DNA from: a virus
Taxonomy: Duplodnaviria; Heunggongvirae; Uroviricota; Caudoviricetes
IMG/VR virus record: IMGVR_UViG_3300047469_000094
Direction: 5' to 3' (one strand)
Length of the DNA stretch: 64,000 nt
The notes beneath the pieces were generated by a model. The model did no database searches and was not told the DNA's origin. It saw only the letters and a program-made list of their open reading frames with translations. Below are positions 1 to 64,000 of the stretch, piece after piece. Position numbers and translations under genes: made by a program. Every line of letters starts with the position of its first letter. The first letter of the stretch is position 1.

Positions 1-7982: not shown

Positions 7983-8095
7983 TTGGTTTCTTCCTTTTTC
8001 TGTTTAGAGCCGAGGTCTTGATAAAAACCCATGATACCGCGAATGAGGCAAGCGAAGATAACCAAGCTGCCGATGATTCCTGCAAGTGCAGACAT
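7979..8095 (-). CDS. small membrane protein (38 aa) translationally coupled to SPFH gene
   Basis: Hand-translated MSALAGIIGSLVIFACLIRGIMGFYQDLGSKQKKEETN; stop overlaps ATG of downstream gene; below ORF-track size cutoff. Confidence 0.3.
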   Translation of the reverse strand: MSALAGIIGSLVIFACLIRGIMGFYQDLGSKQKKEETN

Positions 8096-8162
8096 GTGAA
8101 ATTCCCCTATGCTAAAGAGATAGTGCCGGAGTGTCTGAACAACGACACCCTTAGGCACTACT

Positions 8163-8170
8163 GTTATACC
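8163..8170 (-). promoter_or_regulatory. -10-like promoter element (minus strand GGTATAAC + AGTAGTGCC box)
   Basis: Same 16-nt motif (GGTATAACAGTAGTGC) as at 24373 and 58306. Confidence 0.3.
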
Positions 8171-8203
8171 TTTTAACTGTGTTTAGATTGAATACGTCTA
8201 GTA

Positions 8204-8542
8204 CTAGGACCTCATAGCACCCCCGTCAAATCGACACTTCCCCCCTAAGTTGAAAACAATCAGGTTTTTACGACCCAACCGCTTTGACGGAGATTTATGA
8301 ACACCGTCTATCAGTATGGAGCTGGCGTTTTCAGAGATATGCCACGATACCCGGATCTTACCTCTTATGCCTTCTTTGTAGAAGGTCACCATGCCACTTC
8401 CAAATCTCTCAATCGTCCAAACACCTTTACCGATGTTCATATCATCAAGAATTCGTTCGAACTTCATGCTCTCCAAGTCATCCTTACTAGGCTTCTTGCG
8501 ACTAAGCCTGCGAAGAAACTCGTTAAGGTGAACCGACTTCAT
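8204..8542 (-). CDS. hypothetical protein with N-terminal EFLRRL motif (member of small-protein family)
   Basis: 112-aa ORF starting MKSVHLNEFLRRL. Confidence 0.55.
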   Translation of the reverse strand: MKSVHLNEFLRRLSRKKPSKDDLESMKFERILDDMNIGKGVWTIERFGSGMVTFYKEGIRGKIRVSWHISENASSILIDGVHKSPSKRLGRKNLIVFNLGGKCRFDGGAMRS

Positions 8543-8652
8543 ACCTGCCTCCTACACAAGTCTCCGGAAAAGCTGAGCCACGTTTTCCGCATCGCTCAAC
8601 GCCCGATGATGCTGACCTAAGAACGTAAGGGTCAACGCAAGGAATAGACGTT

Positions 8653-8844
8653 TCATTTAAAGGTTCCAAATTCAGTTGGTGAGTAGTAACCACGAGGTTC
8701 GAACGTGGCAGGTGTTCGGTGAGTAACGGTTTGTGTAGCAGGAGTAGTCTGAGTGCCCATCTGGGCTGCTACTCTAAGCTCATACTCGCTGAAGTCAAGG
8801 CGAGCGAATTCTTTATTAAACGAGTTTTGGGATTGGAAGTTCAT
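8653..8844 (-). CDS. hypothetical small protein
   Basis: 63-aa ORF. Confidence 0.4.
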   Translation of the reverse strand: MNFQSQNSFNKEFARLDFSEYELRVAAQMGTQTTPATQTVTHRTPATFEPRGYYSPTEFGTFK

Positions 8845-9232
8845 TCAGCCAGTTCTCCGCAGCAGTTTTGAATTCAGCACAGGTATCAGGATCACTAATG
8901 CCGCCAGAGATCCACGGGGCAAGGGTCTTCTCGGCAGGGGTCATCACCGATTCGTAGTTACGAACGAAGCTCTTATCCTGGACGAAACGTTCCAGAGTCT
9001 GCGACCAGTACTTTCCTTCTGCGTAGTAGCACACAGTTACTGGATAGCTATCCTTTTTCGTAGCGTGTTCGTTGGTAAGGAGAATGGTGGTGTACTCCGT
9101 ACCGTTTTCATGAATCCAAACTTGGTCATCCGATACTTTACGCATACGGATTTCCATCGTCTGCTGTCGCTTCATTGCAGCCCGTACTTCGGGGTTCATC
9201 TTCACTGAAGCTGCTTTCCTTGGTGCTTTCAT
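8816..9232 (-). CDS. hypothetical protein
   Basis: 138-aa ORF. Confidence 0.55.
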   Translation of the reverse strand: MKAPRKAASVKMNPEVRAAMKRQQTMEIRMRKVSDDQVWIHENGTEYTTILLTNEHATKKDSYPVTVCYYAEGKYWSQTLERFVQDKSFVRNYESVMTPAEKTLAPWISGGISDPDTCAEFKTAAENWLNELPIPKLV

Positions 9233-9543
9233 TGAGTCGTTTCCTTTTCTCGATAAAGAACGTTTTTGAATTCTTTGGCCACTACTTCACCGGTAGCCTT
9301 GTCGGTACAACGAACTGTTGATAGGTCGTTACTTGATTGCTGGACGGGTCGGTACACAAAACCTACCTCCACCTTGAGCACATCACTGTTAGAACGTTCA
9401 CAGATGCTTTCACCACGAAGCTCCGTGGCCGTGCGGTTTGTTTTTGAGGTCTCCTTGTTCTTGTAATGGACCGCCACCACAACAATTGCCGTTAACACTA
9501 ACAGAAGGAATAAGAAAGTTAAGCCGTGCCTATCCTTTGGCAT
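9229..9543 (-). CDS. hypothetical membrane-anchored protein
   Basis: 104-aa ORF with N-terminal hydrophobic segment. Confidence 0.55.
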   Translation of the reverse strand: MPKDRHGLTFLFLLLVLTAIVVVAVHYKNKETSKTNRTATELRGESICERSNSDVLKVEVGFVYRPVQQSSNDLSTVRCTDKATGEVVAKEFKNVLYREKETTQ

Positions 9544-9716
9544 CAGAACCCCCTGAGCTTCGCTTTGAGGCGGTCGAGGTACTCAGGCTGCCCATCGTAA
9601 GCCATTGCCAAGAAAAGTTCCTTAGCAGTCCTGTACTGAGCGTCAGTGACGTCACACAGCCGCTTGCCAGTTTCCTGGGCAGCCATCATACGGATGTATC
9701 GTTCTTTGCCACTCAT
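9543..9716 (-). CDS. hypothetical small protein (57 aa)
   Basis: Hand-translated MSGKERYIRMMAAQETGKRL...; stop overlaps next start; below ORF-track cutoff. Confidence 0.3.
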   Translation of the reverse strand: MSGKERYIRMMAAQETGKRLCDVTDAQYRTAKELFLAMAYDGQPEYLDRLKAKLRGF

Positions 9717-9760
9717 ACCTTTCCCCAGAAATAAGTAGGGGCCCGAAGAGCCCCTGTTTG

Positions 9761-11560
9761 TTACGCTGCTTTCGGCAGACTTTCAGTCAGATTCGTACGA
9801 ACCGACACCAACGTTGCTTTGGATAGAACTTGGCTGTTCCGGTACGCACAGTTGAGAACACCGTAATAACCAACGGGTTTCCCTTCGACAGGGATGTACT
9901 CACCAGCCTCATCAAACTCTACGGCCAGCCAGCCTTTGGCAGAGTGCTTACCGGTGTCTGTTTTCGGTGCCTTGTAGACATCGATTTTCAGACCGTTGAC
10001 TTCCCCGTAAGTCAGCTTCATAGCAAAGCCCAGAGAGTCACGGGTGATGTGCTGGATGCTGTAGCTACCGACACCGACCACGATATTCTCTGCGGAGAAG
10101 CCCATTTCCATCAGACGCTGCAAGATAGCTTCGAAGCGTTGGATAGTAATGGAGTCACCGTAGATCAGGCGGATCTTCGGATTCAGCACTTTGTAGCCTT
10201 TGCTGTTCACGGTGCCGCCGAACAGTTCCCACAGCCACTGGATGCTGCCTTTCTCTTCCACGGTCAGGGTAGTAGGTTCGAACTTCGAAACCTTCTTGCC
10301 GTCCATGTAGTAGAACTGCTTGTCACGACGGTTCCACTCGATGTCCACGGTGTAGCGGTACAACTCACCGTTCCAGCGGGCAACGCCAGAAACTTCGGAA
10401 CGGCCAGGTTCGCCGTGTGCGGTTTCATCGTAGACCATCTCGGTTACATAGTCCTTGATCCAGCCTTTGGCATGGTCTTCGGTTTCAGCTTCGGAGCCGA
10501 TTTCGAAGACTTCAACCGTGCCGCAGATGATGTCCTTAGGGACGCCGCTGTCAGGCCGAACTACGAACGGACCCCCTTCACGAGCCAGGATCTTGTCTTT
10601 GAGCAGTGGCAGGCCGTGCTCCAACATACCGAAGTAGTCATAGCTGTCCATCACATAGCTGATAGGACCGACGTTGTCCAAGTAGTCAGAGAGGAAGCTT
10701 ACCTCTGCTTCGAACAAGGAGCAGCCACGCATCACAGCACGCATCTGAATGTTCAGAGTTGTCAGACTGTGTTCGGTAGCCATGATGGAACCGAAGTCAG
10801 CCTTGGTTGCGCCGTATTCGTGCATCGCAGCCAAGCAACCCGGGATGTTATCGGTGCCGGTAAACGCAGACAGCATCGAAGGACCAGTTTTGTAGCCCGC
10901 CCACATGCCAAACAGACCGCGAAGACTGAAGTCGTGGCACTGATACGTTACGTAGCCGTTATCGTCAGCCGTCAGTGCTGCGTACTTCTCTGCAACAATT
11001 CGGTACTCACGAGCAATAGTTGCTACGGTGCAGGCAGGCCACAGTTCGTTACTGAAGTGGTCTTCGGTGTAGCTTGCCAGCCATGCGAAGTCCTCATGGG
11101 TGTTGTCCACCAAGATGATCGGAGTACCCGCCCGTACTACGCGGCCTTCTTCGACTGCGTGAACCTGGATAGGCAGATAACCCAGTTTGTGCAGATCGGA
11201 GTAGATGGTGAGATCTGCGTTCGGAGTAGTTGCTTCTATCAGAGGGCGGATCACGCTCTCAACTTCTTCCCACGAAGCTTCAAAGAATTGGTTCCAGGCA
11301 TGGTTGATGGCATTCAGACCTTGGAGAACCCCCGCGACAACGATCTTACCGTCGTACTTAGAACTGCCTTGGAAGTGCTTGGTGCTACGTGGGGTGAAGT
11401 TACCCTGACCCTTCGTATAGCCTTTCGGGAACAGACCTGGGTGACAAAACTTGTACGCGTCACAGAGGATGGCTGCGTACATCGGAGCCGGAGGGGTTTG
11501 CATACGGGTGATTGCAGGGTATGCGGTGGAGCTTACTGGCGTAGGGATCTGCACTTGCAT
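9761..11560 (-). CDS. nadV: nicotinamide phosphoribosyltransferase (NAMPT/NadV family; could alternatively be a Namat-type enzyme of an NAD reconstitution pathway)
   Basis: 599-aa ORF with NAPRTase-family architecture (AILCDAYKF..., central catalytic region); AAGGAAG RBS. Confidence 0.88.
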   Translation of the reverse strand: MQVQIPTPVSSTAYPAITRMQTPPAPMYAAILCDAYKFCHPGLFPKGYTKGQGNFTPRSTKHFQGSSKYDGKIVVAGVLQGLNAINHAWNQFFEASWEEVESVIRPLIEATTPNADLTIYSDLHKLGYLPIQVHAVEEGRVVRAGTPIILVDNTHEDFAWLASYTEDHFSNELWPACTVATIAREYRIVAEKYAALTADDNGYVTYQCHDFSLRGLFGMWAGYKTGPSMLSAFTGTDNIPGCLAAMHEYGATKADFGSIMATEHSLTTLNIQMRAVMRGCSLFEAEVSFLSDYLDNVGPISYVMDSYDYFGMLEHGLPLLKDKILAREGGPFVVRPDSGVPKDIICGTVEVFEIGSEAETEDHAKGWIKDYVTEMVYDETAHGEPGRSEVSGVARWNGELYRYTVDIEWNRRDKQFYYMDGKKVSKFEPTTLTVEEKGSIQWLWELFGGTVNSKGYKVLNPKIRLIYGDSITIQRFEAILQRLMEMGFSAENIVVGVGSYSIQHITRDSLGFAMKLTYGEVNGLKIDVYKAPKTDTGKHSAKGWLAVEFDEAGEYIPVEGKPVGYYGVLNCAYRNSQVLSKATLVSVRTNLTESLPKAA

Positions 11561-11570
11561 GGATACTTCC

Positions 11571-12410
11571 TTAGTTGGTTTCGCGGGTTACGTTGAGTAC
11601 TTCCAGATTACCTGTGCCCTTGAGATGGCGAATGTAACTGTTAGTGGTGAAAACTTGGTCGTAGATATCGGAAACCACCGGAATCCCCTTTGAGAAAAGA
11701 CCGTGGGTCACTGCAAGGCTTACCGACGTTGCACCTTGGCTTTTCAGGGAGTGAAGCAATGGAACGAAAGTCCCGCAACCATCACCGATATCATCCAGAA
11801 CCAGAAGGGTACGACCTTCGACAGTATCGTTTACACGAGTACCCGAGATAATACCCGTTTCGAGGTCCCGTACTTTGGTGCAGTGAATTACCCCAGCCGC
11901 ACCTACACGTTTAGCGAACATTTCCGCCTTCTTCGCAGCACCGCCATCCGGGGCCGCAATGTAGACTTCTCGCCACGACGAATAGATGTCTTTGAAGATG
12001 TCGTACTGGTTGACAACTTCGAGGCGGTTGAACAGGGCCGGGGTCACTTCACTGTGAGGATCGAGGATCTTCACGTTGACGAAGTTGCAGGCGTTGATCA
12101 GTCGTGCAACGACGGCAATACTCAGAGGCTCACCTGGATTGCATACCCGATCCTGCCGAGCGTACGGCATGTACGGGATAAACGCGGAGATCGCTGCTCG
12201 GGGATACACACGACTAACAGCATCGTGGATCATGATCAGGTTCAGCAGATCACCCTGCGTTGTCAGCCTGGCCACGATCTCTACTTCCATCACTTTTTCA
12301 GGGTAGAGGTTGCCTGTCTGAATCTGTGGCACCACTTCCCCGCCTGGGAAATTGATGTAGCTGACTTCTTCAGTTACGTTGCCGAAACGCAGGTAGATAT
12401 TCTCTTTCAT
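11571..12410 (-). CDS. prs: ribose-phosphate pyrophosphokinase (PRPP synthetase, Prs) or Prs-like ADP-ribose pyrophosphokinase
   Basis: 279-aa ORF; PRPP-binding PRTase motif LLVLDDIGDGCGT and Prs N-terminal fold. Confidence 0.88.
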   Translation of the reverse strand: MKENIYLRFGNVTEEVSYINFPGGEVVPQIQTGNLYPEKVMEVEIVARLTTQGDLLNLIMIHDAVSRVYPRAAISAFIPYMPYARQDRVCNPGEPLSIAVVARLINACNFVNVKILDPHSEVTPALFNRLEVVNQYDIFKDIYSSWREVYIAAPDGGAAKKAEMFAKRVGAAGVIHCTKVRDLETGIISGTRVNDTVEGRTLLVLDDIGDGCGTFVPLLHSLKSQGATSVSLAVTHGLFSKGIPVVSDIYDQVFTTNSYIRHLKGTGNLEVLNVTRETN

Positions 12411-12640
12411 TTCTGTTGACTCCGCTGGACGTTGTGGATGTTCAGTTTGATGAACTCAAGGGTGGAAGGGTCTACACAGGTAACCTGTGTTTTCGTGAGG
12501 AAATACTCAACGTTTTCAAGGACTAAGCGTCGTTTAATACACGCCGTCTTTGCATTGTCGCCGGTGGCAACCTTGTCGATCTTGCTCGTTAAATCGCAGC
12601 CGGACAGAGCAAGAGCCATTACGATCAAAAGGTACTTCAC
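12407..12640 (-). CDS. small lipoprotein
   Basis: 77 aa with signal MKYLLIVMALALSGC (lipobox LSGC). Confidence 0.6.
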   Translation of the reverse strand: MKYLLIVMALALSGCDLTSKIDKVATGDNAKTACIKRRLVLENVEYFLTKTQVTCVDPSTLEFIKLNIHNVQRSQQK

Positions 12641-13353
12641 TTCGTTTTCCCCTTTCTGAAACTGTGCTTATCGAAGCCGTGTGCTTGGATCAGTTCTTGG
12701 TCCGAGGCAACGTGCTTCATTTGGTTTGCCGTTGCCAGTGTACCTGAGATAAACGAAGAAATCTCTTGGAAGACAGTGACGCCATCCTTGAACTTCGTCA
12801 AACCCCATTCTTTGAGGTTTGGATTCTTTACCAGTGTGTTATCGAAAACAATGAACATCGGAATACCGAGTTCGGTAAATACCTCAACGTTCTCACGAGA
12901 AGTTGGGACTTCGAAGTCTTCGAAGAGAGTTCGCTCAGTTCTCCAGTTGCGGTGCTTACCTTCCCACTCCTGAGGCATCTCATGCTTGGAGAATGCGGTT
13001 CGATAAGTCTCGGTATCGAAAAATGAGCTGTTGTATTTAACGCTGGACTCGGTTTGCTTTCTTTCACGGTAAACAACTACCCGGTGAAGAACCCCGCAGA
13101 AGCCGAACACGCCAACAGTGTATGGGTCACGTCGGCTCACAGTGTCCGCGAATTCTCCAGTCAATGCCCGGCCCCACCCATCACACGCTGCGAGGAGGTT
13201 TTTGTACGTCTGGTCTACCTCATCTTTTCGAGAGGCCCGGTAGTACGGAAGCATCCTGACCTTTTCCTCCTCTCGGTTGTACCGGACAGACGTGTCCACG
13301 CCATAACCCGCACAGTTATCGTAAAAATCACGGAACTTAGAATTAATTAGCAT
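12637..13353 (-). CDS. hypothetical protein
   Basis: 238-aa ORF immediately upstream (operon) of prs/nadV; no motif recognised. Confidence 0.6.
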   Translation of the reverse strand: MLINSKFRDFYDNCAGYGVDTSVRYNREEEKVRMLPYYRASRKDEVDQTYKNLLAACDGWGRALTGEFADTVSRRDPYTVGVFGFCGVLHRVVVYRERKQTESSVKYNSSFFDTETYRTAFSKHEMPQEWEGKHRNWRTERTLFEDFEVPTSRENVEVFTELGIPMFIVFDNTLVKNPNLKEWGLTKFKDGVTVFQEISSFISGTLATANQMKHVASDQELIQAHGFDKHSFRKGKTK

Positions 13354-13377
13354 TGTGTATTCTCCTTTGCTATCTTG

Positions 13378-13386
13378 CTTATACCA
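13378..13386 (-). promoter_or_regulatory. extended -10-like promoter element (minus strand TGGTATAAG)
   Basis: Motif family member ~25 nt upstream of start of 12637..13353 operon. Confidence 0.35.
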
Positions 13387-13441
13387 GGAAACTCTGGCCA
13401 GCCTTAAAATGGAAGTATCCTACCCTACCGAGGTGCTGTCT

Positions 13442-14200
13442 ATGTCGAGCTATAAGAAGCCTGAAACACGTCAAGCTAGTCGGAACAAGAAGAATGCTGG
13501 GAAATTCCCGGAACTCATTAACGCTCAGAAAGACGTAGAAGCTCATTTAGAATACGAAGTGAACCGAGTTCGCTTCGGGGCGTTCCAGCCTAGAAATCGG
13601 ATGCAGGGAGCATACGCAGAAGCTATCGAAAACCAACGAATTGTTTTCGGTCTAGGACCTGCTGGGGTAGGTAAGACTTTCGTGGCGACCTCTATCGCTT
13701 GTGAGATGCTAGAGGCAAAAGAAATTGAGAAAATCGTTATTACTCGGCCTATGGTCGGTTGTGACGAAGAGATGGGTTTTCTACCCGGCTCGGAGCAGGA
13801 CAAGTTTTTGCCGTGGCTTGGCCCTTTCATCGACGTGATCGAAGGTAAGCTTGGACGTAAGAAGATGGAGTCCTACCTTGAGTACGGGAAGATCGTAGCC
13901 ATGCCCTTGATGATGATGCGTGGATCTACCTTCCGCAACGCATTGGTTATCCTGGACGAAGCCCAGAACACCACCCCTAAGCAGATGAAGATGTTCCTGA
14001 CTCGTCTTGGCGAAGGCTCTCGGGTAATCATTGACGGAGACCTGGAGCAATCTGATATACCACCTGGAAAAGGCAATGGTCTAGAAGATTCTCTGTACAA
14101 ACTACAGGACTCTCACTCAGTCGCCATCGTGAAGTTCACTGAGGATGACATCACACGAGACCCTTTAGTCAGGGAAATTGTGATGGCCTACCGCAGATAA
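13442..14200 (+). CDS. phoH: PhoH-like ATPase
   Basis: Walker A GPAGVGKT, ...LDEAQNTTPKQMKMFLTRLGEGSRVIIDGDLEQSD; start chosen at ATG 13442 (GAGGTG RBS) inside longer ORF 13355..14200. Confidence 0.88.
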   Translation: MSSYKKPETRQASRNKKNAGKFPELINAQKDVEAHLEYEVNRVRFGAFQPRNRMQGAYAEAIENQRIVFGLGPAGVGKTFVATSIACEMLEAKEIEKIVITRPMVGCDEEMGFLPGSEQDKFLPWLGPFIDVIEGKLGRKKMESYLEYGKIVAMPLMMMRGSTFRNALVILDEAQNTTPKQMKMFLTRLGEGSRVIIDGDLEQSDIPPGKGNGLEDSLYKLQDSHSVAIVKFTEDDITRDPLVREIVMAYRR

Positions 14201-14211
14201 CAAGTAACTAA

Positions 14212-14236
14212 CAAAGACCGCCCTTAGCTGGGCGGT
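14212..14236 (+). terminator. rho-independent terminator
   Basis: ACCGCCC-TTAGCT-GGGCGGT hairpin + TTTTACT right after phoH stop. Confidence 0.5.
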
Positions 14237-14256
14237 TTTACTATCAGGAGTCCTAA

Positions 14257-14889
14257 ATGGATTACATCAAAGCAATACTACAGTGGACCTTTCTACTGTT
14301 GGCAAACCTAGTCACTGACGTTCTTGGACTATTCGTAGTTCTGGTGGCACTGGCCTTCCGAGTTGATGGCGTCTCTCTGAGCGACGGTCGCCCTATCAAG
14401 AACCTGCCTAAATGGGTTTGGATGTTCGGCAACGACTATGACGGGGTCCTTGGCGATAAACGTATGTGGTGGAATGAACATGCCGACGCTGAAGTTTGGT
14501 TCGGTCTACGTCCACTGATTCGCAAGATCTTCCCAAGCCTTAAGGTAGTTGACGCCTCCGCCTGGCAATCTATGTACTGGTGGACCGCAGTTCGTAACCC
14601 AGTTAACAACATGCGTCTGATGAAGATGTTCCAAGCACCCGTTACTGGTAGCACCATTACCTACAAGGGTGACTTCTACGTTCGTGACGATAAGGATAGC
14701 GCTGGCTGGCAGTTCGTTACTACTGAGAATGGCGGGAAGAAGTGGTACGGATTCTACTTTGTTCATCTCTGGTCTGATACCCACGCTTTTGTTATTCGTA
14801 TGGGCTTCAAGGTAAACCCTACTGATGCAGGTACGGTGCAAGAACCTGAAGGTATGACGACTAAGATCAATCCATATAAAGCCATCTGA
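14257..14889 (+). CDS. hypothetical membrane protein
   Basis: 210-aa ORF with N-terminal TM helix. Confidence 0.6.
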   Translation: MDYIKAILQWTFLLLANLVTDVLGLFVVLVALAFRVDGVSLSDGRPIKNLPKWVWMFGNDYDGVLGDKRMWWNEHADAEVWFGLRPLIRKIFPSLKVVDASAWQSMYWWTAVRNPVNNMRLMKMFQAPVTGSTITYKGDFYVRDDKDSAGWQFVTTENGGKKWYGFYFVHLWSDTHAFVIRMGFKVNPTDAGTVQEPEGMTTKINPYKAI

Positions 14890-14899
14890 GTAATTAACT

Positions 14900-16372
14900 G
14901 TGAACCCGTACCTCATCAAAATCGCCAAGGCTGAGCCTAAGAAAAAGAAAAGTAACAGCCCTCATCATGACGAAGTCCTCGGTCTACTTGAGAAAGGTGA
15001 AGGGGTACTGGCTCAACACTCTATGGGCAGTGGTAAAACCCTGCTCGCCTTGAGGGCTGCTGCCAGAGCCCAGAAGCAACATCCTAACAAAGACGTTGTA
15101 ATCTCTGCTCCTGCATCCGTGATCAAGCAATTCCCAGACGAAGCTAAGAAATTCGGGATCAAACTCGATCCTAAGCGCACCAAATACTACTCTCACGAAG
15201 AGCTAGTCAATCGTGCAAAAGATATTTCCAAGAATAAAAACTCCCTTCTGATCATCGATGAAGCCCATCGTCTTCGGAACCGAGATACTGCAAAGAATAA
15301 GGCACACGCTCTAGTCCGGGACTCTTCGGATAAAGCTCTTATTTTGAGCGGTACGGCTATGTATAATAAACCGCACGACATAGCGGCCCTTGTTAACCTT
15401 GCTGCTGGCTACAAAAAACTTCCAGACACTGAAGCCGAGTTCAAAAAAGAGTTCGTGGCCACCGATCACGTCGAACCCGGGAGCTTTGCTTCTTTCTTCG
15501 GGGCAACCGCAGGTGAGACTGAGCGCCTTACGAATAAGGGTCGTCTTAAGAAATTGATCGGTGACACCGTTCATAACTACGATGCTCAGAAAGAGATGCC
15601 GGAAGAGTTCGCCAAGACCACCGAGAAGATCCATAACGTAGAGATGTCCAAAGACCAGTACAAGTTCTATCGTTTCGCAGAGAACAACATACCTTGGCCT
15701 ATCCGTATGAAGATCCGTGCGGGTCTGCCGCTATCTAAAAAAGAGAATGCCTCTCTGAATGCTTTCTCTTCTGGTGTTCGCCAAATAGCCAACAGCTACG
15801 CTTCCTATACGACCAAACCAGAGCAAGTCGAGGCCTCCCCTAAGTTCCAGGCCATGATAAAAGATCAGGATGCTCTGCGTAAGAGTCTCGGTAAGAAGTA
15901 TCGTGGGGTTGTCTACTCTAACTACTTGGGCAGCGGCCTGGCACACCTAAGCAGAGAGCTGGAAGCCAAGAAGATCTCCCACGGAGTCTATACCGGTGAG
16001 CTTTCCAAAGCTGAAAAGAAACGAATGGTCGATGAGTTCAACGACGGCAAGTTCGATACGTTACTCCTCTCGTCCTCTGGTGCAGAAGGTATCAACCTAA
16101 AAGGTGTTCGTCACATGCAAGTGATGGAGCCTCACTGGAATGATTCCAAGATCCGTCAGGTAGTTGCTCGGGCAGTCCGAAGAGGAAGCCATGCCCATCT
16201 GCAGGAAAATGATCGTCACGTACAAGTTGATAAGTACCACTCAAGTCTCCCGCGAGGGTTCTTCGGTAAGCCCGCAGGCAAGTCCATTGATGAATACCTC
16301 CACGCCATGAGCCAGGATAAGGAACACATCAAGAAAGATATCAATAAACTGATTGACGCTAACTCTAAGTAA
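14900..16372 (+). CDS. SNF2/DEAD-like superfamily-2 helicase
   Basis: GSGKT Walker A, DEAH-like LIIDEAHR, helicase-C motifs (SSSGAEGINL, QVVARAVRRG); GTG start in ORF track. Confidence 0.8.
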   Translation: MNPYLIKIAKAEPKKKKSNSPHHDEVLGLLEKGEGVLAQHSMGSGKTLLALRAAARAQKQHPNKDVVISAPASVIKQFPDEAKKFGIKLDPKRTKYYSHEELVNRAKDISKNKNSLLIIDEAHRLRNRDTAKNKAHALVRDSSDKALILSGTAMYNKPHDIAALVNLAAGYKKLPDTEAEFKKEFVATDHVEPGSFASFFGATAGETERLTNKGRLKKLIGDTVHNYDAQKEMPEEFAKTTEKIHNVEMSKDQYKFYRFAENNIPWPIRMKIRAGLPLSKKENASLNAFSSGVRQIANSYASYTTKPEQVEASPKFQAMIKDQDALRKSLGKKYRGVVYSNYLGSGLAHLSRELEAKKISHGVYTGELSKAEKKRMVDEFNDGKFDTLLLSSSGAEGINLKGVRHMQVMEPHWNDSKIRQVVARAVRRGSHAHLQENDRHVQVDKYHSSLPRGFFGKPAGKSIDEYLHAMSQDKEHIKKDINKLIDANSK

Positions 16373-16384
16373 TAGGATCTAACC

Positions 16385-17008
16385 ATGTTTTACTTCGGCA
16401 ATATCACCGCTCACGGTGCCGTTTACCTGTATCCAGAGAAGCCCCCTCAAGATTTAATGTGGGTCGATCCAAAAGGCCATACAAATTTCTGGTGCTCAGT
16501 TCTTGGTGATTTATCTGGATCTAGTTCAAGTCCTCGTACTGAGACTCGTGAAACTCTCCCTCGCTCTGGAGAACCCTACAACTGGGTGGCCGGTGAGGCA
16601 GTACATACCCTGACTGGCAAGGTTCGTCTAGAACTGATTCCAAGTTCTGGAAAAGTAATCGTAGGTCAAATCCATGCGTATAAAGCTTCAAACCCATTCC
16701 TGATGGTTACTTGGTGGAATGGGGTTGCCCGAATCGATTTTCGAGAAGTACCTAATGGCCTGACCACTAAGGCTCTTTCAGTGCCGTGCCCTCTAGGAGA
16801 GTCGTTCGAGTACAAGATAGAGATAGATAAGTCAGGGATGCTGACCGTTACGATAAATGGACTTGGTTTTCAAACTCAAGTAAGCCCATTGTGGACTGCG
16901 TTCCCGTTCTACTTTAAAGCCGGTGCATATGTGATAGACAATTCTGGTCCGGAAACAGAAGGCGGCTGGGTAGTCTATGAAAACTTTGAAGTCTCTCACT
17001 TAAGCTAA
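16385..17008 (+). CDS. polysaccharide lyase family 7 (alginate lyase-like) protein
   Basis: PL7 signature blocks RTETRE (RxExR), QIHAY (QIH), YFKAGAYVID (YFKAGxY) in 207-aa ORF. Confidence 0.65.
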   Translation: MFYFGNITAHGAVYLYPEKPPQDLMWVDPKGHTNFWCSVLGDLSGSSSSPRTETRETLPRSGEPYNWVAGEAVHTLTGKVRLELIPSSGKVIVGQIHAYKASNPFLMVTWWNGVARIDFREVPNGLTTKALSVPCPLGESFEYKIEIDKSGMLTVTINGLGFQTQVSPLWTAFPFYFKAGAYVIDNSGPETEGGWVVYENFEVSHLS

Positions 17009-17035
17009 AAGAGGCCCTCGGGCCTCTTCTTATTT
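17009..17035. terminator. bidirectional rho-independent terminator
   Basis: GAGGCCC-TCG-GGCCTC hairpin with T-runs on both strands, sits between convergent genes. Confidence 0.55.
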
Positions 17036-17326
17036 TGTCTGTATCTTCAACAACAATTTCACGGGTCGATAGTACTTACTTGTAATTGCTCTTTCACGGA
17101 CAACCCTTTCTATTTCAAATTCATACGCCTTATCGTGCAGGAAGCTTCCGGTAGCGTCGTAGACGTTTTGCCCATCATCGTTATGCACCCTCAAAACGTC
17201 GTCGTTAAACGATAGTATCGAACGAATACCTTCGTCGTTTCTAGCATTTATCGTGTACGACAGCTTGGTTACATTCCCACCCGCCGCAACGAACCGAGTT
17301 AAGAACTCGTACATAGTAAATCTCAT
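17030..17326 (-). CDS. small protein, family with N-terminal (E/D)FLxR..GG motif (array 1)
   Basis: MRFTMYEFLTRFVAAGGNV...; tandem paralog. Confidence 0.55.
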   Translation of the reverse strand: MRFTMYEFLTRFVAAGGNVTKLSYTINARNDEGIRSILSFNDDVLRVHNDDGQNVYDATGSFLHDKAYEFEIERVVRERAITSKYYRPVKLLLKIQTK

Positions 17327-17649
17327 CGGTCGCCCCTATCGTATAGGCTAATAAGTACGGCTGCCTGGCGTATGAGCCTACGAGAGCCACCAAGAGGGTA
17401 GCTATCTATTGATACGTCGTATTGCATCCCGGAGAATGACCTGTCAGGGGTAATGGACCGGTTATCTCTCAGTACTACTGCTTTCAGGGTTCCATATTTA
17501 CGATGGTACGAAGTAATTTGTCTAACACCCGTCCCACCATTACTATTTGGAAACACGTAAAAAACGTTTGTTACATCACCACCTTTATCCAAAAACCTAT
17601 TCAAGAATTTCTGCATTGAAAACCTAGTTTCAATTGCGCGGTACTTCAT
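17323..17649 (-). CDS. small protein, same family (array 1)
   Basis: ...MQKFLNRFLDKGGDV...; probable true start at internal ATG about 17616. Confidence 0.55.
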   Translation of the reverse strand: MKYRAIETRFSMQKFLNRFLDKGGDVTNVFYVFPNSNGGTGVRQITSYHRKYGTLKAVVLRDNRSITPDRSFSGMQYDVSIDSYPLGGSRRLIRQAAVLISLYDRGDR

Positions 17650-17996
17650 TGGAATCTCCTCAAGGTTACAACGACGCTTCTGCCGCGAAAAACCCCCTCA
17701 CCACATACGTCACCCTTCAGAACAGCCTCTACTCCCGCCAAAGCGAAGTTCCTACCTCCGTCTTCCAACCGATTTCCACCGGCAGGGTTCCATGAAAAGA
17801 TAGCACGACTTGTTTGGTAGTAGGATTTCGGCGCACTAGGGGAGGTTATCTTAAAAGTTTGCAATCGATTACGCATAGTCAGAAACTGATCAATTCGGTA
17901 AGAGTGCATTAAGTCAGGGCCCTGGAAAATGATGTTCTGTATCTTCCCCCCTTCCTTAGTAATCCTGTCCAGAAATTCATGGAATAGAATTGTCAT
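17646..17996 (-). CDS. small protein, same family (array 1)
   Basis: MTILFHEFLDRITKEGGKI... Confidence 0.55.
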   Translation of the reverse strand: MTILFHEFLDRITKEGGKIQNIIFQGPDLMHSYRIDQFLTMRNRLQTFKITSPSAPKSYYQTSRAIFSWNPAGGNRLEDGGRNFALAGVEAVLKGDVCGEGVFRGRSVVVTLRRFQ

Positions 17997-18280
17997 ATCC
18001 TCACCATTGATATAAGAGTCCCTTTCCCCACCATGCCCTTATACCGACGTACGGAGAGTACTTCAAATCGTAAAATGGAATACTCGTCCCAGAACAATAG
18101 CTGACTGTCCCTCAGCCTCTCCGCTACTAACGTATCTTGTGATGTCTTGGCGTTAAAGCTCAGAATTTTCTTAGGTTCTGGGAAAGCCTCTGTGCTGTAG
18201 TAGAGGGGATCATTATCAACCGCCTCATACTTGCCACCGGTAAGTCTTTCGAGAAAATCTCCGAATAGAATCATTATCAC
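17993..18280 (-). CDS. small protein, same family (array 1)
   Basis: MIMILFGDFLERLTGGKY... Confidence 0.55.
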   Translation of the reverse strand: MIMILFGDFLERLTGGKYEAVDNDPLYYSTEAFPEPKKILSFNAKTSQDTLVAERLRDSQLLFWDEYSILRFEVLSVRRYKGMVGKGTLISMVRI

Positions 18281-18283
18281 ACC

Positions 18284-18616
18284 TCAGAGTATATCGAATT
18301 CCGGACGACCAAGACCTACCGACACTTGGTCCCTGCGAAGAGTGAGCTTCTTCCTAACACTCAACACCGAAAGGTCTCCGATGTAAGAGCCCTTATCGAA
18401 TCCAAACCGACGAGCACCAGAGTAATGGGTCCCTGGGTATTCCTCCCTCTTTCTGGCAAACTCTTCGATCAGAAACTTGGTATGACTAACGGTTTCGTCA
18501 CTCAGACCCGGATCTGCTGACTCGATCCAGATACTCCCAATGTCTGCACCTCGACTAAACAAGGCCTCCATGAAATCGTAAAACTGCATAAATTTCTCCC
18601 AAAAGAAAACCCGCAC
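18284..18616 (-). CDS. small protein, same family (array 1)
   Basis: ...MQFYDFMEALFSRGADIG...; ORF-track start is GTG 18616, likelier ATG 18589 (GGGAGA RBS). Confidence 0.55.
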   Translation of the reverse strand: MRVFFWEKFMQFYDFMEALFSRGADIGSIWIESADPGLSDETVSHTKFLIEEFARKREEYPGTHYSGARRFGFDKGSYIGDLSVLSVRKKLTLRRDQVSVGLGRPEFDIL

Positions 18617-18632
18617 TAGGCGGGTTCATTTA
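18611..18632 (-). terminator. rho-independent terminator hairpin
   Basis: AACCCGC-ACTA-GCGGGTT hairpin flanked by T/A runs. Confidence 0.45.
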
Positions 18633-18762
18633 CCTGGGAGTGGTCCCAGACTCTTCCAAACTTGTTGTTCTTTACAAAGACGTCTACTCGTATTTTCTTC
18701 TTACCGTACCTGCGAGTAGTTCGACAATCACCGTAAGTTCTCTTAGAACCATAGGGCAGCAT
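18616..18762 (-). CDS. hypothetical small basic protein (~48 aa)
   Basis: Hand-translated MLPYGSKRTYGDCRTTRRYGKKKIRVDVFVKNNKF...; GAGGTG RBS; below ORF-track cutoff. Confidence 0.25.
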   Translation of the reverse strand: MLPYGSKRTYGDCRTTRRYGKKKIRVDVFVKNNKFGRVWDHSQVNEPA

Positions 18763-18770
18763 GGCACACC

Positions 18771-19148
18771 TCAAATCAGTTTACCGAAACTAAGTACCCA
18801 TCTACTGCCCTCCTCGATAGGAGTAACGTAGTGGTACGAATCATCAGCACGGAACAGGAACATCTTCCTCCAAGACCAGATCGTCTTATTGCATACGAAC
18901 TGTCCACCCTTCTTAGCCGAGACCAGTTCTATGTTGAACCGGTACAGCTTCTTGCCTTTAGAAGGGTCTTTGTGTTTGGGGATATACGATCCAGTCTTGT
19001 AGTGGAACAGATAACAATCAAAGCCCAGTCGCTTACTAAAAGCTAGGGTGAAGATTCGATATCCAGTGTCGTGGACATCGCTACCCCAGCGCCATAAACG
19101 AAGTGTGGGCTTGGTGAGCTTGCGGGTCTATACGGATTTAGGATGCAT
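18771..19148 (-). pseudogene. 2OG-Fe(II) oxygenase-like gene interrupted by in-frame amber codon at codon 7 (pseudogene or read-through)
   Basis: ATG 19148 with GGAGA RBS gives MHPKSV-TAG-TRKL..HYKTGSYIPKHKD..SYHYV..RWVLSF..; HxD, H and RxS motifs retained; no alternative start after the TAG. Confidence 0.35.
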
Positions 19149-19245
19149 GGTATTTCTCCTGGGTTGGAACTGGTGGATCTACCCGGACACGATCCGGGAG
19201 CCGTGTCTTTTAGAGGGACTGGCCGACCATCTAGATCCGAAAGAG

Positions 19246-19650
19246 TTACTTGACCAAACGTAGACCTGGTCGTTGCTTAGGTTCTTCAGGTTCTACTACT
19301 CCACCCTCAACCGGCTCCGGTGCCGCAGGGACCGCCTGTGCTACTTCGAACACGACCCCTTGACCTGTCTGCCGGGAGTAGATACCTGCGATAGACCCCA
19401 TAGGGACCCAGAGGTCGTGCAGAACACCCTTGAAGGCGGCAGTGAAGGAGATCTTCTCATTATCCATGACCAGTTCCCGGGTTGCACCCATGGAAATGTT
19501 CAGAACAATCTGCCCGTCGGTATCCTTTTCTTCTGGGACAACTACCCCAGGATAATTCGTATGCACGAGAATGTGTACGTCGTGGTCGTTATCTGCGATC
19601 CACTCGTAGATGCCACGGAGTAGGTACGGACGGCTATCGGTCATGCTCAT
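19246..19650 (-). CDS. sspB: SspB-like ClpXP specificity-enhancing adaptor
   Basis: RPYLLRGIYEWIADN, GQIVLNIS and C-terminal ClpX-binding tail RPGLRLVK, closely paralleling E. coli SspB (RPYLLRAFYEW...GQIVLNI...RPALRVVK). Confidence 0.85.
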   Translation of the reverse strand: MSMTDSRPYLLRGIYEWIADNDHDVHILVHTNYPGVVVPEEKDTDGQIVLNISMGATRELVMDNEKISFTAAFKGVLHDLWVPMGSIAGIYSRQTGQGVVFEVAQAVPAAPEPVEGGVVEPEEPKQRPGLRLVK

Positions 19651-19673
19651 GGATATTATCCTTGTATCAAAAG

Positions 19674-19761
19674 TGGAGGCGGGTCAGGGATTCAAACCCT
19701 GGGGGCCGTTAGACCCGGCTGATTTCAAGTCAGCTACAATCGTTCACTCTGTCAACCCGCC
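19674..19761 (-). tRNA. tRNA-Ser (anticodon TGA), class II with long variable arm, CCA encoded
   Basis: Acceptor GGCGGGT/ACCCGCC, anticodon stem GCTGA/TCAGC loop CTTGAAA, 15-nt variable arm, T-arm CAGGG-TTTGAAT-CCCTG, T+CCA. Confidence 0.85.
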
Positions 19762-19932
19762 GAAAAAGTGACGTTATTTCAAACGTCGAGAGAACATAGT
19801 TGATCAAACTACCGGAGAGGGTCTGCAACAACAGGACTCTGAACCGCCTGCCTGGTAGTACCCGACTTACCGTTGTTCTAACTAGGGACACCGTTTCCGC
19901 AATCGCAGATAAACAACGGTATCATCACTGCT

Positions 19933-20151
19933 TTAGTCGAAGTCTATGATGTCACCGATCACATCAAAGATCCCTTCGACAATCTCACCGAAGTTAGTAG
20001 ACGTCATTACTCGTCTGCTCTCTAACCGCTGTCTTCCTGCTTCTACCTCCGCAGGAGACATCTGAGTTATATCCCATATTAACTTACATTCCTTACAATC
20101 CGCAGTTGGAGCCTGCGTTGCCTCGTAAGTAGGGTGTTTAGAGCACTTCAT
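19933..20151 (-). CDS. hypothetical small Cys-containing protein
   Basis: 72-aa ORF. Confidence 0.45.
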   Translation of the reverse strand: MKCSKHPTYEATQAPTADCKECKLIWDITQMSPAEVEAGRQRLESRRVMTSTNFGEIVEGIFDVIGDIIDFD

Positions 20152-20248
20152 GTGAGTACCTTGATTGGTGGGCCGTAGGTGAATTGAACACCTATCCGAG
20201 ACTTATGAGGTCCACGCATTGAACCACTATGCTAACGGCCCGTAAAGC

Positions 20249-20461
20249 TTAGGCGTTGCCAGTACGACAGGCATCGATCTTCAAATTCTCAACAACGCCA
20301 ATACCTTGGCCGAAGGTCAGACTGCCACAGGTGTTACCGCGAGAATAAACTACGGTGATTACTGATTTAGGATCGTAGCCTACCTGAGATAGGATCATCT
20401 CGTAGGTAAGCTTTTCACCTTCTTCGAATTCATAGTCCTTACAGTTGATCAAAACTTTCAT
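20249..20461 (-). CDS. hypothetical small protein
   Basis: 70-aa ORF. Confidence 0.45.
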   Translation of the reverse strand: MKVLINCKDYEFEEGEKLTYEMILSQVGYDPKSVITVVYSRGNTCGSLTFGQGIGVVENLKIDACRTGNA

Positions 20462-20488
20462 TGCGAGTACCCGTTGAGGATTAGTCCG

Positions 20489-20785
20489 TCAACTGTAATT
20501 CACATGATAGTCATAGTCAATACTCAGCAAGTAATCTTTGTCATTGCCGGTGATGTACTTGAACAGTACCGGTACGTGCGCCTCGATAAGCCGCATCCAC
20601 TTCGAGTCGAATGCAATGCACTCAAGGTCTATGAGTTTGATCCCGACGTGGAAATACCCATCCATGTCTTCCTTCATATCTGCCAAGGCTTGTTCATCAG
20701 TGATGCTTGGTGAGTTGGTGAACACGATCTTAATCGTCTGACCTTCTCCTTGGCCGGAGTAGTCGTATACTAGAACTGATTTCAT
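20489..20785 (-). CDS. hypothetical protein
   Basis: 98-aa ORF. Confidence 0.5.
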   Translation of the reverse strand: MKSVLVYDYSGQGEGQTIKIVFTNSPSITDEQALADMKEDMDGYFHVGIKLIDLECIAFDSKWMRLIEAHVPVLFKYITGNDKDYLLSIDYDYHVNYS

Positions 20786-20985
20786 TCAATGTCCTTTGGC
20801 AAGTATGCCCAGTGACTGTAACAAATACGGTAATCAAGAAGGTGTTCGAGGGTCACAATAGACCATCTTTTTCTGCCCTTTTCCCAAACTACTAAATTAC
20901 CCCAGCGGTCACAGTCCTGCAACCGAGGTAACTCTTCGTCAATCGATGCGGCTATCGGAACTATCTGCATCTTTCCTCCAAACAT
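20782..20985 (-). CDS. hypothetical small protein
   Basis: 67-aa ORF. Confidence 0.4.
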   Translation of the reverse strand: MFGGKMQIVPIAASIDEELPRLQDCDRWGNLVVWEKGRKRWSIVTLEHLLDYRICYSHWAYLPKDIE

Positions 20986-21190
20986 AACTACGATGACGAC
21001 TACGTCCTTTAGCCACGCTGGCTTGTTTGCGTTCCCGTTTACAGCTCTTTGGTGGAACTACGTGTACCCATTCCTTAGGAATCTCCACAATCTTTCCACG
21101 GCGCTTACGGTACGTCTTTCCCTCCACTTTTAGAAACATAGACAAGTCCTTGTTTTGATAGGCAAATAGAAAGGGCCCCGAAGGGCCCAA
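20939..21190 (-). CDS. hypothetical basic protein
   Basis: 83-aa ORF; 5' end overlaps terminator hairpin, true start may be internal. Confidence 0.35.
   Translation of the reverse strand: MGPSGPFLFAYQNKDLSMFLKVEGKTYRKRRGKIVEIPKEWVHVVPPKSCKRERKQASVAKGRSRHRSYVWRKDADSSDSRID
21173..21188 (-). terminator. rho-independent terminator (GGGCCC-UUCG-GGGCCC then UUUCUAUUU on minus strand)
   Basis: Perfect 6-7-bp GC hairpin with UUCG-type loop immediately 3' of tRNA-like element. Confidence 0.5.
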
Positions 21191-21253
21191 TGGCAGGATT
21201 CGAACCTGCGACTCACCAAAGTTGGTGTGCTCTACCAGTTGAGCTACATTCCT
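21186..21253 (-). tRNA. tRNA-like element, non-canonical (clear D-arm and T-arm; aberrant acceptor pairing and 6-bp/short-loop anticodon-like hairpin with TTT); possible pseudo-tRNA
   Basis: Minus strand AGGAATG-TA-GCTCAACTGGTAGAGC-A-CACCAACTTTGGTG..-GCAGGTTCGAATCCTGC-CATTGGG; own promoter (21265) and terminator (21173). Confidence 0.4.
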
Positions 21254-21264
21254 TCTACACAGTC

Positions 21265-21273
21265 CTTATACCA
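21265..21273 (-). promoter_or_regulatory. extended -10-like promoter element (minus strand TGGTATAAG)
   Basis: Located ~12 nt upstream of the 5' end of tRNA-like element. Confidence 0.4.
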
Positions 21274-21829
21274 GGACTTTGTCCCGTACAGGAATACCTG
21301 CGTTGACGTAGATCTCCATGACTTCTTCGACCGTATCGCAGAGCGACTCTTCGAATGTCATAGTGAAGCTCGGGGCCTTGGCAATAAGCTCAGGTCGAGG
21401 GTAATACTTACGGCTCTTCGTATACGGGAACTCGATGTAGCAGGTAGTCTGCTTACCGCCACCCGTGTACGTCCAGCCATCAGGATCAACACCGATATAA
21501 CCTTCGATGTCGTAGGCCTTACCTTCGTCGTCTTTGAACACCGCAGAGTATCGCTTGTTTTGCCACATGGCGGGACCTACTTCACTCCACTCAGAGTCTT
21601 CGCCAGTAAGAGGGGTAAGGTTCTCTTGCAGAGCACACTTCCTAACCAGGTTAAGGAAAGGACCAATACTTCCACCAGAGTGGCCTTGCTCTGAAATGAC
21701 CTGGACGACCTGAAGAACATCTCGGGTCATCATCTTCTGCCATTCTAGGTCAGAAGGGTCTTCAGCTTGTTTTTCAAGAAGCTCAAGCTCGATACGAGCG
21801 AGGCGAACGGAGTTGCTTTCAGTTGACAT
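21266..21829 (-). CDS. hypothetical protein
   Basis: 187-aa ORF. Confidence 0.55.
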   Translation of the reverse strand: MSTESNSVRLARIELELLEKQAEDPSDLEWQKMMTRDVLQVVQVISEQGHSGGSIGPFLNLVRKCALQENLTPLTGEDSEWSEVGPAMWQNKRYSAVFKDDEGKAYDIEGYIGVDPDGWTYTGGGKQTTCYIEFPYTKSRKYYPRPELIAKAPSFTMTFEESLCDTVEEVMEIYVNAGIPVRDKVLV

Positions 21830-22038
21830 ATGAATGCCCTAACTTTTCCATCGGGGGTACAGCGAAACCCGACCCACCACCAATCAGTTCTTACGAACAG
21901 ACGACCTTCGTTAAGGCCAATGGCAATGGGTCGGAACATACGGTTGTTTTGATCCATAGGGATCATTGTGAGTTTCATTGTTCTAACTCGTAGGCTCGTT
22001 GGAAGTCCTTCACAAGAAGAGAAACAAAACCTCTGCAC
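21745..22038 (-). CDS. hypothetical protein
   Basis: 97-aa ORF overlapping neighbours; uncertain. Confidence 0.35.
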   Translation of the reverse strand: MQRFCFSSCEGLPTSLRVRTMKLTMIPMDQNNRMFRPIAIGLNEGRLFVRTDWWWVGFRCTPDGKVRAFICQLKATPFASLVSSLSFLKNKLKTLLT

Positions 22039-22229
22039 TGATCTTGGTACTCAAGGTTGTCAGTGTACAAGTCTACCGATTCCAAGTAAGCGTACTCTTC
22101 ACCGGTTGCTTCTTTTAGTGCGTCCTGCAAAGCTCCGAAGATACTGTCTCCGTCTTTTACTCTGCAGGTACCGAGGTAGCGGTCAGAACTACTCGATATT
22201 GCGTTAAAAGCAAATACTATTTCAGTCAT
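21975..22229 (-). CDS. hypothetical small protein
   Basis: 84-aa ORF. Confidence 0.5.
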   Translation of the reverse strand: MTEIVFAFNAISSSSDRYLGTCRVKDGDSIFGALQDALKEATGEEYAYLESVDLYTDNLEYQDQCRGFVSLLVKDFQRAYELEQ

Positions 22230-22249
22230 GTACTGTGCTCTTAGTTAAA

Positions 22250-22335
22250 TGGCTCCGGGAGCTGGGGTCGAACCAGCAGTGTAATTAAACGCTTGGTTAA
22301 CAGCCAAGTGGGGTTGCCAATTTGCCTATCCCGGA
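22250..22335 (-). tRNA. tRNA-Asn (anticodon GTT)-like, CCA encoded, unusually long (14-nt) variable region and weak D-stem
   Basis: Acceptor TCCGGGA/TCCCGGA, anticodon stem CTTGG/CCAAG loop CTGTTAA, T-arm GCTGG-TTCGACC-CCAGC, G+CCA. Confidence 0.6.
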
Positions 22336-22340
22336 ATATA

Positions 22341-22422
22341 TGGTGGAGAGTAATGGAATCGAACCACTTCTACTTTCGAACAGCGTTTACAGCGCCGCGC
22401 ATTCCCAATCTGCCAACTCTCC
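22341..22422 (-). tRNA. tRNA-Tyr (anticodon GTA), class II, CCA encoded
   Basis: Acceptor GGAGAGT/ACTCTCC, anticodon stem CGGCG/CGCTG loop CTGTAAA, 12-nt variable arm, T-arm AGTGG-TTCGATT-CCATT, A+CCA. Confidence 0.8.
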
Positions 22423-22517
22423 GTAAAACAAAGCAAGAGAAACGTTCGTAGAGGTTTATATCTGTCTCCCTCTCGGATTTACTTCTCAGAGTCCGGCTTT
22501 CACTCTTGCCTTATAAC

Positions 22518-22602
22518 TGGTGCGGAAAGAGAGATTCAAACTCTCACGCCTTTCGGCAAAAGGACCTAAGCCTTTCGTGTCTGTCGATTCCACCATATCC
22601 GC
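22518..22602 (-). tRNA. tRNA-Leu (anticodon TAG), class II, CCA encoded
   Basis: Acceptor GCGGATA/TTTCCGC (one mismatch), anticodon stem AAAGG/CCTTT loop CTTAGGT, V-arm GCC-GAAA-GGC, T-arm GAGAG-TTTGAAT-CTCTC, A+CCA. Confidence 0.75.
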
Positions 22603-22735
22603 ATGGTCCTCCCCAGTAAACTACCGTCTCACCGAACTCTGAGTAAAACCACGTACTATCTCAGAGGGTACCCGTACGCTGCGGTAGTTCACTAGAGCGG
22701 GTGTGAGAGAATATTAACACGCGTTTTCAGTTTGT

Positions 22736-23158
22736 CTAGAAATAAATTCTCATATCGTCATTTTCTTTCTCGGAGTCTGCTGCGATACAAACTTCGGCCA
22801 TGTGGAGAGTCTCGAAGTACCCGACCCAGAACGCAGCGATGGCGAAATCAACTCCATCATCTTTCTCGATGACTACCGTATGCTGCCAAGCGTCTGGCCA
22901 GCTATCCGCATCAAGTGGGCCGTGATACCAGGACTTGTCTGAGATGTCCGAGAGCTCGAACGGTTCATTCTCTCGGTACCATGAAGAGGAGTTAGCCGAG
23001 TTACATTTCTTGTAAGCCGCATAGTGTTCCTGGATACAAACCAAGGCTTTCTTGGCTTGGTCCAAACTCTGCCAGTTCATTCCTACTTCGCGAAACTGTC
23101 GTTCAGAACCGAAGCTATCTCCAGTGGTGTAGTCGATGTTGATGCTATAGGTAGTCAT
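22736..23158 (-). CDS. hypothetical protein
   Basis: 140-aa ORF. Confidence 0.55.
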   Translation of the reverse strand: MTTYSINIDYTTGDSFGSERQFREVGMNWQSLDQAKKALVCIQEHYAAYKKCNSANSSSWYRENEPFELSDISDKSWYHGPLDADSWPDAWQHTVVIEKDDGVDFAIAAFWVGYFETLHMAEVCIAADSEKENDDMRIYF

Positions 23159-23185
23159 TGGATTTCTCCGATTGGGTAAAAGAAA

Positions 23186-23208
23186 ACCCCGGTAGTTAGC
23201 CGGGGTTT
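23186..23208 (-). terminator. rho-independent terminator
   Basis: AACCCCGG-TAGTTAG-CCGGGGTT hairpin with T-rich tail on minus strand. Confidence 0.45.
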
Positions 23209-23264
23209 GATTGTTGCTTAGATGTCTGGCATCTCGTCGAAGAGGCCTGAGTCGATTTCACGTT

Positions 23265-23408
23265 TCAAATCCACTCCTCCTCTCTACCTGCACCGGTGCC
23301 AATTTCTTCGCAGCCGATACCTTCGCCAACACCGGTGCCAATTTCTTGACTGCCGATACCTTCGCCAACACCGATTGGGCCAAAGCCCTCGTACTCTTCA
23401 CGTTTCAT
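23265..23408 (-). CDS. small Gly-rich repeat peptide (47 aa)
   Basis: AGGAGA RBS + ATG; MKREEYEGFGPIGVGEGIGSQEIGTGVGEGIGCEEIGTGAGREEEWI; encoded by a tandem ~35-bp DNA repeat; below ORF-track cutoff. Confidence 0.4.
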   Translation of the reverse strand: MKREEYEGFGPIGVGEGIGSQEIGTGVGEGIGCEEIGTGAGREEEWI

Positions 23409-23438
23409 GCATATCTCCTAATGGGTTGTTAGATGATA

Positions 23439-23696
23439 TTAACAGGTCTCTACGTAACGATCCATGAACAGATGAAGGGCAACCCGAGGACACTCCTCGT
23501 AGTACAACTCGGAGTCAACTACCTCCTTCATGTTGTTCAATAGAAATTGCCCCAACCGCTCGGTCGGGTTCTTGTTTTCGTAGTACTTGTTGATTAACTT
23601 CTGTGCTTCTTCGAGGCTAGCTTTCACAGGGGAACTCACTATCAGGCAGGGAGAACTGCTCACCCATATTTCGGAGTTGAATCGCCAATTCCCCAC
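23439..23696 (-). CDS. hypothetical protein
   Basis: 85-aa ORF. Confidence 0.45.
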   Translation of the reverse strand: MGNWRFNSEIWVSSSPCLIVSSPVKASLEEAQKLINKYYENKNPTERLGQFLLNNMKEVVDSELYYEECPRVALHLFMDRYVETC

Positions 23697-23964
23697 CCTG
23701 CCAACCTTTGTTAGTGTCGTAGGAGATCAACGGGACGTAACCAATCATGCTGATCCGTTCGAACAACCAGTCAGATGAGAACTTCTCGTAGTGACCCTTC
23801 ATCAGGTCACTTATCCTCGGCTGAGTAGTATGCAGGACGGTGGCCAGATCACTTTGGTTAACGTTGTTTGCACCTGCTAGGCCTAAAAGGATCTCACCAA
23901 GAGAACGTCTAAGCGTATCCCGGTGCTTCTCCCCAGTCAGTCTGTCGTACGTAATTATGCTCAT
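23617..23964 (-). CDS. XRE-family helix-turn-helix transcriptional regulator
   Basis: HTH NQSDLATVLHTTQPRISDLMKG; start placed at internal ATG (M12 of TTG-initiated ORF 23617..23997). Confidence 0.7.
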   Translation of the reverse strand: MSIITYDRLTGEKHRDTLRRSLGEILLGLAGANNVNQSDLATVLHTTQPRISDLMKGHYEKFSSDWLFERISMIGYVPLISYDTNKGWQGGELAIQLRNMGEQFSLPDSEFPCES

Positions 23965-24072
23965 TCGCTGTTTACTCGTCGCGGCGGCCCAAACCAACCT
24001 TCGGATTGGATAAGAAGCGGGCAGAGTAACTCCACCCTTTTACATTAATACTAAACAGCTTCTACAACGGTA

Positions 24073-24345
24073 CTACTTGGTTAACTCTTTGTACAAACTA
24101 TCGACCGACGTACCCAGAGCGTTGGCAAACCGACGAAGTACACCGTAGGAGATACGCCAATCACTCGGGGTTTCTACCTTGCGTGGGTTGCAAGTGATGC
24201 CATTGTGCTTAAGCCAGGTACCCACCGTGTAACCACGCAGATGTGGGAGGACCTTAACTTTGAGACGTGCGCTACCCAAAATGTTCAGGTGGAAATGGGG
24301 ATCGATCTTAGTCATTTTTCTATGTCTCAGGGAGTGGAAAAACAA
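24073..24345 (-). CDS. hypothetical protein (possible DNA-binding)
   Basis: 90-aa ORF next to XRE regulator. Confidence 0.45.
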   Translation of the reverse strand: MFFHSLRHRKMTKIDPHFHLNILGSARLKVKVLPHLRGYTVGTWLKHNGITCNPRKVETPSDWRISYGVLRRFANALGTSVDSLYKELTK

Positions 24346-24372
24346 ACGGAGCCGTATAGGCTCCGCACTACT

Positions 24373-24381
24373 GTTATACCA
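24373..24381 (-). promoter_or_regulatory. extended -10-like promoter element (minus strand TGGTATAAC + AGTAGTGCGG)
   Basis: 16-nt motif shared with 8163 and 58306; upstream of 24073..24345. Confidence 0.4.
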
Positions 24382-24401
24382 GTGTTATGAATCTTTGAGG
24401 A

Positions 24402-24749
24402 TCAGAGAACTTTTACAGTTGTATTGAAGTTGTGCCGTAGCAGCTCTGAGTTACTATCTGTGGTGATAGCCCCGTTATCAATCGCCCGCTGGATCAAGGA
24501 CTCCAACGTGGTCCCCAAAGAGTATCGGTTATGGACCCACTCGCCTTCCTCCGCCTTACCGATACCAACGGTCCCGGTGAAAGTCAGACAGAAGTCCAGG
24601 TAAGCAGGTGGAGCAGCCGGTTTCGCAGGTTCAGGGATAACCGACATAGTTGCTGCGATTTCATACTTATCACACAGCTCCCCTACGAAATCAAACATGT
24701 CCTTACCTGAGTCGTCATGGACGTCAGGGACATCAAGTACGATCTTCAT
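24402..24749 (-). CDS. hypothetical protein
   Basis: 115-aa ORF. Confidence 0.5.
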   Translation of the reverse strand: MKIVLDVPDVHDDSGKDMFDFVGELCDKYEIAATMSVIPEPAKPAAPPAYLDFCLTFTGTVGIGKAEEGEWVHNRYSLGTTLESLIQRAIDNGAITTDSNSELLRHNFNTTVKVL

Positions 24750-24868
24750 TCGTCTTCCTCCATGTGGGCAACAGCAACGATGCCCTCTTCGGCCAACGTC
24801 TCTTCAATCAGTTCTAGGAGCTCCTCCTCTTCCAGGCCATCATCCTGGATGTGCAGAACTACACGCAT
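24746..24868 (-). CDS. small highly acidic protein (40 aa)
   Basis: GGAGGTG RBS + ATG; MRVVLHIQDDGLEEEELLELIEETLAEEGIVAVAHMEEDE; stop overlaps next ATG; below ORF-track cutoff. Confidence 0.3.
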   Translation of the reverse strand: MRVVLHIQDDGLEEEELLELIEETLAEEGIVAVAHMEEDE

Positions 24869-25161
24869 TGGTCTACACCTCCGTTGAGAGTGGATACTTC
24901 ACCATTGCCTGGCTCCTTTTCAGAGGTACTCACTTCGCAGAAATACGCATCGAGCTTTATATCCTCGGGGAGGCTACCCCACCCTAACATATCTTCAAGA
25001 CCTTGCTTGACACCCTCTTTTACTTCTTCGTCAGATTTGACTTCGTCAGGAGCACTGTGATGCATGCTCACTTCTAACGAGATTTTGATCTTGGTAACAT
25101 GTGTCATTATCGAGTCCTCACGATTGCTGGGAGTGGAGTATCCACGTAGATCTTGCGGCAA
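24859..25161 (-). CDS. hypothetical protein
   Basis: 100-aa ORF. Confidence 0.45.
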   Translation of the reverse strand: MPQDLRGYSTPSNREDSIMTHVTKIKISLEVSMHHSAPDEVKSDEEVKEGVKQGLEDMLGWGSLPEDIKLDAYFCEVSTSEKEPGNGEVSTLNGGVDQCV

Positions 25162-25439
25162 GTGCAGTTGACGATAATGTCCCGGCCCATCCAGGCTTCC
25201 GGAACTACGAGAAGATCACGCCCTGACCGGTAGGTGATTACCAGGTTACGGTAACGCTCTTCCGGAGATAGCTTCTGCTTAAGCTTGGCGATAGCCGTGC
25301 TGTACTCAGACGCAACTTCGTTACGAGCCTGGACGTGAGACGAAACAGAATTGTTGAAGTACTGCTGCGACTTCTTATCTTTGTTCTTCTGCTTCTCTTT
25401 CTTGCCAAACTTGCCTGCCCACCAACTAGCCATACCCAT
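25107..25439 (-). CDS. hypothetical protein
   Basis: 110-aa ORF. Confidence 0.5.
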   Translation of the reverse strand: MGMASWWAGKFGKKEKQKNKDKKSQQYFNNSVSSHVQARNEVASEYSTAIAKLKQKLSPEERYRNLVITYRSGRDLLVVPEAWMGRDIIVNCTCRKIYVDTPLPAIVRTR

Positions 25440-26332
25440 TACCTAACCTCTATGTGCTTCATGAATTCGAAAGAGTCGTTAGTGCTCGACTCGCCTTTGT
25501 AACCGTACTGGTTGGTGACCACCCGCATATCCCCGATCATATAATCGACGTTCTGATGGGTGTGACCGTGAATCCAGGTAGAGCCCTTAGGCCAGATGTA
25601 GCCCGGACCACCGTCGTCAAGATAGTCGGTATTGAAGTAAGCTGCAACGATATCCCGCTGAGGGAAGTCTCGATGAGCACTACGACGTGACGGACCAAAG
25701 TGAGTAACGATGATCGGGATACGGCCCTTACTAAGAACGTCTCTCTCAAGCCAGGTCTCCAACGCAGACACTGCCTCCTGATTCATCTTGATGTGATCTT
25801 CAGCAGTCAACATGAATCCATTGACTCGGCTACGGTGGTAATCCCCGATGCACTTCTGGATCTCAGACTGAGGTACTTGGAAGACGTTACCGTCTGCGTC
25901 GTAATCTTCGTACTTAACGAGGTTGGTGAACCACGGAGACATGAAGATCGAGTAGTTGGTGTCGGGAATGTCCATGCCTTCGTTGTAAAGGAAGGTAACT
26001 CCCTCGACCTTTGCCAAGCCCTCCCGCATGTATTGGACTTGTTCGTCCATGTTCCAGTGATGCTTGACACCATCCCAGAACTCATGGTTGCCTGGTGTGT
26101 AGAAGACAGGAACACCGCTGTACTCACGAACTGCTTTGAGGAGTCCGGGTACGTGGAGGGTATGAGTCATGTCGCCCGCAAGGATCAGATAGTCGAAAGG
26201 AGCATCTTCCGGAATATAGTCCTTGGTCATAGCTGGGGCATATTGATTGCCAAAGCGCTCATAATGGAAATCTGAGCCGAAGAAAATCTTCTTAGGCGGT
26301 TTCAAAAGGGGCGGATCTAAGGCCTGGTCCAC
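25439..26332 (-). CDS. calcineurin-like metallophosphoesterase
   Basis: Motifs ILAGDMTH, GNHEFWDG, IIVTHFGP, GHTHQN in 297-aa ORF. Confidence 0.8.
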   Translation of the reverse strand: MDQALDPPLLKPPKKIFFGSDFHYERFGNQYAPAMTKDYIPEDAPFDYLILAGDMTHTLHVPGLLKAVREYSGVPVFYTPGNHEFWDGVKHHWNMDEQVQYMREGLAKVEGVTFLYNEGMDIPDTNYSIFMSPWFTNLVKYEDYDADGNVFQVPQSEIQKCIGDYHRSRVNGFMLTAEDHIKMNQEAVSALETWLERDVLSKGRIPIIVTHFGPSRRSAHRDFPQRDIVAAYFNTDYLDDGGPGYIWPKGSTWIHGHTHQNVDYMIGDMRVVTNQYGYKGESSTNDSFEFMKHIEVR

Positions 26333-26810
26333 TTCTTATTCCTATGGCTGCTAAACACGCAGCATCTGCTTCATGGTCAGTTTTGAACTTGTGACCGGTC
26401 AAGTGTAATGCCATTGCTTTGCTGAACTTCTTGTCCATCCGAGTACTTTCGTTGACAAAGCCTCTCTCCCGGAACTCCCTCTTAACCAAGGCAGTCTTCC
26501 AATCAAGCGCTCTGAAAAAGAATTGCTCAGCCATCCTCGTTCGGTCCATGGTAGCACCAAGAGCCATAAGGATGTACTCGGAATATTTGTTTGCTTTGCC
26601 AGCGTAGGAGACGTATCGCTCAAAAACGATAGTCTTAGGGGGGTACTGCTCCATGGGGATCTGGTCAAGAGACTTCGAAAACCCACCGACAGACAAGTCC
26701 ATTACCTTCGACCACATAACTTTATGATCTTGGTTCAGGATGGTGACTGTGTGAGTTCGCCAAGCGGGGTCACAGCCATAGTGGTACGTTTCAGTGGTCA
26801 CTTCCAACAT
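26292..26810 (-). CDS. RuvC-like Holliday junction resolvase
   Basis: N-terminal YHYGCDPA (GxDPG-like) and C-terminal HEADAACLAAIG matching the RuvC DAxDAlAiA catalytic motif. Confidence 0.6.
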   Translation of the reverse strand: MLEVTTETYHYGCDPAWRTHTVTILNQDHKVMWSKVMDLSVGGFSKSLDQIPMEQYPPKTIVFERYVSYAGKANKYSEYILMALGATMDRTRMAEQFFFRALDWKTALVKREFRERGFVNESTRMDKKFSKAMALHLTGHKFKTDHEADAACLAAIGIRSGPGLRSAPFETA

Positions 26811-27018
26811 CCTCGATGACTTGAGACTTCAACTGCACTTTTAGATAAGCACGGTCTTCGCCTTCATGATCACCAGAGGATATCACCTTGATCCACAGCC
26901 AGCTACCCTTACCACGTTCAGGATTCGATTCATCCGGGCATGACTCCCAGCCCTTCTCTGCCTGGTTGTGAAACCGGCAATTACCACAGTAGCAATATCT
27001 GGTCTTTTTCCAACTCAT
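26791..27018 (-). CDS. hypothetical Cys-rich small protein
   Basis: 75-aa ORF, CYCGNC...C motif. Confidence 0.45.
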   Translation of the reverse strand: MSWKKTRYCYCGNCRFHNQAEKGWESCPDESNPERGKGSWLWIKVISSGDHEGEDRAYLKVQLKSQVIEDVGSDH

Positions 27019-27056
27019 TCGCGGTTCTCCGTTGCGATTGGTTGGATATTAACTCG

Positions 27057-27353
27057 TTATAGCCCTGTGGCTAGCCATTTCACCGACTCTACCCACCAAC
27101 CAGTTGTTAATCGGAAACCGGACGGACTGATCTCAGACGTCTGCCCAGTAGACACGGTTACATTAAACGGCAATCCACCGAATACTACTGGGAAGGGTAT
27201 GTACTGGTCTCTTGGTGAGACCACTTCAACCGACCCCCACTGGGTGCGTATCCCGTTTATAAGATCGAAATTTCCAAATGGAAACTCCACGATGCGACGG
27301 ATCTTTCCATTCACCGTTTCGAGCGTATGCCCCTTAACCAATGACTTCCTCAT
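27057..27353 (-). CDS. hypothetical protein
   Basis: 98-aa ORF. Confidence 0.45.
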   Translation of the reverse strand: MRKSLVKGHTLETVNGKIRRIVEFPFGNFDLINGIRTQWGSVEVVSPRDQYIPFPVVFGGLPFNVTVSTGQTSEISPSGFRLTTGWWVESVKWLATGL

Positions 27354-27360
27354 ATCTCAC

Positions 27361-27777
27361 CTATTGCGTTGATACCACCCCGGACGGGACGGAAACGTAA
27401 GCACCTTCGGTAAGAATCTCAGAGATCATCTCTGGGATCAACTCCTTCAAGTTCTTGTCCATGCCGTACCAATGAGTGCAGTGAAGCAGTCGAAGACGGT
27501 TCAGAGTGTGCTTAGTGTCAACTGTGGATAACTTGAGGAAATCAACCGCCTCCGTTACCTCGCAAATACTGAAGAATGAACTGCGGAACATCTTGTCCAG
27601 CTTCATCTTCACTAGCGCAACGTCAAACGGGTCATGATCGTCGAGAAAAACTAAGCGGTCCACCGTGCTCTGCTTACGAGCAATAACTCGCGTACCGTAG
27701 GTAGAAACCTCTGTCTTAGGCTGTACAAACTTAGACAGAAAAGTCATCAAAGCACCCTTCTCTTGTAGCTCACTCAT
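27361..27777 (-). CDS. hypothetical protein (N-terminal MTFLSKF motif, family-like)
   Basis: 138-aa ORF. Confidence 0.5.
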   Translation of the reverse strand: MSELQEKGALMTFLSKFVQPKTEVSTYGTRVIARKQSTVDRLVFLDDHDPFDVALVKMKLDKMFRSSFFSICEVTEAVDFLKLSTVDTKHTLNRLRLLHCTHWYGMDKNLKELIPEMISEILTEGAYVSVPSGVVSTQ

Positions 27778-28304
27778 CTCATATTCCTCTTGTAATCACC
27801 ACGAACAGCGTCAACACCGTTGTACTCAACGAAGATCACTTCCTCGCCTTCCAGCTCTTCGTCGATGATTGCAGAAATGATCCGCCAGTCACCGCCAGCA
27901 CGAGCAGCTCCAATCGCAGGCACACCGAAGGACTTGCCTTGATTACCGTAGTCCGGCTTCAACTGCCTGAACACAGATCGCAACGCATCGTAGTCACAGA
28001 GAACACCCTTGCCGTACCAGTGGAACTGGGTATAGGCATTGATGATCGTACCTAAAAAGACTCCACGACGAACACCGTCTGAGTTTCGGAGATCCCGGTA
28101 GATATCTGCGTGGGTGTACGTCCCCAACTTCGTTTTGTCGAAACGAACCGTACGGCAATCCGCCTCGTAAGCTTCCGGGTATTTCTCCTTGATAGTCCTA
28201 GCAATGCCATCGCCCATGTTATTACCACAGTTACAACCGTGGACGATTACGTCGAAGTCACCTTCGCTGAAGCCTAGGATCAAATCGCCTTTAACGTGTT
28301 TCAT
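27774..28304 (-). CDS. macro-domain (ADP-ribose-binding/processing) protein
   Basis: IVHGCNCGNNMGDGIARTI and GVPAIGAARAGGDW blocks typical of MacroD/YmdB-type macro domains. Confidence 0.75.
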   Translation of the reverse strand: MKHVKGDLILGFSEGDFDVIVHGCNCGNNMGDGIARTIKEKYPEAYEADCRTVRFDKTKLGTYTHADIYRDLRNSDGVRRGVFLGTIINAYTQFHWYGKGVLCDYDALRSVFRQLKPDYGNQGKSFGVPAIGAARAGGDWRIISAIIDEELEGEEVIFVEYNGVDAVRGDYKRNMR

Positions 28305-28306
28305 GT

Positions 28307-28624
28307 TTAGAACTCCGTATTGTACCGATACTCACAAAAGAAATTCAAAGCACTCGCTTTAACCAGGCTTCGTCGAAATGACACTTTTTTAACGTGGCAG
28401 TTAGCTGAATAAGAAGGAGATGCTCTCCCCGTGTCTATTACTAAGCCCACTTCTAAAGCACGCCACTCTATCGTGTTATCCGAATCTATTTTGAGAACCT
28501 CCATAGTCTCCACGTACCCCGCAGGATTATCCCCATGTACGACGTCAAGCTGTAACAGAAGAGTTGTGGTAGGGCCTTGTATCCCTTCCTTACGCAATCT
28601 ACTTAGTACCTCGGTCATCCTCAT
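28307..28624 (-). CDS. hypothetical protein
   Basis: 105-aa ORF. Confidence 0.5.
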   Translation of the reverse strand: MRMTEVLSRLRKEGIQGPTTTLLLQLDVVHGDNPAGYVETMEVLKIDSDNTIEWRALEVGLVIDTGRASPSYSANCHVKKVSFRRSLVKASALNFFCEYRYNTEF

Positions 28625-28715
28625 AGCATTCTACCTAAACAATAGAGGTTCATTACTCCCCTTATACCCGTGTTTTTTAGGATACGTAAAAGAAAGGCCC
28701 TGACTGGGCCCGTTC

Positions 28716-29033
28716 TTATGTTTTGGAGATTAGTTCGATCCTTGCCTGCATGGCTCGGTCGATGAACTCCTCGTGGGTAAAGTCTGTGGTGAGAACGTGG
28801 AAGACCCAGTCCCAGTAGCCAGTGGTTGTATCTCCAGCCGCTACTGCCTCCGACCAAACCTTGCTGGTGATCACAGGATGCTCACTACGACCTAGGAGTT
28901 TGTACACACGAGAGATATTGCCCTCAGTACTATCCATGATCAGTAGTTGTTGCTGCAACTTCTTATCGTCTGGGACTAGAGCCAAGTCAGACAAGGCTAC
29001 GTACCGAAGAAGATCAATTACGTCTTTGCTCAT
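28716..29033 (-). CDS. hypothetical protein
   Basis: 105-aa ORF; preceded (minus sense) by terminator hairpin 28694-28712. Confidence 0.5.
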   Translation of the reverse strand: MSKDVIDLLRYVALSDLALVPDDKKLQQQLLIMDSTEGNISRVYKLLGRSEHPVITSKVWSEAVAAGDTTTGYWDWVFHVLTTDFTHEEFIDRAMQARIELISKT

Positions 29034-29035
29034 TA

Positions 29036-29290
29036 TCAGGCCTTTATTTGGAATAGTACTGTTCTACCAACCAAATGGCTACCATTCAGAAGGATACCTG
29101 TTATCTCGAAGATCCCTTTGTGGGCACGTATAGACAAATAGTCATCAGTCCTATCTGATAAACGATACGTCAATCGCTCTTCAGTTATTGAAGTGATTGG
29201 ATAATTTACGCTCATGTACCTGAAACTTATAGGAACGTCTAACGCCCTACCACCAAACCTATCCACCATCGTTGTTACGAAGTCCATCAA
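29036..29290 (-). CDS. small protein, paralog array 2 (7 tandem ~86-aa copies)
   Basis: MMDFVTTMVDRFGG...; paralogous to neighbours. Confidence 0.55.
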   Translation of the reverse strand: MMDFVTTMVDRFGGRALDVPISFRYMSVNYPITSITEERLTYRLSDRTDDYLSIRAHKGIFEITGILLNGSHLVGRTVLFQIKA

Positions 29291-29544
29291 CTGTTACCTC
29301 CGATATCAATCACGACACGTCGCTTAGATGGGAGGAAACGGCTACCCTCGGTGGTCACTGATCGAACTACGTAGTCAAATGTGCCAGAGGTTAACGACCC
29401 GGAGTCCCCATCGTCAGCCCTGTACTTAACCCGATCATCTTCAATTCCTATTACCCGATAGTACTTACGAGCATACTTGAAGTAAACACCACGAGGCATA
29501 CTCTGGTTCGAGAACAGTTTCACCATCATCGTTGCAAAGTACAT
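29287..29544 (-). CDS. small protein, paralog array 2
   Basis: C-terminal RRVVIDIGGNS shared with next copy. Confidence 0.55.
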   Translation of the reverse strand: MYFATMMVKLFSNQSMPRGVYFKYARKYYRVIGIEDDRVKYRADDGDSGSLTSGTFDYVVRSVTTEGSRFLPSKRRVVIDIGGNS

Positions 29545-29808
29545 TCATCCACTCCCTATATCTATAACGATTCTTCTTTTTCCATGGATCAAGCTGCTTC
29601 CACGGATGCGGACACCACGTATGTAGTACCTGTAGCTTGTCGCTTTTGCATACAACACTTCTACGTTGTAATCAGTCCGATACTTTATAAAGTCAGCACC
29701 TACTTCCTCTATGGGGTAACTCCTATCTCCATACTTGAAAGATAGCCCCTCAGGACTACCAAGGCCATCGAAAAGACGCACCAACGTGCTAACGAAGTCC
29801 ATACTCAT
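29545..29808 (-). CDS. small protein, paralog array 2
   Basis: MSMDFVSTLVRLFDGLG...RRIVIDIGSG. Confidence 0.55.
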   Translation of the reverse strand: MSMDFVSTLVRLFDGLGSPEGLSFKYGDRSYPIEEVGADFIKYRTDYNVEVLYAKATSYRYYIRGVRIRGSSLIHGKRRIVIDIGSG

Positions 29809-30065
29809 TTATACCTACAGTAGAGGTGGATGCGTCCACGTTCGAGAACTTTGTTAGAATTCTCTATCTTCACAGTTTGGATGTGCAGGTTCTTATAGGT
29901 GCCTTCATCCAAGACTCCTGTGCTGGAAGACCCAAGATGCCGGTACCGAATACCACCTGGAATTACCTCCGTGATTTGATAACTTACTCCGGCGAGGGAA
30001 AGCCAAAGATCGTTACCTACCGCCTTGCCAAGTAGGTGGCGCTTCAACGTTTCTATTAATCGCAT
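29805..30065 (-). CDS. small protein, paralog array 2
   Basis: ...RIHLYCRYK C-terminus. Confidence 0.55.
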   Translation of the reverse strand: MRLIETLKRHLLGKAVGNDLWLSLAGVSYQITEVIPGGIRYRHLGSSSTGVLDEGTYKNLHIQTVKIENSNKVLERGRIHLYCRYK

Positions 30066-30073
30066 AACACCTC

Positions 30074-30334
30074 CTAGCTATAGCGGCACTCAAAGTATAT
30101 ACGCGGTTTCTTTACTAACTTTTTAGCGGAAGAAATTTTGACCACCATAAGCCGCATGGAGGGGTTGCTCTCTACCGTTATGCACTCTTCCTGCATTCGT
30201 CCCCCTATCCGTAGATAGATCCCTTTGTCAGTAACCTTTGCTATTCGGTGGGTGCTACTACCCAGTGTCAGGAACGTATCTCGGGGAAGTACACGTCCAG
30301 AGAAACGCCGGATCATTTCACTTACAAACTGCAT
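30074..30334 (-). CDS. small protein, paralog array 2
   Basis: MQFVSEMIRRFSGR...RIYFECRYS. Confidence 0.55.
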   Translation of the reverse strand: MQFVSEMIRRFSGRVLPRDTFLTLGSSTHRIAKVTDKGIYLRIGGRMQEECITVESNPSMRLMVVKISSAKKLVKKPRIYFECRYS

Positions 30335-30346
30335 AACTCCCCCTAC

Positions 30347-30625
30347 TCAGTAATCAAACTGACAGTCGATGAAGTACTTAGGTGTGTTTACCAGCTTCCT
30401 CTCGGTCTCTACTGAGAAACCTTTAATATTCAGGTCGCTGTAGACATGAGGAGCCAGAAGGCTTCGACCTGTCTCATTAATATGCGTGTAATACACACCC
30501 TTGCTGTCTACGCCGACTATACGGTACGGCGTCTCTTTTATCCGGAGGTACAACTCCTTGGGAAGAGGTACACCTATTAGACGGTCAATCATTGTTTGAA
30601 CAAAGTTCATAACCCCTCCGCTCAT
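30347..30625 (-). CDS. small protein, paralog array 2
   Basis: ...NFVQTMIDRLIG...KYFIDCQFDY. Confidence 0.55.
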   Translation of the reverse strand: MSGGVMNFVQTMIDRLIGVPLPKELYLRIKETPYRIVGVDSKGVYYTHINETGRSLLAPHVYSDLNIKGFSVETERKLVNTPKYFIDCQFDY

Positions 30626-30891
30626 TCACTAGTAAACCGACAGTCAAAGACATATCGTTGTTTCTGGGTGACTTTCTTAGGCGGAGAGATGGTTACTCTC
30701 ACTATCGTTAGACTCCTTTCTTGACCCACCGTAAGGACGTTTACCGGAGACCCTTCTCGTTCCAAGGCATACCAGATACGATCCTTGCCTACTTGGAAAA
30801 TCCGATACGAGTTCTCATGAACCTTCATATAGGTTTCTTTGGGTAGCGGTACTAAATAGAAACGATCTACCAATGCCTGTACAAGTTGCAT
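30622..30891 (-). CDS. small protein, paralog array 2
   Basis: MQLVQALVDRFY...RYVFDCRFTSE. Confidence 0.55.
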   Translation of the reverse strand: MQLVQALVDRFYLVPLPKETYMKVHENSYRIFQVGKDRIWYALEREGSPVNVLTVGQERSLTIVRVTISPPKKVTQKQRYVFDCRFTSE

Positions 30892-30910
30892 CGTTCAATC
30901 CTCTTAAAAG

Positions 30911-30935
30911 AAAAAGGAGGCCTAAGCCTCCTCTT
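30911..30935 (-). terminator. rho-independent terminator
   Basis: GGAGGC-TTAG-GCCTCC hairpin + TTTTTC on minus strand right after DNA polymerase stop. Confidence 0.5.
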
Positions 30936-30937
30936 TG

Positions 30938-32602
30938 TTATGCAGCCATTGGGGCCCGTCCAAATTTGTCAACCATAAGTATTTCTACTTCTGGCTGAGT
31001 TATTCCTCGGTGGACGGTCGCCACTTGCTTCCAGTTGATACCAGCTTCAACGTCGATGCGGATAGGGAAATCCATCCACTCAAACGTTTCCACCAGCAAA
31101 TCCTCCATCACATAGAAAGCAGTGTTTATCGCCTCTGCCATCCGGTGATACGGGACCTCAATAGCCAGCGAGTCATACACCGTGGTAAGGACCTTTGCAC
31201 CCATTGGTTTAACGGCTTCGTTGAGCTTGGAGAAACCGTAAAGACCTGTAACGGCAGAGCTGCTCTGACAACGAACGTTCTGTGAGTTACGTAGGGCCGC
31301 GTTGTATACCGCAGTCTTGCGAAAGATATTCATTGCTCCGAATTCTTTCTTAGACTGACCGTACATATTCATGACGTAGTTATTAGCCTTCGCCATTGCG
31401 TGTGAATCGTTTACGTACACTTCGATCAACGGGAACTCTTTGAAGTACATCGCAATAAGGCGGGTAGCCTCTTGCTCAGTAATGTTCAGGGTATGAGCAA
31501 TGCCTCTGACGCTAGATCCGTAGAGGATTCCAAAAGTTAGAGATTTTGCCCCTTGACGCAGGGCTTTAAATCGTTTTTTAAGAGCCAGGATAGCGGGATC
31601 ACTACCCTCGTAGTTGACGTGGAAAACCATCTCATCGTAGTCCACCCCATGCATCTGAGATGCGGAGTACGAATGGAAATCCTTGCCTTCCGCAACCGCC
31701 CTTAACAATTTTGGATCTCGGCATAGGAATGCCAGCATAACTACTTCTGCACCTGACTGATCCAGGCACAGGAATAGATTCCCAGGATCTACGGTGTAGC
31801 ACTGCTTGATACTGTACCCTAACTTGTTTTCAGTCTGGGTGTTAGGAATCTGAGTCATATTCGGGAACTGACCAGACGGCCTGAACGACGAAGTACCAAA
31901 CAACGAATAGCTACTGTGAACCCTACCATCACTCTTGACGAAATCAGGGATATACGTCTTGAAAAAAGTATTGTACACAGAATTAACGTTGTTCCGTCGG
32001 GCTAAGACCTTCAACCAATCCAGGTTATGAGTCTCAGCTAAAGCACTTAACGCATCACCATCAACGCTCGGCTCGTTCTTCTTGGTGTAGCTAGGAGGCT
32101 CAAAACCAAGATCCCCATAGAGAATCTTTACCAGTTCTTTGCCACTATCCGGATTGAACTTCGACCCAAACAAGGTGAAGATCTCATCTTCAAGTCGTGG
32201 CAACTCCTCCTCAATCTGAGCACACTGCTTCCTATTAAGGTCGCAATCGTACTTAATCCCATTGATCTCCATGTCGATTAAGAACTCGTGAGCAGGCATT
32301 TCTACCTGCTCCATGAAGTCTAGGATGGCTGGGGCTGACCGAACTTCCTGAACCCCCTGCGTGTAGTACATATACGGTTTCCGCTCAACCACCTTGGGGA
32401 ATACTGCGTTCAGTACCCCCGTTGTCGCCAAGCAGTCAACACCAGCATACTGGTAGAGATCCTCCGGAGGGAAGTCCTCATACGTGTTGTATACCGGTGC
32501 TTCTTCTTTTACTGCGACAGACTTTCCCATCCGTTTGTCCTCGATGGCTCCCCTGAGGAGAACCCTATTTCTGTAAACTCTGCGTCGGGCGTAGTTATCC
32601 AC
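30938..32602 (-). CDS. family A DNA polymerase, polymerase-domain subunit (carries Exo III-like motif and pol motifs A, B, C)
   Basis: YAGVDCLAT (Exo III-like Yx3D), motif A DQSGAEVVMLAF, motif B RQGAKSLTFGILYGSS, motif C VYDSLAIEV. Confidence 0.88.
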   Translation of the reverse strand: MDNYARRRVYRNRVLLRGAIEDKRMGKSVAVKEEAPVYNTYEDFPPEDLYQYAGVDCLATTGVLNAVFPKVVERKPYMYYTQGVQEVRSAPAILDFMEQVEMPAHEFLIDMEINGIKYDCDLNRKQCAQIEEELPRLEDEIFTLFGSKFNPDSGKELVKILYGDLGFEPPSYTKKNEPSVDGDALSALAETHNLDWLKVLARRNNVNSVYNTFFKTYIPDFVKSDGRVHSSYSLFGTSSFRPSGQFPNMTQIPNTQTENKLGYSIKQCYTVDPGNLFLCLDQSGAEVVMLAFLCRDPKLLRAVAEGKDFHSYSASQMHGVDYDEMVFHVNYEGSDPAILALKKRFKALRQGAKSLTFGILYGSSVRGIAHTLNITEQEATRLIAMYFKEFPLIEVYVNDSHAMAKANNYVMNMYGQSKKEFGAMNIFRKTAVYNAALRNSQNVRCQSSSAVTGLYGFSKLNEAVKPMGAKVLTTVYDSLAIEVPYHRMAEAINTAFYVMEDLLVETFEWMDFPIRIDVEAGINWKQVATVHRGITQPEVEILMVDKFGRAPMAA

Positions 32603-32973
32603 CCACCGGAAGCGCTAGAGAATTCGACGTCTGCATCTACGTCCATGAACCGCAATTCGTCTGCAAGATCATGTTCAGAATCGACGGTTTTATAGTAGCA
32701 CGTCTTATTACGACGGATCAGAATTTCGAAACGGCCTGGTTGTGTTTTGTGTTTACGAATACGACCAAGAAACCAACGACCATCGTAGCCGGAGGTGTTA
32801 CCCATGACAAACGAACCCAACGTCTGTTCGGTGTTCAAGTTACGAACCATGAACATACCGTGGATAGGCTTGGCCATAGTCCGTACTGCCTTTAGGACAC
32901 CTGGATCACCTTTGACGCCTGAGAAGCAGTACTGAGGCATCGCGTGCAGCGGTTTGATATTTCCACCACTCAT
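32509..32973 (-). CDS. hypothetical protein
   Basis: 154-aa ORF between the two polymerase parts. Confidence 0.45.
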   Translation of the reverse strand: MSGGNIKPLHAMPQYCFSGVKGDPGVLKAVRTMAKPIHGMFMVRNLNTEQTLGSFVMGNTSGYDGRWFLGRIRKHKTQPGRFEILIRRNKTCYYKTVDSEHDLADELRFMDVDADVEFSSASGGWITTPDAEFTEIGFSSGEPSRTNGWESLSQ

Positions 32974-33533
32974 TCGTAGATACCTCCCGAGCCCATGCCA
33001 CCCATACCAAAGTAATCGTCCATGTCACCATCATCCATCTGAGAGTTGCCACCGAACAAAGAGTTATCCCCGAACAGCATCTCGAAACGAAGATCCTGAG
33101 GATGCTCTACAAACTTCTCCTGGAAAGGATGATCCAAGGATGCCTCCCAGTACTCGGAGAGACCGAACAGACTATCCGTCCCGTTTAGCTCCAAGCCCTT
33201 GAGGAGATTCATAATCTCGCTTGGGTGCTTGCAGAACGCAGTTGCGTCTCGGCTACCACCGTGGATGAACAGTTCGTGATACACACGGTTAGGATCTACT
33301 GCCGAAGGGCTTGGCTGAATCTGACCGATAAAGTACGAACCGGCGTGGTCACCTTCAAGGGTGAACGCAGATACGCTGCTCTCATCTTCACGCAGCTTCA
33401 CCAGGAAGTAACCATCATTGCGTACAGCACCAAGACGAAGTTCGTACAGATCCCGATCTCGGCTAAGACCCATAGCTTTGAAACAAGCGAGTGGAACATT
33501 GGTCAGCGGCTTTACATTCTTGTATTCGAACAT
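32970..33533 (-). CDS. hypothetical protein with Gly/Met-rich C-terminus
   Basis: Start placed at internal ATG (M46 of ORF 32970..33668) with GAGGAAG RBS; upstream gene 33544..33978 ends just before. Confidence 0.5.
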   Translation of the reverse strand: MFEYKNVKPLTNVPLACFKAMGLSRDRDLYELRLGAVRNDGYFLVKLREDESSVSAFTLEGDHAGSYFIGQIQPSPSAVDPNRVYHELFIHGGSRDATAFCKHPSEIMNLLKGLELNGTDSLFGLSEYWEASLDHPFQEKFVEHPQDLRFEMLFGDNSLFGGNSQMDDGDMDDYFGMGGMGSGGIYE

Positions 33534-33543
33534 GGTTACTTCC

Positions 33544-33978
33544 TCAGACAATATCAAAGCCGGTTTCGGCGAAAGTTTTGGATTCAGATACGTTCCACTT
33601 GGAAGGGTAGCGACTAATGTCTTCCCCTTTCTCCAAGGAGCGCAATGCCTCCGCAAGAGCATGGTCATCCATCGCTTCTACTTCGTAGACCGTACCCAAG
33701 GTTCCGGTCAGATAAAGAGAACGACGATAGACTTCAAGTTTGTAGTCCGTGTCCTTACTCGGAGTAAGACTGATCTTCCCCAACCGCCAAGACCCGGTAA
33801 ACCGAAGACCTGTAAGGGGGAAAGTGTCATTGATCATTATCTCCGACATGAACATGAAGAAACCATCTGCACGTCTCGTCTTCTTGCGCAAGGCGTGGAG
33901 CATCGAACTGTTATGGTCGTGCCCCGTCTTAAAAAACGCATTCATCGGGATGTCCACCAACGGTACTATCTTGGGCAT
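33544..33978 (-). CDS. hypothetical protein
   Basis: 144-aa ORF. Confidence 0.5.
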   Translation of the reverse strand: MPKIVPLVDIPMNAFFKTGHDHNSSMLHALRKKTRRADGFFMFMSEIMINDTFPLTGLRFTGSWRLGKISLTPSKDTDYKLEVYRRSLYLTGTLGTVYEVEAMDDHALAEALRSLEKGEDISRYPSKWNVSESKTFAETGFDIV

Positions 33979-34047
33979 CAGAGCCTCCTAAGCTATGGAT
34001 TGCACTTTGTTTATACCAAAGAAAAGGCCCCTTAATGGGGCCCTTGT

Positions 34048-35052
34048 TTACCAGCGTTGGTTACGAGGAACGGGTCCTCGGTTACGTTGGTTCTGTGGTA
34101 GGTGAGGCCGAATGTCGTCCGTACGGTAAGTCACAGTACTCGCAGATCGAGCAATCTCATCGTAGAACTGGGTATGAAGTTCTTCCCCAAACCGATTAAT
34201 ACGACGAGAGGCTTCGTTACGAGAATTCTGCCTTCCCAAAGTCAACTCTCTAACAATCTCTCGATCTATTTCATCGACAATAGTCAGTTCTTGTGCCCTC
34301 GTCATCTGACGAAGAAACCCATTACGACCCATGTTGTCATTAATTTGACGTGCGGCCATATCGGCTAATTCCGCCATGGCACCCTGCCGAACATTACGCC
34401 ATTCCGCAGTAACGTCACCATCAAAATCCGCAGCTCGGAAGGTATCGTGGGGCCCACCAATAGTTGTGGTCATAGCTCCTATCGGTCTTTCGTTAGCCCA
34501 TCTATCAAATGCGTGGACTCCATATACCCCACCTACACGATCTGTCATCCGCGACAAACGAGCCAGGTGAATATCACGGATAGTCTGGCTTTCGACTAGA
34601 GTACTATCGTCGGTAACATCTGGGAAAGACGAGGGGTATGACGGTCCCAGGTAAACCTCTTGACAGAGATTTGATTGGTATCTCCCTACCCCCAAAGGCT
34701 TCTCCGCCATAGACTTGAATCGACCCATAGCCTCAAGGTTTGCCTCGTAGACGTTAGAAGACTTCTTTACCGCCTCCTCCCCGTCAACGTAAAAACTACA
34801 CACCGACAATCGATCCGGATCATTGACTGAACCTTGAACGAACCGGGCCCCTTTGATTGCACGCAGTAGTTTCACCGGAGAGCCTAGAAGCAGGCTCACT
34901 ACGTTGGTTGCCAACTTCTCTGTACCAGGTCCACCCGGGTCATGCATGATCGATACTACCCTTTTTACAGGGTCGTTCGAAAAGAAGTCCTTGGGAGTCC
35001 TAAGAGAGAGCCTCGCTTCCGGAGGCAAACTAAACAAGACGTTTGAATACAT
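34048..35052 (-). CDS. hypothetical protein
   Basis: 334-aa ORF inside the split-polymerase interval; no endonuclease or intein motifs seen. Confidence 0.55.
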   Translation of the reverse strand: MYSNVLFSLPPEARLSLRTPKDFFSNDPVKRVVSIMHDPGGPGTEKLATNVVSLLLGSPVKLLRAIKGARFVQGSVNDPDRLSVCSFYVDGEEAVKKSSNVYEANLEAMGRFKSMAEKPLGVGRYQSNLCQEVYLGPSYPSSFPDVTDDSTLVESQTIRDIHLARLSRMTDRVGGVYGVHAFDRWANERPIGAMTTTIGGPHDTFRAADFDGDVTAEWRNVRQGAMAELADMAARQINDNMGRNGFLRQMTRAQELTIVDEIDREIVRELTLGRQNSRNEASRRINRFGEELHTQFYDEIARSASTVTYRTDDIRPHLPQNQRNRGPVPRNQRW

Positions 35053-35058
35053 CTCAGA

Positions 35059-35358
35059 TCACTCTGTGGTTAGTGGGAAGGGTTTGACCATTTCTCGGTA
35101 GTCGCTAAGAACTTGGGTACCGAACTTAATGCTGGCGGTGATGTCAACGTGGACTACTTCTCCCGGACACCTCTCAGGCTGAAAGAAGTGAACACCAAGG
35201 ACAGACCTACGAAGATCCATAGGACTGCCCATGACATACGAGAAGGCCGGTGCCAAGAACCCGCCATCAGCAGAGTAGACACTGGCCTCGATAATCGCAT
35301 CTTCTACATGTAGCCTTAACTCAAGAGGCTTACTCAGCCTCATCGTAGATATCATCAT
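35059..35358 (-). CDS. hypothetical protein
   Basis: 99-aa ORF. Confidence 0.4.
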   Translation of the reverse strand: MMISTMRLSKPLELRLHVEDAIIEASVYSADGGFLAPAFSYVMGSPMDLRRSVLGVHFFQPERCPGEVVHVDITASIKFGTQVLSDYREMVKPFPLTTE

Positions 35359-35990
35359 CGAAAGTTGGCCCGTTGGAGTATTTCACTAGGCCTAGACGAT
35401 ATCACAGCTAAGTAAAGTTCGGAAGAGGTTACTGAGCAACGGACGTGTTCAGGGTCATCTGGAACTGGCTGCATGTCGAATCTGATCCGAAGATCTGCCC
35501 CAGAAATCTCATGGGTAACCCCAAGCCCTTTCGCCTTTAAGTTAATAAAACGGACAAGCCTATTACGCAGCTCCCGTTCAAACGCAGCCGCATACTGAGT
35601 ATCACTCATCATCTCTGCGCTAACGATAGTGCTTATCCATTCCGCTTTGAGGTGGACAGGGCTAGGGGCACGGGGGAACCCCTTCGTAACCGTGGTTTCG
35701 AGGGTGTAATCAAAGCCATTCCCCGGGTCTTCAAAAAGAAGGTAGGGACCAAGAACACCCCTTAGCGCACGAGGATTGACGACAGTGTTAATCCGTACGA
35801 GCTGAACGTTGAAACCATCCACAGGCGTAACACTTATCGCACGTCGGTAGTAGTCTCCTCGGAAACTACCCAACCCCAGATACTTGATCGTCTCTCCAGG
35901 CTTTGGTTTTAGGAAGAGTTTCATCCCCGGTAGTTCTCCCGCGTGTAAGCGTTCTGTTCGAAGCCCCGGGAATTGGTGTCCTGAAGCCAA
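35355..35990 (-). CDS. hypothetical protein
   Basis: 211-aa ORF. Confidence 0.5.
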   Translation of the reverse strand: MASGHQFPGLRTERLHAGELPGMKLFLKPKPGETIKYLGLGSFRGDYYRRAISVTPVDGFNVQLVRINTVVNPRALRGVLGPYLLFEDPGNGFDYTLETTVTKGFPRAPSPVHLKAEWISTIVSAEMMSDTQYAAAFERELRNRLVRFINLKAKGLGVTHEISGADLRIRFDMQPVPDDPEHVRCSVTSSELYLAVISSRPSEILQRANFR

Positions 35991-36171
35991 CCGTCGTTAA
36001 AGAAATTGCCCTCGTAGCTGTTATCCACTAAGTGAACCCCGTGGACCAGAGAAAATCTGATCCTTGGATTCTTAACAATGATTCCTGAGTACTGATTCTG
36101 AATCTCTACCAGAGAGCCGTCGGCACTCGCCTTACGGATGTAGAAGTTACTCCTCTCGTATATCCTCAGCT

Positions 36172-37530
36172 TTATTCGTCGCATTCCCCCACCTCCTCTT
36201 CCTCGGACTCTTCTTCGCCTTCAACCACCTTCTTCCTCTTGGTCAGGGCAGGGAGCTTGTCTTCGTACCCGCCAAGACCACTCTCAGGTAAGAAGTCCCA
36301 GACAGCCTTCTTCAGACTGTAGTTGTTCTTCAACCCAGAGTTGATCGCGTGCAGTAACAGCAACGTATCGAACGCAGCGTTAACCACACGGACACCGGTA
36401 GTAACGAAGGTGTAAATGATATCGAACTTGATGTTGTGACCAACCTTAGGTCGTTGAGACAGAAGCAATTCTGCAATCAACGGCCAAGCTTCGTTTGAAT
36501 CGTAGAAGTTGTTGGCCCTGTGCCACAGAGGGAATACCAATGCCTTAATCACGCCATCCGCAGGGTCCGTGTATCCGAACTGAGCAGTGATGATCTTTGC
36601 GTTAGCCGCCCAGGCATCAAGGCTCGTCGTCTCCAAGTCGAAGCTGATGATCTTGTTCGCCGGAAGGTCGTTAAGGATCTTGATCATGGCTCTGACGTCA
36701 GTCATAGATCGAGCAATGGTGATCCGAGTTGAAGCTTCGGCCAGAGCATCGTCAAGACTTACTACCTTCAGGTCGCCACGAGCAATCCGTGCAGCCTTAG
36801 CGAAGTCACGATCAAGGACTTCGAAGTAGTCCGGACCCCATTCTTTACCTGAGGCATTCTGACGGATCATCGTCAAGGACTTAGGGTGGAGAGTGATCAC
36901 CGCAGTACCGTAGTCAGTCGTGTGGAATTCACCACGGTTAGACGAACAGGTGGCCTTGATACCCAGAGCACTGATCGAGTTCGTAGACATCACGATGATC
37001 GCCTTAGGCTTGATCCTGCGAAGTTCCTCGTGAAGGTAGGGAGTACATGGTTTGATCTTGGTGGTTGTCACGGTTTGACCCCGAAGGTCAGACGCTTGCG
37101 GCAAGCACTTAAGAGTACTGACTACGGCGTAGCTCAACCGTTGAAAATATTTCTGAGCCAGGAAGCCAATGATGTCCCGGTAGATACGCTCCATTTCATC
37201 AGAGGATTTGTACATCTGGGCTAAAGCGTTGTGGTCCTGAACTATGACGATATCGACCTGTTGAGTGGTCAAAGTCACTTGTTTAGGACGACGACTGGAT
37301 GGGCACAGACCACAGGCCGAGTTGCAGTACCGATCCTGGATCTTGGAGAAGTCTTCCTTCTCGATGATCTGCTTCCGGATCGAAGGCATCATCTTCCCGA
37401 TCTCGGCTGCCTTGGCGTACAGCTCGTCCAAGCTCAGCTCGTTCGTCTTCTTGGCTCTTGGTTTCTTAACTTTTCCGGATGGGGTGGCCGTATCTCCCAG
37501 GCCCCCGATCGGTTTGAAGTTAGTAGACAT
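36172..37530 (-). CDS. DNA polymerase N-terminal subunit: UDG-superfamily-like domain fused to 3'-5' exonuclease (Exo I and Exo II motifs)
   Basis: Exo I ISFDLETTSLD, Exo II HNIKFDIIY; upstream half has family-4-UDG-like blocks (KCLP, TLHPKS); acidic C-terminal tail; no Exo III in this ORF. Confidence 0.8.
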   Translation of the reverse strand: MSTNFKPIGGLGDTATPSGKVKKPRAKKTNELSLDELYAKAAEIGKMMPSIRKQIIEKEDFSKIQDRYCNSACGLCPSSRRPKQVTLTTQQVDIVIVQDHNALAQMYKSSDEMERIYRDIIGFLAQKYFQRLSYAVVSTLKCLPQASDLRGQTVTTTKIKPCTPYLHEELRRIKPKAIIVMSTNSISALGIKATCSSNRGEFHTTDYGTAVITLHPKSLTMIRQNASGKEWGPDYFEVLDRDFAKAARIARGDLKVVSLDDALAEASTRITIARSMTDVRAMIKILNDLPANKIISFDLETTSLDAWAANAKIITAQFGYTDPADGVIKALVFPLWHRANNFYDSNEAWPLIAELLLSQRPKVGHNIKFDIIYTFVTTGVRVVNAAFDTLLLLHAINSGLKNNYSLKKAVWDFLPESGLGGYEDKLPALTKRKKVVEGEEESEEEEVGECDE

Positions 37531-37578
37531 GGTGAAAACCTCTAAGTGTTATGGGGTGTTACATCATTGTTATACCAC

Positions 37579-37587
37579 ACATAGGTC
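37579..37587 (-). promoter_or_regulatory. extended -10-like promoter element (minus strand TGGTATAAC + AATGATG)
   Basis: ~45 nt upstream of start codon of 36172..37530. Confidence 0.4.
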
Positions 37588-37860
37588 GATGTGGGGAAGT
37601 CTGTTTTTTAGGAAACGATCTGTAAGGTCTCTTAGAGCCACGACTGGATCTAGGAGCTACCCTTGCCAGGGGTGAAGTTAGATCGTTGCTCAGATCGCAT
37701 CTCAGGAGCTCACAGTGCGTAGGAAGGGGTCTCAGGGTGATCGTAGGTATGGTCGTAGTAGAATACTGCGGCGAGGCCCTTCAAAGCACCTCTGAAACCA
37801 TTGATCTAGAGCCTGCGCGGAAAGAGGCCTTGATCTACGTGGCCTCCAGAGGCATGTCTA

Positions 37861-38520
37861 AGCCGTAGACAAACCATGTCTACGCTAAGAGGCCCGTGCT
37901 AGAGCCTTTAGACAAAATATTAGACATCTAGACAAAGTTTTGTCTAAGTCATGTCTACGGCTGCAGGCCGCGGCCCGTATGGCTTTGAGGGGTGCGCTAG
38001 ACATTTAGACATGAATTTTCTCCGCACAAGCACTAGGGCTCAGAAACCAGGAAATAAAAAACAAGAAATGGAGACAGTCATATACATACTATATATATTT
38101 ATATATTTATAACTATATATATGTACCCATGACATGGCTATGGCTGTTGTGTAAAGAATGTTGAACACGAGGTTGTAGAGTTGTTTTTTTATTTGTGTGT
38201 TTCCAAGCTCTGGGTGCTCGTGCGGAGAAAATTCATGTCTTTTTGTCTAAAAGAGGCTGAAAGCCACGGCCCGCCTGGGCTGCAGCCGTAGACATGACTT
38301 AGACATGAACTTTTGGAAATGTCTAAAACTTTGTCTAATCGCTCTAGGACGGGCCTCTCAGCGTAGACATGACTTTGTCTAGTTTTGTCTAAAAATGTCT
38401 AAAAGTAGAAAAGTCATGTCTTGATGTCTTAGATAATGAGAACGAATATCAACAAGTAGTCGTAACCCTGTTCGACATCTGACTCAGGGTGTTGAGAATA
38501 CTTTACACATTTAGACATGG
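37861..38520. repeat. iteron array (about 20 copies of TAGACAT / ATGTCTA-type 7-8-mers in both orientations) flanking an AT-rich core and a large imperfect palindrome; candidate origin of replication or centromere-like site
   Basis: ORF-poor 1.1-kb region; repeats gtagacaaaccatgtctac, tagacatctagacaaagttttgtctaagtcatgtctac and others; AT core atatacatactatatatatttatatatttataactatatatat; GC-rich inverted repeats at 37961-37983 and 38267-38291. Confidence 0.6.
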
Positions 38521-38638
38521 GCGGAGGGGATTGGATAGGATTGGACTATGACTGATCGTTGATCAATAGAAGATTGCTATTCTACTAGCTAAAAGAAAAG
38601 AGGACCGAAGTCCTCTCTCTTGACCCTGAGGTCAGTTC

Positions 38639-38836
38639 TTAACGAACGAATTCGCAGAACGAAGATTTTGCAATCTGAAGCATGTCGTTGTCAGAGTAGG
38701 AACGCTTGACTTGGCGAGCTTCCTCTCGGGTCAACATTGGGCCGAGGCGCACACGGAGTGTACCACGTTCAACCAGGAAGTACGAATTAACTCGTGGAGC
38801 AGGGGTAGTAACGGCGTTGGTACGAGGAGTAGTCAT
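38639..38836 (-). CDS. hypothetical small protein
   Basis: 65-aa ORF. Confidence 0.4.
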   Translation of the reverse strand: MTTPRTNAVTTPAPRVNSYFLVERGTLRVRLGPMLTREEARQVKRSYSDNDMLQIAKSSFCEFVR

Positions 38837-38902
38837 GTCTATAAACTCAAGAGGTCGTGGGGGATTCCACGCCTATGAGTCTATGGTAGTGACCGGGTTT
38901 TG

Positions 38903-39256
38903 TCAATACGGCTGAAGAGTATCGTACAGCACAGACCAACCTTCGCCTTTCGCAGTTACAACGTCAGCGGTGAGTAGACCGTTGTTGAAGTATGTCTTGA
39001 GAAGGATCGCTACCTCGCCATTGAACATACACGGCATGTCTTTACCGATAGGAGTTCTCTTCTCCACCACGTTGTCTTCATCCCTGGTCACAACTTCGTT
39101 CAAAGCACTGATCATGTATGCGTTCATGCTTTGACGACCCGCACGGGCCAGGACTGCGATACGATCCCGGAGACCGTCTTCGAGACGAACTACGAACTTG
39201 TCAGCAGTCCGAGACTGACCATTCATTACACGAGGAGTACGGGTTGGGTGAGTCAT
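38903..39256 (-). CDS. Arc/MetJ-type ribbon-helix-helix DNA-binding protein
   Basis: FVVRLEDGLRDRIAVLARAGRQSMNAYMISALNEVV matches the Arc-like RHH consensus (fnlRlp.elrerl...a...grSmNaei). Confidence 0.65.
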   Translation of the reverse strand: MTHPTRTPRVMNGQSRTADKFVVRLEDGLRDRIAVLARAGRQSMNAYMISALNEVVTRDEDNVVEKRTPIGKDMPCMFNGEVAILLKTYFNNGLLTADVVTAKGEGWSVLYDTLQPY

Positions 39257-39265
39257 GGTTATTCC

Positions 39266-39826
39266 TTAGAACTTAAAGGGTACGAGGGCAAGGGTCTCTT
39301 TAGCGGAGGCAAGTTCAGCACGAAGCTGACGAATGGTCTCCTCCTGATCCGACATGTGACTTAACGCCGCGTTAAGAGTAGTGTTTGCCACGTCATAGTC
39401 ACGACGCAGGACATACTTACCACTCTTGTCTTCGGTGACCTCCCCACGCTTGTTAATGCCGTAACGATCAGGGTAAGGAATTGCCCGGAGAGACTCTTTG
39501 CCACAATGCTTCAACCAGAACTCAGTCAACGCTTGACCGATGATCTCTCCTACTTGGTCCTGAAGTTTTTCAGGCTCTGGGAGATACGAGATGCGGCCCC
39601 AGCCGCGAACTCGCAGAAAAGCTTCAACGCCTGTCTCTTCAACAGCGTCTTCAACGTGGTTGTCAGCAACCATCGTGCTAGTAGAATCATTTAGGTACCC
39701 ATACTTGTTAAACGTGAATGGAGGGGTGTACAGGTCCAACGCTCGCTGGAATACAGTTTGCTCGCTCATACTCGTTGTACCTTGATCTAGTGATGTCTGG
39801 TGGAGTGAAGAACGCACGGTCCTCAT
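39266..39826 (-). CDS. hypothetical protein
   Basis: 186-aa ORF. Confidence 0.5.
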   Translation of the reverse strand: MRTVRSSLHQTSLDQGTTSMSEQTVFQRALDLYTPPFTFNKYGYLNDSTSTMVADNHVEDAVEETGVEAFLRVRGWGRISYLPEPEKLQDQVGEIIGQALTEFWLKHCGKESLRAIPYPDRYGINKRGEVTEDKSGKYVLRRDYDVANTTLNAALSHMSDQEETIRQLRAELASAKETLALVPFKF

Positions 39827-40556
39827 CCCATTTGTAATAGGTGATACGGTGAGAGACCGTACTCTTGCAGATGTCTAGTTTGAAGTGCTTGAGGATATCC
39901 GGAATAAACCCAGTGAAGCCCCGGACAGTAAGCTTACCCTTCTTCTCTTTAAAGGCGTCTTCAGCAGACATACCTGCACGGATAAGTCTACGAATTGTCT
40001 CTACCGCTAACGGTGGTTTGAACTGGGCATGGAGCTTAGCCAGGTTATCCGTTACTCCATTGACCGTGTAGACTTTGTAGCGACCGATTTTTTGATGAGC
40101 TGCACGAGTATGGGGTTGTGCCGGGGAGAAAGCCTCATCCACCGATATCCCCCGTTTGATTCGCTTGAATGCAGTATCCCGGGAGATGCTCAGGTTGAAG
40201 TGACGGATTATCTGAGTAGTGGTACCTCGGAAACCTTTATAAGTGAATCTCTCACCCACAGGAGGTACGAAGAAAACTTCTTCCAGAGACTGACCCTTTT
40301 CCATGCGCCAGTGTACCGTTGAGGTACACATATCGAGTTTGAAGTGTCTCAAGATCTCCTCGATAGTTCCCTTGAAGCCACGTACTTCGAAGACAGATCC
40401 ATGGCGGAAGCGAACATCCCCCAAGGCTTCCAGCATGTACTTCAAAGTGTTCCGGTTGACACCAAGGGCCTCCTGAATTTCTTTCTTTGAACGACCCTCG
40501 GCAGCCATAGCTCGGATCGTCTTCTCTACATCACACTGGAAGGCCTCTACTGCCAT
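39708..40556 (-). CDS. putative DNA-binding protein with N-terminal HTH and three tandem ~50-aa repeats
   Basis: Repeats VRGFKGTIEEILRHFKLDMCTST / YKGFRGTTTQIIRHFNLSISRDT / VRGFTGFIPDILKHFKLDICKST. Confidence 0.55.
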   Translation of the reverse strand: MAVEAFQCDVEKTIRAMAAEGRSKKEIQEALGVNRNTLKYMLEALGDVRFRHGSVFEVRGFKGTIEEILRHFKLDMCTSTVHWRMEKGQSLEEVFFVPPVGERFTYKGFRGTTTQIIRHFNLSISRDTAFKRIKRGISVDEAFSPAQPHTRAAHQKIGRYKVYTVNGVTDNLAKLHAQFKPPLAVETIRRLIRAGMSAEDAFKEKKGKLTVRGFTGFIPDILKHFKLDICKSTVSHRITYYKWDEDRAFFTPPDITRSRYNEYERANCIPASVGPVHPSIHV

Positions 40557-40561
40557 TTTGT

Positions 40562-40945
40562 TTACTCCTTGCAGCTTTTGTACAGAATAGCCATCAGGCG
40601 AACGATGATTACGCTCACGACAATGGCAACGATTTTCTCTGCTACATGACCGTAGTAGATCACTGTTGCGGACAGGAGGATGCCCATGAGGCCGTCGATC
40701 ATAGCCTCGCGGTAATCACGAATATCTTCAGGCTTCGGCCTACGAAAACCTTCGCTGTCCTCACGCTCCTTGCGCCGAAGGTGGATAGTAAGGAGAAGGA
40801 CTCCGATGGGAAATGCCGCGAGGAGCAGGATAGGGAGAAGACTTGTCTTGCCACCATCCAGGATAGCGGAGGTGATAAGCACACCAGTCAGGATGATGCT
40901 GAACCAGGTGGTGAACTTGAATTTGCTGAATAAAAAGTCTTTCAT
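40562..40945 (-). CDS. hypothetical membrane protein
   Basis: 127-aa ORF, 3-4 hydrophobic segments. Confidence 0.55.
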   Translation of the reverse strand: MKDFLFSKFKFTTWFSIILTGVLITSAILDGGKTSLLPILLLAAFPIGVLLLTIHLRRKEREDSEGFRRPKPEDIRDYREAMIDGLMGILLSATVIYYGHVAEKIVAIVVSVIIVRLMAILYKSCKE

Positions 40946-41565
40946 TGTGGGAAGGCCTCAATTGGAGAGTTTTTGAAAGTGTGTCGGATGAAGTCAAGCG
41001 CAGTTAACTCACCGGTTTCACCCTTGACGTAAGCGATGGTAGCAGTACGCTCTCTCCGTACGTGGGGCAGAGTCATATCCTCTACAGTCACGGTAACTCC
41101 GTACGAAGTTGCCGCCACGATGAACTTCTTAAGGTCATTAGGATTGGTGATAGCGATTGCTCGTTGAAGCTTTTTAATAGCCTCTACATCGCCACGAACC
41201 GCATACGTGTAACTGTGCCCCGGAACTGTCAACGTTACAGAGGGGAACTCCCCGTCAGTCACGACCATATCGTAACCTTCGTTTACCTTAGGCATATGCT
41301 GGACAAGGCCAGTAGTGATGTCCGTTGGAACCAGTGGCATATCCAAGATCGCACCCTGGATACAGGCCACGATATGAGCATAGTCCCAACCTGGATTGGC
41401 TTGGATATCAGTAGCCGCCTCCAACGCTAACTTCAGTGCCTGTGCTTGTTTTTCTACGTTACGCATCGTTGCCTCCCCAAGTTGCAGCCGAGGCCTCCTT
41501 AGGTGTAAGTCTGATTGGAATGTCGATCTCGACGCCGTCGCCGAAGACCTCGAAGTCTTTGTCAC
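40942..41565 (-). CDS. hypothetical protein
   Basis: 207-aa ORF. Confidence 0.55.
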   Translation of the reverse strand: MTKTSRSSATASRSTFQSDLHLRRPRLQLGEATMRNVEKQAQALKLALEAATDIQANPGWDYAHIVACIQGAILDMPLVPTDITTGLVQHMPKVNEGYDMVVTDGEFPSVTLTVPGHSYTYAVRGDVEAIKKLQRAIAITNPNDLKKFIVAATSYGVTVTVEDMTLPHVRRERTATIAYVKGETGELTALDFIRHTFKNSPIEAFPQ

Positions 41566-41662
41566 AAGAGCACACCGTTGGTTCTAACGAATGTGCTCCA
41601 CAAAATACACAGTTTTCCACTTTGATCCTCCCGGATTGAATTATTGTTCTAGCTACAAATGC

Positions 41663-41671
41663 CTTATACCA
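41663..41671 (-). promoter_or_regulatory. extended -10-like promoter element (minus strand TGGTATAAG)
   Basis: ~95 nt upstream of 40942..41565. Confidence 0.35.
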
Positions 41672-41699
41672 GTACCTACCAGTTCTATTGCACGACGCG

Positions 41700-42053
41700 T
41701 CATTGCTTTGTACTCAGTTGTTTTTCTAGTAGTGCTACTCGGAGTTCGAGTTCGCAGATATGTTTATATGCTTTGACCCTTTCCACGGGCATATCCGGAC
41801 GGTCGATCAAGATCCTAGTCTTAGCAACCTGACAGTCATGGTTGTTTTTCCAGTGAAGTTCCCCTGCGGTTGGAGCACGTTTGTTCCAGGTTTCTAACGC
41901 CTTTACTTCCAAGTAGAAATGCTCAGAAGTAACTTCGCAGATAGGGCAGTACACGTAGTAGAAAGAGTCATCATCTTGAATGACCATCGGTCGATCAAAG
42001 TTTTTATGAGGACCGCAGAATGGACAATCCTCAATCGTCGGTCTCTGAGTCAT
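41700..42053 (-). CDS. hypothetical zinc-finger protein
   Basis: 117-aa ORF; CPFCGP...CPIC motifs. Confidence 0.5.
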   Translation of the reverse strand: MTQRPTIEDCPFCGPHKNFDRPMVIQDDDSFYYVYCPICEVTSEHFYLEVKALETWNKRAPTAGELHWKNNHDCQVAKTRILIDRPDMPVERVKAYKHICELELRVALLEKQLSTKQ

Positions 42054-42454
42054 CCGCCCTTCTCCTCTTCATGAACAAAGGTCAGTCCGTGTTCCTTGAA
42101 GTAGTCTTCGATTGGGTAACGACCGTCTTTGTTCAGGGTGTGAGTGCAGTATGCATCGTTGAGCAACTGCTCTGCTCGGGCCAGCCTCTTGCTGAGAGAA
42201 AAATCATCAGAGCTAAGACTGTTCTCCAGAAGAACCTTGTTCCCAGAATCGGACACATCGTTGCAGATACTGGCTACTCCCAGATTACTGGTCGAAGAAT
42301 GCTGATACTGCATAGCTTTTCTTCCTGCCAAGTTCATCTCGGTAGCCAGCCCTTGGATGTACTCCGCCAGTGCCTGGTACTTCTCAAGCAAAGACTTAGT
42401 CATAGACCGCTCCCAGATACTTGAAGAATGAATCCAGCATCTGAAACTCTTCAT
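42050..42454 (-). CDS. hypothetical protein
   Basis: 134-aa ORF. Confidence 0.5.
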   Translation of the reverse strand: MKSFRCWIHSSSIWERSMTKSLLEKYQALAEYIQGLATEMNLAGRKAMQYQHSSTSNLGVASICNDVSDSGNKVLLENSLSSDDFSLSKRLARAEQLLNDAYCTHTLNKDGRYPIEDYFKEHGLTFVHEEEKGG

Positions 42455-43418
42455 CAGTGGCAGGTTCGATGGTGTAGGAAAGGCTACCGGTCATACAGAG
42501 ACGGAAGCACGCGTTGGCCTTAACCAACTTCCACCACATAGGCCACTTATGTTTCATATGCATGGTTCTCGACACTGCATTGACGAATTGGTAGAGCACC
42601 GACAGATTCTTGTCTTGAGCGTCACCGCCATCAACGATGATCTCGGAAATCCGTACTTCGTCCCCTTCTTCTACGACCAATCGAAGTTTCTTGGTGAGAG
42701 GGGAGGTGCGAACGATCTCTGCCTTCCAAGGGGAGGAGAGGTTCTCCGCACCTTCTGGCACCGCCCAACCTTCTGGAGCCTCTCCCCGAGAAACTTTGAG
42801 TACTTCTACTTCCGGGACAGAGGCCTCTCGTTCCCGTTGCTTACGTACACTATCAAGACGACGATTTAGCATCTCTATTTGTCGCTCCATCTTCTGGAAT
42901 GCACCCATGGTGTATCCTGGATAGCACACAGCAACGCCTTGTTCCAGACGACGTTGTAGATTTGCAGGACCGTAGCCGTCTTCGTCGCAGTGATCGTCCC
43001 AGTGTTCGTGGATCTCTTCTGCGGCAGCAATCATGACTTGACGAAGTTCAATGCATTCGTTTTGAAGAGAACGCATAGCCTCGGCAGGGGATTTAGTCTC
43101 ACTGGCCTGAGGAACGTAGTCACTACGAGCCTTGAACATATCGTCGATATGTTTAGGTCGTAGACACAAGCCTTTCTCCAGATCAAGGATGTAGCCACGC
43201 ATCTGGTTGTACGAACCGATGCAGTAGCCACTAATCCACTTGGCTTCATCCGCTTCGATGGCATCGAGGATTTCTTTTTTATCAGATCCAAGACGATGCA
43301 TCTCTTCGCCGCAGGCAGTGAGCATGTGTTTCCGGCGAAGGATCTCTTTGCCGTCCTTCATGAGCATATCGATCAGTTGTTCCCGAGTGTACTTCTCGAA
43401 GATTGCATTGACGTCCAT
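42396..43418 (-). CDS. hypothetical protein
   Basis: 340-aa ORF. Confidence 0.55.
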   Translation of the reverse strand: MDVNAIFEKYTREQLIDMLMKDGKEILRRKHMLTACGEEMHRLGSDKKEILDAIEADEAKWISGYCIGSYNQMRGYILDLEKGLCLRPKHIDDMFKARSDYVPQASETKSPAEAMRSLQNECIELRQVMIAAAEEIHEHWDDHCDEDGYGPANLQRRLEQGVAVCYPGYTMGAFQKMERQIEMLNRRLDSVRKQREREASVPEVEVLKVSRGEAPEGWAVPEGAENLSSPWKAEIVRTSPLTKKLRLVVEEGDEVRISEIIVDGGDAQDKNLSVLYQFVNAVSRTMHMKHKWPMWWKLVKANACFRLCMTGSLSYTIEPATDEEFQMLDSFFKYLGAVYD

Positions 43419-43490
43419 AGTTACTTCCTACTGAAGAATACAAAGCTCCCACAGTGGGAGCAACCTAGCCGCCAGACGGCAGCCTTGTGG

Positions 43491-43814
43491 TCATACTTTT
43501 TTTTGAGTTCCGTTGGCTGAAGGCACCGGAAGCACATCCAAGGAGATTCCGTCATCATCAATCATCCCAAGAGCGTAGAACAAACGTTGTGAGGTAACTA
43601 CGTTACGATCTGCGAAAGAGTAATACACGGAGTTACCAATGTCCTCCGCACCGTTTAACTGAGGCAACTGGCCTGCCACCTGAAGCTTTGCAACCTCGTG
43701 AAGCATGGTAACTAAAGTAAGTTCATCCTCCGGGTTACGATGGGCGACCATATCACCGAGTTCATTCAGGGCTTCCCATGTAGCGGCAATACGTTGGTGA
43801 ACATCTTCGGTCAT
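43491..43814 (-). CDS. hypothetical protein
   Basis: 107-aa ORF; promoter-like CCTTATACCA at 43836-43845. Confidence 0.5.
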   Translation of the reverse strand: MTEDVHQRIAATWEALNELGDMVAHRNPEDELTLVTMLHEVAKLQVAGQLPQLNGAEDIGNSVYYSFADRNVVTSQRLFYALGMIDDDGISLDVLPVPSANGTQKKV

Positions 43815-43848
43815 CTAATAATTCCTTTCTACTTACCTTATACCAGTC

Positions 43849-44139
43849 TTAGGAGTCTAATGACGTCAGGTAATCGTCCATCAGAGTAATCTCCCTACGG
43901 AGGACTCTGGCAGAGGAGCCTTCGCCAACACTATCTAAGTGGTAGCACTCTGCTTCAGAAATAGCTAGGAGTCCTCGGACTTTCTCACGAAGCTCTACGT
44001 CAATAGAGGATTTCATACGGCTCCACGCCAAGCACCACGTAGGCCAGGCAGTGGAGTCTAGTAGCTGCCGAGTGGATTCGTTCAAAGACTCGTACATCGT
44101 TGCCTTTTCGAACTGTTCGCGGATAGTCTTAGTAGTCAT
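43849..44139 (-). CDS. hypothetical protein
   Basis: 96-aa ORF. Confidence 0.5.
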   Translation of the reverse strand: MTTKTIREQFEKATMYESLNESTRQLLDSTAWPTWCLAWSRMKSSIDVELREKVRGLLAISEAECYHLDSVGEGSSARVLRREITLMDDYLTSLDS

Positions 44140-44324
44140 AGCACATCCAAGCCTGCATAGGCGTTAGCAATGATCGTATCAAGGCCTTCTTTGAAGTCAT
44201 CAGGGATTCGATTGCAGGACTGCAATTGGGCGAGAAGATCAATAGCAGTACGAACATCATACTTGCAGTCATCTTTAGTGTCCTTGACCAAACGAATCAG
44301 GTCATTGTTAGTAGCGTGGCTCAT
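44136..44324 (-). CDS. hypothetical small protein
   Basis: 62-aa ORF, coupled starts/stops. Confidence 0.4.
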   Translation of the reverse strand: MSHATNNDLIRLVKDTKDDCKYDVRTAIDLLAQLQSCNRIPDDFKEGLDTIIANAYAGLDVL

Positions 44325-44512
44325 ATCTCATTCACTGCCCTGAGGGTTTCAGAAACGATCCGGTTTACTTCCTTGATCCGAGCAACGTCCGTAACTCCGG
44401 CCAATAGCATCTGACCTAAAAGCTGAGTGTTCTCTCGGGCCTTGTTCCTCTGCGTCACTGAGACACGCGGGGTAAGGGTTGGTCCGGGTTGAATATCTAA
44501 GTCGTATCGCAT
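44321..44512 (-). CDS. hypothetical small protein
   Basis: 63-aa ORF. Confidence 0.4.
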   Translation of the reverse strand: MRYDLDIQPGPTLTPRVSVTQRNKARENTQLLGQMLLAGVTDVARIKEVNRIVSETLRAVNEI

Positions 44513-44839
44513 TTACGCACTCCCAACTCTGGTTGCAGTGATTAATGTTTTAATGCCACCATCATACCGCTTACGGGAGACGTTGACTACCTCCCAGTAA
44601 TTCCGTTGTATCGGCCACTTCTTAACATTATCATCCATGCCCAGGACAGTGTAGTAGTAGGTGTTGTCAAGGTTCCGGTCTTTACGGAAAAGCTCCCGTG
44701 GCCGCAGCTCGTTCCCGGTGTGGATAAGCTGCACCACGATCCCCTCAAGCCTCTTCTTGCGACCCATACTCCAAAGGTCTGTATCTAGAGAGAAGAGATA
44801 CTCTCTTAGATCAATCATCTTCATAGATGCTCTCCACAT
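44513..44839 (-). CDS. hypothetical protein
   Basis: 108-aa ORF. Confidence 0.5.
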   Translation of the reverse strand: MWRASMKMIDLREYLFSLDTDLWSMGRKKRLEGIVVQLIHTGNELRPRELFRKDRNLDNTYYYTVLGMDDNVKKWPIQRNYWEVVNVSRKRYDGGIKTLITATRVGSA

Positions 44840-45164
44840 TTACCAGTATTTCATGACCGTTTGGGGAGTAGAACGGATCGTAGGGGTGAACCAGGTTGAA
44901 CATCTTCGACACGTTCGTCACTGAGAGGTTATCGTTCTCCTCCCTTTTGAAACACCAACAATTTGGCTCACCCTGTTCACCCCTGGCAGGGTAGAACACA
45001 TAGCTGAAAGTAGAGTCGCCAAGATACTTGAGAACCCTGATGCTTGCACCTTGGTTGAATCTAATGAAGAGGGTACGTACCGGGTCACCCGCTTCCAAGC
45101 CCAAGCGGTTGATAAGAGTAGTGAAGTAATTCTCGTTATCTACAAATCCACTAGGATTAGACAT
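44811..45164 (-). CDS. small protein, paralog array 3 (N-terminal ...TLINRLGL motif)
   Basis: 117-aa ORF; shares motif with next copies. Confidence 0.5.
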   Translation of the reverse strand: MSNPSGFVDNENYFTTLINRLGLEAGDPVRTLFIRFNQGASIRVLKYLGDSTFSYVFYPARGEQGEPNCWCFKREENDNLSVTNVSKMFNLVHPYDPFYSPNGHEILVNVESIYEDD

Positions 45165-45469
45165 CAGCCATCCTCCAGATTTATGTGTAGACTGCCACGG
45201 CCTCCTAGAACTCCAGGCGTCTCCTTTTTACGCCTAATACTTGCAACTCTGTAACGACGAGTACTACCTCCGTTGGAGTACCACTTATTTACCCTGTCAC
45301 CATGGACAGGGATGAATCGGTACTCAAACTGCTCATTCCCCAGGAACTTGAGAAGTTGTATTACAGTATCGCCATTGAACTGTACAAAGACCTTTTCGAT
45401 CTTTGGGTCCTCGGCAAGTCCAAGCTTATCAACTAGGCGACGGAAAAACTCCTGAACGTTGATACTCAT
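45164..45469 (-). CDS. small protein, paralog array 3
   Basis: MSINVQEFFRRLVDKLGL... Confidence 0.55.
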   Translation of the reverse strand: MSINVQEFFRRLVDKLGLAEDPKIEKVFVQFNGDTVIQLLKFLGNEQFEYRFIPVHGDRVNKWYSNGGSTRRYRVASIRRKKETPGVLGGRGSLHINLEDG

Positions 45470-45798
45470 AGTTCCTCCACAATTTTCTCGACGTAGATCA
45501 CTGCCTTGTTAATAGGACGTACGAGGCTGGACATCGGCTTTATATGGCTCTTGTTAACTCGTTGTTCTTCGATCCGGGATATCACGTACTTAGCCCCCAC
45601 CATTGTGTGAGGTGTCCATGATTTTGATGGGCCTTTTGTACCTGACCCATACGCGTATAGGATACGTCCGTCGTCACCAACTTCGCGTATGTTTATCTCC
45701 GTACCATTGGACTTAAACACAACTTTGATAAGACTAATGTTTGAGGGGCTTGTTATCTTCTTAGTAAGACGACGAAGGAACTCGGTTATATCAATCAC
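45466..45798 (-). CDS. small protein, paralog array 3
   Basis: MIDITEFLRRLTKK... Confidence 0.55.
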   Translation of the reverse strand: MIDITEFLRRLTKKITSPSNISLIKVVFKSNGTEINIREVGDDGRILYAYGSGTKGPSKSWTPHTMVGAKYVISRIEEQRVNKSHIKPMSSLVRPINKAVIYVEKIVEEL

Positions 45799-45811
45799 AG
45801 CTTTTTACTCC

Positions 45812-46120
45812 TTACTTCCGAAAGACTTTTGAAGTGTGTATCCGAACTCCTCCAGGTCGATAACCCAGTATGCTGGTATCTTGGTTTAGAGTTACTTCGG
45901 ATACCCGGTCAATCCTATAGCGGTAGTAGGAAGCTCCTCCAGGGTGCCATGCATAGGTAGTTGTACCTGTGCTAAACCGGTAATCGATGGAGTTACCGTT
46001 TAGTTTGGTAACAATCAAATCATATGCGCCTTCATCTAGCTCCAGGTGTATCCTGCCAAACTCCTTGTAGTCAGGGAACTTTTTGACTAACTGTTCTAGA
46101 AACGTCATTAACTCGATCAT
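45812..46120 (-). CDS. small protein, paralog array 3
   Basis: MIELMTFLEQLVKKFPDYKEFGRIHLEL... Confidence 0.55.
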   Translation of the reverse strand: MIELMTFLEQLVKKFPDYKEFGRIHLELDEGAYDLIVTKLNGNSIDYRFSTGTTTYAWHPGGASYYRYRIDRVSEVTLNQDTSILGYRPGGVRIHTSKVFRK

Positions 46121-46440
46121 GATATTCCCGTATACTTACCGAAGTGTTTAGAGGTGCTTACTCGTACGCCTTGACGTTGTACGCCTAGTAGCGGTGTGTC
46201 CTTGCTAAGAAATACCTGAGAGACGTCGTTTACCATGTACCGAAAGAAGCTCATTTTTCTAGGGCGGAATTCGAAAAGAGTCTTAGCTCCATGAAAGTGA
46301 TAGTAGATGACATCGTCCTTGATACTGTCCAAGATCAGCGCATAAGAGTTGTTGTCTAGTTCTAGTTGTATCCGGTTGAACTCCTTGTAGTCCGGGAATC
46401 GTTTCATTAGTTGTTCTAGAAATGCTATTAACTCGATCAT
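46117..46440 (-). CDS. small protein, paralog array 3 (recent duplicate of previous)
   Basis: MIELIAFLEQLMKRFPDYKEFNRIQLEL... nearly identical N-terminus to 45812..46120. Confidence 0.55.
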   Translation of the reverse strand: MIELIAFLEQLMKRFPDYKEFNRIQLELDNNSYALILDSIKDDVIYYHFHGAKTLFEFRPRKMSFFRYMVNDVSQVFLSKDTPLLGVQRQGVRVSTSKHFGKYTGIS

Positions 46441-46503
46441 AATGTGACTACCCCATAAACTAAAAAGTCAGGGGATACCTGACTTTGTCTTTGTTGCACT
46501 TTG

Positions 46504-46512
46504 CTTATACCA
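46504..46512 (-). promoter_or_regulatory. extended -10-like promoter element (minus strand TGGTATAAG)
   Basis: ~65 nt upstream of array 3. Confidence 0.4.
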
Positions 46513-46514
46513 GG

Positions 46515-46748
46515 TTATTCCTGTTTGGTTACTGCAAGCTCAGTGATCTCGAATACGGCTTCGAACGGGCTATCACAAACAAGGTCCAACCCGAGCTTCT
46601 CCATTTCCTTCACCCACGGTCGAATCTCTTCCCCACCGATTGGTGTATGCAGAAGATTTTCCGGAAGAGAGACCAGTACTCGTTCACCGATCTTTCCTTC
46701 TACTACCAGAGATCCGTCTCCGTACACATCAATGATTACTCTATTCAT
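46515..46748 (-). CDS. hypothetical small protein
   Basis: 77-aa ORF. Confidence 0.45.
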   Translation of the reverse strand: MNRVIIDVYGDGSLVVEGKIGERVLVSLPENLLHTPIGGEEIRPWVKEMEKLGLDLVCDSPFEAVFEITELAVTKQE

Positions 46749-46984
46749 TACTTGAACCTCCGTTTCCGTTTATATAACAGGTCAATCACTAGACCCATTC
46801 TTTTCAAGTTTGCAGCATCCTGCTTCACCGTTCTAACGCGGTTAACCCAGTTACGAGTTGTGTCCGTCATTTCCTTACTGGGGATTTCAGCAATGAGCCT
46901 CAGGGCATTACCTAAGGCTTGTTCTGCTATCTTCAGTTGATCAGAGATCTCCTGGGACATTTCAAATCCTCGTACGGTAATCAT
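46748..46984 (-). CDS. hypothetical small protein
   Basis: 78-aa ORF. Confidence 0.45.
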   Translation of the reverse strand: MITVRGFEMSQEISDQLKIAEQALGNALRLIAEIPSKEMTDTTRNWVNRVRTVKQDAANLKRMGLVIDLLYKRKRRFK

Positions 46985-47255
46985 GGAAAGAGTCTTCGAT
47001 CCAGACTTTGTAAGTAGCCTTTAGCTCCTCAGTGCCTTGATCTTGGTCGTCCACCCGGGTAAGGAAGTACCTTTCCATATCGAAGGTTTCATCGTACATA
47101 GACCGTCTTGCTCTCCGCTTTTTGTGCCGTAGTTCCTCGACAAACTCAATGCAAGACTTGAACAAGATAGAACACAGCACAGTTACTGTGATCAACCCAA
47201 TTAGTGCAAGGATGGTGACTAGTGGAGACCCCTCCAACCATAGATTATTGAGCAT
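46962..47255 (-). CDS. hypothetical membrane protein
   Basis: 97-aa ORF with TM helix. Confidence 0.5.
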   Translation of the reverse strand: MLNNLWLEGSPLVTILALIGLITVTVLCSILFKSCIEFVEELRHKKRRARRSMYDETFDMERYFLTRVDDQDQGTEELKATYKVWIEDSFHDYRTRI

Positions 47256-47904
47256 CGGTAGCCTCCTCCCGCATCTGTTCTTTGAACAAGGTTTTCAACC
47301 GCTCACTGAGAAGATACACCTTGCCAGTACGGTTGAACCGACCACCGTGGAAAATGTCCTCAATGAAGACGTCACCATCCTCGTTTTTAAGAGTGTACTT
47401 GTAGCCAAGACCGACTACAGTTACTTCCTTGAACGCAGGAGGCTCGGTGGAAACTTCAAAACCTGCGACGAAGTCATCACGAAGCAAATGTTTAAGCCTG
47501 GCCACTTCTGCTTCTAGCTCCTTGATACGAGCACGACCTTCATCGATCATCTTCTCCATAGGCGTAGTCAGCATGACGATGCCGTCAGAGATCTTCGACT
47601 GGAATACTGCCGCGTCTACTTCCAGAGCGTTGTAGCCACCAGCACCCAAGACACAAGCAGTGTTTCGAAGTACGTCATGAGCTGCGGCCAGTTCCTTGAC
47701 AATAACTTTTATCGGGCCATGTGGAGGGTTGGTCCACGAAGCCTTAAGCTCTCCCCATTCATGGGCTGCGGATTGATACGTCCGTGAAGCTGTTTCACTG
47801 GTAGCACCCAGGCCACATTCCATGCAGACAACTGAGTAACCGTATCCAGCCTTGGATATCAAACGAGGTGGTCTACCGCAGCATTGCGTCAAGTCAGTTG
47901 ACAT
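47245..47904 (-). CDS. hypothetical protein with N-terminal Cys4 zinc-ribbon
   Basis: 219-aa ORF. Confidence 0.55.
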   Translation of the reverse strand: MSTDLTQCCGRPPRLISKAGYGYSVVCMECGLGATSETASRTYQSAAHEWGELKASWTNPPHGPIKVIVKELAAAHDVLRNTACVLGAGGYNALEVDAAVFQSKISDGIVMLTTPMEKMIDEGRARIKELEAEVARLKHLLRDDFVAGFEVSTEPPAFKEVTVVGLGYKYTLKNEDGDVFIEDIFHGGRFNRTGKVYLLSERLKTLFKEQMREEATDAQ

Positions 47905-47907
47905 AGT

Positions 47908-48258
47908 TCAATCCCAGTTTATTTGTGGTTGTGGAACATGTTTTGCAACGATCCTGACTAAGCGCTTACTGCCCGCCTTGCAGGGGGGATGCACGCTGAC
48001 AACTTCATAGTCTCCGTACAGGGCCCCTCCAGAGGAGTAGTGTTTGGTAAGATCAGGGTTGATGTACGCATACCCGTTTTGCTGAGAGATTACCGCAAGA
48101 TGTCGTCCATACTTAATGTAGTACGTCATATCGCTTTCCTCAGGTCTAAGGAAATCAACCACTGCAAGAGGAACCAACGATGGACCCTTGCTCATACCAC
48201 GGATCAATCCCTTCTCTTTTGCAAGTCGTTGCAGGAACTTCTGAAGACATACGTACAT
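47908..48258 (-). CDS. small protein, N-terminal KFLQRL motif (family member)
   Basis: 116-aa ORF. Confidence 0.5.
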   Translation of the reverse strand: MYVCLQKFLQRLAKEKGLIRGMSKGPSLVPLAVVDFLRPEESDMTYYIKYGRHLAVISQQNGYAYINPDLTKHYSSGGALYGDYEVVSVHPPCKAGSKRLVRIVAKHVPQPQINWD

Positions 48259-48261
48259 TGT

Positions 48262-48534
48262 TTACATTCTCTTAGGAGCGATTTGCCCTCGTTTTACCGC
48301 TTCTTGAACCAGACTTCGGCGAGCAGTAATCCACTTTACGATATCCGTTCGTGTCTTGAATCCTTTGTAGTCGGAGTCATTCCATAGGCAGTCTAGCAGA
48401 GTATCAATGACGATATCTGCGTGCTGTTCTGGGGCCATTTCTAGGACTTCATCCGTGCGGAAGATATAGGCGATACCAATGATTAGCGCCAGTACTCCAC
48501 ATACAACACCAAAGACTATGCATACGTTAATCAT
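48262..48534 (-). CDS. hypothetical membrane protein
   Basis: 90-aa ORF, N-terminal TM helix. Confidence 0.5.
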   Translation of the reverse strand: MINVCIVFGVVCGVLALIIGIAYIFRTDEVLEMAPEQHADIVIDTLLDCLWNDSDYKGFKTRTDIVKWITARRSLVQEAVKRGQIAPKRM

Positions 48535-48537
48535 CTT

Positions 48538-48834
48538 TCAATACCTTTTATTTACGTGAATATAGGTCTTCTGTTTCCCCAGAGATCCTCTCTGAGCAAT
48601 CTTGTAGACATTCAACCTTCCCTTTTCTAAGTACCAGGTAGACCAGTACTCATTCTTATCATCCTCAGTAACACTTGCCTGCATGAAGTACTTCTCAGTA
48701 CGCTGGTTATCATTGATTCTGATGCGGTACGCGATGCCTGATACATGATCAAACGTCACAATCACTTCTTCGGAGTGCTTCGCAAAAAATCTCCTGAAGA
48801 ACTCAACGGCTTCAATCATTTCGCCACTCATCAT
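48538..48834 (-). CDS. small protein, family-like (EFFRRFF)
   Basis: 98-aa ORF. Confidence 0.5.
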   Translation of the reverse strand: MMSGEMIEAVEFFRRFFAKHSEEVIVTFDHVSGIAYRIRINDNQRTEKYFMQASVTEDDKNEYWSTWYLEKGRLNVYKIAQRGSLGKQKTYIHVNKRY

Positions 48835-49234
48835 CGACGTTTATATCGAGGTTCTCTGCGCCCTCCTCTTCCTCCTCGTCTACGTCATCTCTCATGCGCT
48901 CATAGACCTCCTGGTTCCAGTCGCTGAGTAGAAGAGTTATGTCCTTTTTAACCAAGATGCCGCCGAAGCAGATTTTGTCTACGACTAGTCCTCGTTCCTC
49001 CAAGTACCAAGTCCCATACTGTGGAAGGGCGTACCCAGGGGTGTTAGGTATCGCCTGACATTCAAAAGGATAGCGAACAGACGGTATTGCGACTTTCAGC
49101 CTGGCGTACATTGCATGGCTGTACAGCTCACCGATTTGTCTAACTTCGTGTGGAGTGTTCCTGAACTTAACGATTACCCGAGTTTTAGTATCGGTAAGTA
49201 ACCGGTCTAAGAGTATACGAGCATCGATTTTCAT
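48812..49234 (-). CDS. small protein, family-like (ILLDRLL) with acidic C-terminus
   Basis: 140-aa ORF. Confidence 0.5.
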   Translation of the reverse strand: MKIDARILLDRLLTDTKTRVIVKFRNTPHEVRQIGELYSHAMYARLKVAIPSVRYPFECQAIPNTPGYALPQYGTWYLEERGLVVDKICFGGILVKKDITLLLSDWNQEVYERMRDDVDEEEEEGAENLDINVDDEWRND

Positions 49235-49497
49235 TTAAGCCTCTTGTCTTTAAATTCCTTGAAGTAAGTAGCGGTTATGGTCGCCAACCATTCCTTGGTT
49301 ACATCTTTTGGATACCCGTTAGGGTTCTTCCAATTGGAATCCATCATTACCCCTACGAACAGAAGCCAGTCCATAAGATCTTTCTTGCATTGCGCAATAC
49401 GACGTTCCCGACGTTTGTGCTGTATCTCCTTTACAACGCTGTAGATAACGAGGAGTGCGAAAAGCGGCAAAAACCAGTAGAAGATCATGTAATCCAT
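49231..49497 (-). CDS. hypothetical membrane protein
   Basis: 88-aa ORF. Confidence 0.5.
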   Translation of the reverse strand: MDYMIFYWFLPLFALLVIYSVVKEIQHKRRERRIAQCKKDLMDWLLFVGVMMDSNWKNPNGYPKDVTKEWLATITATYFKEFKDKRLK

Positions 49498-49752
49498 TTA
49501 CTTCACCGCCAGACTCATGTTACTACGAAGTGCAGCACGGGCTTCATCCCAGTTCAGAACTACGGGATTGTTGTAGGCCAGAGTAGCTGCCTTCTCCTTT
49601 GCAGCGTCTTTGTCCTGGTAGACAAACACGTCACTCAGCTTGTTGGACCAGAAGCTTTTACTCTGCTTACTGCGATCAACCATGAAGAGGATTACGCCGG
49701 GATGGGCAGGATCATCAGAGGCAACAACGTAGCCAGTTCGTTCTTCAATCAT
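49498..49752 (-). CDS. hypothetical protein
   Basis: 84-aa ORF. Confidence 0.5.
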   Translation of the reverse strand: MIEERTGYVVASDDPAHPGVILFMVDRSKQSKSFWSNKLSDVFVYQDKDAAKEKAATLAYNNPVVLNWDEARAALRSNMSLAVK

Positions 49753-49774
49753 TTCTCGTACTCCATAATAATAA

Positions 49775-49799
49775 GAAAAAAGGGGCCAGACCTCGGCCC
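49775..49799 (-). terminator. rho-independent terminator
   Basis: GGGGCC-AGACCTC-GGCCCC hairpin + TTTTTT on minus strand after 49806..50006. Confidence 0.5.
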
Positions 49800-49805
49800 C
49801 CGGTA

Positions 49806-50006
49806 TTACTGCGTACTACGACGCTCATTGATATGAGGCATGCAGTACACGTTCGAAACACTACCATCGTAGTTAGTAGCTTGACGCCATGGCAGACCAA
49901 CGTTTTCACATTTCATTGCTTCTGCGATTACCATGTCGTTAGACATGCGCTGTACACAACCGGTCAGGGACGCGGCTACGACCATCAGTACCAGTAATGC
50001 TTTCAT
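49806..50006 (-). CDS. small lipoprotein
   Basis: MKALLVLMVVAASLTGC signal/lipobox. Confidence 0.5.
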   Translation of the reverse strand: MKALLVLMVVAASLTGCVQRMSNDMVIAEAMKCENVGLPWRQATNYDGSVSNVYCMPHINERRSTQ

Positions 50007-50060
50007 GAGGTGCTTTCCTTTTGCATTAGTTAGTTAGCAGAGATCTTTTCTCTACCTTAC

Positions 50061-50336
50061 TTATACCCGTTTGTATACGCTTTCGAAGAATGAAACAAGA
50101 TCTTCCAAACTATTGAGAGGAGTGTCTACCGCTGCAACAATCGTTCGATTAGGTCCGAACATTACAGGGAATCCGATCCCCCTTTCTGACACTGAAATGA
50201 AGTCGTTGAGAAGACTCCGAGGTTCACTCGGCTCAGCCCCATCATTCAGTACCACTTGTAACATATAGCCACCTTCGTCATCAGAGATTACACGAAGGTT
50301 TTTAACGTCTTTCAGGTGATAGAATTTACGAGACAT
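50061..50336 (-). CDS. hypothetical protein
   Basis: 91-aa ORF; duplicated promoter-bearing 23-bp repeat upstream (50366-50388; second copy at 50051-50073). Confidence 0.5.
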   Translation of the reverse strand: MSRKFYHLKDVKNLRVISDDEGGYMLQVVLNDGAEPSEPRSLLNDFISVSERGIGFPVMFGPNRTIVAAVDTPLNSLEDLVSFFESVYKRV

Positions 50337-50374
50337 GAGAAGCTCCTTAGTAAGTGTTATATTCTCTACCTTAC

Positions 50375-50581
50375 TTATACCCGTTTATCAGTCCCTAATA
50401 TGAGAAATACTACTCCAGTAATTGCCAAGGACGGAGAGAAGGTTACGCCCGCTGCTGCTATAGAGAAGTAGCTCCAAGGCATTGGGTGCATGTACTCCAT
50501 CAATTGATACGAGATGACTGCAAACAGGACTGCTAGTATCAACGATACGAAGCCTAATCCAAGGTTCACCTTCTTATCCAT
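50375..50581 (-). CDS. hypothetical small membrane protein
   Basis: 68-aa ORF, two TM segments. Confidence 0.45.
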   Translation of the reverse strand: MDKKVNLGLGFVSLILAVLFAVISYQLMEYMHPMPWSYFSIAAAGVTFSPSLAITGVVFLILGTDKRV

Positions 50582-50679
50582 ACAAATATTCCATATAAGT
50601 AGTAGTTGTTGTTCACTACATTCCTTATACCACTTTGCGAACCCTAAAAAGAAAGCCCCGGAGTTAACGGGGCTTGATC

Positions 50680-50970
50680 TTATTTACGGTCGTCGGTGGT
50701 GAACCACTTTATAAGACCTCTCAGAACATCTCCTACCCCAAGCACTTCGCATAGGTATGCCATGGCACCACATAAGGCAATACCCAGACACACTATCGAG
50801 TACGTCAAAGTTGCCACTGCGCATACCGCCCATAGCCCTGCGAGTATCTGAAGAGAAGTCGGTGCTACCATCAATGGTATTCCCACATACAGAAACAAGT
50901 AGTAAGCAAGTACTTCCAGTATTGCTGTTGCGATAAGAACCTTTTCGAGGGATTGCAGTTTGATCTTCAC
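50680..50970 (-). CDS. hypothetical membrane protein
   Basis: 96-aa ORF, multiple TM segments; terminator hairpin 50647-50668 downstream. Confidence 0.5.
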   Translation of the reverse strand: MKIKLQSLEKVLIATAILEVLAYYLFLYVGIPLMVAPTSLQILAGLWAVCAVATLTYSIVCLGIALCGAMAYLCEVLGVGDVLRGLIKWFTTDDRK

Positions 50971-51007
50971 TTAAGTCTCCGAATAAGAATGGTTTGTTCG
51001 GTACTTT

Positions 51008-51016
51008 ACTTATACC
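51008..51016 (-). promoter_or_regulatory. extended -10-like promoter element (minus strand TGGTATAAG)
   Basis: ~40 nt upstream of 50680..50970. Confidence 0.35.
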
Positions 51017-51085
51017 AAAACTTACAGACGATCATCGGTTTTTACCCACTCCAAAGAAAAAGGCCTCCGAAGAGGCCCTTAAGCA

Positions 51086-51355
51086 TTACCGATAACGTCG
51101 GTGACGATACTTGTGCAGATGATCTGCTTGAGCCTTCGTCACTTCGACCGCTTCTGGTCCGAAGGTCAGGTTGAGACGAACTGCCCCGGTGTCGTATGCA
51201 CGACGGCAGGCATGGAATTCGTTCTCAGCCATCAGAGTACCGAGCAGTGGTTTTTTACCCCACTTGTCTCTCCAGTAGTCTGGGTAGATTGCGAAGTAAC
51301 GGGATTCCCGTTCCGATTTTGGTTTCGATTTACGCTCTTCTTGCATTGTGGTCAC
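51086..51355 (-). CDS. hypothetical basic protein
   Basis: 89-aa ORF; terminator hairpin GGCCTC-CGAA-GAGGCC at 51063-51078. Confidence 0.45.
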   Translation of the reverse strand: MTTMQEERKSKPKSERESRYFAIYPDYWRDKWGKKPLLGTLMAENEFHACRRAYDTGAVRLNLTFGPEAVEVTKAQADHLHKYRHRRYR

Positions 51356-54173
51356 CGAGCACCCTGATGTATTCAGGGGCAGTATTGATGTCGAACTTTA
51401 GAACCCGACGCTGCACGCCATCTGCCATTACCGCTCTAGGTTGTACCCCAGAAGAGTCGGCGGAGACGCACCATGGTTCCTCCTTAAGGAGCTCAATGAT
51501 TGCTTTCTTAGAGAACTCCTCACGGGCAGAGTTTACCAGTTCTTTTTCAACAATGCGAAATACTTCTGCAATCCAAACATATAAATTGTCACCATCGACA
51601 CTTACATGGACTCCAGAGATTTTCGGGTGACCTTCTCCAGCCTGCAAGCCCTCTACAACTTGGAAGAACTGAGCCAAGACGTTTTCATCTTCCTGGTCAG
51701 CCTCATCCTCTGCCGAAGCTTGACGGATGTACTCTTTCAGATCGAAACCTGGGAAGTACTTCTCTGCCAAACCTTGACCGAACTCAGCAATCATCGCCCA
51801 GTTAAGGGAAACACGTTGATGGACGCCACGGTCACGCAGTTCAGTCGTGAAGACTTGCATACGTTCTACCATCTCACTCCAGTTGGCTTGAGACGCTTCG
51901 AGAATCCACTCCAGACCAATGGCGGAGAGATCCATTCTGCGACCTTCGATCCAACGGAAGGTGTTCTCCAATTCCCGATCTGCGATTGGGATTCGGATAG
52001 GGATGCAACGTTGACGCAATGCACTATCACTGAACTGATCCTGGCCAGCAAAGATAAACGTAGACAGAACCTTCTGCTCACGAATACCGAACTCTTCCTT
52101 AGTACCCAAGGTACGACCGGAGCGTTGATACCAAGAACGGAACGTGCCGTACATCTCTACAGTATCTTTGTCCGCACGGATCTCATCGATGACAACCGGC
52201 AAGCTTGCGTAGTAGGCCAACTTCCGGAAGAAGCCAACGCTACGTTTCATGCCAGAGATAGTAGTGTAGCCACTGTCACCGGTACCGTAGAGACTTGCCA
52301 ACCACTTAGCGATGTACGTCTTTCCGCGACCATGACGACCCCAAAGGAATAGGAACGGGAAGTCACGACGCCAGTCAAAGATCCGATCTGAGTAAGCATT
52401 GGACTTTGCCCAGGCTAAAGCAGTGAGTGCAACGCCGATATCCCCCAAGTTCTCCGCCAGCTTCTGAACGAAGTCACGTTCAAGCTCTGCACGAGAATCG
52501 CGGTCAAGGTCAATAACCATGTCAGGGATATCTGACTCGGAGCCGCCATGATCGTCGCTGAGAGGCACCGGCTTGATACCTGAGGAAGCGGACCCGCCAA
52601 CCCAGATCACACCGTCATCGCCACGCTTGGAGACGTCACCGGCATCACTCACGAAGCAGTCCCGGAACAACCAGCCATGAAACTCACGCAGGTGACCAAC
52701 CGTGCTTGGCAGGTAGACTTCTTTCTCACTTACGCCTTGATAGACGAAGTCCCAGAGCAGAGCAAGGTCATCTTCCCGGCCATAGAACGAACCGTCGAGG
52801 GCGTTAGCCACCAAGGATTTGAACGACTTAAGGGATACTTTCATGTCCGAGGACACCTTGGTTGGGCGGCTGTGCTTACCGTCTTCACGAACCAATACTA
52901 CTTCTCGTTCACGACGGTCAGACTGGATGTAGATGTTCTTCAACCGGATGACGAAGTTGGTCAGCTTGGACTTGACCGGAACACCTTCTTTGTAGCGGAT
53001 ACGGTAGTAAGCGTTGCCCGCTTCTACGATAGTACCGTTGGCCGAATCACCTTCGGAAGTAGCCACTGCAACGGTAGAACCTGCGATCTCCATCAAGCCT
53101 TGTTGACCAGGAGCCATATCGGCACGAGAGTACTTGGCAATGATTTCCTGGAGATCCTGGCCTGATCGAAGAAGATCGTCGATATCTTCTGCTTTCTTCT
53201 CAGGGTTATCCGAGCGAGGAAGCATCACCTGACTCAGGGACTTGAAGCGCATCTTGGCCTTGAGTACCTTCTCACGGTACTTATCTCCACCATCATCCGG
53301 ATCGAAGATCGTGATGACTTGCTTATCGTGGCAGTTCTCTACGAGCCACTCAACTTGAGCACCAGAGATCTGACCGATACATGCAATGACTGCCCAACCT
53401 TCAGGCAATTGTGCAAGCACAGATAGACGGTCGTTCTCGCCTTCTACCACTACAATAGTGCTAGCCGCTTTTACGGTGTTCTGACCGTAGAAGATCCATT
53501 GCTGGTGCTTGAACTTGTTAGCGACTTGATATTCAAGCTGCTTGGTCGGGTCCTTGAATGTGAAGTGACCAACCTGTCCACCAACCATGTGAGGGTAGAT
53601 GAACGCCTTGCGTGGGAGGAAATCACCCTTGCCAGATTTTGCTACCAGGCCTGTACTTGCCAGCAGCTCGTCTTCGAACCCGACGCTCCGCAAGTAGTCA
53701 ACCAGGCCACCGTCTGACCATCCAATGGCTGCTTGCTCAATGATGTCATCCGAATGACCACGCACCTGGCGTTGGTACTCCGCAGGACTTTTACCCCCAA
53801 GGACCGCATAAGGGTTGGTATCGTCGATGAAGCATTGTCGATAATAGTCCGCTGCAAGTTTGGTAACCTCCCGTATTGCGTTGTAGTTCGAAGGTAACTC
53901 GATGCCGTACTCTTTGGCCAGAGCCCGAGCTGCATCTACCGCAGATACATCGTGTGCCTTTGCGACGAACTCAATTACGTCACCGCCCTCGTCACACGAG
54001 AAGCAGTGCCAGCGTTCACCGCCAGGAGCCACCTTAAAGCAGTCCATGTGCTTACAGAAAGGGCAGGTCTTATCCTCTGGCTCAGACCATTCCCCGGCTT
54101 CGATGAGCGTAATACTGGCTACATCTAGCAGTACCTTGCTCAGCGGAACCTGTGCTTTGATTGTTTCAAACAT
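51330..54173 (-). CDS. DNA primase-helicase (DnaG-type zinc-binding + TOPRIM primase fused to P-loop helicase domain)
   Basis: CHC2 zinc finger CPFCKH..HCFSC, TOPRIM VVVEGENDRLS...DPDDGGD, Walker A GRHGRGKTY in C-terminal half. Confidence 0.85.
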   Translation of the reverse strand: MFETIKAQVPLSKVLLDVASITLIEAGEWSEPEDKTCPFCKHMDCFKVAPGGERWHCFSCDEGGDVIEFVAKAHDVSAVDAARALAKEYGIELPSNYNAIREVTKLAADYYRQCFIDDTNPYAVLGGKSPAEYQRQVRGHSDDIIEQAAIGWSDGGLVDYLRSVGFEDELLASTGLVAKSGKGDFLPRKAFIYPHMVGGQVGHFTFKDPTKQLEYQVANKFKHQQWIFYGQNTVKAASTIVVVEGENDRLSVLAQLPEGWAVIACIGQISGAQVEWLVENCHDKQVITIFDPDDGGDKYREKVLKAKMRFKSLSQVMLPRSDNPEKKAEDIDDLLRSGQDLQEIIAKYSRADMAPGQQGLMEIAGSTVAVATSEGDSANGTIVEAGNAYYRIRYKEGVPVKSKLTNFVIRLKNIYIQSDRREREVVLVREDGKHSRPTKVSSDMKVSLKSFKSLVANALDGSFYGREDDLALLWDFVYQGVSEKEVYLPSTVGHLREFHGWLFRDCFVSDAGDVSKRGDDGVIWVGGSASSGIKPVPLSDDHGGSESDIPDMVIDLDRDSRAELERDFVQKLAENLGDIGVALTALAWAKSNAYSDRIFDWRRDFPFLFLWGRHGRGKTYIAKWLASLYGTGDSGYTTISGMKRSVGFFRKLAYYASLPVVIDEIRADKDTVEMYGTFRSWYQRSGRTLGTKEEFGIREQKVLSTFIFAGQDQFSDSALRQRCIPIRIPIADRELENTFRWIEGRRMDLSAIGLEWILEASQANWSEMVERMQVFTTELRDRGVHQRVSLNWAMIAEFGQGLAEKYFPGFDLKEYIRQASAEDEADQEDENVLAQFFQVVEGLQAGEGHPKISGVHVSVDGDNLYVWIAEVFRIVEKELVNSAREEFSKKAIIELLKEEPWCVSADSSGVQPRAVMADGVQRRVLKFDINTAPEYIRVLGDHNARRA

Positions 54174-54233
54174 TGTGCCGGTATCCTGTTTAACTGAGGT
54201 CAGATAGACCTCGTGGCGTCCTGGATGTTACTC

Positions 54234-54566
54234 TTAAATTCTTACCCTATCAACTGGATCTATGACGCGTAGAACTGTGTACGTTGGAATCTTGCGGACC
54301 AAAGACCTCACTCCTACGTTGGGGAAGAAGTCATTGCCGAACATTCGATAACATCCGTCAATCTCGAAATCAAGTACCGGATGACTAGTTACTAGGCGGA
54401 TCGAAGAGCTCTTAAAGGATGCATTGACAGTAATGCTCAAGGCGTCAACCCCCTCCAGAAATACGCCATCTCTCCAAGCACCACTCCAACTAGGTGCGAC
54501 TATTTTCACCTCTTTCGGATTGCCGCCCCTCTTAACCAATTCCTGTAGGAACTCAAGTATTTTCAT
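54234..54566 (-). CDS. small protein, paralog array 4 (N-terminal EFLQELVKRGG)
   Basis: 110-aa ORF. Confidence 0.55.
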   Translation of the reverse strand: MKILEFLQELVKRGGNPKEVKIVAPSWSGAWRDGVFLEGVDALSITVNASFKSSSIRLVTSHPVLDFEIDGCYRMFGNDFFPNVGVRSLVRKIPTYTVLRVIDPVDRVRI

Positions 54567-54835
54567 CAGACACCTCCAGGCACAATGACTAGGTGAAGAA
54601 CAAACCCCTCGCTTTCGATCAGGGCCGTGCCTTTACCCGGAGACACCTTCGTTACCATCCAGCGCTTTTTAGTAAGTCGATCCTGAAAGCCATTGGCTCT
54701 TTTAAGCCACAGACGTAGACCAGAATCGTGGTGCTCTAGTATCAACTGTTTACACTCGTTGATGACTACGTGGTTACCTAAAAGGTCAATCCCCTTGTCA
54801 TTCAGTCGTTTTTCGAAGTCCGATAAAAGAATCAT
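54566..54835 (-). CDS. small protein, paralog array 4
   Basis: MILLSDFEKRLNDKG... Confidence 0.5.
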   Translation of the reverse strand: MILLSDFEKRLNDKGIDLLGNHVVINECKQLILEHHDSGLRLWLKRANGFQDRLTKKRWMVTKVSPGKGTALIESEGFVLHLVIVPGGV

Positions 54836-54838
54836 GCG

Positions 54839-55075
54839 TCACTCCACCATCAGTATTTTCTGGCCATTCATCTTCTGGTAGCAACGAAGCAGTCGCCAGC
54901 TAGTCACTCTTAAAAGGTGATTGCTGCCACGGGATTCGGAAATCACCTCTAAAGAACCCTTGGAGTTATCGTATACTACCTTAAGAAGATCCCCATCGAA
55001 CTCCAGGTACCAACCAGTTAGAGTATGTCCCTTTAGTTGGAGTTTTTGATAAAACTTACTCAACTGGAATTTCAT
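54839..55075 (-). CDS. small protein, paralog array 4
   Basis: MKFQLSKFYQKLQLKG... Confidence 0.5.
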   Translation of the reverse strand: MKFQLSKFYQKLQLKGHTLTGWYLEFDGDLLKVVYDNSKGSLEVISESRGSNHLLRVTSWRLLRCYQKMNGQKILMVE

Positions 55076-55305
55076 TTCATCACCCAGGCAAACCCACGAA
55101 CCATGTCATATCGCACTGCGATAATATTCCAGTTGTTCATGGTGATCACGATGTCCTGATCTTGGTATCGAATCGTCATATTTTTCTTATGATTCGCTAG
55201 ATCTACGCCGATCACCTTATAGGAATCTTTATCATGGGTCAGATTGGACCCGTTAAGAGAAGCGCCTCTTTCCTGCATCTTCTTCTCGAACTTAAGCAAA
55301 TTCAT
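55072..55305 (-). CDS. small protein, paralog array 4
   Basis: MNLLKFEKKMQERG... Confidence 0.5.
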   Translation of the reverse strand: MNLLKFEKKMQERGASLNGSNLTHDKDSYKVIGVDLANHKKNMTIRYQDQDIVITMNNWNIIAVRYDMVRGFAWVMK

Positions 55306-55368
55306 AGAGCCTCCTATTAGTCTCTACTACTCTTTTACCAATGACTGCCTAAAAGATTGGTAATTGGT

Positions 55369-55659
55369 CTATCGTACTAAAAACCGTATCATCATATGGC
55401 TGTTGTGGACCAGCTTGCTACTTGTAGCAATGGAAATAGAATCCACTATTAAGTTATCTATCATCTTTGCTATGTGAGAAGAGCCACCAGTCTTCACCTC
55501 GACCCTGGTATATCCGGTTCTAGAAGTGATTAGCCTGACGAACTCGTGAGGAGATCGTTGGTCCTGGCTAGTAAGTAGACATCCGCTTAAGTCCCCTCCA
55601 GCCGCCTGAACCCTGCTGAGGAAATCTGCTAGTATTATTCGACTCATTTGAACCTCCAA
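55369..55659 (-). CDS. small protein, family-like (ADFLSRVQAAGG)
   Basis: 96-aa ORF. Confidence 0.5.
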   Translation of the reverse strand: MEVQMSRIILADFLSRVQAAGGDLSGCLLTSQDQRSPHEFVRLITSRTGYTRVEVKTGGSSHIAKMIDNLIVDSISIATSSKLVHNSHMMIRFLVR

Positions 55660-55685
55660 AAGAAAAGCCCCTTTCGGGGCTTCGT

Positions 55686-56654
55686 TTAATCGACCTGTGT
55701 TACCGGAATAAACAACTTCTCGGTATCCTTCTCTAGCTGTCTGAAGGCTAGATGCTGCGGATCGGCCTTATCTTTGCACATCACTCGGTAGTCACACCAC
55801 TTACAGTGGCCACCTGCTTTGTGTTTGAAGAAGCCCAGTTCTTTGACGTTTTCGATGGCGCTATCTACGTTGTACTCCACCATATGGCGAAGACGACCTT
55901 CGATTTGCTCCTTCGTGTGGTAGTCATCGAACTTCACTTCGCCATCAGCGATGAAGTGAATACCAGACTGAGCACCGTTCAGAGGAATGAGACCATGGTG
56001 AATCAGAGGCTTGTAAACCTCCAACTGTTCCTTGAAGTTTTTAACGCTAAGGAAGCCGTTACTGTTCAGAACAGATTTATGGTCAATGATCAGACCGTCG
56101 CCATTCTCCATCTGAATAACTAAGTCCACTACCCCACGGTAGTAAACGTCGTTACCAAAGAAGTCTGCCGGTTCCCAGTTCTTCGTGACGCCCATGCGGA
56201 TTTCACAGAGGAATCGTTTGATAGGGAACTTACGTTCGAAATCATCCAGGCGTTGACGGAAAGCAACGATGTTGTACTCGTTACCGATTACGTACTGATC
56301 CCAGAACTCCTGACCGATTGCATCGAAGTGCTTGCGGTGAGTGATCTTGTAAGCATCGGTAATACTCTTGCCGACAGTTACGTGCTCAAGGATCAAGTGG
56401 AGAGCAGACCCGATATCAGTAACGGGCAGTGACCCATCGACGATACGAGGAACCTTCCACTTAATGATGTAGTTCAGGAAGAACTTAAACGGGCACTGCT
56501 GGAGAAGCTTTTTTTTAGAATAGGACCAGGGGCCTAATCCCTCGCTAGAAATGATTGTATCGGGCCATTCGGCGTTCATTGATTCATCCAAGGGTATCTC
56601 AGGTACCCGCTCAGTTGTCTTAGCCTTTTTCGGGGGCATTTTTATTGCTCCCAA
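55686..56654 (-). CDS. PD-(D/E)XK nuclease, Cas4/RecB-like with C-terminal Cys cluster
   Basis: RGVVDLV...LIIDHKS (D...D-x-K), QLEVYKP (QhxxY), Cys ligands CPFKFF + CKWCDYRVMC; terminator hairpin at 55669-55684. Confidence 0.75.
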   Translation of the reverse strand: MGAIKMPPKKAKTTERVPEIPLDESMNAEWPDTIISSEGLGPWSYSKKKLLQQCPFKFFLNYIIKWKVPRIVDGSLPVTDIGSALHLILEHVTVGKSITDAYKITHRKHFDAIGQEFWDQYVIGNEYNIVAFRQRLDDFERKFPIKRFLCEIRMGVTKNWEPADFFGNDVYYRGVVDLVIQMENGDGLIIDHKSVLNSNGFLSVKNFKEQLEVYKPLIHHGLIPLNGAQSGIHFIADGEVKFDDYHTKEQIEGRLRHMVEYNVDSAIENVKELGFFKHKAGGHCKWCDYRVMCKDKADPQHLAFRQLEKDTEKLFIPVTQVD

Positions 56655-57171
56655 AGTGTAGCGCTACGACATTGCTTGAGCAAGTCTTTTCCTCGTCAGT
56701 CACCAATTCCGAGTGGTACTCTCGGGCGATACGTTCCATCTTTTGACGCAGTTTATCCTGATCACCAGTATTGTAGGTCACGGCATAATCGTAAGCCCCG
56801 GCGTCAAGAACCCCAACACCATCAAACGCCTCCATGAAGAAAGGATCGATGTGCTTGATGTATTCCAGGAAGACTTCTGGGATAGCCAGTTCTTCCTCTT
56901 TCATGGCCGAGATGAGCGCACCGATATACCGGCAGTAGGCATACGTCGAGTCAGTGTAATCGTTGCACTCCTGCTTAGCCTGGACACAACCCAAGTTCAG
57001 CTCAGTAGGGTCAGTCGAGGTAAAAAGACCGCGAATATCGTAGCGGCCTTCGCTGCTGATAAATGCAGAGTTACACGCCCCATGTAGAACAACCCACGGT
57101 GAACCTTTGTCTTCACTAGGGAAACCAACATAGATAGCCCCGGTTGTCATCTTGAACTGATACGGCTTCAT
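56620..57171 (-). CDS. hypothetical protein
   Basis: 183-aa ORF. Confidence 0.5.
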   Translation of the reverse strand: MKPYQFKMTTGAIYVGFPSEDKGSPWVVLHGACNSAFISSEGRYDIRGLFTSTDPTELNLGCVQAKQECNDYTDSTYAYCRYIGALISAMKEEELAIPEVFLEYIKHIDPFFMEAFDGVGVLDAGAYDYAVTYNTGDQDKLRQKMERIAREYHSELVTDEEKTCSSNVVALHFGSNKNAPEKG

Positions 57172-57239
57172 AGAGTAATCCTCGTAGTGGTTAAAAAGAA
57201 AAGCCCCGAATTAACGAGGCTTTTCAAGTACTTCAATTG

Positions 57240-58091
57240 TTACAAGGTGTACTTCTGAGCTTGATCAGATTGCTCCGAGGAAGCGGTTTCCGCAGTAGCT
57301 TCGATCAGACCCTGAGGCGATTCTTCTTCAGCAGGACCGCTCAAGCGTGCTTGTTCGGCACGAGTCGAAGCGATTACTTTGAAGTCGTTCAGGTGAGCCT
57401 TGCGGTCATCGCTGATCTGGTTGAACAGTGCTTCCAGGAACGGACGCAGTTCAGGAGCTACGTTGCCATCTGGCAGGGACACTGGAGTTGCCACCAGAGC
57501 CTCGACGTTCTTGACCTTCTTCGACGATTCAGTCGCCAAAGTGTACTGACGACGGTGGGTAGCAACACCCGCTTTCTTCAGCAGACCTTGGAATTCTACC
57601 CCTTGAGAGTAGTTACTCTTAGAGAAGTTCACCTGGAACAGGTGACGCAGATCAGAAGAGATTACCAGGAACGTTTTGTTCTTTGTACATGCCACTTTGT
57701 TTTCGACAGTGTCGAATACTTGGTGCGGGCAGGTGCGGCAGGCTTGGCCTGTCATGCCCAAGGTTGCATCCGGAGACCAGCACAGGATGCGGTTGTCATC
57801 CTTATCCGGGGACCACATTTGACGGCTATCCCACAGGCGAAGTGGAATGATGGTAAAAGGAGCTTCCATCTTTTCATCGCCGATGACCATGTCGCCAATG
57901 GTGGTACCCTTAGGCAGGGCGCTGCGATCAGTAGTTGCTTGCACAACTTTCATGATCGGTGGCTTCCAGGAGATATCTTCGTCACCAACACCTTCGATCA
58001 CACTCCCCATTTTCTCAAGGAGTTCGAGTGCGTTGTGTGCCAAAGCTTCTGGAAGAGCTTCTGCCAGGGGAATCAGGTTAGTTACATCCAT
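57240..58091 (-). CDS. hypothetical protein (Cys-containing, possibly DNA-metabolism associated)
   Basis: 283-aa ORF; CRTCPH...C motif; lies in replication module. Confidence 0.55.
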   Translation of the reverse strand: MDVTNLIPLAEALPEALAHNALELLEKMGSVIEGVGDEDISWKPPIMKVVQATTDRSALPKGTTIGDMVIGDEKMEAPFTIIPLRLWDSRQMWSPDKDDNRILCWSPDATLGMTGQACRTCPHQVFDTVENKVACTKNKTFLVISSDLRHLFQVNFSKSNYSQGVEFQGLLKKAGVATHRRQYTLATESSKKVKNVEALVATPVSLPDGNVAPELRPFLEALFNQISDDRKAHLNDFKVIASTRAEQARLSGPAEEESPQGLIEATAETASSEQSDQAQKYTL

Positions 58092-58305
58092 TGGTATAGA
58101 CCTTTAAGTTCGTTATTTTTCGTTGTTTGTATCGGTGTGTGTATCTTTGTTTGTAGCCAACTGCATGCACTCCTCAGGGGTTAGGTCCCCCCAGTTGCGC
58201 TTTACTCTCTCTGGCACTACACCAGAGAGTATGAGGGACTCCTCTTCGGAGGTCAACTCGAAACTACCGTTCTTCTCAAGCATCTAAAAGATCTCTTGCA
58301 CTACT

Positions 58306-58314
58306 GTTATACCA
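58306..58314 (-). promoter_or_regulatory. extended -10-like promoter element (minus strand TGGTATAAC + AGTAGTGCAAG)
   Basis: Third copy of 16-nt GGTATAACAGTAGTGC motif. Confidence 0.4.
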
Positions 58315-58318
58315 ACGA

Positions 58319-58519
58319 TCAGGTCTTTTGATTAACGGGTGCGGGAACGTCTACTCGGAGTTTCTTCGAATCCAAGTAAGCGATACGTGCGCCTTTGATC
58401 TGGCTCAATGCACGGTACACCTGATCAAGCTGCCCAACTTCCGAATCCAGTTTTACTGCAAATCCCAGACAGACCTTGGTGTCATCGGTGTCTGGAAGAA
58501 CTACTGTGTTTACGGCCAT
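58319..58519 (-). CDS. hypothetical small protein
   Basis: 66-aa ORF. Confidence 0.4.
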   Translation of the reverse strand: MAVNTVVLPDTDDTKVCLGFAVKLDSEVGQLDQVYRALSQIKGARIAYLDSKKLRVDVPAPVNQKT

Positions 58520-58528
58520 ATAAACCTC

Positions 58529-58557
58529 TTGACATAGTGGCTATTAATTAGTAACTT
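58529..58557 (+). promoter_or_regulatory. candidate sigma70-type promoter (TTGACA - 17 nt - TAACTT) for sigma-factor gene
   Basis: Perfect -35 hexamer, weak -10; A/T-rich TATTAAT within spacer. Confidence 0.3.
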
Positions 58558-58583
58558 CCCGAGTATATCAAGAGAACATCTCA

Positions 58584-59351
58584 ATGTCTACCAGCCTCTA
58601 CTACGACCTTATCAACCGAACGCCGCTTCTTACAAAAGAAGAGGAGAAGGCTCTCCTCGTTACCTTCAAGTCTGAATCGTCTACCGCTCTACAAAAGAAA
58701 CGCGCTCGTGATCGTCTGATCGAGGCCAATCTTCGCTTCGTGTTCAAGACCGCGAAGAAGTATGCACGCCGTTACCCAGCTTCGTTTGAGGATCTTCTCA
58801 GCAGCGGTAACGAAGGTCTTATGGTTGGCGTCGATAAGTATAGCATCGAATCTGGCAATCGCCTTCTGACCTATGCGGGCTGGTGGATTCTCCAGCGCAT
58901 CCTGAAAGAAATGTCCAAGCTTCGTCTTGTCGCCCTGCCTATTTGGAAACAACAACTGGCTGCGAAGATAGCAAGGCTAAAAGAAGGAGATGAAGATATC
59001 ACCTTTGAGCAGATCCTAGCCGCATGCCCAGGACATCCAGAGAAGGACGTCCGGGAGCTTTCAGAGACTGCGTTCCTCACTTGCTTTATCGAAGACTTGT
59101 CGGACACCGAACTGGTGGACATAGAGTTTCAGGTAGAAGATGAAATCGATGATCAGCGCCTCCATCAGCGCATTTCAGAACTCAGCGATATTCACCGCCA
59201 AGTGTTGATGATGTCTCTAGGTTTTGACGATGGTCTGGAGAAGTCTATTAAAGAGATCTCCAAGACCACCGGTCTTACCCGAGATGAAGTCAATGCTCAC
59301 AAACGAGAAGCGTTGGAGACTCTGCGTTCAGGTTATGGCGTAGAGCTATAG
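58584..59351 (+). CDS. RNA polymerase sigma-70-family factor (phage-encoded)
   Basis: Region-2-like DLI..GNEGLMVGVDKY and region-4-like HTH (LS..HRQVLMMSLG...SIKEISKTTGLTRDEV). Confidence 0.8.
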   Translation: MSTSLYYDLINRTPLLTKEEEKALLVTFKSESSTALQKKRARDRLIEANLRFVFKTAKKYARRYPASFEDLLSSGNEGLMVGVDKYSIESGNRLLTYAGWWILQRILKEMSKLRLVALPIWKQQLAAKIARLKEGDEDITFEQILAACPGHPEKDVRELSETAFLTCFIEDLSDTELVDIEFQVEDEIDDQRLHQRISELSDIHRQVLMMSLGFDDGLEKSIKEISKTTGLTRDEVNAHKREALETLRSGYGVEL

Positions 59352-59756
59352 CTCAACTCGTGCCATGAAGGCGAGTCTTCCAAGAGCCTCGCCCTTCCTG
59401 GTTGGCGAACCAATTTTCATAGCAGTAACGAACTCTTCAAGAGCTGCCTTGATGACTCCTGTTGGGGTTTCGATTTGCTGAAACGACCCCTTCTCAACAA
59501 AGGTTGAACGATGAGTTGAGTCGTAGAAGTCCCCCGATGGTGAGGTAATACTTTCAATCCTCGCTGCGTGCATCTCCGCAATCCAGGAAGTGCCGCACGA
59601 ACGACACACGTAGGTTTCTTTAGTCAGCTCTTCGGTACTTCCAGGAAGACAAGAAACCGTAATGCTGTCCGATGTACAGCACTCGTTGATACACACTAAG
59701 TCCGCATAGTAGAGTGATTTCCGTGTACTACTAATTGTTACCTTGAACTCGCTCAT
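59346..59756 (-). CDS. hypothetical Cys-rich protein
   Basis: 136-aa ORF. Confidence 0.5.
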   Translation of the reverse strand: MSEFKVTISSTRKSLYYADLVCINECCTSDSITVSCLPGSTEELTKETYVCRSCGTSWIAEMHAARIESITSPSGDFYDSTHRSTFVEKGSFQQIETPTGVIKAALEEFVTAMKIGSPTRKGEALGRLAFMARVEL

Positions 59757-59962
59757 CCCCGCCTCTCAGTCAACTCCTTGCATGGGACACAAAGTTTGAA
59801 GCCATAAGCACGCCGTGGTTCAGGCATCTCGGCTCCACACTCACATTCTTCAGGACCGTAACCCTCGTCCTCTGGGGCATACTTATGCTGACCGTATTTT
59901 CGGTCGTTAGCGATCAAGTATTCTTGTTCCTGGAGAACTTCCAGGTAAGCGTCTGCGTTCAA
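59753..59962 (-). CDS. TraR/DksA-like C4 zinc-finger small protein
   Basis: CECGAEMPEPRRAYGFKLCVPC (Cx2Cx17Cx2C). Confidence 0.5.
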   Translation of the reverse strand: MNADAYLEVLQEQEYLIANDRKYGQHKYAPEDEGYGPEECECGAEMPEPRRAYGFKLCVPCKELTERRG

Positions 59963-60178
59963 ATTACTGCTCCTAACATCGTTTAGATTATAAATTTAGG
60001 CGATTATTTTAGTCCTAAACGACTCCCTCACACCAGCTAAACGTTAGACCAGTTTGGTCCCCAATACACGTTCTCACCAACTTTAGTTGGTAGGAAACGA
60101 ATCCCAATCCCAGTCTACGGACATATGAACCTTACCTAACGAAAAATGAAAAGCCTAAATAGGCCGGGTTACACTACT

Positions 60179-60187
60179 CTTATACCT
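60179..60187 (-). promoter_or_regulatory. -10-like promoter element (minus strand AGGTATAAG)
   Basis: Motif family member upstream of 59753..59962 operon. Confidence 0.3.
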
Positions 60188-60212
60188 GGGTAGGTAACCC
60201 GGAATTGAACTA

Positions 60213-60857
60213 CTAGACCTTTTCAGTACCAGTAGAGAACTCAACCATCATACGGACGGTTCCATCTTTGTTGTTTGAGAACTGGTGCTGTCGAAGATTC
60301 CACAGCGAGCTGTGAATTCCCGACGAAAAGACCATATGTTGAATGTCACCGACGGTCTTGGCGCTAAACATCGTAGCCAAGCTTGGGGCAGGCACGACAT
60401 CACTCGTACCAAACATAAGCTTCAGATACTTGTCCATGCCCTTCTCGATACGGGCTAAGAAGATATCATCACCTTCCAGAAGCTCTGCCAGACCTTCAGT
60501 ACGTTCCTCCTCATCTTTCTTCGAGAGACAACGGGTACGCTCGATCTCCAAAAGCTTCAGCATGATATCGCTGCGAGCCTTTCGAAGTTCTGCCTCGGGT
60601 ACTTTCACGGGTGGAGTCGAGGTACTACTCACAGTGGTGCTCTCCGTGTAGAAAGGCTTCTTCGTGTTAAACACACTGTCGTACCGGAACGGGTCAATAT
60701 GAGCAGCACTTGCCGTACTAGCAGATATCCTCCGAGAATCCGTAGTTCCGAAATCATTCGGTAGAATAGGCGCTCTCTGTCGAGTAGAGTTGAAGAGCTC
60801 TATCATCTCCTGAGTTATGCTGCCATTGTTTCCAGTATTTGCCATCGTTAAATCCAA
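60213..60857 (-). CDS. hypothetical protein
   Basis: 214-aa ORF. Confidence 0.55.
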   Translation of the reverse strand: MDLTMANTGNNGSITQEMIELFNSTRQRAPILPNDFGTTDSRRISASTASAAHIDPFRYDSVFNTKKPFYTESTTVSSTSTPPVKVPEAELRKARSDIMLKLLEIERTRCLSKKDEEERTEGLAELLEGDDIFLARIEKGMDKYLKLMFGTSDVVPAPSLATMFSAKTVGDIQHMVFSSGIHSSLWNLRQHQFSNNKDGTVRMMVEFSTGTEKV

Positions 60858-60880
60858 GGGCCCCGAAGGACCCGGTTCGG

Positions 60881-61156
60881 TTAGAATTTACCGATCAAGC
60901 CTTGTACGACCTGAGCGGCGTTCAACGACACCGAAGCTTTCTTCGGTTTACGTTTTGGTTTGCCTTCGTTAGCTTTGGACTGCTTCACGGCATTGACAAG
61001 GAGCAGACCTGCGAGGGCAGCGATGAGACCTTTGCTGCTATCGAGGTCGAGAGACTTGCCGAGAACCATGCCGCTGTGACGGCCAGTAACGCGGGCGTAA
61101 GGACGTTTGGTATCTTGGGACATACCAAGGGTGAGGCTGAGACCTGGGGTTTTCAT
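60881..61156 (-). CDS. hypothetical basic protein
   Basis: 91-aa ORF, Lys-rich segment KPKRKPKK. Confidence 0.45.
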   Translation of the reverse strand: MKTPGLSLTLGMSQDTKRPYARVTGRHSGMVLGKSLDLDSSKGLIAALAGLLLVNAVKQSKANEGKPKRKPKKASVSLNAAQVVQGLIGKF

Positions 61157-61176
61157 TTTTGAGCTCTCCGGTGAAA

Positions 61177-61195
61177 TAACAACGGCCCGAAATGG
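61177..61195 (-). terminator. rho-independent terminator
   Basis: CGGCCC-GAAAT-GGGCCG hairpin with T-rich tails. Confidence 0.45.
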
Positions 61196-61206
61196 GCCGT
61201 GTTTTG

Positions 61207-61476
61207 TTACGATGAAAAGAAAATGTACGACGAGTACAACGCATTCCCTAGAAATGCCATTATGAGGTAGAACCTGAAATCATTGTCCACTCTATCTACG
61301 TCGAACAGAAGAGAACCGTCTTCGCAGATAGAGAGGGCGATCAAAAAGGCATATGCAGTACAGATTCCGTAAGTCATCCCATGATGGCGGGCCATGATTA
61401 ATGCGGGGACTAGCAAAAAGAATCGCGTTGAAATGTTGTACGTCACACCTTTTATAACATCCAACGTAGACATCAC
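61207..61476 (-). CDS. hypothetical membrane protein
   Basis: 89-aa ORF, hydrophobic. Confidence 0.45.
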   Translation of the reverse strand: MMSTLDVIKGVTYNISTRFFLLVPALIMARHHGMTYGICTAYAFLIALSICEDGSLLFDVDRVDNDFRFYLIMAFLGNALYSSYIFFSS

Positions 61477-63080
61477 TTCTCCTTAATAGAATCCAACATC
61501 CACCTAGGGAACTTCGACTTATTCTTACGGATGAACTTAGGGAAACGATCATCCATCAGAACGGTTACTCCGAAGTCTTTTTCACTGCGGTTGATACGAC
61601 CCGTCTGCTGACCGAATGTGATCATTGCTTGATAGTTATACCAGGGAAAGTCCTTTTTCATCTTCATGCTGATGAACTCGTCCCCGGCGTTCATGTACGG
61701 AATACGAAGGATTACCTGGAATCTAGCACGGTCGAACTTGAAGTCCACCCCTTCCTGACACGTCGGTGAAACATAGACCGCGTTGTCTGTCCGAGCATAG
61801 AACTCTGCAAGCCTCTGTGCCGAGTCCTCAGGCGAGTGAGTCATCAGTCTTGGGTCACGCATGGCTTGCATGAGATCGAAGGCTGCACGATACGAGGGAG
61901 CGTGGATGAGGCCTTTAACGTCAGAGAAGATGGCCATGACAGCCTTGAGCTTCTCAACCAGTTCAGGAAGGTTATCAACCCAACCTTTGTGACTGGTATC
62001 GACCATGTACTGCGGCTTCATGATGATCGGACGACTCTCTACCGGGAACGTAGAACCGATGCGGATGAAGTACGTAGTTTCCGGATTGATGCCCCGATCA
62101 CGGCAGAACATGTTCTTGTCGTAGATCGTACCGGACATAATGACGTTGATCTCACCACCGTCGTACAGAAGCTTCTGTGGAAGACCACCCAATTTCTCAG
62201 GCGTCAGCTCGAACTTGGTAGCTCCGAGGTTCCCATACTCTTCTGCCTGGACCGAGAAGTTGCTCCACATCTGAGGGAAATCATTCGTCATGGTCTCCAG
62301 CTTCATGATGCGGTCTGCGTACTTCTTCTGCTCTTCTTCGTCTTTCGGAACGAAGCGGTCTTCAGTGAAGTAGCTCAGCCAATCACTGATATCCTCGAAG
62401 TTCTCCCACCTTGCACGTTCTTGGTCGGAGCCCAGCATACCCGGGACAGTAACCGAGAACTTAGCGAAGTCACGAAGGATACCTTCGATGCGGTGACCTT
62501 CGTCAATGATCATCATCTTGCGTTGACCGAACCGACCACCGAAGTGAGTCTGGTAGATGTACGAATGCAAGTTATGAATGATGATATCGTTATTGGAAGC
62601 AGTCTCGATTGCCACGGTGTACGGGCAAGGAGTAGTCTCAGTCTCGCCATCGAAGCCTGTGCATTTCTCGTAGTTCTCCTTGGAGTCTTTGCACGGACCT
62701 TGGCCGCAGTTACGAGTAGTACGCTCAACGTGGATCAACTCACCCTTGGCGATGGTCTGGCGAATAGCCTTGGCATCAGCAGGGGTTTCGTAGAACACGC
62801 ATGGGTAAGACGACCGGCCTTTCATTAGGACTGCGTACATGTTGAAGTCATCGTGATACTGGTTCTGCAACGACTTCATAGGGGTAAGGATGTGAGCGGA
62901 CTTCGACCACCGTGCGAGGGCTAAAGCAATGCCTGATTTACCAGAACCAACAGGAGCCTCGATCAGGATAGTTTTGTATCCAGCCTTGATCGCAGCTTCT
63001 GCTTCATTGATTACGGAGACCTGTCCACCGCGAGGTGAATCCAACGGCGGTGAAGGGAAGTAACTGAGAATGTCTGACAC
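61473..63080 (-). CDS. DinG/Rad3 (XPD)-family Fe-S helicase
   Basis: Walker A APVGSGKS, DEAH-type IDEGHR, four-Cys cluster between motifs I and II (C..C..C..C). Confidence 0.8.
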   Translation of the reverse strand: MSDILSYFPSPPLDSPRGGQVSVINEAEAAIKAGYKTILIEAPVGSGKSGIALALARWSKSAHILTPMKSLQNQYHDDFNMYAVLMKGRSSYPCVFYETPADAKAIRQTIAKGELIHVERTTRNCGQGPCKDSKENYEKCTGFDGETETTPCPYTVAIETASNNDIIIHNLHSYIYQTHFGGRFGQRKMMIIDEGHRIEGILRDFAKFSVTVPGMLGSDQERARWENFEDISDWLSYFTEDRFVPKDEEEQKKYADRIMKLETMTNDFPQMWSNFSVQAEEYGNLGATKFELTPEKLGGLPQKLLYDGGEINVIMSGTIYDKNMFCRDRGINPETTYFIRIGSTFPVESRPIIMKPQYMVDTSHKGWVDNLPELVEKLKAVMAIFSDVKGLIHAPSYRAAFDLMQAMRDPRLMTHSPEDSAQRLAEFYARTDNAVYVSPTCQEGVDFKFDRARFQVILRIPYMNAGDEFISMKMKKDFPWYNYQAMITFGQQTGRINRSEKDFGVTVLMDDRFPKFIRKNKSKFPRWMLDSIKEK

Positions 63081-63258
63081 TCTGTGCTCCTTTTCTCAGG
63101 TGGACTAAAGCTGAAGCCCCGCTTTTGGCGAGGCTGGAGCAGTGTTTGTTTAGTACAGTCCAGACGTGCATTAATTCTGCACCAATCTACCTTTATTGTT
63201 CAAAGGTCAAAGGTCTGAGTTGTACTGGGTATTGCGAGGAGGAGATAGTATGCATCTC

Positions 63259-63267
63259 CTACGTAGT
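63259..63267 (-). promoter_or_regulatory. extended -10-like promoter element (minus strand TGGTATAAG)
   Basis: Upstream of helicase operon start (63080). Confidence 0.35.
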
Positions 63268-63286
63268 TCTTATACCAAAACTACGC

Positions 63287-63505
63287 CTAGTGAATGACCT
63301 CCCACGACTCGGCAGTGAAGTCTTCCACTTTGACGTGGACCTCACGACCCTGAATCGGGGACAGCTCAAGAAGAGAATCGTTGCGACCCATAACCCAAAA
63401 AGACTGGCCAGTGTTCTTGTTCTTTACTACCTTAGCTTTCATGCCAATACTTTGAACAACGGTATGCTTTACACCGTTGGAGCTAACTACATTGAGTCCC
63501 ATCAA
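63287..63505 (-). CDS. hypothetical small protein
   Basis: 72-aa ORF. Confidence 0.45.
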   Translation of the reverse strand: MMGLNVVSSNGVKHTVVQSIGMKAKVVKNKNTGQSFWVMGRNDSLLELSPIQGREVHVKVEDFTAESWEVIH

Positions 63506-63564
63506 TCACCTATAAGTCACAGAAAGAAAGGCCCAGTTTCCCGGGCGTTTTAGTCTTCACATTA

Positions 63565-63573
63565 CTTATACCA
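63565..63573 (-). promoter_or_regulatory. extended -10-like promoter element (minus strand TGGTATAAG)
   Basis: Immediately upstream of 63287..63505. Confidence 0.35.
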
Positions 63574-63952
63574 AGAAGCTGTGTTTCAATGAACGCAACA
63601 TTGCCTCAGGATCACCGTCTACGTTCTGTACTTCAACCTCGTAGATGTCGAAACCTTCCAGAGCGTTCTCGCTTACATGACCGGAGGTAGAGTCATCTTC
63701 CACCTCCCGAACGATCTTCACGCAGTCGAACTGGACTTCGTCATCGAAGTTACTATCCATGGAGTATTCCAGCAAAGCGGAGTATTCATGGGGGAAACGC
63801 ATATCAGGAATGCAGTAGTCCGTATCGCGGTTAGCGTCCAGGAATGCAACAAGCTTATCCGACCAGTACGTAGGGCCATTCTTTACTTGGCGGTACTCAG
63901 TGCCCCAGATTTGGAGAATCTTGCGAGGGGAGTTAGGGGAGGTATCGTCCAT
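63566..63952 (-). CDS. hypothetical acidic protein
   Basis: 128-aa ORF. Confidence 0.5.
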   Translation of the reverse strand: MDDTSPNSPRKILQIWGTEYRQVKNGPTYWSDKLVAFLDANRDTDYCIPDMRFPHEYSALLEYSMDSNFDDEVQFDCVKIVREVEDDSTSGHVSENALEGFDIYEVEVQNVDGDPEAMLRSLKHSFLV

Positions 63953-64000
63953 GCCAAGATCCTGACAGGTCTGGATGAAGTCAACGTCCTGACACTTGGA

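What the first reader, a model, noticed from the sequence alone, without database searches (positions are those of the whole stretch)
30938..37530. Family A DNA polymerase split into two genes 3.4 kb apart with the exonuclease motifs divided between them
Exo I (FDLETTSLD) and Exo II (HNIKFDIIY) lie in ORF 36172..37530, which also begins with a UDG-superfamily-like domain. Exo III (YAGVDCLAT) and polymerase motifs A, B and C lie in ORF 30938..32602. Five to six unrelated ORFs sit between them (34048..35052, 35355..35990, 33544..33978, 32970..33533, 32509..32973). None shows intein or homing-endonuclease motifs. Either the polymerase works as two polypeptides that reassemble one exonuclease active site, or an ancestral gene was split by a multigene insertion.
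Basis: partly seen in the sequence, partly recalled or inferred. Interest (0 to 1): 0.6.

Follow-up and report, generated by a model that had tools for sequence, protein, structure and literature searches.

The report
Phage DNA polymerase split through its proofreading site
This phage encodes its replicative family A DNA polymerase as two separate genes 3.6 kb apart, with the cut running through the proofreading exonuclease so that its catalytic residues sit on two proteins; this layout is conserved across a large group of uncultured phages and differs from the one published polymerase split of this family.

Summary
ORF 36172..37530(-) encodes a family-4 UDG-like domain plus the Exo I and Exo II part of a DEDDy 3'-5' exonuclease. 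ORF 30938..32530(-) encodes the Exo III helix plus a complete PolA polymerase domain; its true start is ATG 32530, not GTG 32602. The two proteins tile a single-chain relative (P0261, 858 aa) end to end.

The break falls in a surface loop between Exo II and Exo III. It is at the same position in Salmonella phage Arash, Vibrio phages D69/D148/D181 and over 100 metagenomic lineages. All exonuclease and polymerase catalytic residues are invariant across the clade.

The distance between the halves ranges from overlapping genes (TAATG) to 13 genes (7.8 kb, Arash), and the inserted genes are lineage-specific. So the gene fission came first and the junction later collected insertions. I found no intron, intein or homing endonuclease, and a terminator-like hairpin lies inside the gap.

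The best reading is a two-subunit UDG-PolA whose proofreading site is assembled from both subunits. Assembly itself is inferred, not shown. Splits between exo and pol are published for T7-like cyanophages, but there Exo III stays with the exonuclease gene. This is a new variant of a known kind.

The parts
36172..37530 (-). N-fragment gene (452 aa): UDG-like domain plus the Exo I/Exo II part of the 3'-5' exonuclease plus an acidic tail
   Evidence: Pfam UDG and DNA_pol_A_exo1. AF2 model pLDDT 86.5, pTM 0.81. Foldseek hits phiLo UDG-PolA 9qhs, family-4 UDG/UdgX and the Klenow exo domain.
36856..37353 (-). Family-4 UDG-like domain (about aa 60-225). It has four conserved Cys (C69, C73, C142, C162), an 'IQD[HY]xA' motif in place of GEAPG, and 'TLHP[KR]'.
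   Evidence: Glycosylase activity not tested.
36256..36723 (-). N-terminal two thirds of the DEDDy exonuclease fold (about aa 270-425), carrying Exo I D298/E300 and Exo II N366/D370
   Evidence: These residues are invariant in 120/120 homologues. The family profile aligns to E. coli Pol I residues 337-451.
36175..36234 (-). Disordered acidic C-terminal tail of the N fragment (aa 433-452, EGEEESEEEEVGECDE)
   Evidence: pLDDT below 50. Tails are net negative in 113/115 homologues. The tail is absent from the fused relative P0261.
35921..36184 (-). Gap ORF 1 (87 aa), overlaps the N-fragment stop; no known family
   Evidence: No homologue in L001-L005.
35355..35924 (-). Gap ORF 2 (189 aa counted from ATG 35924); no known family
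35059..35358 (-). Gap ORF 3 (99 aa); no known family
34048..35052 (-). Gap ORF 4 (334 aa); no known family
34023..34045 (-). Terminator-like hairpin inside the gap (AAGGGCCCC-ATTAA-GGGGCCTT followed by TTCTTT)
   Evidence: Consensus match only; function not shown.
32509..33978 (-). Three tandem paralogous ORFs (144, 187, 154 aa; 33544..33978, 32970..33533, 32509..32973) immediately upstream of the C fragment
   Evidence: They are paralogous to each other and syntenic with three ORFs in relative L003. No Pfam or PHROG hit.
30938..32530 (-). C-fragment gene (530 aa): Exo III helix plus the complete PolA polymerase domain
   Evidence: PF00476 E=8.8e-57. phmmer to Taq and Klenow. AF2 pLDDT 89.7. 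Foldseek to Taq/Bst large fragments, about 440-455 aligned columns. Start chosen and P0121.
32387..32467 (-). Exo III helix (aa 22-48) with Y28 and D32
   Evidence: Y28 and D32 are invariant in 110/110 homologues. Helix 22-48 appears in the AF2 model. It aligns with the Exo III region of CP-51, PMBT14 and ctfzr933.
30906..30932 (-). Terminator-like hairpin directly after the polymerase stop codon (AGGAGGC-TTAG-GCCTCCT followed by TTTTCTTTT)
   Evidence: Read directly from the sequence. The palindrome is also listed.

Best explanation
The phage's replicative family A polymerase is a two-subunit enzyme produced by an old gene fission. Subunit 1 (452 aa) carries a family-4 UDG-like domain and the part of the DEDDy proofreading fold that bears Exo I and Exo II. 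Subunit 2 (530 aa) starts with the Exo III helix and continues into thumb, palm and fingers.

The two polypeptides are translated separately and probably from separate terminator-bounded units. They then associate non-covalently. The Exo III helix of subunit 2 docks into the incomplete exonuclease fold of subunit 1, and this restores one active site: D298, E300 and D370 from subunit 1, and Y28 and D32 from subunit 2.

The cut lies in a solvent-exposed loop that is short in single-chain relatives. After fission the new C-terminus became a disordered acidic tail. The intergenic junction no longer needed to stay contiguous and accumulated lineage-specific accessory genes, seven of them here.

Shown: domain content, break position, conservation, variable gap, absence of detectable splicing elements.
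Inferred: physical assembly, exonuclease activity, separate transcription.
For: 1. The two window proteins tile the single-chain relative P0261 without gap or overlap. N fragment aa 28-428 matches P0261 3-380, and C fragment aa 12-503 matches P0261 379-855.
2. The break column is the same in the window, Arash, L003, L004 and L005. It sits in the loop 'LPKGDD|EGNYD' of intact CP-51 PolA.
3. Catalytic residues are invariant: Exo I D/E and Exo II N/D in 120/120, Exo III Y/D in 110/110, motif A D/E, motif B R/K/F and motif C D in 110/110, and motif B Y in 107/110 (F in the other 3).
4. In the 120 best hits listed for each search, N-type proteins are 260-491 aa without PF00476 (119 of them are 390-500 aa). 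C-type proteins are about 330-600 aa without PF01612; the shorter ones are further-split pieces. The exhaustive search shows a score cliff between this clade and the ordinary intact UDG-PolAs (at least 225 bits versus at most 79 bits), apart from a handful of short partial sequences in between.
5. Gap states are 0 genes (L014 ATGACTAG, L016 TAATG), 1 (D69), 2 (L004, L005, L015), 7 (window), 10 (L003) and 13 (Arash). Gap genes are not shared between lineages.
6. No Rfam family reaches E<=1 in 30800-37700. The same tool does find a group I intron at the second, motif-B break in Arash.
7. The tail after the last aligned residue is about 25 aa and the leader about 11 aa, which is too short for split-intein halves. 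There is no Hint or intein Pfam hit.
8. Both genes have their own Shine-Dalgarno sequence and ATG. Terminator-like hairpins follow gap ORF 4 and the polymerase gene.
9. AF2 gives confident folds for both halves, with the acidic tail disordered.
Against: - There is no direct evidence of a complex.
- No transcript or protein data exist for this phage. The Arash virion proteome lists Gp168, the N fragment, but says nothing about association.
- Motif C reads YDS instead of the canonical HDE across the clade, so polymerase chemistry may be atypical.
- Fused forms (P0261, P0263) nest inside the split clade in a neighbour-joining tree. The history therefore includes either re-fusion or several fissions, and the tree root is uncertain.
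- The terminators are consensus matches only.
Confidence: 0.8

Rival explanations
1. Protein trans-splicing: the halves carry split-intein pieces and are ligated into one chain. This would be a 'fractured gene' in the sense of Dassa et al. 2009 (PMC2677866).
For: Fractured polymerase genes with intervening ORFs are known from metagenomes (title and abstract seen). The two halves here are separated by unrelated ORFs.
Against: No intein or Hint family hits either half or the concatenate. Only about 25 acidic residues follow the last residue that aligns to intact PolAs, and only about 11 precede the first aligned residue of the C fragment. A split intein needs roughly 100 plus 35 residues and a Cys/Ser/Thr at the +1 position, as established for split inteins. 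None of the gap ORFs scanned against Pfam, here or in relatives, is a homing endonuclease; the Arash and L003 gaps were only partly scanned.
Confidence: 0.02
2. RNA splicing: the 3.6-kb interval is a very large group I or group II intron, or a twintron, carrying ORFs, and the mRNA is spliced.
For: Phage polA genes often carry group I introns. Relatives of this phage have one at motif B (Arash, L001 2757-3028). L003 has an HNH_3 ORF at that same site.
Against: No Rfam match at E<=1 in 30800-37700 on either strand or at gathering threshold. The N fragment ends in a conserved, translated acidic tail and a stop codon. The C fragment has its own ribosome-binding site and ATG. Relatives with the same break have overlapping genes and no room for an intron. 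A terminator-like hairpin lies inside the gap. Seven tightly packed same-strand ORFs fill the gap.
Confidence: 0.03
3. The two genes have separate functions. The N fragment is a free-standing UDG or accessory protein with a vestigial exonuclease half. The C fragment is an exonuclease-deficient polymerase that keeps a structural Exo III helix, as CCPol keeps three exo helices (PMC10201439).
For: Genes 3.6-7.8 kb apart and separated by a terminator could be regulated independently. PolAs with truncated exo domains exist.
Against: Every DEDDy catalytic residue is invariant on both proteins over a range of 40-100% identity. Inactive PolA exonuclease domains such as Taq and Bst have lost these carboxylates, which is established knowledge. 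Neither half holds a complete DEDDy set. Fused relatives show the two parts make one enzyme.
Confidence: 0.1
4. Decay or artefact: the polymerase gene is a pseudogene broken by insertions, or the split is an assembly or frameshift error.
For: In one subclade the split and fused states differ by a frame change next to a G6 run (L023). In a metagenome that could be a sequencing error.
Against: The same 6.6-kb arrangement recurs at about 100% identity in independent assemblies L011 and L013, and in L012 at 100% except for a mosaic tract of 73-96% identity. It also recurs in isolate genomes: Arash and three Vibrio phages. Both ORFs are full length with invariant active sites.
Confidence: 0.02

Closest known systems
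S-SBP1-like split T7-like PolA of marine cyanopodoviruses (Czernecki et al. 2023, NAR, PMC10201439)
   Same: A family A replicative polymerase encoded as two genes after a gene fission. The termini are predicted to be solvent-exposed and the complex is presumed to be preserved. The basal arrangement is two overlapping adjacent genes.
   Different: In S-SBP1 the 171-aa exo gene holds Exo I, II and III (YCIQDV), and the cut is at the exo/pol boundary. Here the cut is between Exo II and Exo III, so the active site is shared. The PolA subfamily is different: UDG-fused, not T7-like. The halves can be up to 7.8 kb apart rather than overlapping. The clade is old (down to about 40% identity) rather than recent.
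Single-chain UDG-PolAs: SPO1-like, N4-like and SP15-like (phiLo, YerA41; Missoury et al. 2025 bioRxiv 10.1101/2025.03.26.645540; PDB 9qhs)
   Same: An N-terminal family-4 UDG fold followed by a DEDDy exonuclease and a PolA polymerase domain. The N-fragment model's best PDB match is the phiLo polymerase. Sequence homology to CP-51, PMBT14 and SPO1-type enzymes.
   Different: Those enzymes are single chains. UDG motif A is IQD[HY]xA here rather than GEAPG or LVGEAP. Polymerase motif C is YDS rather than HDE.
Intron-interrupted phage polA genes (SPO1/SP82 type; the motif-B intron of Arash)
   Same: The polymerase coding sequence is discontinuous in the genome. Relatives of this phage do carry such an intron at motif B.
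   Different: The break studied here has no detectable ribozyme, ends in a stop codon, and restarts with its own translation signals.
Split family B polymerases (gp43A/gp43B of some T4-like phages; PolB1/PolB2 of Methanothermobacter) - recalled from my own knowledge, not checked here
   Same: A replicative polymerase reconstituted from two separately encoded polypeptides, sometimes with inserted genes between them.
   Different: A different polymerase family. As I recall, those breaks lie in the polymerase domain, not through the exonuclease active site.

Membership tests
Family A DNA polymerase (PolA) | Polymerase domain with motifs A (D..E), B (R..K..F..YG) and C (.D.) | tested here: met
   PF00476 E=8.8e-57. 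Motifs CLDQSGAEV, RQGAKSLTFGILYG and VYDS; the catalytic residues D, E, R, K, F and D are invariant in 110 homologues and motif B Y is in 107/110. Foldseek to Taq/Bst. Motif C is YDS, not HDE.
DEDDy 3'-5' proofreading exonuclease (DNA_pol_A_exo1) | Exo I (DxE), Exo II (Nx2-3[FY]D) and Exo III (Yx3D) on one domain | tested here: met
   All three motifs are present and invariant, but they are distributed over two polypeptides. PF01612 matches only profile positions 9-112 of 173 on the N fragment.
UDG-PolA (SPO1-like, N4-like, SP15-like) | Family-4 UDG fold N-terminal to the exonuclease domain | tested here: met
   PF03167 E=1.7e-7. The family profile hits family-4 UDG and UdgX chains. Foldseek TM about 0.6 to 4zbx and UdgX, and top hit phiLo 9qhs.
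UDG-PolA (SPO1-like, N4-like, SP15-like) | UDG, exonuclease and polymerase in a single polypeptide | tested here: not met
   Separate genes here and in all of the 120 best N-type and 120 best C-type relatives listed. In the exhaustive search only two clade representatives, P0261 and P0263, are fused.
UDG-PolA with active glycosylase | Catalytic motif A (GE[AQ]PG) and motif B His | tested here: inconclusive
   Motif B His is conserved in 119/120. Motif A reads IQD[HY]xA, with Asp where Glu is expected, and the Pro is not conserved. No activity data.
S-SBP1-like exo/pol split PolA | Break at the exo/pol domain boundary, with a complete exonuclease on one gene product, in a T7-like subfamily | tested here: not met
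   The S-SBP1 exo protein contains Exo III. Here Exo III is on the polymerase protein. The nearest intact relatives are UDG-PolAs, not T7-like enzymes.
Split-intein 'fractured gene' | Intein N and C halves flanking the break, and a nucleophile at +1 | tested here: not met
   No intein or Hint Pfam hit. The extra residues at the termini are too few and are acidic or basic low-complexity sequence.
Group I / group II intron-interrupted gene | Ribozyme core detectable between the exons | tested here: not met
   No Rfam hit at E<=1. Positive control: the Arash motif-B intron scores 58.9 bits.

The most novel reading that the evidence does not exclude
This may be a natural DEDDy proofreading site assembled from two different polypeptides. 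If so, proofreading, and the attached UDG-like module, would be a detachable subunit that is separately transcribed. Its stoichiometry relative to the catalytic subunit could set replication fidelity or uracil handling during infection. The conserved acidic tail of the N fragment and the often Lys-rich leader of the C fragment could act as a tether or regulator. I know of no described PolA, or other DnaQ-fold exonuclease, with its active site split in this way.
Probability: 0.35. Interest if true: 0.7.

Novelty: new variant of a known kind. Interest (0 to 1): 0.55.

Why it matters
Gene fission in PolA was reported only in 2023 and only at the exo/pol domain boundary. A second, independent and much older fission cuts through the exonuclease active site. 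It shows that the DEDDy fold tolerates being assembled from two chains.

It also gives a natural system for studying how proofreading is coupled to polymerisation, and a ready-made design for split-polymerase engineering.

There is a practical consequence for annotation. The halves are currently mislabelled in GenBank: Arash carries 'uracil DNA glycosylase', 'DNA polymerase nu' and 'DNA polymerase theta'. Phylogenies or marker-gene surveys based on polA will mis-handle this clade of phages (assembled contigs up to about 200 kb).

Finally, the junction is a clear example of a fission site turning into a hotspot for accessory-gene insertion.

Tried and rejected
- A megablast of 30000-38000 against phage genomes found nothing. 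Relatives are visible only at protein level.
The assembled active-site geometry therefore could not be modelled, and only the separate halves were folded.
- Pfam and PHROG scans of all seven gap ORFs, and a Pfam scan of ten gap ORFs from relatives, gave no significant family and no HNH, GIY-YIG or LAGLIDADG domain.
- I tested whether the two small gap ORFs of L004/L005 are conserved partners. They have no homologue in L015, D69, Arash, L003 or the window. I rejected the idea that they are conserved subunits.
- I tested whether N-tail negative charge co-varies with C-leader positive charge in 26 pairs. Spearman rho is -0.26, p=0.21, so there is no support. Pairs were matched by equal contig length, which is only a heuristic.
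- A first phylogeny script timed out. The neighbour-joining tree with 100 bootstraps puts the fused forms inside the split clade (split-only monophyly 0/100). With a very distant outgroup I do not regard the polarity, re-fusion versus repeated fission, as settled.
- The apparent length differences of the 334-aa ORF among near-identical contigs (141, 299, 334 aa) are gene-calling differences for L011, whose DNA is about 100% identical. They are not hypervariability.


Full report
**1. What is in the sequence**

The interval 28-40 kb is transcribed almost entirely on the minus strand.

ORF 36172..37530(-) (452 aa) matches Pfam UDG (PF03167, aa 125-225). It also matches DNA_pol_A_exo1 (PF01612), but only over profile positions 9-112 of 173 (aa 278-397).

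ORF 30938..32602(-) matches DNA_pol_A (PF00476, E=8.8e-57) and aligns to Taq and Klenow polymerase domains. Scanning the concatenated protein does not extend the exonuclease match, because the Exo III part is too divergent for that profile.

The likely start of the second gene is ATG 32530. It is preceded by GAGGACAAACGG, and the identical database protein P0121 is 530 aa. The distance from the stop of gene 1 to the start of gene 2 is therefore 3,641 nt.

**2. Where the break lies**

I aligned the concatenated halves with three intact UDG-PolAs: Bacillus phage CP-51 gp104, Pseudomonas phage PMBT14 gp45 and the metagenomic myovirus ctfzr933. The end of the N fragment and the start of the C fragment fall in one loop, CP-51 '...GGYDDELDPYLPKGDD|EGNYDMIPWDTLKVYLAADVD...'. 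This loop is after Exo II and before the Exo III helix.

Profiles built from the two families align to E. coli Pol I residues 337-451 (Exo I D355/E357, Exo II D424) and from residue 523 onward. The envelope of the second profile begins at 477, which covers Exo III Y497/D501.

A single-chain relative found by the exhaustive search settles the point. P0261 is 858 aa. The window N fragment aa 28-428 aligns to P0261 3-380, and the C fragment aa 12-503 aligns to P0261 379-855. The junction in the fused protein reads GGYEDELGKLPAGKTYEDF. Neither the acidic tail nor the leader is present there.

**3. Structure**

AF2 models built with family alignments are confident. The N fragment has pLDDT 86.5 and pTM 0.81, with residues 433-452 disordered. 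The C fragment has pLDDT 89.7 and pTM 0.84, with a long helix at 22-48 that carries Y28 and D32.

Foldseek links the N fragment to three things: the cryo-EM structure of the phiLo UDG-PolA (9qhs), family-4 UDG/UdgX, and about 150 residues of the Klenow exonuclease domain at rmsd about 3 Å. The C fragment matches Taq/Bst large fragments over about 440-455 columns.

A model of the two halves together could not be made.

**4. This is not peculiar to this genome**

The nearest cultured relatives are Salmonella phage Arash and Vibrio phages D69, D148 and D181, at about 40% identity.
- In Arash the N fragment is annotated 'uracil DNA glycosylase' (gp168). It lies 7.8 kb and 13 genes upstream of the polymerase. 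Those genes include nicotinamide phosphoribosyltransferase and NMN adenylyltransferase.
- In D69 one 181-aa ORF intervenes.

In the metagenomic protein collection, 119 of the 120 best N-fragment hits are 390-500 aa (the other is a 260-aa partial), and none carries PF00476. The 120 best C-fragment hits carry no PF01612. About 110 of them are roughly 500-600 aa and the rest are shorter, further-split pieces.

The exhaustive search of 1.84 billion representatives shows a cliff. Clade members score at least 225 bits and are nearly all 390-500 aa. The ordinary intact UDG-PolAs (700-1300 aa) score at most 79 bits. Only a handful of short partial sequences fall in between.

**5. Selection**

Across these homologues the following are invariant: Exo I D298/E300 and Exo II N366/D370 (120/120), Exo III Y28/D32 (110/110), motif A D257/E262, motif B R325/K329/F333, and motif C D453. 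Motif B Y337 is present in 107/110, with F in the other three.

Exonuclease-dead PolAs such as Taq and Bst lack these carboxylates, which is established knowledge. Their strict retention on two different proteins is therefore the main argument that the two products rebuild one active site.

Two clade-wide oddities stand out. Motif C reads YDS rather than HDE. UDG motif A reads IQD[HY]xA, with four conserved cysteines and the motif-B histidine retained.

**6. History of the gap**

Contexts of nine further relatives give a series:
- Overlapping genes: L014 ...AAATGACTAG, L016 ...GACTAATGG. Both have a Shine-Dalgarno sequence inside the acidic-tail codons.
- Two small ORFs: L004, L005, L015.
- Seven ORFs: the window.
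- Ten ORFs: L003.

Gap genes are not shared between lineages. The exception is the three paralogous 144/187/154-aa ORFs shared by the window and its 71%-identical relative L003. None of the gap ORFs scanned against Pfam is a recognisable homing endonuclease. The break therefore predates the insertions.

Two representatives, P0261 and P0263, are fused. In a neighbour-joining tree they sit inside the split clade, next to split members whose halves overlap out of frame. One of these, L023, has the overlap beside a G6 run. Where the genes are adjacent, the state can evidently toggle by small indels. The polarity is unresolved.

**7. Splicing is unlikely**

Rfam finds nothing in 30800-37700 even at E<=1. 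It readily finds a group I intron at the second interruption in Arash, in motif B. That intron explains why GenBank lists two polymerase CDS there.

The residues beyond the alignable core are about 25 (acidic) and about 11, which is too few for split-intein halves. No intein domain is detected.

A terminator-like hairpin lies inside the gap, after gap ORF 4, at 34023-34045. Another follows the polymerase stop at 30906-30932.

**8. Comparison with the literature**

Czernecki et al. 2023 (PMC10201439) reported exo/pol fission in T7-like cyanophages as the first in PolAs. I retrieved S-SBP1 and found that its 171-aa exonuclease protein contains Exo III (YCIQDV). That cut is therefore at the domain boundary, and the exonuclease site stays intact on one chain.

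Split polymerases are also mentioned for another cyanophage lineage and for OM43 phages, without mechanistic detail.

The UDG-PolA papers (PMC10201439; bioRxiv 10.1101/2025.03.26.645540) describe only single-chain enzymes. The Arash paper does not mention the split.

**9. Verdict**

The object is an ancient, clade-wide two-gene UDG-PolA whose proofreading site is divided between the subunits. The interval between the genes is a secondary insertion hotspot.

It is a new variant of a recently recognised phenomenon. It is of moderate to good interest to polymerase and phage specialists. Biochemical confirmation is feasible in phage Arash.

Noticed in passing
window 37560-38640: A 1.1-kb non-coding region lies directly upstream of the N-fragment gene. 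It holds 20 of the window's 43 TAGACAW heptamers, against about 17 expected in the whole 64 kb. They occur in both orientations in two clusters (37854-38012 and 38243-38518) that flank an AT-rich stretch at about 38090-38135. GC skew turns positive at 36-40 kb. It looks like an iteron-type replication origin or a dense operator array.
   Followed up: partly
window 29036-30891 (-): Seven tandem paralogous ORFs of 84-92 aa lie immediately downstream of the polymerase gene. They have no Pfam or PHROG family. Weakly related small ORFs occur in relative L003.
   Followed up: partly
window 32509-33978 (-): Three tandem paralogues (144, 187, 154 aa) of unknown function lie directly upstream of the C fragment. 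They are conserved in order in L003 (14184-15558) but absent from more distant relatives.
   Followed up: partly
L001 (Salmonella phage Arash) 2757-3028 (-); also L003 16633-17389, L015 and L021: In several relatives the polymerase domain is interrupted a second time, inside motif B (RQGAKSVTF|G.LYG). In Arash this is a group I intron (Rfam 58.9 bits), and GenBank annotates the exons as 'DNA polymerase nu' and 'DNA polymerase theta'. In L003 an HNH_3 ORF sits in the interruption. The window's gene is uninterrupted there.
   Followed up: partly
L005 20101-20473 and L004 19872-20123: Two metagenomic relatives (contigs of 88 and 200 kb) carry tmRNA genes about 7 kb downstream of the polymerase, one standard and one permuted.
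   Followed up: no
window 35136-36330 versus L012: One otherwise identical strain (L012) diverges to 73-96% identity only across the N-fragment tail and the first gap ORFs. It has a 6-nt indel in the acidic tail. This suggests recombinational mosaicism at the start of the gap.
   Followed up: partly
window 9761-12410 and 27774-28304: NAD-related genes lie elsewhere in this window: a NAPRTase-family protein (599 aa), a PRPP synthetase-like protein and a weak, sub-threshold Macro-domain match (176 aa; 22.1 bits against a gathering score of 22, no stretch passing on its own). In Arash the NAD-salvage genes lie inside the polymerase gap.
   Followed up: no
window 6002-6072, 20169-20241, 21189-21250, 22253-22335, 22344-22422: Five tRNA genes on the minus strand.
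   Followed up: no
L023 2055-2074: In a split relative that is close to a fused one, the two halves overlap out of frame next to an A4G6 run. This could be a real recent fission, a programmed frameshift site or a homopolymer sequencing error.
   Followed up: no

Follow-up and report, generated by a model that had tools for sequence, protein, structure and literature searches.

In the 64,000-nucleotide window analyzed here (the whole stretch of DNA from the phage record), a gene-free gap of 1,108 bp is present at 37531-38638, flanked by two minus-strand genes. This bears out the roughly 1.1 kb that a preliminary description had reported to lack a convincing gene; the open reading frames inside the gap are short only and are not conserved in relatives. 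One border is formed by a gene for a UDG-like domain fused to a 3′-5′ exonuclease (36172..37530, minus strand), which represents one half of a split family-A DNA polymerase, and the polymerase half is encoded at 30938..32602 (Pfam matches for the split polymerase genes: DNA_pol_A_exo1, UDG, and DNA_pol_A). A DnaG-type primase, whose C-terminal part matches primase and primase/helicase families, is encoded at 51330..54173 (minus strand). The primase(-helicase) lies to one side of the gap and its element and the split polymerase to the other, within a replication module that also includes a helicase and a nuclease. Every flanking gene is on the same strand, and there is therefore no divergent transcription from the site. 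The overall gene content (tRNAs, polymerase, primase, and sigma factor) resembles that of a large lytic phage.

The preliminary description placed the repeats between the polymerase exonuclease gene and an Arc-like gene. The former does border the gap, but the Arc-like gene (38903..39256, minus strand), which encodes a ribbon-helix-helix (RHH) protein of 117 aa, is not adjacent: a 65-aa open reading frame (orf65, 38639..38836, minus strand) and an intrinsic terminator intervene. The terminator (38596-38619, minus strand; GAGGAC-TTCG-GTCCTC followed by a T run) closes the upstream operon and has identical or similar counterparts in the relatives L020, L018, and L021. Further upstream, a tandem helix-turn-helix (HTH) protein of 282 aa with four HTH modules is encoded at 39708..40556 (minus strand). 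On the polymerase side, a promoter-like box, GGTATAACAATGATG (37562-37576, minus strand), lies about 30 nt upstream of the ATG of the UDG-exonuclease/polymerase operon and is kept in relatives. It belongs to a motif, GGTATAAC, with six copies, every one on the minus strand, against 1.4 expected; the five intergenic promoter copies have GGTATAACA(A/G)T(A/G)GTGC in common. Between this box and the repeats, two TAGATCAA(T/G)GG boxes (37798..37842, minus strand) are found within the most conserved non-coding block, CCGCGCAGGCTCTAGATCAATGGTTTCAGAG, which is near-invariant in the window and in L011, L013, L015, L018, L019, and L020. In L011, L018, and L021, a third TAGATCAA copy is found on the opposite side of the element. 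These boxes are possibly the site for a second, conserved factor, perhaps of the host. Seven GATC sites in 37617-37832 raised the question of Dam/SeqA-type control, which was set aside, as the window has two further clusters of this sort and the host is not necessarily enterobacterial. Weak covariation was detected in 37577-37860.

The most conspicuous feature of the gap is a dense cluster of short boxes. About 20 copies of a TAGACAT-type repeat had been noticed, and this count holds: 20 exact TAGACA sequences occur on either strand in 37850-38520, that is, in about 670 bp, against 0.34 predicted from the rest of the window (Poisson P = 1e-28). When AGACA cores are counted, the region has 24, with the consensus T-AGACA-(T/A)(G/A). 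In the window as a whole, TAGACAT occurs 24 times compared with 7.6 +/- 2.4 in shuffles, and 12 of the 24 fall within 37854-38518; for TAGACAW, the count is 43 versus 16.6, with 22 copies in the region. A left outer array (37854..37957) comprises eight TAGACA(T/A) boxes in both orientations, including head-to-head pairs such as TAGACAAACCATGTCTA, and the majority of its boxes are mirrored by partners in the right arm. It is followed by the left inner doublet TAGACATTTAGACATG (37998..38027, plus strand), whose boxes are 8 bp apart and face the core, and then by AATTTTCTCCGCAC. The right inner doublet GTGCGGAGAAAATTCATGTCTTTTTGTCTA (38220..38249, minus strand) mirrors 37998-38027, and the right outer array (38289..38431) has 11 AGACA-core boxes in both orientations. 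Spacing in the two outer arrays is mostly 8-12 bp, with a maximum of 33 bp in the right one, and many boxes would therefore lie on roughly one helix face. One lone TAGACAT box is located farther out (38512..38518, plus strand).

Two simpler identities for the box were rejected. A promoter -35 element is contradicted by the small number of boxes with a -10 partner and by the phage's own promoter family: the downstream operon has its own promoter box at 37562-37576, and the five copies of this family lack TAGACA at -35, which indicates that the boxes are not promoters. The complement TGTC includes GTC, the trinucleotide recognized by T7 primase; however, a cluster of primase sites was rejected as the main reading, since a box of 6-8 bp exceeds a trinucleotide and other clades use TGGCCA instead.

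The boxes are set in an interrupted palindrome of 516 nt (37866..38381), which is composed of two arms of about 200 nt and a spacer of about 120 nt, with the dyad centre at about 38123. The arms pair in three segments, namely 37875-37969 with 38277-38371 (95 nt, 84% complementary), 37998-38033 with 38214-38249 (36 nt, 89%), and 38035-38061 with 38185-38211. Complementarity is imperfect throughout (77-89%), and so is the centre of the palindrome. When 37850-38400 is folded as single-stranded DNA, one long hairpin (37866-38381) is predicted at -158.8 kcal/mol, compared with -57.9 +/- 4.8 in shuffles (z = -20.9). Two GC boxes are found within the dyad. The left one (37955..37997) includes GGCTGCAGGCC (37959-37969), a GGC-N5-GCC site, and the strongly conserved block GGCTTTGAGGGGTGCGC (37981-37997), and the right one (38255..38291) comprises GGCTGAAAGCC (38255-38265), also a GGC-N5-GCC site, and CGGCCCGCCTGGGCTGCAGCCGTAG. 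The GC-rich inverted repeats of the preliminary description (37955-37977 and 38267-38291) are real, but they are one segment of a far larger dyad.

The spacer holds an AT-rich core (38078..38126), a candidate DNA-unwinding element. The string reported earlier as a nearly pure A/T centre corresponds to 38080-38123 (44 nt, 91% A+T), and 38078-38126 is the only place in 64 kb where a 40-nt window reaches at least 90% A+T. The core has two direct 14-mers, ACTATATATAT(T/G)TA, at 38088 and 38112. To its left is an A-tract, AAATAAAAAAC (38052..38062), which is kept in relatives and mirrored by the T-tract GTTTTTTTATTT (38183..38194).

A single copy of the element is present in the 64 kb. Outside the window, DNA similarity searches at near and distant settings against 50,697 phage records, and against 72,556 plasmids, gave no match; two conserved DNA patterns had zero matches in IMG/VR, and a third, searched against JGI metagenomes, led to L019 and L020. 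Searches of IMG/VR and JGI metagenomes with the UDG-exonuclease protein gave matches of about 22% identity or none, the scan being saturated by a low-complexity peptide. A strain with 97.9% identity across 6.9 kb (125 mismatches) has zero differences within the 1,108-bp gap, which points to constraint.

Five metagenomic relatives keep both the symmetry and the distances of the boxes from the AT core, with the flanking polymerase protein 71-75% identical where measured. These distances are equal in the window, L011, L018, L020, L021, and L022 (for example, offsets of -144/-136, +93/+101, and +148 to +245 from the core), and the location of the left inner doublet relative to the core is kept in L011, L018, L020, and L021. 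Identity across the relatives is 79% in box columns and falls to 57% in spacers. TAGACA clustering is repeated in L011, L018, and L021 (P = 1e-19 to 1e-26). Equivalent unique AT cores are found in L011 and L018 as well as in the more distant L016 and L025, and L020, L021, and L022 have a matching core in the same place. In six of six loci that span the site, the element occupies a fixed place between orf65 (or the genes downstream of orf65) and the UDG-exonuclease gene, and its position is constant down to about 71% protein identity.

The two arms have also changed together. Of 194 arm pairs, 79 are altered on both sides and still pair, whereas the shuffle mean is 43 and none of 500 shuffles reaches 79; this test covered five sequences from about three lineages. 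In the arm alignment, 89% of cells pair, compared with 29-47% after a shift of the partner by 1-3 columns, and the fold z-scores range from -20 to -33 in all five loci. Since the inter-box spacers are complementary across lineages, which simple protein-binding arrays do not need, intrastrand pairing in the cell is suggested. On the other hand, template switching between the quasi-palindromic arms, and not selection, could have produced the arm co-evolution as a purely mechanical effect. Mismatches in the arms show no strand bias (G.T 55 versus A.C 45, p = 0.37), which argues against RNA or any structure specific to a single strand.

With regard to more distant relatives, the layout between the primase and polymerase genes is kept in three of four, including Salmonella phage Arash, with a different box. 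In L016 and L025, the DNA immediately downstream of the primase gene has a unique AT core with TGGCCA/CTGTCCAG boxes around it, and in phage Arash six TGTAAC boxes surround an AT-rich patch; the clustering of these alternative boxes has P = 1e-10 to 1e-13. In L026, a 51%-identical relative, the equivalent gap has no such element. A layout that is kept while the box is swapped between clades is what would be expected if a cis site co-evolved with the protein that binds it. The Arash genome paper does not cover origins, promoters, or genome ends, and a literature search on dyad-symmetric iteron origins in phages yielded nothing comparable.

Several proteins encoded nearby are candidates for acting on the element. 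The RHH protein, which had been suggested as the factor that binds the repeats, matches Pfam Arc (2.6e-7) and AmrZ in PDB entry 3qoq (1.8e-8), and it has the DNA-reading beta-strand of AmrZ unchanged (DKFVVRL, within a shared stretch SRTADKFVVRL). In AmrZ, beta-strand residues read GGC half-sites, a thymine opposite Val20 would clash, and GGC-N5-GCC is the half-site geometry of amrZ1 (PMC3325190). The identical strand predicts GGC in the phage as well, which TAGACA does not fit. In addition, L011 has the repeats and lacks an RHH gene at that position. Each GC box of the window contains one GGC-N5-GCC site (at 37959 and 38255), relatives with the Arc-like gene have two to three in the element, and L011, the sole relative without that gene at the equivalent position, has none. 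A homologue search for the Arc-like protein returned seven matches only, which is too insensitive to judge whether L011 carries a copy elsewhere. The suggested assignment to TAGACAT is therefore not supported in that form: judged by its reading strand, the RHH protein more plausibly binds the GC boxes, and it may act on the element, though probably not via the repeats. Known AmrZ sites have little common consensus (PMC3325190), which makes the transfer of specificity to the phage protein uncertain.

Two other proteins are candidates for binding the boxes. The small conserved orf65 protein is encoded next to the element in all TAGACA-clade relatives; its AlphaFold model (a beta-hairpin and two helices, pLDDT 57) is too poor for a fold search. 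The tandem-HTH protein is kept near the element in every spanning relative checked for it, has no nuclease domain, and gave nothing meaningful against the PDB. Rep, lambda O-like, and DnaA-like initiator families were not found among the neighbouring proteins, and orf65, the tandem-HTH protein, and the primase C-terminus are considered candidates for a clade-specific initiator. No DnaA box (TTATCCACA, at most one mismatch) or strict IHF site (WATCARNNNNTTR) occurs in 37000-39500; both are common in enterobacterial origins without defining them.

Repeats and an AT-rich region are the usual hallmarks of bacterial-replicon origins, according to Rajewska et al. (2012) as cited in PMC7145576. An origin of replication, one of the two functions originally suggested, is the best-supported reading that can be computed, given the boxes, the unique AT core, the dyad, the replication module, and the conserved layout, but no recognizable initiator was found among the neighbouring proteins. 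On this sequence evidence, we lean somewhat towards the view that the element is a bidirectional lytic replication origin of this phage clade, bound by a putative clade-specific protein. GC skew across the 64-kb window gave no support, with a local positive blip at 36-40 kb and no polarity switch at 38.1 kb; because the genes of this phage run in one direction, this null is weak evidence. The lack of divergent transcription, the absence of DnaA boxes and strict IHF sites in 37000-39500, the missing element in L026, and the shortness and mixed orientation of the boxes relative to classical iterons also speak against an origin.

A possible sequence of events at such an origin is as follows. A phage-encoded, clade-specific DNA-binding protein would fill the 24 TAGACA boxes and build two mirror-image nucleoprotein arrays, one per arm, with the inner doublets on both sides facing the centre. 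Strain from these arrays might open the 49-bp AT-rich core. Once the spacer of about 120 nt became single-stranded, the arms of about 200 nt could pair within each strand, which would help to hold the site open and give the phage primase(-helicase) and the split family-A polymerase access to DNA, and replication would presumably start here. The AmrZ-like RHH protein may bind the GC boxes (GGC-N5-GCC) as a modulator.

A stronger version of the origin reading, which we consider unlikely, is that the element represents a distinct class of phage origin. The co-evolving palindrome of about 0.5 kb would then have to fold into hairpins or a cruciform after core melting, a new clade-specific protein (orf65 or the tandem-HTH protein) would read TAGACA, and other clades would have swapped box and protein together (TGGCCA, TGTAAC). 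If this were true, the frequent assembly breaks at the site would reflect real branched or hairpin replication intermediates.

Among readings without a role in initiation, a transcriptional control region would be an operator array through which a phage repressor or activator (the RHH, tandem-HTH, or orf65 protein) silences, insulates, or times the polymerase operon. The element does sit between a terminator and the replication-operon promoter, nearly all relatives have genes for two to three DNA-binding proteins immediately upstream, and weak sigma-70-like matches are in excess in 37400-38950 (7 versus 2.0 expected). Furthermore, RHH proteins in general bind short direct or inverted sub-sites cooperatively, as AmrZ does (PMC3325190). 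However, the boxes begin about 280 bp upstream of the promoter box and span 660 bp, a length well beyond the requirements of an operator, and the unique AT core, the co-evolving 200-nt arms, and the complementary spacers have no evident role in repression. Other members of the promoter family in the window have no TAGACA nearby, and the AmrZ-like reading head predicts GGC rather than TAGACA. On balance, we judge control of transcription to be a rather poor explanation of the element.

Another DNA-processing function, such as pac recognition, a recombination hotspot, or telomere resolution of a hairpin-ended genome, appears very improbable. The pac site of P1 has short repeats in two groups about a cleavage site, and at least 10 independent assemblies stop inside or at the edge of the element. 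Nevertheless, the element is internal in the long contigs of L011 (169 kb, element at about 73 kb), L016 (200 kb, at about 59 kb), and L025 (157 kb, at about 56 kb), and seven contigs run through it into unique flanks. It is located in the replication module, away from packaging genes, and no terminase, recombinase, or protelomerase was detected in the larger open reading frames of the window. A hairpin telomere is disfavoured by the internal position in these 157-200-kb contigs, the imperfect palindrome centre, and the lack of a protelomerase in the window's large open reading frames.

A partition (centromere-like) site, the second function originally suggested, is disfavoured and would be a surprising outcome. 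In this reading, the RHH protein would be a centromere-binding factor covering the repeats, and the phage genome, plasmid-like, would depend on a motor protein for its segregation. Type Ib and type II partition sites (parC-ParR, ParG, and omega, for instance) typically consist of RHH-bound short-repeat arrays, and the RHH protein matches PHROG families labelled 'partition protein ATPase'. However, no ParA/ParM-like ATPase was found in the open reading frames scanned (64 kb of a genome of about 165 kb), and the 186-aa gene beside the RHH gene has no Pfam or PHROG match and, on reading its sequence, no Walker A motif. The RHH gene is split from the repeats by another gene and the terminator, which is not a par-operon arrangement, and L011 keeps the element without an RHH gene at that position. 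The gene content of a large lytic phage and the lack of any DNA match among the 72,556 plasmids also oppose this reading. A selfish or neutral palindromic insertion (MITE-like) or a structured non-coding RNA gene is likewise disfavoured and scarcely credible: the long inverted arms on either side of an AT-rich centre, the direct TAGATCAA-block copies that bracket the whole element in L011, L018, and L021, and the covariation in 37577-37860 are outweighed, for a mobile element, by the single copy in 64 kb, the absence of matches in phage and plasmid collections, and the same position with conserved box positions in relatives, and, for an RNA, which was set aside, by an Rfam search without a match and the unbiased wobble positions in the arms.

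To our knowledge, almost no large lytic phage has a known replication origin, and none has been proposed before in the Arash family (the 'orphan' phage Arash, Vibrio phages D69, D148, and D181, and many metagenomic relatives). For the candidate lytic origin described here, exact targets are now mapped, comprising boxes, AT core, GC boxes, promoter, terminator, and candidate binders, and the swap of the box between clades with a constant layout provides a natural experiment for pairing a box with its binding protein. The co-evolution of the arms is unusual. In addition, as a recurrent assembly breakpoint, the element can fragment metagenomic genomes of this phage group.

The element can be compared with several known systems. 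With AmrZ operators of Pseudomonas aeruginosa, it shares the reading strand of the RHH protein and the GGC-N5-GCC geometry of the GC boxes; here, however, two putative sites lie inside a phage element rather than in a promoter operator. RHH partition sites (parC-ParR of plasmid R1, ParG, and the omega heptads of pSM19035) are likewise arrays of short direct and inverted repeats, often about one helical turn apart or abutting, with an RHH gene nearby. In contrast to these sites, no partner NTPase was found in the open reading frames scanned in the window, the repeats do not overlap the promoter of the RHH gene, the predicted RHH specificity (GGC) mismatches TAGACA, and an AT-rich core with long complementary arms is foreign to par sites.

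Origins based on iterons or initiator boxes include lambda ori (O-protein iterons), P4 ori/crr (alpha-protein octamers), and oriC (DnaA boxes). Like the element, they combine a cluster of repeated boxes with an adjacent, easily melting AT-rich region and lie in or beside replication genes, and both the P4 octamers and the DnaA boxes are short and occur in both orientations. The boxes of the element, at 6-8 bp and in both orientations, differ from classical iterons of 17-22 bp. Compared with lambda, P4, and oriC, the element has no recognized Rep, O, alpha, or DnaA-type initiator and no DnaA boxes or strict IHF sites; it has 24 boxes over 660 bp, placed on two co-evolving arms of about 200 nt that are mutually complementary, spacers included.

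The symmetry of the element is reminiscent of HSV-1 oriL and oriS and of the SV40 and polyomavirus core origins, in which inverted short boxes also flank an AT-rich centre. In such eukaryotic viral dyad origins, the symmetry serves the bidirectional loading of two helicase complexes, and the long palindrome of HSV oriL is difficult to clone and assemble. The viruses and proteins are unrelated, and the counterpart here of an initiator-helicase with an origin-binding domain is the primase(-helicase), as a candidate. Relative to these origins, the phage element has much longer (about 200 nt) and imperfect (77-89%) arms, a spacer of about 120 nt between them, and a far larger number of boxes.

The element is a 516-nt interrupted palindrome (37866-38381) in a gene-free gap (37531-38638) that is flanked on both sides by minus-strand genes. 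An intrinsic terminator (38596-38619) lies at the start of the gap in the direction of transcription, and a promoter-like box (GGTATAACAATGATG, 37562-37576), belonging to a family with five intergenic copies on the minus strand, lies at its end. Between the two are 24 AGACA cores, including 20 exact TAGACA, compared with 0.34 expected in an equal length from the rest of the window (P = 1e-28). Outside this region TAGACA occurs at background frequency, and several copies are merely ATG-TCT start codons. The box consensus is T-AGACA-(T/A)(G/A), and the boxes, mostly spaced by 8-12 bp, form direct doublets (TAGACATTTAGACA) and head-to-head pairs (TAGACA-N4-6-TGTCTA). The string at the centre (38080-38123) is 91% A+T, and the AT core containing it (38078-38126) is the sole site in 64 kb with a 40-nt window of at least 90% A+T. 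The repeat cluster and AT-rich centre of the preliminary description were thus borne out, and its GC-rich inverted repeats were found as one segment of three nested arm pairs. From outside to centre, each arm comprises an outer box array, a GC box (CTACGGCTGCAG...), an inner box doublet aimed at the centre, and an A-tract or T-tract, followed by the spacer of approximately 120 nt that holds the AT core. Most left-arm boxes are mirrored by a right-arm partner. When 37850-38400 was folded as single-stranded DNA, one hairpin from 37866 to 38381 was obtained, with an energy of -158.8 kcal/mol versus -57.9 for shuffles (z = -20.9).

Five further loci spanning the element were collected by a homologue search with the UDG-like/exonuclease protein (a graded series, with contigs fetched) and one DNA-pattern scan. 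These are L011 (an NCBI contig of 168.7 kb; exonuclease identity 71%), L018 and L021 (ENA food metagenomes; 73% and, as an attributed value, about 74%), and L020 and L022 (both JGI, with no exonuclease identity value). Each shares the symmetry of the window's element (fold z-scores of -20 to -33) and has its own unique AT core, with 16-23 AGACA cores per locus. Measured from the AT core, the boxes occupy nearly superimposable positions, for example -144/-136, +93/+101, +148, +159, +170, and +223 in the window and -151/-143, +92/+100, +147, and +221 in L011. In a four-way alignment, column identity is 79% in boxes versus 57% in other columns, and a strain 97.9% identical over 6.9 kb (125 differing positions) has zero differences in the 1,108-bp gap. 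In L011, a TnpB/OrfB_IS605-type gene (1228-1779 of that contig) has inserted upstream of the element, in the region that holds the Arc-like gene in the other relatives.

The arms were compared over 194 predicted arm-to-arm pairs in an alignment of five loci, which represent approximately three lineages. Changes on both sides that preserve complementarity were found in 79 of these pairs (shuffle mean 43; 79 was reached in 0 of 500 shuffles), and 89% of cells pair, a share that drops to 29-47% if the partner column is shifted by 1-3 positions. The two arms evidently co-evolve, to judge from this alignment. Complementarity extends to the spacers that separate the boxes, something that protein sites in a simple array would not need. 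Arm mismatches have no strand bias (G.T 55 vs A.C 45, p = 0.37), and the symmetry is therefore a property of the duplex rather than of RNA or one particular strand. Template switching that homogenises the arms could also give rise to this pattern, with no need for selection; in either case, the arms must physically meet.

At least ten independent assemblies (Logan k = 31, SPAdes, MEGAHIT) stop within or at the edge of the element. Contigs L012-L015, L017, L019, L023, and L024 end at or within it, L015 in the AT core itself and L023 and L024 just beyond; in window coordinates, two samples break at 37904 and one more at 38362. Since the arms are only 77-89% complementary and lack long exact inverted repeats, exact inverted k-mers do not account for the breaks. 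These could stem either from hairpin artefacts of library preparation or from genuine branched or hairpin molecules.

More distant relatives have a similar layout with different boxes. In L016 and L025, whose protein identity is 47%, the primase gene is followed directly by a unique AT core, which is two genes upstream of the exonuclease gene and has inverted TGGCCA(A) and CTGTCCAG boxes on its flanks (5-7 copies versus 0.03-0.06 expected). Salmonella phage Arash has six TGTAAC/GTTACA boxes around an AT-rich patch approximately 1.5 kb upstream of its exonuclease gene, and no such element was found in the corresponding gap of L026. That the layout is conserved while the box differs from clade to clade suggests a cis-acting site evolving in step with a binding protein encoded by the phage.

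With regard to this protein, the Arc-like protein (117 aa, 38903..39256, minus strand) was the factor first proposed to bind the repeats. It is an AmrZ-type ribbon-helix-helix protein (PDB 3qoq, E = 1.8e-8) and has exactly the DNA-reading strand of AmrZ, DKFVVRL. In AmrZ, GGC half-sites are read by Lys18, Val20, and Arg22, the second of which would clash with a thymine (PMC3325190). By this analogy TAGACA appears unfit for AmrZ-type specificity, which leaves the proposed binding of TAGACA unsupported. The protein may instead act on the GC boxes, where GGC-N5-GCC at 37959 and 38255 represents two of only 11 occurrences in the window. The element contains 2-3 of these sites in relatives that carry the Arc-like gene, whereas L011 has neither the gene at the equivalent position nor any of the sites, a contrast from a single genome and a lead only. 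Other candidate binders, judged by co-occurrence, are orf65 (38639..38836, minus strand), which is highly conserved and whose structure model was of too poor a quality for use, and a 282-aa protein with four tandem HTH modules (39708..40556, minus strand; repeats of type GF.G....I..HF.L). Both accompany the element in all TAGACA-clade loci tested (L011, L018, L020), and searches of the loci of distant relatives (L016, Arash, Vibrio D69) gave no match for either. The tandem-HTH protein resembles the DNA-binding modules of homing endonucleases but itself lacks a nuclease domain, and its versions in relatives are shorter (two modules, 157-164 aa).

The promoter-like family has the consensus GGTATAACA(A/G)T(A/G)GTGC without a shared -35 element, and its copies are at 3215-3222, 8163-8170, 24373-24380, 37569-37576, and 58306-58313; GGTATAAC was observed 6 times versus 1.4 expected. 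The same GTGGTATAA(C/T) box lies upstream of the exonuclease gene even in the distant relatives L025 and L026, and Arash has a similar GGTATAACAATAG just downstream of its origin-like element. Between palindrome and promoter (37585-37850), the non-coding blocks CCGCGCAGGCTCTAGATCAATGGTTTCAGAG, GAGCTCCTGAGA, and ACCCCTGGCAAGGGT are nearly invariant across diverged relatives, with weak fold covariation. A TAGATCAA box occurs twice in this interval, and L011, L018, and L021 have a third copy flanking the element on its opposite side. These blocks and boxes could be sites of a second protein or a small RNA. Seven GATC sites also lie within approximately 220 bp here (37617-37832; genome average 5.6 per kb); further clusters of this kind at approximately 12.0-12.3 kb and 36.6-37.0 kb bring the total in the window to three.

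The window is a piece of a large phage genome, and JGI metagenome contigs of 97.5 kb and 165 kb carry the same sequence. No match was found among deposited phages searched by nucleotide similarity; the closest, with an exonuclease protein only ~40% identical, are Arash, termed an "orphan" (PMC10585845), and Vibrio phages D69, D148, and D181. The exonuclease gene next to the element (36172..37530, minus strand) encodes a UDG-like domain fused to a 3'-5' exonuclease, which is half of a split family-A DNA polymerase whose polymerase half is at 30938..32602. The halves are separated by approximately 3.5 kb of small genes (32603-36171) whose set varies among close strains, a variable cassette region inside the replication operon; across parts of 27.3-31.7 kb, L006 shares only 88-94% identity with the window. 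Other genes encode a DnaG-type primase whose C-terminal part matches primase and primase/helicase families (51330..54173), a DinG-like helicase, a PD-(D/E)XK nuclease, a SNF2 helicase, PhoH, NAD-salvage enzymes, and a sigma-70-like protein (58584..59351, plus strand). There are six tRNA genes, and a tRNA-like Rfam match uncalled by ARAGORN (42.6 bits, 21189-21250, minus strand) lies within the tRNA cluster at 19.6-22.6 kb. Two features hint at a Pseudomonas-like host that produces alginate: an alginate lyase gene (16385..17008, plus strand) and the Arc-like protein's reading strand, which AmrZ of Pseudomonas shares unchanged. Food metagenomes are the source of several relatives.

The most economical and best supported reading, held with slightly better than even confidence, is that the element is a bidirectional origin of lytic replication, because of its repeated boxes, unique meltable core, mirror symmetry, position in the replication module, strong constraint, and box exchange between clades. 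From these sequence features we infer protein binding, core melting, and initiation at the element. A phage protein would coat the boxes of both arms, the AT core would then open, intrastrand arm pairing would stabilise the opening, and primase(-helicase) and polymerase would load. Counting against an origin, GC skew has no switch at the site, no known initiator family was detected among the neighbouring and window proteins searched, and neither DnaA boxes nor strict IHF sites occur around the element.

A transcriptional operator array is possible, but it leaves the AT core, the 200-nt complementary arms, and the distance from the promoter unexplained. The partition site, the alternative in the preliminary description, is disfavoured and was not borne out, as no NTPase gene is present among the window ORFs scanned, the gene arrangement misfits, and plasmids give no match. 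A genome end, pac site, or hairpin telomere is disfavoured by the internal position of the element in contigs of 157-200 kb and by seven contigs that read through it. A mobile palindrome is disfavoured by the single copy at a fixed position, and an RNA gene by the lack of an Rfam match and of strand bias in arm mismatches. As a putative origin, the element is of a known kind, with repeated boxes and an unwinding element, and is unusual in its size, the co-evolution of its arms, and the exchange of boxes between clades.
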